A stretch of DNA of 64,000 bases from Octopus bimaculoides. Its lineage: Eukaryota. Location: contig NC_068984.1 of assembly GCF_001194135.2 (NCBI RefSeq), positions 84,518,023-84,582,022 of the forward strand. The letters run 5' to 3'. Positions 1-64,000 of this stretch are shown in pieces (within the stretch, counting starts at the first letter, position 1; each line of letters begins with the position of its first letter). The translations under genes were made by a program, and so were the position numbers. Below the pieces are notes generated by a model. It searched no databases and was not told where the DNA came from. It saw only the letters and a program-made list of their open reading frames with translations.

Positions 1-204
1 TGCACCATATGTAGAAACCAGCCTTGGAAATTTGGTATCTGCCTGGATATTATATCCTTCCTCTTACTAAATATATATGTGTGTGTGTGTGTGAGTCTGT
101 GTTTGTCCCCACCACCAGTTGACAACTGGTGCTGGGTTGTTTATGACCCTGTAACTTAGCGGACCCTCTCCACCATACTGACATGATCCAAGCAATATTA
201 AAAA

Positions 205-1246
205 ATTTCTCAACAATGTAGTTACTGTCATTAGAAACAACATTAGAAACAACATTTTGTTATTCCCCTGTGAAAAAATCATGATCTTTTGAAGAAAATG
301 TTAAAAAGCAAGTGCTGTATCAACCTCTTGATTACTTGGGAATCTTTTTCCACTGATACAGCATTCAAATGATCAGAATAAATGAAAATCTGGTGGAACC
401 AAATCTGATAAGTAGGGAGAGTGGGGTAACTCTTCCCAGGCCCAAAACTACTTCTTGGGTTTGTTTTGCAAAATGTGGCCTTACATTATTGTGTTGCAAA
501 ATGACTTCTTTTTCTGTTCAGCAGAGCAGGATACTTTCTACACAAAACTTTATTCACACAGTCAAGTTGTTGACGATAAAGTTCAGCAGTAACAGCTTTT
601 CCTCGTTCCAATAGCTCATAGTGAATCTATCCCTGTTATTCCACCAAATACAGGGCATTACTTTCTTTTGGTGTAATGCTGGCTTGGGTGTTGGAACTGG
701 AGTATCATTCTTTGGGAGCCACTGTTTCCTATGTTTATTAATTACAAAAACAATCCATTTCTCATCTCTGGTAACAATTTGATCACAACAAGGTGATTTT
801 TCATTCGTGATCAGTAAACTATTGCAAATTAAATGTAAAGCCTTATTGTCTTCTGAGAGTTCATGAGGCATCCAAATCCCTCCTAAACACCTTTCCAAGT
901 TTCTTAAGATATTCCTGTACGGTGGACCAAGTTGTATTAAGTCTCTGGGACAATGCTTTGATACTAAAATTTACCCATCAGGATAAGCTGCATATGTTTT
1001 TGTTGCATTGATGCATTTATGGAAGTCAAGCAGCATAAAATGCTGAATATGACCTTTATTGAATTCTTGTTCATCCAAGGGTTTTCTGAAATAGAGAAAA
1101 ATCAAATTATGACTTTAGTCAACAAGAACAACAGTTCGACTGATGCTTAGACAGGTATTTGACCTTGAAGAAAAGTAACTGTTTTTGTTTTCATCATATT
1201 TAAGTTATCTTCTTATATATGCAATGTTACTTTCTGGTACCCCTAA
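205..1246 (-). mobile_element. Decayed mariner (DD34D) transposon, Hsmar1-like
   Basis: Broken frames give WMPHEL, IVTRDEKWI, KQWL, PKPALHQKKVMPCIWW and VILQHNNVRPH. The end at 1246 reads TA-TTAGGGGTACCAGAAAGTAACATTGC on the minus strand, resembling the Hsmar1 terminal inverted repeat (TIR). The other TIR was not found. Confidence 0.85.
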
Positions 1247-1782
1247 TATATANNNNNNNNNNATATATATATATATATAAATTGTATGTTTCACTTACCC
1301 TGTCAGGCAGCATATTGAGACTAAATTCAGGTGCCGACAGTGCTTTCTTAATCAAGCAATGACCAAAAGATATCTAGTTATATACTATGCATAGTGTGTG
1401 TGTGCGTGTGTATATTTATTATTAACTGTTCATAGGGTTAAATTTGTATGCCTCCTTTTCTCAGAAATAACTTGATGTATTGGTGAACAGTCAACAGTGT
1501 TGGAGAGCATAAAGATTGTAGCTGAGAAAAAGTTAGATGACATGGAGGATTGGAAGCTATCTGTATATTGGAAAACAGTTACCTGTATCATGATGATTTG
1601 TGACAGATGTTAAAATGCCAACATCATGGCTGCTGCTCAGTGCTCTATAAACACTGTAAAGACTGCAAGACATGACATGGACAGCTGCAATGGAGACTAC
1701 GAAGCCTTGGCCAGCAGGAAGGGACACAGTAGCCCTTCTGATTGTGTCTGCTTGCTGGAATTCATCTAACAACTGATGAACA

Positions 1783-3021
1783 GAGCCTTGGGCTCAATTC
1801 AGACGGTTATGTGAAGCTGCTGGAAACTGGCCAAACCCTGCCTGGAGAGGGTTGCTGCAGGAAGGCCATATACGAGGTGATATCAAAAAGTTGCTGGACT
1901 AGTTATGTTTAATAAAAAATAACTTATTTACCTAAGTTTAACATCATCTCCTTTGAAATAGTCACCTTGGGCAGCAATACACGGGTCATTTACTGCCACT
2001 TTTGGAGTCCAATCTGGAAGTTGTTTCCTGTAAGTGAGTCAAGGACCTTCTACCATTCACTCTTGGTCTCAACAAGGTGTTAAAGTAGTGACCTTTGAGC
2101 TGCATTTTCATCTTGGAGAAGAGATGGACGCCTGCAGATGCTAAATCTGGTGAGTAGGGTGGGCACAAGTGATACTAGATTCTTTTTGGTGAGAAACTCA
2201 CAAGTGAGAAGAGCTCGTTAATAGGGTGCATTGTTATCGTGAAGAATCTAGACACTAGGATGGCCTGCATGGACCCATATGACAGACCAACAACATCAGC
2301 AATGTTGTTGATTGTCCTCTGACAATCCTCATACACAAGCTGATGGCACTCATGGCAGGTCTTCCAGATTGCTCATCATCTTCCAGGGGCTTTCTTCCAC
2401 TTTTGAAGCACTTGTGTCACTCGAAACGTCATGTATGACCCTTTGTCTTGTTGTTGTAAGCTTGCTGAAGCATGCTCAATGTCTCTGTAGCAGACTTCCC
2501 AAGTTTAACACAGAATTTCAAATTGGCTCTTTGTTCCAACTTGCAGGTCGTGACAAAATCACAGACTACAGCAAACACATGATCACAAAAACACAAATTT
2601 TACAACTTGCGAAGTAAATGTAGCAATGTCACTTGGCACACTGCCTCATGATGATGATCACTGCTAGCTCTCACTGAATATGCTACCGTGTGCTGCCATC
2701 TGTTAGCATGCTACAAAACTAGTCAGAACTTTTTGATACCACCTTGTATGTGGCAGCAGGATATGGCTCCTTGTTATATCTTTGGAAAATGTCAGAAGTG
2801 GCTGTTGAAGAATTTCTATGATGTCATCACCCCCAATTGCTGGTCTCTTAATTATCCCTATTGTAATTCCATGGATTACTATGTGTGGGGTGCAGTTGAG
2901 AAAGATACCGACTGCAGAGGTTTTTGAAGTTCTTCCCAGAGACACAGTGAGGAATGCATGCATCAGGTTTCAGAGCTGTTATGAGGCCACAGTGGAAGCT
3001 GAGAGTGGCCACTTTAAGTAA
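1783..3021 (+). mobile_element. DD37D/maT-type Tc1/mariner transposase relic, split by a nested mariner
   Basis: Left piece reads ...LNSDGYVKLLET...PCLERVAAGRPY; right piece reads MWQQDMAPCY...WLLKNFYDVITPNCW...NSMDYYVWGAVEKDT...VEAESGHFK*. Removing 1873-2748 rejoins the two in frame. Confidence 0.85.
1873..2746 (-). mobile_element. Internally deleted mariner (DD34D) element with both TIRs and TA target duplication
   Basis: TIRs CGAGGTGATATCAAAAAGTT and (reverse complement) CAAGGTGGTATCAAAAAGTT; TA at 1871-1872 and 2747-2748. Minus-strand translation gives EQRANLKFCVKLGKSATETLSMLQQAY...EDDEQSGRP and PPYSPDLA...LFSKMKMQLKG, with stops. Confidence 0.92.
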
Positions 3022-3055
3022 ACTGTTATCTCCCAGCCATAATCTAGTTGATATT

Positions 3056-3296
3056 CTTTTACTCTTTTACTCTTTTACTTGTTTCAGTCATTTGACTGCG
3101 GCTATGCTGGAGCACCGCCTTTAGTCGAGCAAATCGACCCCAGAACTTATTCTTTGTAAGCCTAGTACTTATTCTGTCGGTTTCTTTTGCCGAACCGCTA
3201 AGTTATGGGGACGTAAACACACCAGCATCGGTTGTCAAGCGATGTTGGGGGGACAAACACGGACACAAAAACACACACACACACATATATATATAT

Positions 3297-3331
<35 letters not shown>

Positions 3332-3372
3332 CGACGGGCTTCTTTCAGTTTCCGTCTACGAAATCCACTCAC
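3056..3372 (-). mobile_element. Octopus tRNA-derived SINE with internal (TA)n/(TG)n tract (OK-like family), cut by an assembly gap
   Basis: Nearly identical to copies at 38201-38622 and 52157-52551; further copies near 15350-15625, 26385-26775, 28500-28790 and 32420-32860. Confidence 0.8.
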
Positions 3373-3706
3373 NNNNNNNNNNNNNNNNNNNNNNNNNNNN
3401 NNNNNNNNNNNNNNNNNNNNNNNNNNNNNNNNNNNNNNNNNNNNNNNNNNNNNNNNNNNNNNNNNNNNNNNNNNNNNNNNNNNNNNNNNNNNNNNNNNNN
3501 NNNNNNNNNNNNNNNNNNNNNNNNNNNNNNNNNNNNNNNNNNNNNNNNNNNNNNNNNNNNNNNNNNNNNNNNNNNNNNNNNNNNNNNNNNNNNNNNNNNN
3601 NNNNNNNNNNNNNNNNNNNNNNNNNNNNNNNNNNNNNNNNNNNNNNNNNNNNNNNNNNNNNNNNNNNNNNNNNNNNNNNNNNNNNNNNNNNNNNNNNNNN
3701 NNNNNN

Positions 3707-3767
<61 letters not shown>

Positions 3768-4359
3768 GTGCTATGTAAAAAGAACCTAGTGCATTCTATA
3801 CAGTGATTAGCTTTAGGAAGGGCATCCAGCTGTAGAAACCAAGTCAAAAACAGACTATGGAAGCTGGTATGGCCCTTGGCCTTGCCACCTCTTGTGAAGC
3901 CATCCAATTCATAACTGCATGGAAATTAGACGATGACAACGGTGATGACACTCACACACCTCTTGTATACGCATCATTCCTTTATCTATTTGTATGTGCA
4001 GCTTTACATATAAACACACACCTTACGCCTACTTTTGGGGTTTAGTTCACAGGTGATCTAAACGATTAGGTACACCAGGTAAGTGCTATAGCGGATTACT
4101 AGGGCTCCAAGGTTGTAGCCGAGATGGTAGTTATGGAGCCATTGCAGATTTCTGATATAGCAGATATATAATTGTTGAAGAGGACAACAAATGTTAAGGC
4201 ACGGCAAACATCTCAAGTCATATACATTATTATTGTTGGAACACAACGCAACGCTTGGTCTGGGAATCAAACCTACAATCTTGCAGTTGTGAGTGCAACA
4301 CTCTAACCACCATGCACCTTCACTATGTATATATATATATATATATATATGTATACATA

Positions 4360-4568
4360 CAAGGGGTGCTGAAAAGTTTGGGTAAGAGAAAATACAGGAG
4401 GATCAGTTAGTTATGATTTTATTCAACATATTCCCCTCTCAGGTTCACACACTTATTGCAACAGTCCTTCAGTTTTTCTTAGCCCTGTAAAAGAACTCGG
4501 TTAGGTTGGGCCTCCAACTGGGCCTTTTGCAATATCCTTAGAGCCAGGAACTTTTCAGCACCTCCTTG
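4360..4568. mobile_element. Mariner-type MITE
   Basis: TIR CAAGGGGTGCTGAAAAGTT at the left end and AACTTTTCAGCACCTCCTTG at the right, flanked by TA. Copies at 27643-27854 (inverted) and 36741-36870 (partial). Confidence 0.88.
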
Positions 4569-5867
4569 TATATATATCATCATCATCATCAACATCCGTT
4601 GTTCATGCTGGCATGATATATATTTATTTTGTGTGTATGTGTAAATACGTATACTTATATATATTTGAAGGTATGTGTACAATATATATGTATATAATTA
4701 CAGTGTACTAATAGTGTTTGTATAGCTGCATATGCATTATGATTCAGCATATATTAACAGTGGTTAGGTCCTGCATAAATTATTACTATTTACCCAGTGA
4801 ACATGAGTCAGAAAGGGTTTAAACAACTTCTCAGTAATATCATTTTAAAGTTTTCTAATAAAACGTTTCATGCTTGATTTACTTCAGTTTCTTTAAACTT
4901 TCTAAATTTGACCAAAAAAGATTTATCTACCCTGATCAAAGCAAATTTTTTGCATTTTTATCACTATGTGCAATTGTTCGGGCAACAAAACAGTTCTTTT
5001 TCATTGAACAATTACATCAAATATGCTGAGTGATGACAGTGAATCATCAGCTTCTCCAAGTATATAAATAAGTATTTAACTATCGAGTTAAGAAGTTCTC
5101 TTCTTGACTATGTAGTTTTGTGTTCAGCCCCACTGTATTGCACCTTGAACTCAGAACGTAAAGACAGACGAAATACCGCTTCTAAAATATAAAATTTTGT
5201 CAAAAACTTTAAAACCCTGTTCTATGTGACCACATTCTACCAGTATTGGAAGTTTGAAAGTGTTTAGTTAAAAAAGATTAATTAAATAATCTGTACGTCA
5301 AAGTTGACCGCGGTGAAATTTGAACTCAAAATGTAAAGACAGACAAAATACCATTAAGTATTTTGCCCTGCATGCTAACGCTTATGCCAGCTCGCTGATT
5401 AGAATGTAACCATTCATTTTAGGAATATATTCTTTATTCTTATTGCTTAAGCGTTACTCCCTTTCTTGAAATTTTGTAACATTTTACCTCATAACTGTTT
5501 TTTTACTAATTTTTGTTCAATGCGACTAGTGATTCTGAATTCCTCATGTATTTTTCTATCATTTAAGTCTAAGAAAGGTATACTTTTATTTTAAAATTAA
5601 AAAAATTTATGTTAATTAAAGATGAATATCTGCCTCACTGTCCACCTTGAGGTTGCAGATATTTTGATGTAACTTTTTTTCTACTGAACCAAATCTCAAA
5701 CTATTTATGCCAAAGTGTAGCTGAGGAGGTATCCTCTTTAAAACAATTAACGGTTTGCAATTTAGTTGAGAACTGAATTACTGATGAAGCTTGGAAGCTG
5801 CAGTGATTGACGAAATAGTGGATTTAAGAATATATTCAACCACTACCATAGTGGAATAATATATATA

Positions 5868-6098
5868 TTTCTTTATTGCCCACAAGGGGCTAAACGTAGA
5901 GGGGACAAACAAGGACAGACAAAGGGATTAAGTCGATAACATCGACCCCAGTGCATAACTGGTACTTTATTTATCGACCCCGAAAGGATGAAAGGCAGAG
6001 TTGACCTTGGCGGAATTTGAACTCAGAACGTAACAGCAGACGAAATAACACTAAGCATTTTGCCCGGGACACTAACGTTTCTGCCAGCTCGACGCCTT
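5868..6098 (-). mobile_element. Second abundant octopus SINE family (OR-like; head GGCGxCGAGCTGGCAGAAACGTTAG)
   Basis: More than 15 diverged copies in the window (e.g. 6550-6760, 13852-14059, 17340-17810, 27100-27290, 34715-34925, 54852-55735). Confidence 0.8.
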
Positions 6099-6099
6099 T

Positions 6100-6143
<44 letters not shown>

Positions 6144-8073
6144 AGCTTCTTTCAGTTTCCGTCTATCAAATCCACTCACAAGGCTCTGGTCAGCCTCAGG
6201 CTATAGTAGAAAACACTTGCCCAAGGTGCCATGCAGTGGGATTGAACCTGGATCCATGTGGTTGGGAAGCAAACTTCTTACCATGCAGCCAATCTACGTA
6301 TTGAGCAGGGAGTGGACTTATGTCTGTCTTCCTACTTACTAGAACTTTGGCCTTTGCTAAGTTTTTTACTTTCACACCTGAAATTTCTTTTCTAATTCTA
6401 CTACAGATTATGCCATAAGAATGAAATCATCATCATATAGTAGTTCCCAATATATCTTTTCTCCTTTTAAGGTGATATGAGATAGATTGAGGGAAATTTG
6501 CTACTATTTCATGCAGTGTAGCTTACTACATAGATACTTTTTATTGGTTTCAAATTTTGGCACAAGGCCAGCAGTTTTGGGGGTGGGGTTAAGTTGATTA
6601 GATCAATCCCCAGTGTTCAACTGGTGCATATTTTATCAATCCCAAAAGGATGAGATGCAAAGTTGACCTCGGCAGAATTTGAACTCAGAATGTAAAGATG
6701 AATGAAATGTTGCTAAGCATTTTTACCCGATGTTTTAATGATTCTGCCAGCTCACTGCATTCAACTTCTTTATTACTACAACTACATATGACATCGAAAG
6801 ATGGCTGAGAGATAACCCAATAAAACAAGCGGTATGGTAGAAATACAAGTCTGGTCTTTTTCTTCTCTCAAAATGATCCTGTCTCTAATTAGAACAAAAA
6901 TCTTTGCAGTTAGTCTCTCTAATGTCATTGTTAAAAGTATTTTTAAAGGAAAGAATTGGGTTAATAATCTATGTTTATAAACATTTTTGTGTATTTGGCA
7001 TTTCCACAAGTTGGCAGATTTAAGGTGGAGATGTTTAACATTTCTGCATTTATTACTTTACTGTTTTTCAGTTTTTCATTTAGTAAATTTTAAATCACAC
7101 ATACAGACACAAACACAGTGACTTAAGCATACAGGCATGTATTGATACACAAACACATGCACATACCATACTCTAAAATACACCTAATTCAAACACACAC
7201 ACACACACACACACGTATCATAAATGCTATCTGTTAGAAATATTACATAATTGTTTTAAATAGTAAATGTTCTGTTGAATATGAGAACAAAATGAGATTA
7301 AGTTAGCTAGGTGGCATCCTGTGTATAGGTTCATTATAATTTAATGTCCACTTTACCATTCCTCAATGGGCCAAGTGGAATTTGTTGAGGCAAATTTTCT
7401 ACAGCCATTACATCGAATATATTCAGCCATAGAAACCATGTCAAAGCAAACACTGGAGCACAGTGTTAGTCCTTGGATCCATCAGATCCTGTCACACCAT
7501 CCAACTCTTACCAGCATGTGTTTGTGAGTGCAGTTTTGTGAATATTTATATTCTACATCTTAGCATGTGTTTGAGCAAAACAGTGATGTTATATTGGCAT
7601 TCCCTGTTAACAAATTAGCGTATCTGCTCTTTCAAAGACAAGCAGAATAAAAAAAAATCCTTTACTTTTAAAATAGCGAAGGATTAGTAACAGGAAGAGA
7701 ATCTAGCTGTAAAATTATAAATATCCACTCATACACACTTTTACGTAGTAGACTACTGTCCCTGTATTGTACTGGAAACCTGTGATAAATTTCAGTCCCT
7801 TGACACACCATTAGACTTGAGAAATCAGCTAACTGGTTTCAATTCTTCCTTGGTGCACATTGCCAGTGGAGCAACCATGTTTACTCTGTAACACAAAGTA
7901 AACTGTAGTGATCAAGGTCAAACCTTTGTTACAAAACCACAAGAATACCACCTTTTAGCATTAGAGTGCTGAAGGCAGTGTGGTCAACCCAAAGAAAGTT
8001 TTGGTGAAAGTTTTAATAATTTTTGAGTTCCCCTTATATGTATAATTTCACTAGAGTAGATGTTCCTCACTTT

Positions 8074-8135
<62 letters not shown>

Positions 8136-8457
8136 NNNNNNNNNNNNNNNNNNNNNNNNNNNNNNNNNNNNNNNNNNNNNNNNNNNNNNNNNNNNNNNNN
8201 NNNNNNNNNNNNNNNNNNNNNNNNNNNNNNNNNNNNNNNNNNNNNNNNNNNNNNNNNNNNNNNNNNNNNNNNNNNNNNNNNNNNNNNNNNNNNNNNNNNN
8301 NNNNNNNNNNNNNNNNNNNNNNNNNNNNNNNNNNNNNNNNNNNNNNNNNNNNNNNNNNNNNNNNNNNNNNNNNNNNNNNNNNNNNNNNNNNNNNNNNNNN
8401 NNNNNNNNNNNNNNNNNNNNNNNNNNNNNNNNNNNNNNNNNNNNNNNNNNNNNNNNN

Positions 8458-8521
<64 letters not shown>

Positions 8522-9379
8522 CCATGTGGTAAAGGCTGATATCAGGATGCTCTAAGCCTCACGAAGGAAGTGCCCGAGGGATTGCAACAAGCAGCAAGAT
8601 GGCTGGAGAAGAAAACCTATCCGACCAGTGCAAACCTGGAAAAACATGGGAAATAATGTTGGGGATAATAATATATGTATATATCATCGTCATCATCTTT
8701 TAACATCCATCTGCCATGCTGGCTTAGATTATATGGTTTGACAGGATCCAACAAATCTGAGGAATGCATCATGCTCCAACATATGCTTTGGCTTGGTTTC
8801 TATGGCTGGATGCCCTTCCTATCAACCACTTTGAAAGTGTATTGAGTGCTTTTTACATGGCACCAGCACTAGTGAGATTACAGTGTATCTTGCAAGACTA
8901 AAAACCCCATCGACTGAGTAGGGCTGGGCTACAGTAGAGACAGAAACAACTGTATTCAAGGTGATGAAAGCATAGAGTATGAACCTGGAGTAGGTTTCTT
9001 CCTATAGAAGAGGCACATGCTTCTCACATTATACAAGAGTGGATGGGGGTAATTGGTGTGGAGCTGGAAAGATAGTAAAGCACTGTAGAAGTTTTAAAAT
9101 ACAGTATTGGGTTGGCTGTTTTTTGGGGGGTGGGGGCATGGGGATAAATGTTGGTAACACAATTGCATTTCAGGTTTTTGTTTAAGTTGTGTGTAAATAT
9201 CAAATTTTATTTTTATTGTTTTTCAAAGCAATCAAATTTACAAAAGTAGGTTTACTGTATAAATGTTTTCAATATTTATATCAGCTTACAGAACTAACAA
9301 ACAGCAAGTAAAATGGGTGCCATCCAGTTATGTCTCTTTGAACAGTATAAACATGCAGTCACTACATATATCATTGTAT

Positions 9380-9640
9380 CTTTCCTTGTTACATTGTCAG
9401 CACACAACTAGAACTCTCAAGGTTGTTACAAATGCTTGGTCTCACCATGACTGAAGAGCTTTCATGGTGAAAGCACATCCTCAACAAAGTCAAAACTGTA
9501 GCCCAAAGACTGCTCTTCCTCTTCAGAATAAGAAAATACTTCTCCCTCTAACAACAACTAATTCTGTACAAAGCGCAGGTGAGATCTACAATGGAATACA
9601 GCCCAGACATCTAGAACAGTGCTGCTCCTGTTGCAGTTAC
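9380..9640 (+). mobile_element. CR1/L2-group LINE relic (region C-terminal to the reverse transcriptase)
   Basis: One frame reads LGLTMTEELSW*KHILNKVKTVAQRLLFLFRIRKYFSL*QQLILYKAQVRSTMEYSPDI*, a CR1/L2-group signature, with stops. Confidence 0.75.
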
Positions 9641-9839
9641 ACATAGAAAATATCCTAGACTACTTTCAAAGAAAGGCTATTTGAGTGATTGGTATAATGT
9701 CATTTACCAAAGCATTCTGACCTTGTCTTTCTATCTTGCTTTTTCTCTCAGCTCATGATTTAGTTACCCAGGTAACAAAAGCTATCAACTACTTCTACGG
9801 AACCTTCTGAGCATTGAAAAGAATTAATTTTACATATAC

Positions 9840-10130
9840 CTTGTTGTTCATATCCAGTGGAACATAATTGTTTCATTTCTTTCCACCTTTTGCACATCCT
9901 TTACATTTAGTGCCCACATCTCACTACTATGCGGTATCACACTTTATAATCAAGCATTGTACAATTCATCTTTGACTTAAAGAGAGAACCCTCTTGTTGC
10001 CAGTTGAGGTAATAACTCCCTGAACTTTTCCCCACCCTATTCTTATTCTGGTTACTGTGCTTTCTGGACACCCTCCTCCACTGCTGATTTAGTTATCCAG
10101 GTAACAAAAGTTATCAACTACTTCTATGGA
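9840..10130 (-). mobile_element. RTE LINE fragment (same lineage as 20179-21466)
   Basis: LEVVDNFCYL...GCPESTVTRIRIGWGK...SSEMWALNVKDVQKVERNE on the minus strand. Confidence 0.8.
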
Positions 10131-11931
10131 ACCTTCTGAGCATTGAAAATAATTAATTTTACTTATGCTGTCTGCTAATTACTCCCATACATGTCACATA
10201 TATTGTATAGCAAGTCCTGTTTGACTTTTAGTACTTATTGAAAAGTACAAACATGCTGTTTAATACTGCTAATTTAGTGATCTATATAATTTCTTTTATA
10301 TCACTTCTCTCTATTTATTTGTAAGTTCTTGAATGCCTGATTTAATAAATTTATTGGGTTTTGAATTAGAATATATATTTATTTAATTTCTCATCTCTTC
10401 CCTGCTGGGCATACTTCCCACCCACTGTAATTGATTTTGTTAAGATCTAAATAAGTGGATGTCTGATAGAGCAAAATCTTGAAAATATGGAATGCATAGT
10501 GTTTTTTTTTCCCCATCTGAATGATTCCAGAGCATATTTAGTGACTTGTGTAGTATGTGGTCAAGCTTATGAAAGATTATGCGCAAAAGTTTTTTAAACC
10601 AAGATATTTCTATCCAAAACAGTTTCGAATAGTGGTGTTACTGACAGCAGACTTCAGAAGTGATTGCTTGGTTCTGCTCTAGAAGCTCATAATGAATAAT
10701 TTCTTTGTTATCCTACCAAACAGCCAAAAAAATTTTCTTTGGGTAAGTCTCCCTCATGGATGTGTTTATAGGTTTTCGATTTGGGCTCAGCTACTGTCTG
10801 AAGTGCTTAATACTGCTGCAAAGAATCCATTTCTTATTTCCATTCAGAATCTGGTTTAAAAATGGTACTTGACAGTTACATGTATGGAGTGATTCACTGC
10901 AATTAAGCTGCCACATGTATTCAGCTTCATTCTCATTGCATGTCATTATCGGCAAGTGTCTCCTCCTAACATGAAGCTCACCAAAGCTTTGTGAGTGGAT
11001 TTGGTAGACACAGATGTAAACAAGTCCACTTGTGTGTGTGTGTTTATCCAGTTGTTCTCCTCAGAGTTTATAGTTTTGCAAGCAAAATGGTGACCTCACT
11101 GGTGTGAGTGGCATGAAAAAACACACTCAGTACTCACTGTAAAGTGGTTGGTGTTAAAAAGGGTACCCAGCCATAGAAACCATGCTGAAGCAGACACGGA
11201 AGAATGATGTAGTCCTTGGACCCATTGGATCTTGTCAAAGGCCAGCAGGGAACATGGCTGTTAAATAATGATGGCACATGTTTGTGTGTGTGTTTGTTTG
11301 TATCTACACTTCACCAAAGATCAATAAGCTACAAGTGGTAGCATTGCTGTCATTTCCTGTGTTAGCACATCATCTGCTGGCTTTGTGCCTTCAAAGACTT
11401 GTGGAATAAAATATCCCTTACTTGCGAAGTAGGTTAGGGTTAATGACTTGAAGGGTGTCCAGCTGTAAAACAAAAATATAATATATTTGTCTAGCATGGA
11501 AAAATAAATGTAAAAACAAATATGTGTGTCTACACACACGCGCACACACACACATTCACACCCACACACACAGACATACACACACACACAGACATACACA
11601 CACACACAGACATACACACACACACAACTGATTTGTATTGTATCTCAACATATATTCTCTTGTCATACAAAGACTGCTAGCCATGGCTATATAAGGCTGA
11701 CAGCTTGGCATTTCACTCATGTAACCTCCAGCTTTTGAAGTGAGTAACCCAATTTGCACAACTGTTTTGTGTGAAATGCATTTTGCTTTTTCAAACTGCT
11801 TTCATTTCCACCTTATAGGCAATAATAATAGCTTTGAAGTTTCTTATTTCCTTTTAGCTATGGCATGAAACAGATATGTTCTGTTTAGCATGTGTATGTT
11901 CATACCCTTAAATATATAAATATATAAATAA

Positions 11932-12059
11932 ATTACGGAGATGTACTTGCATAGCAAGTGACCTGATCTGAGATTGTGTGCTGGAACGAAAACAATTGCA
12001 GCGCGGAAGGTGTTTATAAGCCATATGGCTTATAAACACCTTCCACGCTGCAATTGTTT
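11932..12059. repeat. Dispersed repeat ending in a 35-bp-arm palindrome (11990-12024 and 12025-12059)
   Basis: AAACAATTGCAGCGCGGAAGGTGTTTATAAGCCAT followed directly by its reverse complement, one mismatch. The same arm recurs at 54682-54716. Confidence 0.85.
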
Positions 12060-12775
12060 GTATATATAAATGTATATATTTATCATGAAGGTGTGTTGCC
12101 TAGAAGTGTGAGGGTGTTGTACTCATGAATGCAGCACAATTGTAAGATTGTGGTTTCAATTCCTGTATTCTACAGTGTATTATGTTCTCAAGCAAAACAC
12201 TTCATTTCATGTTGATCTAACCACTTCAACATCTGATGTGTGACATATCATCCACCTGTATAGGCAATGTCAATTTGATAAAATGAGAGAGCTAATGTAC
12301 AATGCAAACATTTGATTACTATAAACAAGTCATCTGTGTAGGTTGTTCAGCAAGATATTGTGGAACCCTCTGTCATCTATCATCTGTCATCTATGACAAG
12401 AGAGTCCATGAAATTTATATATATAAGCATCTTAATATCTACTTTTCCATGCTTGCATGGGTTAACTGGAATTTGTTAAGGTGAATTTTCTACAGTCACA
12501 TGCCCTTCTGTCACCAACGATCACCTGTTTCCCTACCTATTGCATGGCATCCAAGACTAAAAGTGGGAAGTAAAATCACAACTCATTGTATGTATTTTCA
12601 GACTGGAGACATGGTCCAGTTCCTTGAAGCAGAATGGTCTCTGCTAAAGGATCCTAGGGATCTGGTAGTGGTGTTAAAGTGGACCACAGGATATGTCTTC
12701 CATCTTAGAAAATATACAGTCTGATGTATGATAGCACAAATTCCAATTCTTATCGAATTAATCAATAGTCTACAC

Positions 12776-13030
12776 CTGTAATTCTCAACCAGGATCCATA
12801 TGGCCCTTGGGAGTCCGTATAAAATTTTGTTGTTTAAATTTATCTGCAAAAAATTTATAATTCTATAATATACAAAATATTTTAATAATTATTTTTATAC
12901 AATTCTTAATGATATTTAATTATGAAAATATAATACGATTTTTTTTTTACATTGAATGGTTAGGAGGGTCCATCTGAGTAAAATAGGAATCAAAGGGGTC
13001 CACAGGTACAAAAATGGTTGAGAAATGCTG
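12776..13030. mobile_element. hAT-family MITE
   Basis: Imperfect 15-bp TIR (CTGTAATTCTCAACC versus CAGCATTTCTCAACC) and perfect 8-bp TSD GTCTACAC (12768-12775, 13031-13038). Confidence 0.9.
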
Positions 13031-13188
13031 GTCTACACAGTTTCTCTGACAATGCTTGGGTCTATCTGAGAAGATAATTGGTAAGAGGACAATTGCCAAG
13101 TTTTGTACTGTAAGATTAAACTCAAAACCAATGTGGTTGCCAGGCAAACTTTTTAACTTCTCTGAATTTTTATTAGAATTTCATTTAA

Positions 13189-13408
13189 CCCTTTAGCATT
13201 TAAACTGGCCATATCTGGGCAAAATAATTTACCTGTTTTATCTTCAAATTGGCTAGATTCAGCCTCTCTTACCTACTCTACAATGTCATTCTAAAAATAA
13301 ACAATCACATCATTTAACTCTCAAATCTTCAAGATATTGCCTAACAAATTCAAATCAATTTGAGTAAATAAGCATTACAGTTAACTCAGAAATCTGAATG
13401 CTTAAGAG
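13189..13408. mobile_element. piggyBac-type MITE
   Basis: TTAA-CCCTTTAGCATT...AATGCTTAAGAG-TTAA; second copy at 24723-24934. Confidence 0.85.
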
Positions 13409-13851
13409 TTAATGTATCTCAGTTTCTGATTGACTGTATACTTTTATTCACCTGCTTGGAGTAACAGCTCTGATTACATTGTACCATAAAAAAAAAAAAA
13501 GGATAATGAAGTCCTTGATATATTTCAATATAAGAGGAGATGGTCATTGTTGGAATATCTCTGATTAAAGGTCTACTCAATTAGAGATAATCTAGAGTTA
13601 AACAATATACTGAAGATTTTTCTTTTAGTCAAAATATATATTCTTTTTTCATTCCATAATGTACAATTTTTGCCTAACAATATGAAGTCAACATGTCTTG
13701 ATATATTTCTATTCTGTCATATGCTTGGATGATTTGTAATAAAAATAGCATTAATATACACACCACAGTAGGAATTTTTGCATCATAAATAAAGAACTAT
13801 TTATACTGAACAACTTCTTTTATTCCTTACTGTAGCTTTAATAGTCATATT

Positions 13852-14059
13852 GGTTTCAAATTTTGGCAAAAGGCCATAAAGTTTGGGGTAAGGGAATTAT
13901 ATCAACCCCAGTGCTCAACTGATACTTACTTTATCAACCCTGAAAGAATGAAAGGCAAAGTTGACCATGGCAGAATTTGAACTTCAGAACAAGAAAGACA
14001 GACGAAATACTGCTAAGCATTTTACTCAGCATGTTAACGATTCTGCCAGCTCACCATCT
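13852..14059 (-). mobile_element. Full-length OR-like SINE with a 19-bp TSD
   Basis: TAGCTTTAATAGTCATATT at 13833-13851 and 14060-14078. Confidence 0.9.
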
Positions 14060-14367
14060 TAGCTTTAATAGTCATATTCTGGAATATTTCAGTGATGTTC
14101 ATTAAAGACTAACTTACTTTTTCTTAACCTGCTAGAAATAACAACCAAATCTCCTTTATATACATCAGTTATGGACAAACTGCAACCTGCAAGACTTTTT
14201 GAATGGTATACCTAACAAAAGATTACCTTGAGATTTTTATTTGTGTAGCCTGCCTGATAATGAGTCATGTCTCATGCAGCCTGCTTCTTGAGAAAGGTTG
14301 CCCATGCCTAAATTATACTCTGCCATCTTAATCTTTTGTTATCATATTTCTGTTAAGCTAAACTGCA

Positions 14368-14760
14368 TCATCATCATTTAACATCTGTTTTCCATGCTGG
14401 TATGGGTTAAACTGTTTGTTAGGAGCTGGCCAGCAGGAGAGCTGCATCAGACTTCAATTGTCTGTTTTGACACGGTTTCTAAGGCTGGATGCCCTTTCTA
14501 TCGCCAATCACTTTACAAAGTACTAGGTGCTTTTTATGTGGCACCATTATGAGTACATTATATGTGACACCAGTACAGGTACCTTTTACGTGGCACTGGC
14601 ATGGGTGCTTTTTATGTGGCACCAGAATGGGTGTTTTTTATGTGGCACCATCACAGGTGCTTTTTGCATTGGCACCGGCACAGGTGCTTTTAAGTGGCAC
14701 CGGCATGGGTGCTTTTTACATGAGACTGGCATGGGTGCCTTTTATGTGACACCAGCCTAT
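14368..14760 (-). mobile_element. RTE-3'-tail retroposon with an expanded internal minisatellite
   Basis: (GAT)n tail and CATGCTGG/ATGGAAAA end shared with the RTE LINE; about 9 degenerate GGTGCTTTTTATGTGGCACC-type units at 14525-14760. Confidence 0.75.
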
Positions 14761-17700
14761 GTTTAAAATAATTTTGAAATAATGATGAATTAGTAAAATA
14801 ATTACTTGATCAAGGCCAACTAGAGTATTATACAATAACAAGCAACATTGATCAAATAAACTATATTTGATCTTATCAGTAAAGAGAGGGTGAGAAGTAT
14901 TGGTTGTGTTGAACTAGATTACTATTCTCACAGCTATATTTATATGTTGTGTGGCTGTCACTTCCTTGGAAAAGGAAATATTCAAGTCCTACATTTTAAC
15001 TCCTTATTTTTTTTCAAATTAATTAATTTTAGTGAGATATTGTTTTTAAGTCAAAGATAAGATTGTAGTAGTAATAGTAGTAGTAGTAGTAGTAGTTGTA
15101 ATGATAGTTAATGTTTCTAATTTAGGCTCAAGGTCAGTAGTTTTGAAGGAAGGGAACTAGTGGATATCATTGGCTTTCTAGTACTTGGCTGGTACTATAT
15201 TTAATTGACCCTGAAAAGAAGAAAAGTAACCTTACCTTTAGTAGGATTTGAACTCAGAACCTAAACAACTGGAAGGCATTTTCTCTAATGCTCTGAGAAT
15301 TCTGCCAAGTCACTGGCTTATAATAATATTGATAATGGTTTCAAATTTTTGCACCGCCCTTTAGTCGGAGAAATCGACCCCTGGACTTATTCCCTGTAAG
15401 CCTGGTGCTTATTCTATCAGTTACTTCTGCTGAACAGCTAAGTTATGGGGATGCAAACACCAACATCGGTTGTCAAACAATGGTGGTGGGGGGACAAACA
15501 CAGACACAAATACACACACAAAAATATTATATATATATATGTATGATGGGCTTCTTTCAGTTTCCATCTACCAAATTCACTCATGAGCTTTGGTTGGCCC
15601 GAAGCTATAGTAGAAGACACTCTTTAAAGCATAGAGTTGAATTTCGTATAGCCACCTGTTGGTAACTTTTCTCCCCCACCCATTCTGCAGGGGGTATAGC
15701 TATTTTCCTGGGCTCTTTTCACAGCTATACCCCATTCGAAATTTGCATTAGTTTTTGTATGAAAAAAAAAAATGGAAAGGAGGGTGTCTTATTTGTAGTT
15801 TGTAGAGAAAACATTAAACATGCCTGAAAAAGACATGGTCTCCCTCCCCCCAACTAAAAGGCATGAACTATGAAAGACGGTGAATAAGTACCTGGGGTAC
15901 TCACAGAATAAAAACGTAAACACCTGAAAGACTTTCCTTCTATTCATTACTAAATGTCTTTCCCTCTTCATTGTTAAAAGTAAAGAAGCTAGAAAAGATC
16001 GATTGTATTTCAGTGTAATTGTCATTTTAAATGACTGAGGCTTTCTTTTCTCTGTCTCTATCGCTTCACTCTCTTTCTTTGTGGTTAAGAGAGTGAAGGT
16101 GTGTGGCTCAGTGGTTAGGGTACTTGGCCCACAATCGTAAAGTCATGAGTACGATTCCCTGCAGCACACTGTGTTTTTGAGCAAGGCACTCTACTTCACC
16201 TTGCTGCAGTCCATTCAGTTGGCAAAAATGAGTTGTAGCTGTAATTAAAAGGGGTCAGCCTTGTCACATTCTGTGTGAGGCTGAATCTTCCTGAGAACTA
16301 CCTTATGGTATGCATGTCTGTGGAGTATTCAGCCACTTGTGCGTTAATTTTATGAGCAGACTGTTCATTGATCAGATAAACAGGAACCTTGTTGTCATAA
16401 CCAATGGAGTGCCATTTTCAAAAAAAAGTGAAAGAAAAGGAAGTGCTCCATATCATAAGGCAAAAATGTCATACGTTTAGTATAAGCAGTGAAAGCTAAG
16501 ATGAAATAATTGCTATTCCGTTGTGTATTTGCCCTCGACTCATACTAAGTTTGATAACAACAGCCTGTGCATTGGTATTTATCTGGGGGTTTGGCCTTCA
16601 GATCTGTGAGACCCACAAATGCCACTGTTAGGACCGGATTAACACCCATAGTGATCCTAACAACTAAAAAGATTTTCCTGCCCCTATATAGGATCTTTTT
16701 TATTTTCTTCCAACCACTTGAAGGTTTATCCTGCTCCAGTCCATTCAGCTGGCCAAAATGAGTTGTAGTTGTAATTCAAAGAAGTCAGCCTTGTCATATT
16801 CTGTGTGAGGCTGAATCTCCCTGAGAACTACATTAATGATATGCATGTCTGTGGAGTAATCAGCCATTTGTGAGTTAATTTTATCCTCGTGTGGTAATGA
16901 AAAGTGAAAGTGACATCCAATATTTGCTGTGTCTATGTATCTATGTATCAACTTTCCTTTGGATCTATGTATCTACTCTCTCTCACTTTCTCTCTTACTC
17001 TTTCACTTCCTCTCTGTCCCTCCTCTCTCTCGCTTTTAATTTAACAATGTGTGTATGTATCTATGTATCTACTTTTCTTGTGATGTGATAAACATTTAAA
17101 AACACAAAACGAACGCCGTCACCACTCACTGTCTCTTTCTTTCTCTCTCTCTCTCTCTCTTTCTCACGTCCTCTCTGAAACATTTAAAAACACAAAACGA
17201 ATGCTGTCACCACTCACTGTTTCTCTCTTTCTCACTCTCTCTCTTTCTCTCTTACTTAATCTCTGTCCTCCTCTCTCTCGCTTTGCCACTCACTTTTTCT
17301 TTGAAGTAAGTGTGACACACCCCACAGGTACATACAAAAAGAACAAGGCCTAAGATTTTAGAGGAAAGAGCTAGTTGATTACATCACTCCCAGTGTTCGA
17401 CGGGTGCTCTTTCATCAACCCCAAAAGGATGAAAGCAAAGTTGACCTTGGCAGAATTTGAACTCAGCACAAAAAGACATAAAGACACTAAGAATTTTGCC
17501 CAGGTTTAGTTGATACCATTGACTCCAGTATATAACTGGTACTTTACATTATTAACCCTGAAAATATGAAATGTAAAGTTGAACTCACAATCTAGAAAGA
17601 TGGAATAAACACTGCATGGCATTTAGTCTGATGCTCTGATAATTTGGTGAGAGGGGTTTAGTCAATTAAGGTGGCCCCAGTACTTGGTTGGTGCTTTATT

Positions 17701-18324
17701 AACCTTAGAGGGATGAAAGGCAAAGTTGATCACAGTGGGATTTGGACTCACAATGTAAAGATCCAGAAGAAATACCACAAATCATTTCATCTTACGCTTT
17801 AATCTGCTAATCCACTGGCAATATGTAATCATCATCATCATCATCATTTAGTGTCTATTTTCCATGCTAGCATGGGTTGAATTGTTTGATTGGATCTGGC
17901 GAGTTGCAAGGCCGTGTCAAGCTCCTATATCATCTTTGGCATGGTTTCACTGGTTATATGCCCTTCCTAATGCCATCCACTCTACAGAGTGTACTGGATG
18001 TCTTTTTTGTGCCACTGGTATTTGTGATGTCACCAAGTAACTTGCAAGACAAGAAAATAGGTAGGGAAAAGAAAAGGCCTTCTCAACTAAATGGGGTACG
18101 AGTTGGGGTTAGTATTTAAAAGGAGGAGGAGGGGCACTGGTTCTCTGTCAAGTGTTGAGAGGCTAAAGTGTGATGGAAGAACAAAAATTAGGTGTCTTGC
18201 TATAGAAGAGATACAAGGCTACCTAGCATTATATAAGTGTAGATGGGAGTAACTGGAATAAAAGAGATGCTGGAATGCCAGAGCATCATCAAATACTAGA
18301 AAGTTGGTATCAGAAGATATAGAC

Positions 18325-19254
18325 CCATGGTTCTTAACCATTTTTTTCTGTAGTGCCCCTTTTTAAGTAGTAGTTATGTGTAGTACCCACCTAAGTGACA
18401 AGTGAGGTATCATGACTAAACTAACTTAACATGGGTGACAATTTATAAATTTTACTAAAATTGTGATCACAATATATGAAATAAACAAGTAAGACTTTGT
18501 GCCTAAAAATACTATTCAAAACAGAAATATATCATTAAAATTTAGTTATTCTTGTTCAAACATGTCTTTAGTCACGATATATATTTATCTCTCATTTTAT
18601 TTTAATAACCATTACTGGTTTTATCATGTATAATATAATTACTACTTTATGTAAAATTTAGTATGTTAGTAAGCCAAAATCAGTGGAGGCGCAATGGCCC
18701 AGTGGTTAGGGCAGTGGACTCATGGTCATAGGATCGCGGTTTCGATTCCCAGACCAGGCGTTGTGAGTGTTTATTGAGCGAAAACACCTAAAAGTTTCAC
18801 GAGGCTCCGGCAGGGGATGGTGGCGAACCCTGCTGTACTCTTCCGCCACAACTTTCTCTCACTCTTACTTCCTGTTTCTGTTGTGCCTGTAATTCAAAGG
18901 GTCAGCCTTGTCACACTGTGTCACACTGAATATCCCCAAGAACTACGTTAAGGGTACACGTGTCTGTGGAGTGCTCAGCCACTTGCACGTTAATTTCACG
19001 AGCAGGCTGTTCCATTGATCGGATCAACTGGAACCCTCGACGTCGTAAGTGACGGAGTGCCAACAACAAGAAGCCAAAATCAGACTGGTGCCTGGTACAG
19101 CTCTCTGAACCCATGCCAGCATAGAAAATGGATGCTAAATGATTATGATGAACTATGTTACCTCACTGCCCCCTCACTACCCCCTAAAGCCTAACGCCCT
19201 CTTCAACTTGCCCAGCGGCCCTTGGGCTGGTACCGCTCAAGTTGAGAACCTCTG
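18325..19254. mobile_element. hAT-family MITE hosting two nested retroposons
   Basis: Termini CCATGGTTCTTAACC and AGTTGAGAACCTCTG; TSD ATATAGAC (18317-18324) versus ATAGAGAC (19255-19262), 7 of 8 identical. Confidence 0.8.
18684..19070 (+). mobile_element. Young tRNA-headed SINE, third family, (AAC)n tail
   Basis: A box TGGCCCAGTGG, B box GGTTTCGATTCC; 13-bp TSD AAGCCAAAATCAG (18671-18683, 19071-19083). Older copies at about 16095-16410 and 16735-16885. Confidence 0.9.
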
Positions 19255-20178
19255 ATAGAGACAGTAGATTGGTGGTGGGGCAGGAAATTTCATAAGAATG
19301 TGAGGAGAGTTATAGATGGTTAGAGAAGTGGGTGATGATGATTGTATCGAGTGGTGAACAAAGGTGGAGGTGTGGTTGAGGAGAAGTACAGCTCCGGAAG
19401 GAGAATAGATGGAAATTAGGAGAATGAAGCGCAAGGTATAGGAGTAGTGGGGAGGGAGATACAGAGGGGAGACATAAGGGGACTATAGAAAGTTGGGTGT
19501 GTTGGTAGGTATGAGAGGGCATTGAGAATGATAGATATGTGAGGTGTTAGAATTGGATAACAGAGAAGGGAGAGAGCAAGACTGAAGGCAAAGAAAGGAG
19601 GTGATTGGTGTAAATAGCATCCCCCCCCCCCCGGGATTATAATGAAATCTGGAAGTGGTTTTGGGAGGATGGAAGGAGGGTATGTAATATGTGCTGATTC
19701 TGTTTTCAGATGGTTACAATAGCTGAATAGTACCATAGATAGAGGAGTGATGGGTGTTAGGGGATGAAATGTGGGGTAAATTTTGTGGGGCAGAAAGAGA
19801 GGGATGCGGGATAGGGCTCTGCACATACAAGCGTAACCGTGATTGCTTTAGGATATCGTTTTTTACTGTGATGGACAAATCTTCTTGAGTACAGCAAATT
19901 GCCAGTCATCTCTGTCCTTTGTTAATCTCCTCCTTGAAGCTCAGCAATTTGAGATTAGCTTTCACTACTTTGTCCAATGTTTTCTTGGGTCTCTCTCTTC
20001 CATAAGATTTTTGAATTGATCGTTTTTTTTTTGGAGACAGTCAAAATATATACTTAAAATATAAAATAAATTATGTAAAGTAAAGAGCTAAATTCTATTT
20101 AACAGATTCAATCAAATTATTACACTTCTAAAGCAGGGTCTGTCTGATATTTATTGATTCACTTAGAATTCTTAAAAT

Positions 20179-21466
20179 AGGCAATAACAGAGGAATTCAA
20201 GACAAACTGCCCCTGGGAGCTCCTCTATGCTGATGACCTTGCACTAATAGCTGAGTCACTACCAGAACTGAAGATGAAGTTTCAGGTGTGGAAGCAAGGT
20301 TTAGAGTTGAAGGGCTTTAGAGTCAATCTAGCAAAAACCAAAGTTCAAGTAAGTAGGAAGGCAGACAAATCACAAACCCCTTCAGGTAGATGACCCTGCT
20401 TGATCTGTAAAAAAGGTGTAGGTAGAAACTCCATAAGATGTACCCAGTGTAAGCTGTGGACACACAAGAAGTGCAGCAATATCAAAGGAAGGTTAACTAG
20501 GAAGATAGTTTTTGTGCGTGGCAAATGCTCAGGGGCAATAAAGACCGAAAATGTACGGAAAATAGATTCCTTCACATGCCAGGGGGAGAAACTAGAAGTA
20601 GTTGATAGGTTCCGCTACCTAGGTGACCAAGTCTGTAGTGGAGGTGGATGCTCGAAGAGCGTAGCCACTAGAATAAGAATAGCTTGTGCAAAGTTTAGAA
20701 AGCTTCTACTTCTGCTGGTAACAAAGGGCCTCTTACTCAGAGTGAAAGGTAGACTGTATGATGCATGTGTGCGAACAGCCATACTACACAGCAGTGAAAC
20801 ATGGGCCGTGACTGCTGAGGACATGCGTAGACTTGAAAGAAATGAAGCTAGTATTATCTACTGGGTGTGTAATGTCAGTGTGCACACACAACAGAATGTA
20901 AGCACCCTGAGAGAAAAGTTGGACATAAGAAACATCAAATGTGGTGTGCAAGAGAGACAACTGCGCTGGTATGGTCATCTGATGCATATGGATAAGGACA
21001 GCTATGTGAAGAAGTATCAGACCCTAACAGTGGAAGCAATCTTTAGAAGAGGTTGACCCAGGAAGACATGGGATGGAGTGGTGAAGCTCAACCTTTGAAC
21101 ATTGGACCTCTCGAAGGCAATGACAAGAGACCAAGACCTTTGGAGATATGCTATGATTGAGAAGACCCGGCAAGGAAAGTGAGATTGCAGCTGTGAATGA
21201 TACCAGTGTCACATAACCAGCCCATTTAAAAGTATCCTTGAATCACTGGGTGACACACTGTGCTTGAGAAAACCTGTTGAGTTAAGTGAAATCATAGTCG
21301 TGGCCAATACCAGTGCCGCCTGACTGGCACCTGTGCTGGTGGCACGTAATAAGCACCATTCAAACGTTGATTGATGCCAGTGCTGCCTGACTGGCTTGCC
21401 TGTCCTCAGTCAAATTGTCCAACCCATGCCAGCATGGAAAATGGATGTTAAACGATGATGATGATG
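20179..21466 (+). mobile_element. 5'-truncated RTE-clade LINE (reverse transcriptase C-terminal half, 3' UTR, (GAT)n tail)
   Basis: LLYADDL at 20226-20237, NLAKTKV, a Cys/His finger (CLICKKGVGRNSIRCTQCKLWTHKKC), LEVVDRFRYLG, LHSSETW, LRWYGH. One stop; ends ...GGATGTTAAACGATGATGATGAT. Confidence 0.92.
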
Positions 21467-23287
21467 TACTATGTATACAGTATGATGTTTATAGGATGAA
21501 AATTAAATAAAGAAAAGGAAAGATCATGATTTTATTTAACAGATACAAGTACAAATGAATACACTTGTAAAGTAAAGCGTGTTTTATCTTTATCAATCCA
21601 ATAAAAAAAAATTACAGAACAAAGCTATTTTTAACACACACTATGCAAATTAAACAGCTTCAGAAACAATCTATTTATGCAATACCGGGTACAGTATATT
21701 GCATGGTATTGTACACTATTCCTGGACTTCTGGAAATTCTGTATTTGTGGAAGTAGATAAGAGGTACTGTATTCTTAACTTGATGACCCAAGAACATATT
21801 CACTTCCTAGTTTATATTGGTTGAATAAGCCAATGTAAAATGACAATAACAATCTCCTTCAGACCACATCTTACTGTGTTTAGGAAAAGCAAGTAGGACG
21901 CATTCGATAATATAGCCTTAAATAGACTCATTGTCTGAATAAAAGATAGGGTGATCATGATTAGAAAACCTTTGATCATACGTCTGATCCATTATGGGCT
22001 AAACAGCATCATTGAAATTAAACCTGATTTTATCTTTATCAGGTACTTGAGTTAAACAAGTATATTGGGTACATCGTTTACTTACCTCATTACCTGTGAG
22101 ATAGTTGATGTGAATATCAAATGTCTAAAACTTCCTGTTTGTCTTTCCATAGACAACAATATTCATCAAAAGATGGTGTTATTAGCTCTGTTGACCTCAG
22201 CGGAACCAAAAATTGGGGGGACTTCTGGCATTCATACTTTTCCCATGATCTAGAATGACTTAAATGATGAGAATTGGTTCCAACTAGGACATGCTTCCAC
22301 ATTCTTACCACTACTCACTGAGGTAACAGTCCACATGGTTTACCACAGATAGTTATCATCATCACCATCATTTAACATCTATTTTCCATGGTGGCATGGG
22401 TTGGATAACTTGATAGGGTGACTGCACCAGGCTTCACTGTCTGTTTTGGCAGGGTTTTTACAGCTGGATGCCTTTCCTAACACCAACCACCTTAATGCCA
22501 GTAGGAGCACAAGTTAACAAGGATACCTTTTTATGGTCATTTGACATTCTAGAAATAGCAACCAAATCTTCATATCTCAGGAAATATGAGTTGGTCATGG
22601 CTGGTTTGCCTTTGAGTATTTGTATGTCTGATGATGAGTGACCGGAGGCTAAACAAGGATAACTTTAGAAATACGAAGTCAATGACAGGGCTTCTATATA
22701 GTTGTTCAACCTGTTACATTAGCAGAAGTCTACATTTAATAGAAGGGAGAGTGAGTGATGGGGGAAATGAGAAAGTATCCAAGAAGGACAACAGACATCA
22801 ACTTTGTGTGTGTGTGTGTGTGTGTGTATGTACATATGTATGTGTCTACCTACCTATCTATCTATCTATCTATCTATCTATCCCTACATCTACCTCCTCC
22901 ATCCACATAGTTTCTGTGGACCTGAGCAGGTCATTCAGTGTAAAGGGTTGTAACCAAATAATGCAAGGTGTTTTATCCATTACTCTGCAGATTCTGCAAT
23001 CTACTTGCCATTCCTGTTAATTACAAATAAACTGAAATTATCGAATTTCAAGTTCAAGTACCATGACAGTAATAGAACAAAACAAAAAAAACAAACCCAA
23101 AACATAGTCACTGCAGTGAACATTAAAAAGTTAATGAGAAATAATTATGTGGACAATATTAGTAAATGAGCAATATTATAAAGGAACATGTTTCATTATC
23201 ATTAGACCTCATTAGCCAAAAGCATAGATTGAAGTAGTGATGAAAGAATCATTAAGTATCTATTTAATGTTCAGATACTGCATAGAC

Positions 23288-23426
23288 CTGTCATGGGCAA
23301 ACTGCGGCCCATGAGACTTTCTGAATGGCACACCTAAAGGAAAATTACCTTGGATTTTTTCGGTAGTGGCTGATGATGATCCGTGTCTCATGTAGCCAGT
23401 TTCTCTAAAATTGTTGTCCATGCCTG
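23288..23426. mobile_element. Short hAT MITE (139 bp)
   Basis: Termini CTGTCATGGGCAA and TTGTCCATGCCTG; perfect TSD GCATAGAC (23280-23287, 23427-23434). Diverged copy near 14165-14310. Confidence 0.9.
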
Positions 23427-23856
23427 GCATAGACCCCTATCCTTTCCCCTTCTGTTTAAGGTACATTTTATTGTTATCAAGAACAATGTCAGACTTTAAT
23501 CTTATACATATCTATTGTAAGCTGTTATCTTCCTTTGCTTCTGGACTAAAGGCAAAAGGCATTTGGGTTGTGAATTCTTAATGTTAGCTTGGATAGTGGG
23601 AGCACATGTAATGGTAGTGTTGGAAAGTAGAGTGATGTTGCTCAGTTGAAGGCATGATTTAAAGATATATCCTGCAATGTTCTTTAAAGGTACTCATTAA
23701 CTTGATTTGTGTTGGAGGACAAGATACACTGTAGATTGGAAATGATGAAACAGCTGTCTGCATCTATGTGTATATATTAATGTGTATGTAATTGTATCTA
23801 TATGTTTGTGTGTGTATGTCTGCATGTACTTGTGTCTGTATGTGTTTATGCATCAA

Positions 23857-23899
<43 letters not shown>

Positions 23900-24722
23900 A
23901 AGGGATTGAGTGAGAAAGAAAGGAAAATAATGTAGTTACAGAAGTATTCTCTTAGTGATTAGTCTTGATAAAAGTATTGAGACAGTTAAGTGTAGGTCAA
24001 AGACTACTATTAAATGTTTGTGTTTAAAATCAATGTACATACAAGTGTTGTTTGGTGGTGATTATAATAGTGATGATATTTCTGGCAAATTAGCAAATAG
24101 AATTCTACTTAAAGTGCTTCAGTTGCTTTGATGGAAGATTACGATGGCTGGTGGTGACTAGCAGATTACTCAAAGTGTTAACATATTAGCAACATGGGTT
24201 TTTATCATGAGGGGCATGAAGTCTTTTAAGGAGCTGATAGCTGTCAGACAATATTCATTTATACTGCTTTATCGATCTGGCAGATATGAATATGAATATC
24301 TATTCTTTGCTGAAGATATCTTCTAATAAGATATCTTCTGGAACATGTTTAGAGTTGTCCCTGTCTTTGTCAAAGATCATACTGTTCTCTTCCATCCACT
24401 GCATTGCCTGTTTTCGATTTTGAAAAATTTAGACTTAGGAGGTGTGATGTGTCAACTTGTTTAATATAAATAATTTTTGTTTCAAGTTGAGACATTCATA
24501 GCTTTGCTTGATTTAAGTGTTGTCTAATATTTGTGTCTCCTGGAATTGGTGTTGATTGATTAGATTTGTCACACTCACCTCATTGAATATGTTAGTTATT
24601 ACTTACTTATTAATCTATGTTTATCTGTCCTAACTAATGTCAAGGTAGCTTATATCTATATGACTGGAAGTATTACAATTTCTACTACATTACTAGTTTG
24701 CTTTCAAATTCTTATTGTTTAG

Positions 24723-24934
24723 TCCTTTAGCATTTAAACTGGCCTTATCCTACCCAAATATTTTACCCATTTATGTTTAGACCAGCCAAATCAGGCATCT
24801 CACACCTACCCTTCAGTGCCATCCTAAAAATAAACAACCACTGTACCAAAATCTTGAAGCTACAAGATAATGCATGATTAATTCAAAAATAATAAATATG
24901 CATTACATTTGATAGTAATCTTAGTGCTAAAGGG
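24723..24934. mobile_element. piggyBac-type MITE flanked by TTAG
   Basis: Homologous to 13189-13408; TCCTTTAGCA...TGCTAAAGGG with TTAG on both sides. Confidence 0.8.
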
Positions 24935-25130
24935 TTAGCCCCCCCCTCTTTCTCCTTTGGTGGCCCTGCTTGAACCACTTTGGGAGAAGGATCAATAGCC
25001 AAATGCCTTCTAACTTCGACCATATTGTTTTCCCTCCTTTTTTTAGTCTGGAATGCCTTTCATTATTGGTTTAATAGGCTTTTTGTTGTAGGGCTGATCA
25101 GAAGAGGAATAAGGTAGCCTCTGTATTGTC

Positions 25131-25353
25131 ATTCAACCTGCTAGAAATAGTAGCAAAATCTCCCTCAAATCACACCCTCTATAATCTCATTAAAAAATGT
25201 ACATATTGGATAATGTAGTCCTAAATAAACCATGTCTGAAAAAAAAAAGGGACGGGTGTGACTGGAATACAATATATGCAGTGTCCTTTTTCCTAAATAC
25301 AATATAGGGTGTAATGTTAGGGAAATTTGGCTGCTATTTCTAGCAGATTGAAT
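25131..25353. mobile_element. Fold-back/MITE-like repeat with about 45-bp imperfect inverted ends
   Basis: TTCAACCTGCTAGAAATAGTAGCAAAATCTCCCTCAAATCACACCCT versus the reverse complement of AGGGTGTAATGTTAGGGAAATTTGGCTGCTATTTCTAGCAGATTGAA. The module recurs as halves in many places (6470-6530, 14120-14160, 22545-22580, 25900-25940, 30790-30830, 33270-33320, 42770-42820, 45210-45250). Confidence 0.65.
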
Positions 25354-38461: not shown

Positions 38462-41400
38462 CGGGCTTCTTTCAGTTTCCGTCTACCAAATCCACTCACA
38501 AGGCTTTGGTCAGCCCGAGGCTATAGTAGAAGACACTTGCCCAAGGTGCCACGCAGTGGGACTGAACCCGGAACCATGTGGTTGGTAAGCAAGCTACTTA
38601 CCACACAGCCACTCCTGTGCCTATGTAAAAGAAAAAACAGTATTGTTTAGGGTGATCATAAGATCATGTGTTCAGTTCCTGAATCAATGAGCATATTGTG
38701 TTCTTGAGCTAGGTATTTCATTTCTTGTTGCTCCTATTTCAACTGTGAATACCACCATATATGAATACCACCCAAGCACCTCTTCCCTCAGCTATCATAT
38801 CCTGGTTGTTCTACTGCAGGGGTGGGGAAACTCCTGCCTGCAGGTGCAATTGTGCCCGCAAGCCTGTTTTATTTTGCCCATAGGCTGATATACTCATATG
38901 TACAAAATACAGTAAAGTTTACAATCAAAATTTATACAATATTCGTGTACCTATTTGTGACATAGGTTGCATTTCCACTAAGACTTAAAATCGTCAGAAA
39001 TCGTCCGGTAATTGCTATTTGAATGGAAATTTTGTTTTCACTTTAAAACACATATTGCTAGGTTTATACCATCCACTTGAGATCCAACTACACTTTAGCT
39101 GAAAAAAATAGAATGCCTCATAAGTAATATAAACGTCTTAAATTCAGTGGCGGCGTTAATGAAGATGTTACACGTTAATTTAATGTGTTAAACTTATCTA
39201 TATTAATGTATATCAAATTATACATAGATATATACAAGATTTACACAGATATAAGAATTAGAACCTGTGATCCGCCCGTGGACCTTTTTCTTAGGAAATT
39301 TTTGCCTGCTGCACCAAAAAGTTTCCCCACCCCTGTTCTACTGGGACAAGAGTGAGTGGGCTGAGATTACCTATGTACCTAAAACTATGAGTGAAAGCAT
39401 GATACATGTTGCTAAGCCATGCTCATTCACAGGTGACACTAGCTTGCACAATCTTAGGTATGTAAAATGATAGGTTGGTAATGACAAGAAGTGTTTGCTG
39501 AATCAGGGTTGACTTGTGATTAAATGACAATGATGACAATGACAACTGTAAAATGTTGAATAAAAAGAATCATTTGTTGCTATCTTTATGATAGTTAAAA
39601 TATTGTTATGCACAAATGCACACACCCACGCACACGATATATGATATATATATATATATATATATGATATATATTTTTTTCAGGTCCGCAGCACCCATGG
39701 TTAATCCAAGCATATGCAAAATCAGTAAAATATCCCTTTGCTTCAATCCTGGGGCAAGAAATCTTTCAAGGAGGATTTGTTCCTTCTGATACAGATTATC
39801 AAATTTTTCAAAAATTTGGAAACATTCCAGGTGAGTTTGTAATATGTTGCCTAATGACTGTGTAGATGTGTTTCTGTATGAGTGGAGGGGGATGAAAGAA
39901 AGATACAGTTAGACAGTGAGAGAAAGAGTGAGAGAGAAAGAGAGTGAGTGAGAGAGAGACTTAGGAAGAAAGTGAGAGACCTGCACAAACGAAAAGATTG
40001 AGAGGGATAGTAGGAGAGAATAAGATGTAAAGACAGACTGTGACAGAGAGAAAGAGGGAGCAAGAGAGAGAGAAGGAGCAAGAGAGAGAGAGAGAGAGAG
40101 AGAGAGAAATTAGGACAGCTGAGGTAAGGGAAGAAAGAGAAGGACAGAAATTGGGACAGAGTAAGAGGCATATAGTCATACATGCTGAATTTGTTCATGT
40201 ATTTATGTTTCTGTGGTTTGTAGATATGCTTTAAAATGAATTAGCAGCAAAACACAGTTATTATAACAATCAATCTTGTAAAGCTCCTAGTTATTTGTTA
40301 CCTTTGAAAATTATATTCTGTAAATAAGCAAGTAAAACTTCAGGTGTTACACGTCAGTTGAATCAACTGCTATTGTATAATAATAAAAGATATGGTACTC
40401 TGAAGTAGTTGCAGAAACCTGTTTCTTAAGTTCTGCTAAGTTTGAAGAAACAGATACTTCACTTAACTTTTGTATTTTTTGCTCTTTTCAACCTAGAGAG
40501 AGTATTTAACTATTTGAATGGTTTTTATTCTGAAATAGGAAACTAGGCTTAGCTTTGGGTGGTAGGCTGAACGCACTGACCTGTGTAACATCATCACCAC
40601 CGCCAGGTCTTCCAATGTCTCTTGTAGGGGCTCTCTCTGTTGTAAGCATTTGGACTGGAGCCCAGTTCTCTCCTTGTTTGTGTTTGTCCTCCAGACATTG
40701 ACCTGCTGATGTTCAAGCTGGGCGTTGACCACATTAATCTCAACAGTTTTGGAACAGAGCCTAAAGATCTTGTGTGTTGTCCCTTCTCCCTTGACTAACA
40801 TATAAAATGAAGTAATCTATTATTAGCAGAGAACTTCAAAGTGTACAGGTGTGTGTTGAACAGATATAAGGAGCCTCCACTATATCAACTCTACATTTCT
40901 GGTAAAGACGTGTGTTGTTGACTTTGTTTGGTAATGAGGATTAGATGTAAGAGTTTGTAATAGAAAGAAGTCAATTTTTCTGTTACTATATTCATCATTC
41001 TCAAAACACTGATAATGTAGAATAGTACAAATCTGAGAAGGCAGCGGGAGTCAAGAAATTCCATGACTTGTGAGTCTACATATTAATAACTGCACTGTTA
41101 ATGTTAGGTCATTTGAAAAGTAGCCAAAGATGGCCTAAAATAATTTTAAAACTCTTGTTTTAAAAAATATGTTTTGTATGATGAGCTTTTCATCATCATC
41201 ATCATTTAGCATCTGTTTTTCATGCTAGCATGGGTGAGACAGTTTGACTGGTAAGTCAGAGAGCTACACCAGGCTCCAGTCTATTTTGGCTTGGTGTCTA
41301 TGGCTGGATACCCTTCCTAATGCCAACAACTCCACAGTGTACTGGGTGCCTTTTATATGTCACCAGTATGGGTGCTTTTTATATGTCACTGACACGAGTG

Positions 41401-43949
41401 CCTTTTATGTGTTACCAGCACGGGTACCTCTTATGTGCCACCGGCACTGGTACCTTTTATGTGTCACTGGCATAAGTACCTTTTATGAAATATAATGTTT
41501 TGTGGCAGTGAAATATAAATGGTGTAAAAATAAGAATGTTTAAAGTGACTGAACTGAAAGAAGACATGAGCTTCAGAGAGACAGTTTGCATACAGATGAG
41601 TTTAAGGTGAAGTAATATAGTAATTTATGTTGTGTTTGGGAAGAGTCATATTGTCTTAATGTGTTATTATCTAACACACTCACCAGTTCAATTTCCACTC
41701 ATTTATTATATTTTTTTCTTTCAAAATTTTCTTTGCTTTTACATCTTTGTCAGTGGATGTTCCATTGACATCCATTGACAAGGTTGCAAAAGCAACAAGA
41801 ATTTTGGAAGATAAAATGTAAATAATAAATGAGTAGAAATCGAACTGGTGAATGTGTTAGATAATAAGGCATTAAGACAATATGGCTCTCCCCACATACA
41901 ACATAATTTGCTTCAACACTCGAGTTCACATAAAGAATCTTGCAAACCAGATACAAAAATGAAGTAATATAGTAATTGATATGATAATTAGATACAGTGC
42001 TAACTTTATTCAATAAATGAAATTGAATTCTGTTCTTGAACTTATTTCAGCTTGGTGGTTGTGGCCATATGAAATTGGATAATATAAGCTAGGTAAAATC
42101 TTACGATGATATAAGTTTTGGTAGTTAAACAGAATTTAGTTAAGGAAGGCTTAAAGGACGCAAGACATTTACAATTTAAAAACATTGAAGACCAGCAGCT
42201 GAAACATTTTCCAAATGGTTTTAATGAGGTTGCCATTCTTTTCATTATTCATATGAGCTGTTGTGTAGCTCAAAGTCATTGAGCAGATCTATTTATCCAG
42301 TTACACCATTCCTTCACCTATCCATGAATCCATACTGCACACTGGCCCTCTATGTTTTATACTCATCTTACCAAAATTTCAGCCAAATCTCTTTTAAATT
42401 GTATGCAACTGTTTTTAAAATGGACGAAAATTTTGGTTAAAGTATTCTTGAATATAATATACCAGAGAGGAAGATGGGAAAGTCATTGTTTGAATGCGAG
42501 TTGAAATTTGAAGGTTTGACTCACAGAAGTATTTCTTTCATGTGCAGATATCATCAGAATGATGAATGATTGAAGATTGAGAATTATCAAAGGTGCTGTT
42601 GCTGATAATGATTATCTGCTTGTGTAAGACAGTTTTAATGATTATGTATATTAGTCTCAGTTTAGCTGTAATTAAGGAGATTTATGGTCAAAAGTGTTCT
42701 GGTCATGAACATCCAGTTTTTTGTTCATATATAGTGTATCAAAGCCTACATCATGCAATGTCCTTTATTTTTAAACTAATAGGGTGTGATTTGAGGACCT
42801 CTTCTCAGCTTATTTGTACCAGTATTTGTGTATAATTGGAATAGTTAAAAAATATTGAGTAAAAATCTCATAAGAAGTTAACTGGCATGTTCCTATTATT
42901 GTCTTTTGCTTTCCTTTGTCTGAAGAAATCGCTAAGATGAGCTATTTAGATTGGAATGTAGACTGTATTGCTTCACATGATTAACCCTTAAATGGCCGAC
43001 ATCATCAACTGCTGTTTCATTATAGAACAGTGGACATAGTCAATTGAAATTTCAAAAATTTTACTTGGATATGGCTATCATCAAAGGAAAGTGAATATTT
43101 TGCAGCACTTTTCAATAATAAGCTTGTAAATTTTATTGTTTAAGAGACTAACAATTGTTATAGTTTTTGTACTTATTTAAAGTGAAAATATGTATAAAAT
43201 TACTTTTAAGAAAAAGAGCCATGTTTTTGTTCGGTATATATGCTCATGCAACCCTTTCCTTTTGTTTAAGGGTTAAATGTGATAATAGGTTTGAGATCTG
43301 TGGAATTATGCTGTGTTGAAAAATTATACTATATATACTAGGACAGGAAGATGGGAATGGAATTGATAATACTAAACATTCATTGATCTGAAAAAGGCAA
43401 CAAATTTATGTTACATTTGTTTTTCGGGTCACTGAACAAGATGATTCAGCTTTTAATCATTTTGACCCCCTCTCTCTTTCAACGATGTCTGAAGGTCATT
43501 TGTTACTATATATGTTCTTTCAGTTCTAACTTTCTTCCTTAACCCTTTGAGCCACAGGCTCACTGCAGCAGCACACTTTCATTTGACTCTGTTCCTGGAA
43601 GATGTAGCAGCATGCTTTCATTTGACTATATTCCTGGAAGATGTAAGACTGGGTGACCACAAGTGTTTACTGCTGAAAATAACAATGTTTCTGCCAATTA
43701 GCAAGCTGTAAACATAAAACCACATGACTGCCCACTTTTCTAGGAGTATAGTCAAATGAAATTGCACACAAAAAATAAATCTGTGGGTTCAAAGGGTTAA
43801 ATGATGTGTATTGATGCAAATCCTCTAATTAGTCTTCTATCTTAGCTATTTGATATAATCTCTTACCTAGCATTGAAGATAATTTTAACAAAACCATAGA
43901 AGCTCCAGTTAAGAAGGGATGAAAAAAATTTAAGGCTTTTTCTATATAC

Positions 43950-44005
<56 letters not shown>

Positions 44006-46161
44006 CACATTCTGTATCCCACTAGGTGCTGCACTAACCACTATTCCTAGTTCTTCTACTTTAGAACATAAGCCATCTGGAAGTTCTTTTTTGTGTATGT
44101 TTTTCCTTTAACTGCTGGTTTGTTACTGTTCAAAAAAAAGTATCAACTGTGTTGATCTCACTGGTCTTGAAGGGTCTGCAAAGGACATGTGCTCAGCCCC
44201 TTCCTCCTGACAAATTGTACCCCTCACATCTTCCCCAAAAATCTTGTAAAGAGATGAACTTGTAAAGTATTCAGGGAGGTGACTACACTGGGAGAAGCTT
44301 GTAATTGGAGTGGGTGGATAATGATGCTGGTTGAGAAATTACTGTTGGTGGAGGGCCACATAAGAAAGACAAAGATATGAAAACAAACTGGTGTGATTTG
44401 TTTTCATTTTACTGATCACACATAAAATAATGAAACCTATTCTGATATGATATATTGTAGATCTGTCCAATTTAGGCTGGTTTACATAAAAAAGACATTC
44501 AGGTGTTGATTATTGTTGCTTAAACTCCAGTCACTTGTGGTTGAGCTGACCTATGATGAAGGCATTCCAGCTGTGAACATCTAGTGTTTGATAATGGTAA
44601 TGATGATTGCCTTGTTATGAATTGTCATGATTAATAAACCATCCAATAGATTGTGTTTGATGGTTGAGAGTTTGACAAATGTTTCATTTTACTATAAAAA
44701 ACAATAGGTTCAATCATTCAGGAATAAGAAATCTAATAATTTGTGATTGAGCTGAGTGACCGGAAATGCAGTGTAGATGTAAATGATTCCTTTCATATCT
44801 TAAGTTGACATTAAGAGTTGAGAAAATTATAATCTTCAGCTTAATGTGTAATGTCATTTAATATTTAAAGATTAAGAATGGTAAATAAGCACTTATTAGG
44901 TTAAATTTGAGAGTATAGTGATTATATAGTATATGAATATATTTAATTTTTTTTAAAGACTTGTGACATTTTGGCTATTTAATCCTTGAAAGTAGGAAAC
45001 TTAGGGAAAAGTGTGTCATATAAATATGTTTAAAAAATTTTTTATTAACAACAAAAATGGTGAGTTGTTTCATCCCAGGCCAGCCTTGATCAATTAAGCC
45101 TTTGATCAAATTTATTCCAGCTGTAACTATCTTTGTTTTTCAGACATAGTGTATCTAGAACCAGCATTAGCCAATGTGCCTTTTTCTTTTTTTTTAAAGG
45201 TAGTAGAATGTGTTATAAAGGAGATTTGGCTGCTATTTTTGGCAAATGAAACAACCCTATATCTAACTGTTTCACTTGAAGAAATGTCATATTCTCCTTG
45301 TCTCCCCTTCTTATACACATCCCCATATTCTATCTAACAAATCTTCTACAAATGTGATATTTCATAAATTTATTTGTTTCACACTTTGCTTTCCTTTGTG
45401 TGTCTGTTTGAGAATAAATGATATTGCATTATATACATATTTACAACTTTTCTCTCAGGTTTGGACATAGCCTATGTTACCAATGGTTACGTTTACCATA
45501 CCAAGAATGACCGAACAGAATTCATTCAGCCTGGTTGCATACAGAGAGGTGGTGAGTGTGTATATATTTAATGACCCTCTCCAGATCCTCAATATGCCCA
45601 TCTATCTTTCTCTTTCATGTTCTTTTTTCTTTGTACCTTCTGTTCATACTTCCCCTTATAATGTGAGTTAGCTCTGGAATCCCCTAAGCAACCTTCCTTA
45701 TTAACCTTAGTACTCTTGTCTTTTCCTTTTTTTTTTACTAACACCTAATACAAATTCTTACCATATTCCTTGTTCTGTTCATCTCCCTTCCTCAATGGTG
45801 TCTACTTTGTTACTCTCTCCATTACCACATTCTCAAAACTATGAAGCTATTTCTCTCTTCAAACTTAATCTTCTCCTGTCGTTTCACCTGGAATCATTGC
45901 ACCTCTCTCTCTATTGTTTTCCTTCAGTCATAGGGGCTCCATTCAGGTCCTCTATTTTGCGACTTGCAAGGTGATCTCACTAGTACTGATTCTATGAAAA
46001 AAGCACAGTGTTTGGTGACAGGAAGAGAATCCAACTCTAGAAACAATGTCAAAGCAGCAATTGGAGGATGATACAGTCCTTCAGCTTGTCAGATCCTGTT
46101 GAACAATCCAACCCATGCCGATATGGAAAAGGGACATTAAATTATAATGAAGATGATGATG

Positions 46162-46206
<45 letters not shown>

Positions 46207-49022
46207 CAAGGAATATATATACATGTATACACACATATATGTACATACTTACATCTACATGTGTATATATATGCATATCAGGGTACAGGACGTTAGAACA
46301 ATAAACTACAGACAACGGAACGAACACATAGGAAAACGGAAAGCCACTTGGAATATCCCTTCATCAGCTGTCTCTATTCTATCTAGACGTATATATATAT
46401 ATATATANNNNNNNNNNNNNNNNNNNNNNNNNNNNNNNNNNNNNNNNNNNNNNNNNNNNNNNNNNNNNNNNNNNNNNNNNNNNNNNNNNNNNNNNNNNNN
46501 NNNNNNNNNNNNNNNNNNNNNNNNNNNNNNNNNNNNNNNNNNNNNNNNNNNNNNNNNNNNNNNNNNNNNNNNNNNNNNNNNNNNNNNNNNNNNNNNNNNN
46601 NNNNNNNNNNNNNNNNNNNNNNNNNNNNNNNNNNNNNNNNNNNNNNNNNNNNNNNNNNNNNNNNNNNNNNNNNNNNNNNNNNNNNNNNNNNNNNNNNNNN
46701 NNNNNNNNNNNNNNNNNNNNNNNNNNNNNNNNNNNNNNNNNNNNNNNNNNNNNNNNNNNNNNNNNNNNNNNNNNNNNNNNNNNNNNNNNNNNNNNNNNNN
46801 NNNNNNNNNNNNNNNNNNNNNNNNNNNNNNNNNNNNNNNNNNNNNNNNNNNNNNNNNNNNNNNNNNNNNNNNNNNNNNNNNNNNNNNNNNNNNNNNNNNN
46901 NNNNNNNNNNNNNNNNNNNNNNNNNNNNNNNNNNNNNNNNNNNNNNNNNNNNNNNNNNNNNNNNNNNNNNNNNNNNNNNNNNNNNNNNNNNNNNNNNNNN
47001 NNNNNNNNNNNNNNNNNNNNNNNNNNNNNNNNNNNNNNNNNNNNNNNNNNNNNNNNNNNNNNNNNNNNNNNNNNNNNNNNNNNNNNNNNNNNATTTAAAC
47101 ACATAAGAGAGATGTCCATAATAGGACATCTAACCCATTAGAAGGAGCAGTCAAACTCCAAACCACAATTAGGGATAATTTCGAAAGGGAATGAAAAATA
47201 ATATCATTTACCATCTATTATCTTTATTTTTTATTTTATTTTTCATTCCCTTTCGAAATTATCCCTAATTGTGGTTTGGAGTTTGACTGCTCCTTCTAAT
47301 GGGTTAGATGTCCTATTATGGACATCTCTCTTATGTGTTTAAATATACACTGTATGTATTTATATGAATAATATATAGTCTATTGACTAGTTTTTTTCTT
47401 CTCGCTAGACCACTGGTAGCAAATAGAATTTCTAAATTTTTTGCTACCCTGAGATTTATTAATATATATATCACCATCGTTCAATGTCCGCTTTCCATGC
47501 TAGCATGGGTTGGACGATTTGACTGAGGACTGGTGAACCAGATGGCTGCACCAGGCTCCAATTTGATCTGGCAGATTTTCTACAGCTGGATGCCCTTCCT
47601 AATGCCAGCCACTCTGAGAGTGTAGTGTGTGCATTTACATGCCACTGGCACAAGTACCAGTAAGGCGACGCTGGTAACGATCATGCTCAAATGGTGCTAT
47701 TTACGTGTCACTGGCACGGAAGCCAGACAGCTGTTCTGGCAATGATCACACTTGGACGGTGCTGTTAGTGTTCCACTGGCACAGGTGCCAGTCATCGAAT
47801 TTAGTTCAATTNNNNNNNNNNTTCTAAAGGTCCCAGTCACTAGTCATTGCCTCGGTGAGGCCTAAAGTTCGAAGGTCATGCTTCACCACCTCATCCCAGG
47901 TCTTCCTGGGTCTACCTCTTCCACAGGTTCCCCCAACCGCTAGGGTGTGGCACTTTTTCACACAGCTATCCTCATCCATTCTTGGACTTTGGTGATATGT
48001 TTCCAGCACTCCTTCTTGCTTTGTTGGGGTTGCCAATGTTCGTGGTCTTCTGAAACGCTTCTCGTGGACATTCTGAACAGTTCCATCAGCTTCAAACTCC
48101 TCTCTAATTTGAGTGATGGTAAGTTGCATTGGTGGATCTGTTTGAAACTCCCTCCTAAACTGTCTTTGCCCTTCAACTGCGTTTTCACACTTCCAGTAGC
48201 ATTTTAAGGTGAATTTTCTTTGTTCAAAGCTTATTCTGACTGCCATCATTAATTCCAATGGGTTTCATCTTGAAAGAAAAATCATCACTTGAGTTATCAG
48301 CTGCTAAAGTGTGTATACATTTTTTGGGGACACCCTGTATATATATATATATATATATATCCCTCTATCATACTTTAGCCTCAATACCTGGCATAAAGCC
48401 ACCTCACCTTCTACTACAACCCCACTCAGTTAAGAAGGTCTCCTTTTTCTTGTCTTACAAGTTTCTTGGCAACCTCGCTAACACGGGTGTTGCAAAAAAC
48501 ACACACACATATATTTTGATCCAGAATGTAGAGAACCAGAGATGGTTGGATACCTTTCCTAATGTGAGTCACTTTACAGACTGAACCGGATGCTTTTTTT
48601 TGCAACACCAGTATTAGCGATGTTGTCCAGTAACTTGCAAGACATGGAAAAGGAGCTCTTTGTAACTGAGTGGGATTGTAGTAGATGGGGAGGTGGCTTT
48701 GTGCCAGGTGTTGAGGCTAAAGTATGATAGAGGGATAGGCGTGAGTGACTTGCTATGGAATATAAATGTATATATTTATTGATCATTATATGTGCATGGT
48801 ATGTAGTTATGAGCTACTTCTGGTTTCATACATTAGAGACTCATAAAATGATATTTATGTACATAAAACAATATTTCAAATGATATTTACGTACATTAAA
48901 CAATATTTCAAATGTACATTATGTACATTAAATGATATTTATCTCTCACCAGTTGGAGTACTTTTTTTTCTTGATCTTACCTAAACAGGAAAGGAAACTA
49001 TAAATATATATATATATGTATG

Positions 49023-49099
<77 letters not shown>

Positions 49100-50152
49100 A
49101 AACAAAGAGGAATTGTTAATGGATTAGTAATTCAGGTGAAATACTTCCTAAGCTCTCTGCAGATAAAATTACACCAGGCTAACAAAAAGTCTTCTGATCA
49201 CTATTAAACTATGTAATTCAAAATTACTGAAATTACATAAAAATATATTGAAATACTAAAGAGTAAATTTATTCAATAAAATTGCCATTGGCTTCAACCA
49301 TGGCCTCCAGATGATTTCGGAATCTCCTGCAACTCTTCTGAACAGTCTCTTTGTTTAAGTTGGTGAATGCTGCCATAATCCTTGCCTTCAGTTCACCTTT
49401 GGTGTTACAAGGAGTTCTGTTGGTCACTCGCTCAACTGCGTCCCACACATAATGATCAAGGGGGTTGCAGTCTGGGGAGTTAGGTGGCCAGATGTTAGGA
49501 GTGATGTGGTCTCAAAAATTGTCAGACAGCCATGACTGGGTTCTCCTGCTTGTGTGGCATGGTGCAGAGTCCTGTTGCCAAAACAGGGTCTTTCAGCAGC
49601 CACCCTCTTGACCCAGGCATTTGATGCAGGCCTCTGTGTTGAGTCTGAGGTCATGTGGGAAGATGAATGGAGGCATAATGTCGCCATCACTAGTGATCAC
49701 TCCAAACACTATGATGTTGATCGAATGTTTGATTTTTATCACTTTTGGTACATGTCCTCAGATTGACACCTAAACACTCTGAAATGTTTGTATTGGAGCT
49801 TCTGGCATGAATGCCAAGCAGAACAGCATGTTGTTTCAAAATTTCTGGCAGAGTGAGTTGTGTCATGGTGTTGTTTTTCTCACAGATGGTGCCCAACTGA
49901 TCCTATGATATTGTGTAGTCGACAGAATCAGAAACAAACACTGTGCATGCGCGAAATTGAAAATATCAAATGGCGACAATTTACCCATTGTGCCCTGTAT
50001 ACACACACTCACACACACACACACGTATAAACATACATATACTTACATACATACACACACACACACATTTTCATTATATACATGTGTGTGTATATATATA
50101 TATGTATGTGTGTGTGTGTGTATAAATATATATACATACATACACACACACG

Positions 50153-50185
<33 letters not shown>

Positions 50186-51493
50186 CATCATTTAATATCT
50201 GTTGTCCATACTTGCATGGGTTGGACGGTTTGACCAGAGCTCGTAAACTGGAAGGTTGCACCAGACTCCAGTCTCATTTGGCATGGTTTTCTATGGCTGG
50301 ATGCCTTTCCTAATGCCAACCACTCTGAGAGTGCATTGGGTGCTTTTACATACCACCAGCATGGGTGCCATTTGCGTGACACCAATATCTTCCACAACAA
50401 TGATTTTGCTCATCTTGATTGGTCTTCTTCTCAAGCATGACATAATGCCAAAGGTCTCAGTCATTGCCCCTGTGAGGCCCAGTGCTCAAAAGGAACTCAG
50501 CCACTTTGCCTCTGTGAGGCCCAACACTCGAAAGGTGCTCTTCATGTGCCACCGGCATGGGTACCAGTTACGTGACACCACCATTGGCCATTGTAAATAT
50601 ATCCAAATATTTCTTATTTATACACCTTATCTATCAATTAAATCATCATCATCATCATTTAATATCTACTTTTCCATGCTTGCATGGGTCAAATGGAGTT
50701 TATATGAGGCAGATTTCCTACAGCCGTATGTCCTTCCTGTTGCCAACCCTCATCTACTTTTAAGTCAATATTTTCCCATGGCCAGACGCATTCTTGCAGA
50801 AAACTGGAAATGAATGACACTGCTTATATGACAGTGACACTCATTTACAACTATCACATGATGTCAAGACAAGGAAACACAACCACACTCACTCACACAC
50901 ACACACACACATACATATTTGTATGTCTACAAAGTATCCTCAGTCTCCTGTGGAAGGACAAGGTGCCTCATACCAAAATCCTCCTGAGGACTGGGTTCTA
51001 CACAATTGAGGTCTCTATCCTTTATTGTCTTCTCTATTGAGTTGGACATGTCATTCGGATGCTGAGTAACCAGCTCCCAAAGTTGATCCTCTGCAGCAAG
51101 ATCAAGGCTGGAAATAGGTTGCACGGAGGTCCAAGACTTCGTTTCCATGACCATCTCGAACGGTTTCTTGTTTTATGTGGCATCCCTCCCACTCAGTCAG
51201 AGCCTGGCTGTTAATCAGAAGGCATGGAGGTCTGTATGTGATGCTGGCCTATAGTGCTTTGAAACTGGATGCTGGAGACTGCATGAAGAGACAAGGAGAT
51301 GTTGTCATCCCCACCCCCGTGTATGTTGTTCGGGGTCATTTTCAGTGCCCTCAGTGCCACAGGATCTGCCTGTCTCATCTCAGTCTTGTCAGCCACATTT
51401 GCTCCCATGAGAAACAATGTGCTGGATGCAGAAGAGGATGAATGTCTTGGATTAATGTTGTCATTAGTTACAATTGGCAAAGTGAAGTAAAAA

Positions 51494-51544
<51 letters not shown>

Positions 51545-51571
51545 ATGTGTATATATGTGCTTGTTTGTATG

Positions 51572-51607
<36 letters not shown>

Positions 51608-52343
51608 CTAAAATATTCTCACCATTTTTGTTGTTATTTTCAAGGTGAAAATTTGAAAGACCTGTTGGAAACAATAGCCTCCACACCAAAACTAGCTGAC
51701 CCAGGTGCTGATCGTCATGGCAACATGGTATTTTATGATGTGCTGGGTTTTTATATGTTTGCTTACCCTAAACGTATAGCAGCAATCCTGAACATTGTCA
51801 TTGTAGTGTGCAGTCTGTTACTTATTGCTAAACGTAATCTTCACTATGGCAACAGTTCTAAAGGTGAGTGTTTCTTCTTTCCAGAAATTTATTTTATTTC
51901 AAATTATTTTGTTGTTTTTGTTATTGTTATTATTACCTCCACCTTAGTAGAGACGTAGGTGTTGCTTTCAGTCGTTTGTTTGTTTGTTTGTTTGTCTGTG
52001 GACAAGATATCTCAAGAACTACTGGATGGATTCAGATGAAACTTTCAGGAATGTTTGGCCTTGTGACTGGCACAGTCCAATTAGATATTGAGATTAATCC
52101 GGTACCGGACAAGGATTCTGGATTATTTTTCCGATTTTTTTTACTTTACATGTATATACTCTTTTACTTGTTTCAGTCATTTGACTGTGGCCATGCTGGA
52201 GCACCGCCTTTTAGTCGAGCTAATTGATCCAGGACTTATTCTATCGGCCTCTTTTTGCCGAACCGCTAAGTTATGGGGACGTAAACACACCAGCATCGGT
52301 TGTCAAGCGATGTTGCGGGGACAAACACAGACACACAAACATA

Positions 52344-52388
<45 letters not shown>

Positions 52389-55300
52389 GACGGGCTTCTT
52401 TCAGTTTCCATCTACCAAATCCACTCACAAGGCTTTGGTCGGCCTGAGGCTATAGTAGAAGATTCTTGCCCAAGGTGCCACGCAGTGAGATTGAACCCGG
52501 AACTATGTGGTTGGTAAGCAAGCTGCTTACCACACAGCCACTCCTACGCCTATTTGTAAAGTTTCACATAGTTCTCTTGTACATGCACACACATACACAT
52601 ATATACTCACACATTTTCAGCATTGAACATTACCATCCCATTTCCATTGTATACACACACACAAACATACCTCTCTTTTACACACACATATACTCACACT
52701 TCAAACACCATTTACCGGCTTTTTCCCTCCTTCCCTCATTATTCATCTATCATTCCTTCCTTTCTCATTCATATGGCACTCTCTTTGCCACTTTGTTTTG
52801 TCTTTCTCATTATCATTACATTCTCTCACTCCCTCTCAGTCATGGCTATTACTCTCACTACTTCCCATTCACTGTATTAGTATTTCATCTCCTCTCTCTT
52901 CACCTCTCACTCAATATATATATATATATTTGGATTAATTTTGAGAGTGGTTGGGTTCATTTTCAGTTTTCTCATTTGTGAGAGCAGTCCAGTTTATTTC
53001 AGATATTCTCATTTTAAAAATCATCACTGTCTAATCATTGAGAAAACATTGGTGTTGCCTTGGCAGAGGTTTGCACTCTCTGAGTGCTCTTGTTATTATT
53101 ATTATTAGTATTATTTTGATTTGGTTCAGGTTTGGTCTTATTCCTGGTAGGATTTATGCGAGTAGCAGGTTACTACCTGTAACCTTAGATCTCCATAAGT
53201 TTTCAACAGTCTTTCAAGTGCTCAGAACCCTTATTATTGCTGTTGTTGTTGTTGTTGTTGTTAAGCTGGAAGAATTGTTAATGCACTGGACAAAATGCTT
53301 AGCAGGAATTTCTTCTGACTTTGTTCTGCTACTAGGGTCACCTTTGTCTTTCATCTGTTTGGGGTTGATAAAATAATTACCAGTTGAGTGCAAGTGCTTT
53401 TTCCCCCTTTGTGAAATTGCAGGCCTTGTGCCAACATTTGAATACGTTATGGCCAAATGTGTTATGCTGTCATATGGTTAGTTGAAAGAAGAAGTGAAAG
53501 TGACAGAAAAGGATCGAGGGAGAAGTGTTCATGACGTGGAGTAGGGGGAAGTAATTTTTATGTGGCTAAAGAGTTAGTTGAAGGGAGAGATACGGAGAAA
53601 GAGAGTTAGAAATACAATGTTTAGCAGAGGGGTGATGCTCTGGTGATGAGGTTAAAGAAATGCAGATAGAGAGGGAGAGGGCAGTTATATAAAGAGTGAG
53701 AGGTAGATAAAGTGAGAGAAGTGCTCGGATGGCTGTGTGGTTAAGAAACTTGCTTCCCAACTACTTGGTTCTAGGTTCAGTGTCTTTTAAAAGACACTTG
53801 GGCGAATGTCTTTTACTATAGCTCTCAGCAAATCAAAGTCTTGTGAGTTGAGTGTATTTAGTAGATGGAAACTGAAAGAAGGCCATTGTATATAAATGTA
53901 TGTGTGTGTGTAGTCATATATAAATATTTGTGTGTGTGTGTATGTGTGTGTGTCTGTCTGTATGTATGTATGTATGTAAGTGCGTGTTTGTGTGAGAGTT
54001 GGTGTTTCCTTGTCTTGTCATCAAATTGTTGTTGTAAATAAGCATCATCATCATACAAGCAGTGTCTTTCATATCCAAACTTCAGTGAAAACATGTCCAG
54101 CCATGGGGGAAGTATTACCTTTCCTGGAAACGGGTAGAGGTTGTAACAGGAAGGGCACCTGGCTGTAGAAAATCTGCCTCAACAAATTCCGTCTGAACCA
54201 TGCAAGCATAGAAAAGTAGATGCCAAAAGTGATGATGGTGACAATGAAATGTAACCCACTTTGTCATCACTTCAAACACTACATCCTTTCTTTTTTTTGC
54301 TTTTCTTTATTTTTACTTTTTTCTATTTTTACTTTTTTTTAGGTAAATCATCATGGAAGTCTTTGTTAAAGTTATTTGTGGCAGTTTTGGGACTATTTGT
54401 TATGTGGATCTCTATAGTGGCCACCATGCTGGCATCTGCTTTTGTGCTTGACAAATCTGAACATGCCATGTCTTGGTACAACCATTCCACCAACATCATC
54501 TGGGTGTTTGTTATTCCGGCTTTAATGGTGGCGCTGTTTGTATTGCTTTGTACAAAGCACTTTCTCTATAAAGTAAGCAAAGTTATTCTACTATATTCTT
54601 TTATGTAATTATTGATTTGTTTTATTTTATTTGCTTTGAGACGGCGACCTGTTCACTGACAAAATTCCGTGCTGCATCTCAAATGGCTTATAAACACCTT
54701 CCATGCTGCAATTGTTGATTTTATTTGTTTTTGTATATCTTTTGTATTGATGTGTCAATGTATCTTTACGTTAGTGTCCTCAAGGCTCTGCAGTAAGGAT
54801 AGCTCCATTAGATTTGCTGAATTTATAATTGAATTCCAGGTTATTGTTATTAAGGCTGCAGCTGGCAGAATCATCAGCATGCTGGGCAAAATTCTGAGTG
54901 GCATTTCGTCTGACTTTATGTTCTGAGTTCAGATGCCATCGGGTTCGACATTACCTTTCATCCTTTTGAGGGTTCATAAAATAAGTACCAGTTGAGCCCT
55001 GGCATTGATGTATTTGATTTCCCCCTCTCTGGAACTTGCTGGTCTTGTGCCAATATCTGAAACCAATAATATGATAATAATAGTGGTAGTGATTTCACTT
55101 AATGTTTAAAAGGAAGGTAGTGAGTTGGCAGAATTATTAGCACACCAGGCAAAATGCTTAGCATTGTCTGTCTCTATGTTCTGAGTTCAAGTTCTGCTGT
55201 AGTTGACTCTGTCATCCTTTTGAAGTCAATAAAATAAATACCAGTTGAGTACTGGTGTTGATGTAATCAACTTGGCCCTTGTCCTGAAATTACTAGCCTT

Positions 55301-57457
55301 ATGCCAAAATTTGAAATCATCATCATCGTCATCATCATTATTATTATTATTATTAAGGTGGCAAGCTAGCAGAATTGTTAGCATGCTGGACGAAATGCTT
55401 AGCGGTATTTCACCTGTCGCTATGTTCTGAATTCAAATTCCGCTGAGATCGACTTTGCCTTTCATCCTTTCAGGGGCAATAAATTAAATACCAGTGAAAC
55501 ACTGAGGTTGATGTAAGGCAATGAGTTAGTAGGATCATTTGCGTGTTGGAGAAAATGCTTGGCAGCATTTCTTTTAGCTCTTTACGTTTTGAGCTCAAAT
55601 CCTGCCAAGGTCAGCTTTGTCTGTCATCCCTTTGGAGATCAATAAAATAAAGTACCAGTCAAGTACTGGCGTTGATGTAATCAACTTCTCCTCAACATTA
55701 CTAGCTTTGTGTCCATAGAAAGAATTACTATCTTATCATTAATAAGTGGTTGGCGTTAGGAAGAACATCTAGCCATAGAAACCATGCCACAACAGACAGT
55801 TGGTATCTGGACAGTTCCCTGCTAGCCAGCTCCATGTCAAACCATCCAACCCATGCTAGCATGGAAAGCGGATGTTAAGCGATGATGATGATGATTATTA
55901 ATAGATGCAGGTACAGCTCTATGATTAAGAAGTATGCTTCCTGTTCACGTGGCTTTGCATTGCACCCTACAGTGTGACACCTTTGGAAAGCATCTTCTGC
56001 TATTTCTCCAGGCTGACTAAAGCCTTTATCATTGTCATCATCATCATCATATAATGTCTGTTTTCCTTGCTAGCATGGGTTGGATGGTTTAACCAGAGCT
56101 GACAAGCAGGAGAGCTGTACCAGGTTCCAGTCTGATTTGACTTGGTTTCTATTGTTGTATGCCCTTCCATTTTACAGTGTTCTGAGTGCTTTTTACATGG
56201 CACCTGCATGGTTGCTTTTACGTGGCACTGGTATGAGAGCTTTTTATGTAAATATAAATATACACAAAGGGTTTATATATATGTGTGTGTGTACCTCTTT
56301 GTTTTGACATTGTGTGATAGTTCTAAAAAGTGTCACCTCATACAAGTTGTGTCACTTGTTTCTGGTCTTTTCATTCTTGGAAACTGGTGAGAGTTGGTGA
56401 CACAGAGGACATTGAGCTGTAGGAAATCTGCCTCAGTGAATTCTGTCTGAACCAAAAAAACATGGAAAAGTGAACATGAAAATGATAATTATTTTATTGT
56501 TGTTATTCACAATAATAATGATTTTTAACATCTGCATGAGGCCACAAATATTTTTGGAAGCAACACAGTTGGTTAAACGGACCTCAGTACTCGACCGGTA
56601 CTCTATTTTATTGATACCCTGATTTCCTCTTAAGCATGATAGGTAAAGTTGACCATGGTGGAATTGGAAAACAACTTTGCCTTTCATCCTCTAAAATAAA
56701 CTATCAGCCTCAGTCAAATACTGGAGTCAATATGATCACACTGAGCTCATGTTCTGACCACGAGGACATATTACCTTGCTTGGAAATAGGTGAGAGTTAG
56801 TGATGGCAAAGGCATCTGGCCATAGAAAATCTCCATCAATAAATTTGTTCTGATCCATGCAAGCATGGAAAAGTGGACATTAAAATGATGATGATGATGA
56901 TGGTAATGACTTCCCTTCTGTTCTTTATGTTAAGACTTTCTGATTGGCACCAACAAATATATTTCACTTTCTCACTCTCTCTCTCTCTCTCCCCCAGAAT
57001 GAAAGCCTCTTCACCTTGGAACAGTTATACTATGATGCCAACGTTGTGATATGGTCCAGTCTATTGGCATTACTTACCTACTACAATGTTGGTTCAGCTT
57101 ATCTTCTCTCAGCTTGGTTGCTGTTCTCACTTCTCTTTAGACTGTTCAGACCCTACATCAAAGGTGAGTCACCCTAATTTCTTACCAAATTAATGCTTTA
57201 AACTTCTTCAATATTTCCCCATACATTTTGGAGCTAAAAACCATATATTAAAAACAGGCACTGTTACACTTTGATAAAGTCATATTGGCCGTTTATTGAA
57301 CACAGGCACTGTTTAATTTTCTTGTTTATTCTTTGATAATGTACCTATAACCTTTTCACTAATACTTCAATACCTCCTTGGTAAATTACTGAGTGGATGT
57401 GTTCAGTGATGGTGACCAGTACTATTGGTCCGAAGTTGTCAGGAGGTTGTCAAAGAA

Positions 57458-57491
<34 letters not shown>

Positions 57492-60400
57492 TCATTTTTA
57501 AATGTATGCATATGAGCAGTGGATGGCAAAATCAGTGGAATGGTGGGCAAAATCTTGTGTGGTATTTGATTTCATCTTCTTGTTTTAAGTTCAGATCCTA
57601 TCCAAGTTGTCTTTGCCTTTCATCCTTCTGAAGTTGAGAAAATAAGTACTTGTCTAATAGTACGAGGGTCCAGCAATTAAAAACTAGTAAAATTAAAAAT
57701 AAGAAGAATACGTAAATGAGGTTAAGTTGATAAACTACTGACTATACAATCATGAGATTAATGCCTGCTATAAACACTGTGAGGTATAGGCTAAGTACCT
57801 AAGTTCATTTCCTTAGTTCTGCCTTGCTGAAAAATTAATGTGACACCACATCACACCATGCCACACTGATACACTGTAACACACTATACCATATCCCATC
57901 ATATCACATTACACTATATCACTCTGAATCACACTTGACAATACCACACCACTTCCCACCACACTACGTACACTGCATTATATCACACCACATGCACCAT
58001 AAGTCATCAAAAGTATCCTCATCTAGCTTGAAATAATATTGAAATTTTCCTCATATCTCACATTACAGTATTGTAAAAAGGTGTAACATACATTGGATAA
58101 TATAATCCATGATAAACTGTTTGAAAAATAAATGGGGTACTCATGGCTGGTACACTTTTTTTTTTACATGTCTGCTTGATGAAGGCTGGCTTGGGAGCTA
58201 ACAATGCAACATAGATCACACCATACTACATTACTGTGGAACCTAACACTTGTGTGTTTTTGAATTCTGTATAATTGATTTGTAAATTAACCTTATTAAA
58301 GGACTGTTTTCACTATTTTTTCTATACTGTTTATTGTTAAGAGGAATAAAAGAATTTTCATTTTATTTCATGTGAGCATTTGAAAGTAATTTTTAATGAG
58401 AGAAAAAAAATCTTTGACAAAAGAAATATAATCAACATTGAAACAATGATAACCATAGTGTTTAATTTAACAAAACAGTGTTAATTAATCATGAAACATT
58501 AATTTATGGTGAAACATGCTTAATTAATAATGAAACATGTTTAATTATCAAGGAAACAAAATGATCATCAAAGAAACAGTGTTTTATTAACAACAAAATG
58601 TAAAGCTTATTAACAATGAACCATGTTTAATTAATGATGAAATATAACCTTTAATTAGCGATGAACATAATGTTTAATGAATAGTAAAACATTGATTTAT
58701 TAATGTTTTGCTATTAACATTAATTTTTGATGAAATATAATGTTTAATTTACAGTGACCCACATTGTTTGATGACAATGAAGCGTAACATCTGTAACGAC
58801 CGTGCGACCAGGAGAAGTGACAAGGAATTGCTCCTTTAGCACATCGCACGGTCGATACAAATAAAAATATGAAAAGAGGATAAATGAGTATAAGTGCCAA
58901 AAAGGAAAAGAGAGACACAACTGGTAGAAGGTCTAAGAAAAGGTTTTATTGATATGTCAACTTGTATGTCTGTGTGTGTGAGTGCGACATATAAACATAA
59001 TGATAGACAGGCCGTCATGTAAACAAAGTGTATGTGTATACAAACATGTATGTATGTGTGTGCGAGAAATATAGAGCATAGAAAAGAGTCTATAAGGACG
59101 TTGAGAAAAAGTCCAAACACAAGGATGGTAAATACCAGTGGTTGAGGTGTTGTAACAAGAAGTTGTGGTGGCAATGCAGAGCCGAGGAGAGATACTGTCA
59201 CACAAGAAGTTGAGGCTTCAATGCTGCGGCCGGTTATTTGGTACAGGAGTCCTCGCAGGTTGTATTCGCTGTTAACCATGGTGAAGCATTTCACAAACAG
59301 CGTGGAGAATAGCTGTGCGAGTGTTGCTGGTTGGTGTGTACATAGAGAAGTTAGTGTAGATGCTAAGAAGCTGGAGGCGATGTAGATGGAGGTTGCTGTT
59401 GTCATCGCTGGAACTGGCTGTGTGCTCTGTGGTCAGCAGCTAGACCTCAGAAGGTCTGGAGCCGAGAAGGCTGACAAAACTGTGACGGTGAAAAGCTAGC
59501 TATTTATAATATCCTATCGGCTCAAACTGGGGTTCAGAAAACTGTCTCACGCAACATTATCTGAAGGCTGCAATTGGTTGGGTTGCATCTTGGCGCACAA
59601 TAGAACAGGAGACAAAATGCACCAATACCATCCAATCAGAGTGGTGGACACAACAGGGTCCAAAAGTGCGGCCGAAGGCTAGCTGTTATCCACTACGTCT
59701 GCATCCATGTATATATATAACAGAGAGAGAGAGAGAGAGAAAAGTACGCTACACATCTAATTAATGAGGAAACATAAATAATAACAAAATGTAATGTTTA
59801 ATTAAGGAGAAAACATAATAATGCCAATAAAAAAGTATAGCTACACCATGTAATTATAATAGTAATGGTATGTGACCCTTATGAGTTTTTGTGGGAGCAA
59901 TGAGAACTAGAGTACAATTTAGATGTATCTTGAGTATCTCCAGAATGTCTGTTTGACGGTACTTAATCCTTCTCAAGATGTATATTCTCACATTAGGAGT
60001 TTGACTGAGCACTTGCAAGTTAATGAAACAGGTGTTAATTTCATGCAATTTCTGTTGCTCACAAGGTTGATCTGCACCATACCATGATATCTATTTATAT
60101 GAGAGTTTAATAGAAAATTGGATATGTTGAATTGTTGTGTGAAGTGTAGAGTCTAATTATTTTGGCCTGTGTTCTTCATTTCCGTGAAGAACAAAGAAAA
60201 ATGTTGGTGTGTTACTTGAGTTGTAGGATCTATGATTGGACTCACCAAATCTGTCCTAATGTATGATTCAGAAAGCCAGTGAGTGGTGAAAGAAAACATG
60301 ATCAATGCTTTCCACCATAGGTATCTGAAGAAAATTTCCTGCAGTTTCCAACAAATATCAAATGAAAACTGGTTGCAATATTGTGGTCCTTGAAATAGAA

Positions 60401-61281
60401 CTCCAGTGACTCAGATGGATAAACCATACTTTCAGAATGGATCAAGACATATACCAAAGGTAGCATTGAAATGGGTACTTCTTGGGAAATGAAAGCCTGG
60501 ATTATCCAAAAATACCTGGTGTAGAACAGCTGAAGATCAACTGAAAGAAATGCATCTTATAAGAAGTGAAGGACAGAGTATTGCTAAATGGAGCTGAATT
60601 ATCTAAGCCTTATGCTTGAGAAGAGGATTTTATAAATGAATAATTAACATATTTACAACCCACTTTTTCTGTTACCTTCATTTTCTGATGAAAGGCAAGG
60701 CCCAGAACATTAGATTCTACACTCTTCATGACAATTGGATTTAACCAGTTTTCCTACTGGCTACTTATTGCTGACACATTGGCTCAAGTGAAGTTAAACT
60801 ATTGACTGTACAGGTCATCACCAGTTTTCCTGAATCCAGATCTGATCCTACCATAATTATCTGTAATGTAGAGTGGACAGGCACTGAAAGTTAATTACTG
60901 TTGACAATAAATTTGACTGGTGGTTAACTTAGTCAGCTACAATTATCTAAATCTGTGTCTATATGTCTTATGTGTTTGTTTTCTATAACTGTCCTGATTA
61001 TCTCCTTGCTGTATAATATGTTATATGTTATTTCTGTTGACCATTGTCACAGACATCTTCATACATTGACAAAACTGTTGCATCTTTCAGGTCATATACT
61101 GCGTCTGTTGGCTGGTCACTTCGTAGCACTCTGTCTGCCCACTCTCTTGACACTCTACATGTCTCATCTATCACTACTGTTCTTTCTTCCCATTATGGGT
61201 CGTGTTGGCTCCTTCATTGTTCCTGATGCTGCTGTTGGTGTCATGATTGCTCTCCCCATCATTGTTATCTCTGGATTCAGT
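32237..61281 (+). CDS. ERMP1: ERMP1-like endoplasmic reticulum metallopeptidase (M28 family), partial gene: 8 coding exons, 5' and 3' ends outside the window
   Basis: Exons 32237-32364, 34548-34653, 39684-39830, 45459-45551, 51645-51863, 54343-54572, 56998-57163 and 61091-61281 all have AG/GT boundaries with compatible phases (1-0-1-1-1-1-0-1-0) and give 1280 nt of open frame. Motifs [35 protein letters not shown] and LPIMGRVG match ERMP1 as I recall it, followed by hydrophobic transmembrane segments. Confidence 0.95.
34548..34653 (+). CDS. ERMP1: ERMP1-like exon: [35 protein letters not shown](G)
   Basis: ttttag acceptor, g/gtatgg donor, 106 nt, phase 0 to 1. Missed by the ORF track. Confidence 0.96.
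34963..36301 (-). mobile_element. 5'-truncated Dong/R4-clade LINE inserted in a (TAA)n microsatellite; middle lies in an assembly gap
   Basis: [49 protein letters not shown] is an R4/Dong-type RT N-terminal motif; both flanks are (ATT)n; a 3'-UTR-like segment lies at 34963-35285. Confidence 0.8.
35286..36150. other. Assembly gap; other N runs at 1253-1262, 3373-3706, 8136-8457, 36731-36740, 46408-47092, 47812-47821, 63499-63508
   Basis: Runs of N, mostly next to microsatellites or young repeats. Confidence 0.99.
38201..38622 (-). mobile_element. Full-length OK-like tRNA SINE with internal (TA)n
   Basis: Minus-strand head AGGCACAGGAGTGGCTGTGTGGTAAG...GGTTCCGGGTTCAGTCCC (A and B boxes), CORE-like GGCACCTTGGGCAAGT, (AAAAGAGT)-type tail. 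Confidence 0.88.
38817..39335. mobile_element. hAT MITE (519 bp) with perfect TIRs
   Basis: Perfect 16-bp TIR CAGGGGTGGGGAAACT and perfect 8-bp TSD TTCTACTG (38809-38816, 39336-39343). Confidence 0.95.
39684..39830 (+). CDS. ERMP1: ERMP1-like exon: (G)[48 protein letters not shown](G)
   Basis: tttcag acceptor, cag/gtgagt donor, 147 nt, phase 1-1. Missed by the ORF track. Confidence 0.96.
42985..43272. mobile_element. Probable piggyBac-type MITE
   Basis: TTAA-CCCTTAAA...TTTAAGGG-TTAA; the TIR is only 8 bp. Confidence 0.55.
43543..43796. mobile_element. piggyBac-type MITE with subterminal repeats
   Basis: TTAA-CCCTTTGAGCCACAG...CTGTGGGTTCAAAGGG-TTAA; internal direct repeats TTTCATTTGACT..TTCCTGGAAGA (two copies) and one inverted copy near the right end. 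Confidence 0.85.
45459..45551 (+). CDS. ERMP1: ERMP1-like exon: (G)[30 protein letters not shown](G)
   Basis: tctcag acceptor, g/gtgagt donor, 93 nt. Contains the YHT zinc-ligand His. Confidence 0.96.
47093..47344. repeat. Perfect inverted repeat, 109-bp arms, 34-bp spacer
   Basis: 47093-47201 is the exact reverse complement of 47236-47344; the left arm abuts the N gap. Confidence 0.9.
47470..48337 (-). mobile_element. Chimeric element: Tc1/mariner 5' end (TIR plus HTH-coding region) fused in frame to an RTE LINE 3' end
   Basis: Starts TA-CAGGGTGTCCCC (Tc1/mariner-type terminus). [22 protein letters not shown]...RPRT...LETYHQSPR joins [13 protein letters not shown]...[17 protein letters not shown] at 47979/47980, followed by the RTE 3' UTR and tail. 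Confidence 0.88.
49150..49997 (-). mobile_element. DD37D/maT-type transposon relic, internally deleted; same family as the host at 1783-3021
   Basis: TA-CAGGGCACAATGGGTAAATTGTCGCC terminus at 49997; frames give [54 protein letters not shown]. Left boundary approximate. Confidence 0.85.
50935..51410 (+). mobile_element. RTE-BovB-like LINE 3' relic with C-terminal C2H2 finger
   Basis: [19 protein letters not shown]...*VGHVIRML...LPKLIL...[11 protein letters not shown] and [23 protein letters not shown]. Confidence 0.78.
51645..51863 (+). CDS. ERMP1: ERMP1-like exon: (G)[72 protein letters not shown](G)
   Basis: ttcaag acceptor, aag/gtgagt donor, 219 nt. Has the VFYDVLG motif and the first transmembrane segment. 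Confidence 0.93.
51931..52140 (+). mobile_element. Probable non-autonomous rolling-circle element fragment (Helentron/HINE, DINE-1-like)
   Basis: TATTACCTCC..GGT start, (GTTT)n-GTCTG microsatellite, then GATATCTCAAGAACTACTGGATGGATT..GATGAAACTTTCAGG, the usual layout of these elements; no Rep/helicase seen. Confidence 0.5.
52157..52551 (-). mobile_element. Full-length OK-like tRNA SINE
   Basis: Co-linear with 38201-38622. Confidence 0.88.
54343..54572 (+). CDS. ERMP1: ERMP1-like exon, transmembrane region (...AMSWYNH...KHFLYK)
   Basis: Long polypyrimidine tract plus tttag acceptor, aaa/gtaagc donor, 230 nt. SWYNH motif shared with ERMP1. Confidence 0.92.
54852..55735 (+). mobile_element. Four head-to-tail OR-like SINE copies
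   Basis: Heads AAGG..G.G.GCTGGCAGAAT at about 54852, 55113, 55356 and 55515, mutually diverged, partly separated by (ATC/ATT)n tails. Confidence 0.8.
56998..57163 (+). CDS. ERMP1: ERMP1-like exon, transmembrane region ([55 protein letters not shown](G))
   Basis: (CT)n plus cccag acceptor, aag/gtgagt donor, 166 nt, phase 0 to 1. Confidence 0.9.
57835..58005. repeat. Degenerate pentanucleotide (CACAC/TACAC-type) microsatellite
   Basis: 5-bp periodicity visible throughout. Confidence 0.7.
58430..59835. repeat. AT-rich degenerate minisatellite (AATGAAACATxxTGTTTAATT-like units) interrupted by the solo LTR
   Basis: Units at 58430-58770 resume at 59758-59835. Confidence 0.7.
58792..59753 (-). 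mobile_element. Solo LTR (962 bp), probably Ty3/Gypsy
   Basis: TGTAACG...CGCTACA termini; 4-bp TSD CATC (58788-58791, 59754-59757); minus-strand TATAAATA at 59501-59508, CCAAT motifs upstream of it, AATAAA at 58945-58950; no internal coding sequence. Confidence 0.9.
60295..60640 (+). mobile_element. Third RTE lineage, 3' relic
   Basis: [12 protein letters not shown]...[10 protein letters not shown]...[32 protein letters not shown], with frameshifts. Confidence 0.75.
61091..61281 (+). CDS. ERMP1: ERMP1-like exon, transmembrane region (...[34 protein letters not shown])
   Basis: tttcag acceptor, agt/gtaagt donor, 191 nt. PIMGRxG...PD motif of ERMP1. Confidence 0.93.
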
Positions 61282-62125
61282 GTAAGTTCATCTTCTTTCT
61301 ATAGGAAACTATCTTTATTCTTTCTATTCATCATTGATCTCTGACCTTTTTCCTTTATATTTTTGGTTTCATTTTATTTTTCATTGGGAAATATAATGGG
61401 TCAAATATCTGATATCAACTAATTATTCAATTCAGATTCTACCTTTCATTTTGCCCCTGGGTAACGCACTCAGTGCTACTTGCCAATCTAAAAAAAAAAA
61501 AAAAACATAATTTTTTTGAAGTTTATTTATTCTTTGCTGTTTGATCAGCATTTATTTGGAAGAATTAATCAGTTCTTTCACATGAATTTGGGTTCAAAAG
61601 TGGCTGGTGTCTAAGTCAAAACCAATTTGAACCAGTGTATATGCCTTTTATATAGTTAGATTAGGGATTGATGCAAGGTTTGTTTTGGTAATTATACCAG
61701 TCTTCGGTTGCTCTTTACTGTAAATATGTCTGATGAAGTAAGGGTCAAATTAATGGCAACACAAATGAAGGTGTGTGGAGAATGACATATATCGCCTAAT
61801 GACAAGGTGTACTTGTGCAGATAGAACACCACAATACTAGACTTGTGCAAGGTAAAGGAAACTATTATATATTAATAACATGTAACAGTCAAACAGGTTT
61901 ATCCTCTTCTTTAAGCTTTTCTAAATACTTATATTGATCAATAATGTGTGTGTGACTCATCCAATATATGATTAAGGAGAGGTCAAGTTGAGTTTAAGGT
62001 TCCTAATTAAGTTGGTGATCGTTATCCTGTGGGCTATTTGGTCAGGGTATTTTGCCAAAACTTTTGTTTTAAATTTCAAAAGTTATGGATCTCTGTAAAT
62101 ATATATATATATATAAAGAGTAATA

Positions 62126-62441
62126 GTCCCCTTTGGTCAGGAATGACCATGGGATTGCACCTAGAAAGTTCCTCTCCAAGGCACAAGTCTGGGCATGGTT
62201 GTTTATGGAATACCAGCAGTTGCCCACACATACCATCCTCCCCTCTCCATGCCACTGATGTTATCCAAGGGAAAGGCAAAGGCCGATACAGCTTGGCACC
62301 AGTGATGTTGCAACTCATTTCTACAGCTGAGTAAACTGCAGCAATGTGAAATAATGTGTCTTTGATTCCAGTCTGGGAATCAAACTCACTACTTCATGAT
62401 TGTGAGCCTGATACCCTAACCACTGAGCCATGTGCCTTCAC
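62126..62441 (-). mobile_element. tRNA-headed SINE, fourth body type
   Basis: A box TGGCTCAGTGG and B-box-like GAGTTTGATTCCC on the minus strand; body ends GTCATTCCTGACCAAAGGGG. Confidence 0.75.
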
Positions 62442-62454
62442 AAAAGTGTGAGAT

Positions 62455-62572
62455 GCTTACAGCACTTAGGTTTCCCAAGCAGTCACCCACTTAAGTACTA
62501 ACTAGGTTTGGTATTGCTTAACTTTGGTGATCGAACAAGAACTGGCGTATTCAATGTGATAAGGCTATAAGC
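62455..62572 (-). pseudogene. 5S rRNA: Full-length 5S rRNA pseudogene (or variant copy), antisense in an ERMP1 intron
   Basis: Minus strand reads GCTTATAGCCTTATCACATTGAATACGCCAGTTCTTGTTCGATCACCAAAGTTAAGCAATACCAAACCTAGTTAGTACTTAAGTGGGTGACTGCTTGGGAAACCTAAGTGCTGTAAGC, 118 nt, co-linear with eukaryotic 5S. Box A and the terminal helix are intact; box C TTGGATGGG is changed to TTAAGTGGG. Confidence 0.92.
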
Positions 62573-63076
62573 ATATACATATATATATATGTATGTATCT
62601 GTGCACAACTTTTTTTTTTTCCAATTATTTTCTGATTCTTAGCTTATAATTAATATAAAGATAGCATGATTTATCGCCCCAGTATTCCATAAGTAAATAC
62701 CCAGAGCAATCTTTATAGAAACCACCTAATAAGTAAATAATTAAGTACAGGTATGAATATTAAACTAATTCTATGTAATCTTCCCTTTCTAATGTTGAAA
62801 ATTGGTATATATACACATTTTATCTATTCTGGTTTTAATATCATTTTTAGTAATCTTAAATGTTATCTTTCTACAACATAATATTGTTTATATACAATCA
62901 TCCATACAATCATCCATAGTACACCATGTCTGCCCCTTTAACTAGTAATTAACATCTTGATTTGGGGTCTTCCCTAACCCAACCTCCTTTATAGACAGTT
63001 ACTTATACAAATCTTAAAATCCTGACGATATTTATGACCATACCCAACTATAAACTGTCAACTCACTCCTGCCCTC

Positions 63077-63130
63077 CATTCTAAACAGGCACTGTCCTCT
63101 AGCCTTAGAGGACAGTACCTGTTTAGAATG
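63077..63130. other. 24-bp stem hairpin followed by AATAAA
   Basis: CATTCTAAACAGGCACTGTCCTCT, 6-nt loop, AGAGGACAGTACCTGTTTAGAATG (one mismatch); AATAAA 5 nt downstream. Confidence 0.8.
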
Positions 63131-63153
63131 ACCCTAATAAACTTCATACAGTT

Positions 63154-63967
63154 CACAAACATCGGCAACCCCCACAAAGCAAGAAGGAGTGCTGGAAACG
63201 TATCACCAAAGTCCAAGAATGGATGAGGATAGCTGTGTCAAAAAGTGCCACACCCTAGCGGTTGAGGGAACCTGTGGAAGAGGTAGACCCAGGAAGACCT
63301 GGGATGAGGTGGTGAAGCACGACCTTCGAACATTAGGCCTCACCGAGGCAATGACTAGTGACCAAGACCTTTGGAAATATGCTGTGTGTGAGAAGACCCA
63401 GCTAGGCAAGTGAGACCATAATCCAAGGCCTCTGCCAGAGGTGTAGCCAGCCCACTTATGCGTACCTTTCCTTCATTGGACACTAAACTCGGCTTGCGNN
63501 NNNNNNNNTGCGTACCTTTCCTTCATTGGACACTAAACTCGGCTTGCGAAGACCTGTTGGGGCAAGTGAAAGCGAAATCGTGATGGTACCTGTACCAGTA
63601 GAGCACTAAGAGCACCGTCTGAGTGTGATCATTGCCAGAGCAGCTATTTGGCTTCCGTGCCAATGGCACGTGAAGAGAGATTTGAGTGAGGTCGTTGCCA
63701 GTGCCGCTGGACTGGCTCCTGTACAGGTGGCACGTAAAATACACCATTTTGAGCGTGGCTGTTGCCAGTATCGTCTGACTGGCCTTTGTGCCGGTGGCAC
63801 GTAAAAGCATTCACTACACTCTCGGAGTGGAAGGGCATCCAGCTGTAGAAACTCTGCCAAATCATACTGGAGCATGGTGTAGCCATCTGGTTCACCAGTC
63901 CTCAGTCAAATCGTCCAACCCATGCTAGCATAGAAAGCGGACGTTAAACGATGATGATGATGATGAT
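63154..63967 (+). mobile_element. Second, 5'-truncated copy of the Tc1/mariner-RTE chimera
   Basis: Same junction CCAAGA/ATGGATGAG at 63218/63219, complete RTE C-terminus (...LWKYAVCEKTQLGK*), 3' UTR and (GAT)n tail. Confidence 0.9.
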
Positions 63968-64000
63968 GTATATATATGTGTATATATATATATATATATA

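What the first reader, a model, noticed from the sequence alone, without database searches (positions are those of the whole stretch)
47470..48337. Hybrid DNA-transposon/LINE element, present twice with an identical in-frame junction
Seen: the minus-strand element begins with a TA-CAGGGTGTCCC terminus and encodes a Tc1/mariner-type HTH N-terminus ([12 protein letters not shown]...SPR). It then switches in frame to the last ~50 codons, 3' UTR and (GAT)n tail of the RTE LINE, whose unfused version is at 20988 onward. The same junction (CCAAGA/ATGGATGAG) recurs at 63218/63219 on the opposite strand, and the two copies differ by about a dozen substitutions over ~220 bp by manual alignment. Copy 2 is truncated within the transposon part but has an intact 3' tail, as expected for target-primed reverse transcription. 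Inference: a non-autonomous retroposon that borrows a transposase promoter and 5' end and is mobilised by RTE machinery. It may make a ~150-aa HTH fusion peptide that could bind or repress cognate TIRs. I do not know whether it has been described.
Basis: partly seen in the sequence, partly recalled or inferred. Interest (0 to 1): 0.78.

Follow-up and report, generated by a model that had tools for sequence, protein, structure and literature searches.

The report
Transposon–LINE chimera, present twice
A piece of a mariner-type DNA transposon really is fused in frame to the tail end of a LINE retrotransposon at two places 15 kb apart, but it looks like an ordinary insertion accident that was copied once, not a demonstrated new family of mobile elements.

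Summary
An identical 30-mer spans the junction at 47965-47994 (-) and 63204-63233 (+), with none expected by chance. The 5' module is the left inverted repeat, 5'UTR and first 89 codons (DUF4817 HTH) of a ~1.27-kb Tc1/mariner-type transposon. The 3' module is the last 64 codons, hairpin-repeat 3'UTR and (GAT)n tail of an abundant LINE.

New points:
- The breakpoint lies inside a 4-5-nt microhomology (AAGAA) shared by both parents.
- Copy 1 keeps the transposon's terminal repeat to its first base and sits in a (TA)n tract, as three unfused relatives do. Its 5' end therefore looks transposase-made, not reverse-transcribed.
- The gap at 47812-47821 hides about 150 bp of collinear LINE sequence. 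The ORF stops (TAG) 2 nt before it.

Best reading: a 5'-truncated LINE insertion joined into a resident transposon, deleting its 3' ~900 bp (copy 1), and the junction was then copied once (copy 2). I found no third copy, no fused protein in the databases and no sign of coding constraint. Interest is modest.

The parts
48338..48360 (.). (TA)n tract immediately 5' of copy 1
   Evidence: Read directly. Unfused relatives of the transposon also sit in (TA)n (L001, L005).
48304..48337 (-). Left terminal inverted repeat of the parental Tc1/mariner-type transposon (CAGGGTGTCCCCAAAAAATGTATACACAC...)
   Evidence: Matches both ends of the O. vulgaris element L001 (9910.. and 11179..11146, 94%) and of L003. 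It is the only such terminus in the window.
47981..48337 (-). Transposon-derived module of copy 1: TIR, 5'UTR, codons 1-89 (first HTH)
   Evidence: 83.5% identical to L001 and 87% to L003. Pfam DUF4817, E=6.5e-14.
47824..48258 (-). Fused ORF of copy 1 (144 aa from TTG; first ATG at 48249), ending at TAG two bases before the gap
   Evidence: Copy 2 and the LINE have TGG where copy 1 has TAG.
47979..47983 (-). AAGAA microhomology that contains the breakpoint (copy 1)
   Evidence: Transposon parents read ccAAGAAaatc. LINE parents read gcgAGAAtgg or gtAAGAAtgg.
47470..47980 (-). LINE-derived module of copy 1 (ORF end, 3'UTR hairpin units A and B, degenerate tail GATGGTGAT at 47470-47478)
   Evidence: 94.9% identical to copy 2 over 158 bp, 90.7% to L002. 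Repeat units.
47812..47821 (.). Assembly gap inside copy 1; about 150 bp of LINE sequence missing or unread
   Evidence: The flanking blocks are collinear with L002 10106-10266 and 10427-10572.
47461..47469 (.). (TA)n remnant immediately 3' of copy 1's tail
   Evidence: Read directly.
63077..63130 (+). 25-bp inverted duplication (4-nt loop) at the 5' boundary of copy 2
   Evidence: arms 63077-63101 and 63106-63130, 96% complementary. The right arm overlaps the weak start of transposon homology.
63150..63218 (+). Transposon-derived remnant of copy 2 (codons ~67-89); weak homology may reach back to 63118
   Evidence: Local alignments to copy 1, L001 and L003; 6 differences in 69 bp from copy 1.
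63219..63968 (+). LINE-derived module of copy 2: 64 codons to the stop at 63411-63413, 3'UTR units A, C, D, and (GAT)6 tail at 63950-63968
63459..63548 (.). Gap 63499-63508 flanked by an exact 40-bp duplicate (unmerged contig ends)
   Evidence: Read directly. The O. vulgaris LINE L002 has this 40-mer region once.
63969..64000 (.). (TA)n-like tract 3' of copy 2, running to the end of the window
   Evidence: What follows it is outside the window.
20196..21465 (+). Unfused, 5'-truncated, decayed copy of a related LINE (YADD RT motif, PHD-like finger, C-terminal ...LRWYGHLMHMDKDS..., (GAT)n tail)
   Evidence: It is 81% identical to copy 2 over 20988-21184. Relatives carry RVT_1 + PHD.

Best explanation
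The feature is a chimeric junction made by a LINE insertion into or next to a resident DNA transposon, and it was later copied once.

Step 1 (inferred from anatomy). A ~1.27-kb Tc1/mariner-type transposon integrated into a (TA)n microsatellite, as its unfused relatives do.

Step 2 (inferred). The LINE's reverse transcriptase was primed in the (TA)n tract just 3' of that transposon and copied the last ~750 nt of a LINE RNA. The 5'-truncated cDNA was joined inside the transposon at a 4-5-nt microhomology (AAGAA). This removed the transposon's 3' ~900 bp, including its right inverted repeat. Copy 1 (48337-47470) is that locus or its direct descendant. The in-frame reading is a one-in-three accident.

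Step 3 (inferred, less certain). Copy 2 (about 63150-63968) descends from the same junction. I lean to LINE-machinery retrotransposition of a junction-spanning transcript, a kind of 5' transduction. Copy 2 is 5'-truncated, in the opposite orientation, has different 5' flanks, and carries a longer perfect (GAT)6 tail.

Nothing shows further amplification, use of the transposase promoter, or a working HTH peptide.
For: - Shared junction by descent: an identical 30-mer occurs twice, with 0 expected.
- Parents identified. Unfused transposase reads ...HQSPR|KSVRQ (P0001, P0002). Unfused LINE reads ...GHVAR|MDEDSCVKK (P0005).
- Microhomology AAGAA/AGAA is present in both parents at the breakpoint.
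- Copy 1 starts at base 1 of the terminal repeat, flanked by (TA)11.5. Three unfused relatives also sit in (TA)n (L001; L003; L005).
- The LINE tail of copy 1 abuts the remaining (TA)n.
- The rest of the transposon and a second terminal repeat are absent from the whole window.
- Copy 2 is truncated at the 5' side with an inverted 25-bp repair-type duplication, has a full 3' end with (GAT)6, and shares no 5' flank with copy 1.
- At least 13 other short fragments with the same kind of tail in 64 kb show that this LINE machinery copies 3'-end-bearing RNAs very often.
- From established knowledge: microhomology at 5' junctions of truncated LINE insertions and insertion-associated target deletions are known for human L1. 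I did not open the papers listed (PMC2912911, PMC1920257), so they are pointers only.
Against: - The two copies lie only 15 kb apart. That is very unlikely for a random retrocopy unless the family has thousands of members, and no other close relative is in the window or in 62 kb of O. vulgaris DNA.
- Both tails are followed by (TA)n, whereas only 1 of 13 other LINE tails is. This would come for free if copy 2 were a DNA-level copy that includes flank.
- No target-site duplication is visible for copy 2.
- An insertion with a ~900-bp target deletion ending exactly at the microsatellite is a rare class of event.
- No transcript evidence could be obtained.
Confidence: 0.45

Rival explanations
1. 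Local DNA-level copying. Copy 2 arose without an RNA step. One route is a small inverted duplication that includes the (TA)n flank. Another is one-ended repair or gene conversion, in which a break at a pre-existing nearby LINE fragment was repaired from copy 1, synthesis ran across the junction ~70-100 bp into the transposon part, and the end was joined with a snap-back.
For: - The copies are 15 kb apart and inverted.
- (TA)n follows both tails.
- A 25-bp inverted duplication sits at copy 2's 5' boundary, as expected at end-joining junctions.
- Identity is somewhat higher around the junction (5.1% divergence in 158 bp; 2.8% without the four gap-adjacent differences) than in the 3'UTR end (8.7%) and unit A (about 15%).
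- The two copies carry different 3'UTR unit sets (A,B versus A,C,D) and different tails. This fits an independent LINE fragment that was partly converted.
Against: - Homology ends at the LINE tail as far as can be seen.
- 5' truncation, a fresh perfect tail and opposite orientation are the classic retrocopy picture.
- The heterogeneity in divergence is only marginal (my own Fisher estimate from the, 52 counts, not run as a tool call: p about 0.01-0.25 depending on what is counted).
- Small dispersed inverted duplications are rare.
- There is no 5' flank homology.
Confidence: 0.3
2. This is an amplifying non-autonomous retroposon family whose full-length members, copy 1 included, are retrocopies. 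They would be transcribed from the transposase promoter and mobilised by the LINE, perhaps making an HTH fusion peptide.
For: - Two copies in one 64-kb window is what a family of 10^4 or more copies would give.
- The 3' end needed for recognition by the LINE is present in both.
- Octopus genomes hold hundreds of unclassified SINE families (PMC13282606).
- The fusion is in frame, giving an ORF of 141-144 aa.
Against: - Copy 1 includes the terminal repeat to its first base and (TA)n on both sides. This fits DNA integration, not a promoter-initiated RNA.
- A high-copy family should leave many shorter truncated relatives, yet none at >=85% identity over >100 bp is in the window. None was found in 62 kb of O. 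vulgaris.
- No protein spans both halves among 5.8 billion clusters or 1.84 billion representatives.
- The ORF shows no constraint and has a stop in copy 1.
- The peptide lacks the second HTH of the paired DNA-binding domain.
Confidence: 0.15
3. Template-switch origin. During reverse transcription of a LINE RNA the enzyme jumped at AAGAA onto a transposase mRNA, giving a chimeric retrocopy of the U6-L1 or MINE type. Both copies would descend from it.
For: - There is microhomology at the switch point.
- Chimeric retrocopies of this kind are documented in fungi and mammals (PMC2104539 abstract).
- A 5S rRNA directly fused to a tRNA-type SINE 550 bp away suggests such chimeras can form in this genome.
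Against: A jump onto an mRNA should end at the mRNA's 5' end. It should not end at the outermost base of the terminal inverted repeat with the (TA)n context typical of transposase-made insertions.
Confidence: 0.08
4. Assembly artefact. The junction in one or both copies is a mis-join of short-read contigs in repeats.
For: - The assembly is gap-rich (8 gaps in 64 kb).
- Both copies contain a gap.
- Copy 2's gap is flanked by an unmerged 40-bp duplicate.
Against: - In both copies the junction lies in uninterrupted sequence, about 160 and 280 bp from the gaps.
- The two copies differ by about 5-9% and have different flanks, so they were assembled from different reads.
Confidence: 0.03

Closest known systems
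5'-truncated LINE insertions with microhomology-mediated 5' joining and target-site deletion (human L1; I did not open the papers PMC2912911 and PMC1920257, so they are pointers only)
   Same: A truncated LINE 3' end with its tail is joined to pre-existing DNA at a few bases of microhomology. Target DNA is lost (here the transposon's 3' ~900 bp). No clear target-site duplication.
   Different: The LINE here has a (GAT)n microsatellite tail rather than poly(A). The target was another mobile element sitting in a (TA)n tract. The junction then reappears at a second site.
5' transduction and composite LINE-dependent retroposons (e.g. human SVA, PMC3287187)
   Same: A non-LINE 5' module is carried along with a 3' end that the LINE machinery recognises. 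Daughter copies are 5'-truncated with constant 3' ends.
   Different: SVA is a proven family with thousands of copies and target-site duplications. Here only two copies are known, with no such duplications and no transcript evidence.
Chimeric retrocopies made by reverse-transcriptase template switching (U6-L1 chimeras; MINE and tripartite chimeras of Magnaporthe, PMC2104539)
   Same: Two unrelated transcripts are fused head to tail, with the LINE 3' end at the 3' side and short microhomology at the joint.
   Different: The 5' partner here begins at the DNA transposon's outermost terminal-repeat base in its usual (TA)n target. That points to DNA rather than mRNA as the 5' partner.
Composite Tx1 elements of Xenopus (LINE Tx1L inside DNA transposon Tx1D; from my own knowledge, not checked here)
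   Same: A LINE and a DNA transposon are found fused with the same junction in more than one copy.
   Different: In Tx1 the recurring junction is the LINE's site-specific 3' target. Here the recurring junction is at a 5' truncation point, which independent insertions would not reproduce.
Truncated transposase repressors (KP protein of the P element; dominant-negative mariner transposase fragments; from my own knowledge)
   Same: An N-terminal DNA-binding fragment of a transposase is encoded by a defective copy.
   Different: There is no evidence here of expression, conservation or activity. Only the first of the two HTH motifs is retained.

Membership tests
Tc1/mariner DNA transposon (5' module and its parent) | DDE/D transposase homologous to Tc1/mariner enzymes | tested here: met
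   The parental protein read through from L003 hits the Sleeping Beauty catalytic domain (5.6e-11) and full-length Mos1 (4.2e-6) in the PDB. Pfam's DDE models did not hit. The hybrid itself keeps only codons 1-89.
Tc1/mariner DNA transposon (5' module and its parent) | Two terminal inverted repeats flanked by TA | tested here: not met
   The parents L001 and L003 have both repeats in TA/(TA)n. The hybrid copies have one (copy 1) or none (copy 2), and no second terminus exists in the window. The hybrid is therefore not a mobilisable DNA transposon.
Non-LTR retrotransposon (LINE), RTE clade (3' module) | Reverse transcriptase of LINE type in the unfused element | tested here: met
   Window 20196-21185 translates to a YADD-containing RT fragment. 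Its relatives carry Pfam RVT_1 plus a PHD finger.
Non-LTR retrotransposon (LINE), RTE clade (3' module) | Placement in the RTE clade by RT phylogeny; single ORF with an N-terminal AP endonuclease | not tested
   Only 5'-truncated copies were available and no reference set was at hand. The following are consistent but not diagnostic: the microsatellite tail (Petrosino et al., PMC9115989) and the expansion of RTE-BovB in cephalopods (PMC10294476).
LINE-dependent non-autonomous retroposon family (SINE/SVA-like) | 3' end shared with the partner LINE | tested here: met
   The 3'UTR and (GAT)n tail match LINE copies in the window and in O. vulgaris.
LINE-dependent non-autonomous retroposon family (SINE/SVA-like) | Many dispersed copies with unrelated flanks | tested here: inconclusive
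   There are two copies, 15 kb apart. The 5' flanks are unrelated. The 3' flank of copy 2 lies outside the window. There was no third copy in 62 kb of O. vulgaris. Searches of the prokaryotic, viral and metagenome collections found nothing, as expected. A genome-wide count was not possible.
LINE-dependent non-autonomous retroposon family (SINE/SVA-like) | Own transcription (promoter) giving junction-spanning RNA | not testable with these tools
LINE-dependent non-autonomous retroposon family (SINE/SVA-like) | Target-site duplications at each copy | tested here: inconclusive
   Copy 1 is flanked by (TA)n on both sides. That could be a duplication or simply the split microsatellite. Copy 2 has (TA)n only on its 3' side, and only 32 bp of that flank are visible.
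Segmental or local DNA duplication | Homology continuing into the flanks | tested here: inconclusive
   The 5' side shows none. On the 3' side both copies continue as (TA)n and the window then ends.

The most novel reading that the evidence does not exclude
The junction marks a truly amplifying hybrid retroposon with hundreds or more copies. Its 5' module, taken from a mariner-type transposon, would supply the promoter and a short HTH peptide able to interfere with the parental transposon. The LINE would supply mobility through the shared 3' end.
Probability: 0.08. Interest if true: 0.65.

Novelty: new member of a known kind. Interest (0 to 1): 0.27.

Why it matters
If the junction is just an insertion accident copied once, it is one more example of how LINE insertions remodel other mobile elements in a very repeat-rich genome. 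It also gives a small worked case of microhomology joining in a LINE with a microsatellite tail.

It would matter more if a genome-wide count showed many copies. A DNA-transposon 5' end recruited as the head of a LINE-dependent retroposon would then be a new source of non-autonomous elements in cephalopods. Such elements make up over a tenth of the octopus genome and are mostly unclassified (PMC13282606).

Tried and rejected
No read depth, junction counts, RNA evidence or gap closure were possible.
- Fused protein in databases: no hit covered more than 58% of the fusion. No representative matched both halves. Octopus mobile-element ORFs are sparse in these collections, so this is weak evidence.
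- Exact-protein look-ups to extend the window or find the same loci elsewhere: the 189-aa ORF at 58836-59405, copy 2's 74-aa and 64-aa ORFs, and copy 1's 141-aa ORF were all not on record.
- Orthologous locus through host-gene exons: two ERMP1-like ORFs gave no hit at 1e-10. Pfam gave only a sub-threshold ERMP1-TM match. The empty-site test was therefore not possible.
- The junction 22-mer was absent from the metagenome, prokaryote-genome and viral collections. These hold essentially no octopus DNA, so this is uninformative.
- Simple nested insertion is rejected. The remainder of the transposon is nowhere in the window.
- DNA-type mobility of the hybrid is rejected. There is no second terminal repeat.
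- Independent recurrence of the same junction is rejected as implausible for a 5' truncation point.
- Splicing origin is rejected. There is no GT donor at the transposon side (read).
- Mosaic origin from the 3'UTR: the apparent 23% divergence in the mid-3'UTR came mostly from aligning paralogous hairpin units (c1 has A,B; c2 has A,C,D). It is not good evidence by itself.
- The published O. vulgaris repeat annotation holds no sequence library as text. Repbase and Dfam could not be queried.
Full report
**What is in the sequence**

On the minus strand, copy 1 starts at 48337 with CAGGGTGTCCCC, directly after a 23-nt (TA)n run (48338-48360). It runs to a degenerate tail GATGGTGAT at 47478-47470, which is followed by TATATATATT. 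On the plus strand, copy 2 ends in (GAT)6 at 63950-63968. A (TA)n-like tract follows and reaches the end of the window.

A 30-mer across the junction occurs exactly twice in the window (47965-47994 minus; 63204-63233 plus), against none in 100 shuffles. BLAST aligns 48080-47822 with 63119-63376 at 90.4%. The 158 bp on the LINE side of the junction align at 94.9%.

**The assembly gaps**

The stretch before the gap at 47812-47821 (47982-47822) aligns with an O. vulgaris LINE copy at L002 10106-10266. The stretch after it (47802-47657) aligns with L002 10427-10572, on the same strand and in the same order. The two sides are therefore collinear. About 150 bp of LINE sequence (the last 13 codons and the start of the 3'UTR) are unread or deleted.

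The fused ORF (47824-48258, 144 aa from a TTG; first ATG at 48249) ends at a TAG two bases before the gap. Reading frame across the gap is therefore not an issue. Copy 2 and the LINE have TGG at that codon. Four of the eight differences in this stretch lie within 16 nt of the contig end, so that stop may be an assembly error.

Copy 2's own gap (63499-63508) is flanked by an exact 40-bp duplicate. The O. vulgaris LINE has this region once. This is an unmerged contig overlap.

**The two parents**

The first 89 codons hit Pfam DUF4817 (HTH) at 6.5e-14. Database relatives from Octopus vulgaris, O. bimaculoides and unnamed assemblies continue past the breakpoint as ...HQSPR|KSVRQASRE....

- An O. 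vulgaris locus (L001 9911-11178) and a 1,235-bp Logan contig (L003) show the parent. It is an element of about 1.27 kb with ~34-bp terminal inverted repeats that match copy 1's start.
- Its transposase, read through from L003, matches the Sleeping Beauty catalytic domain (5.6e-11) and full-length Mos1 (4.2e-6) among solved structures. 'Tc1/mariner-type' is therefore supported, although Pfam's DDE models did not hit.
- All three unfused copies I could see sit in or next to (TA)n (L001; L003; L005).

The 3' module equals the last 64 codons (MDEDSCVKK...QLGK*), the 3'UTR and the (GAT)n tail of a LINE.

- Unfused copies read ...LRWYGHVAR|MDEDSCVKK (P0005; L002).
- A decayed, 5'-truncated relative lies at 20196-21465 in the window, 81% identical from 20988.
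- Relatives carry RVT_1 followed by a PHD finger.
- I did not test the RTE assignment by phylogeny. It is consistent with the microsatellite tail (PMC9115989) and with the expansion of RTE-BovB in cephalopods (PMC10294476).

**The junction**

The transposon parents read ccAAGAAaatc. The LINE parents read gcgAGAAtgg or gtAAGAAtgg. Both hybrids read ccAAGAAtgg. The breakpoint therefore lies within a 4-5-nt microhomology and cannot be placed to the base. Such microhomology is the usual mark of end joining of a truncated LINE cDNA to DNA, or of a template switch. The fusion being in frame has a one-in-three chance.

**How copy 1 most likely arose**

- Copy 1 keeps the terminal repeat to its outermost base and has (TA)n on both sides, like transposase-made insertions of the parent.
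- An RNA made from the transposase promoter would start inside the element. A template jump onto an mRNA would also end inside the element.
- The rest of the transposon and a second terminal repeat are nowhere in the window. This is therefore neither a simple nested insertion nor a mobilisable DNA element.

The most economical reading is that a resident transposon in a (TA)n tract was hit by a LINE insertion primed in the (TA)n just 3' of it. The truncated cDNA was joined at AAGAA inside the transposon, and the intervening ~900 bp were lost. This is inference from anatomy. An orthologous locus with the intact transposon would prove it.

**How copy 2 arose**

Copy 2 carries 70-100 bp of the transposon part, so it must descend from the same fusion.

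For retrotransposition:
- It is 5'-truncated.
- It is in the opposite orientation.
- It has an unrelated 5' flank.
- It has a complete 3' end with a longer, perfect tail.
- The same LINE machinery has left at least 13 other short tail-bearing fragments in this 64-kb window.

For a DNA-level copy:
- The copies are only 15 kb apart, which a random retrocopy would almost never achieve unless the family is very large.
- The window holds no other close relative of the pair, and 62 kb of O. vulgaris DNA holds none.
- Both tails are followed by (TA)n, against 1 of 13 other LINE tails.
- Copy 2's 5' boundary carries a 25-bp inverted duplication (63077-63101 / 63106-63130), of the kind made by snap-back synthesis at repaired breaks. 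This would also fit the 5' resolution of a LINE insertion.

Divergence is 5.1% in the LINE ORF part, 8.7% in the transposon remnant, 8.7% in the last 150 bp, and about 15% in the one orthologous 3'UTR unit. The apparent 23% in the mid-3'UTR is mostly an alignment of paralogous hairpin units (copy 1 has units A,B; copy 2 has A,C,D). The heterogeneity is marginal and does not decide the matter.

The deciding sequence lies beyond position 64000. I put retrotransposition slightly ahead of local DNA copying and say plainly that the data do not separate them.

**The peptide idea**

The fused ORF exists in copy 1 only. It keeps the first HTH but not the second motif of the paired DNA-binding domain, which begins right after the breakpoint. 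Over the 75 shared codons the two copies differ by 5 synonymous and 7 non-synonymous codon changes, including a stop. No protein spanning both halves is present in either large protein collection. Octopus mobile-element ORFs are so thinly represented there that this counts for little. Nothing supports a function.

**What could not be done**

No read depth, junction counts, transcripts or gap closure were possible.
- No octopus genome could be searched by DNA. The junction was, as expected, absent from the metagenome, prokaryote and viral collections.
- Exact-protein look-ups of four window ORFs found nothing.
- An attempt to reach the orthologous locus through ERMP1-like exons failed.
- Repbase and Dfam were not available, and the recent O. 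vulgaris repeat paper does not mention chimeric or composite elements.

**Verdict**

This is a real, inherited chimeric junction of a known kind: a LINE 3' end joined to another mobile element, then copied. It is not catalogued as far as I could check, and it is not shown to be a family. Interest is modest unless a genome-wide count shows many copies.

Noticed in passing
window 62454-62572 (-), continuing to about 62110: A full-length 5S rRNA match (Rfam RF00001, 75 bits) is followed directly on the same strand by a tRNA-like SINE head (ggctcagtggttagg...gtttgattccc) and a body ending in (TA)n. It looks like a 5S + tRNA-SINE chimera, about 550 bp from hybrid copy 2.
   Followed up: partly
window 48358-48499 / 48596-48737: A large inverted repeat (142-nt arms, 87% complementary, 96-nt spacer) lies directly 5' of copy 1's (TA)n tract. 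Its arms resemble LINE/SINE 3'UTR sequence near 17951-18057.
   Followed up: partly
window 47093-47204 / 47233-47344: A near-perfect palindrome (112-nt arms, 99% complementary, 28-nt spacer) abuts the 685-N gap at 46408-47092, 126 bp from copy 1's tail. It is either a very young fold-back or an assembly artefact.
   Followed up: no
window 63459-63548: The gap 63499-63508 is flanked by an exact 40-bp duplicate (unmerged contig ends). The true sequence probably has it once, as in O. vulgaris L002.
   Followed up: yes
window 47600-47800, 63570-63800; L002 4030-6300 and 10380-10640: The LINE 3'UTR is built of ~65-bp units, each with a GTGCCnGTGGCAC hairpin followed by GTAAA. Copies differ in which units they keep (A,B versus A,C,D).
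   Followed up: partly
window 8671-8873, 14366-14512, 17821-18018, 22355-22490, 41190-41363, 46021-46161, 50166-50361, 50642-50689, 55836-55906, 56035-56208, 56855-56902: At least a dozen old (70-78% alike) 50-280-bp fragments end in the same LINE-type 3' end and (GAT)n tail. That is roughly one per 5 kb.
   Followed up: partly
window 51497-51958 (+) and 54261-54608 (+): Possible exons of an ERMP1-like membrane peptidase gene. Pfam ERMP1-TM gives E=4e-4, below threshold, and no homologue appeared at 1e-10. If real, both hybrid copies are intronic or close to this gene.
   Followed up: partly
window 554-898 (-): A fragment of a different, classic mariner transposase (Pfam Transposase_1, 1.8e-10).
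   Followed up: no
L001 9860-11200; L005 1-45; L003 ends: The parental ~1.27-kb mariner-type element is found in or beside (TA)n microsatellites in all three unfused copies seen. This suggests a preference for TA repeats beyond the TA dinucleotide.
   Followed up: partly
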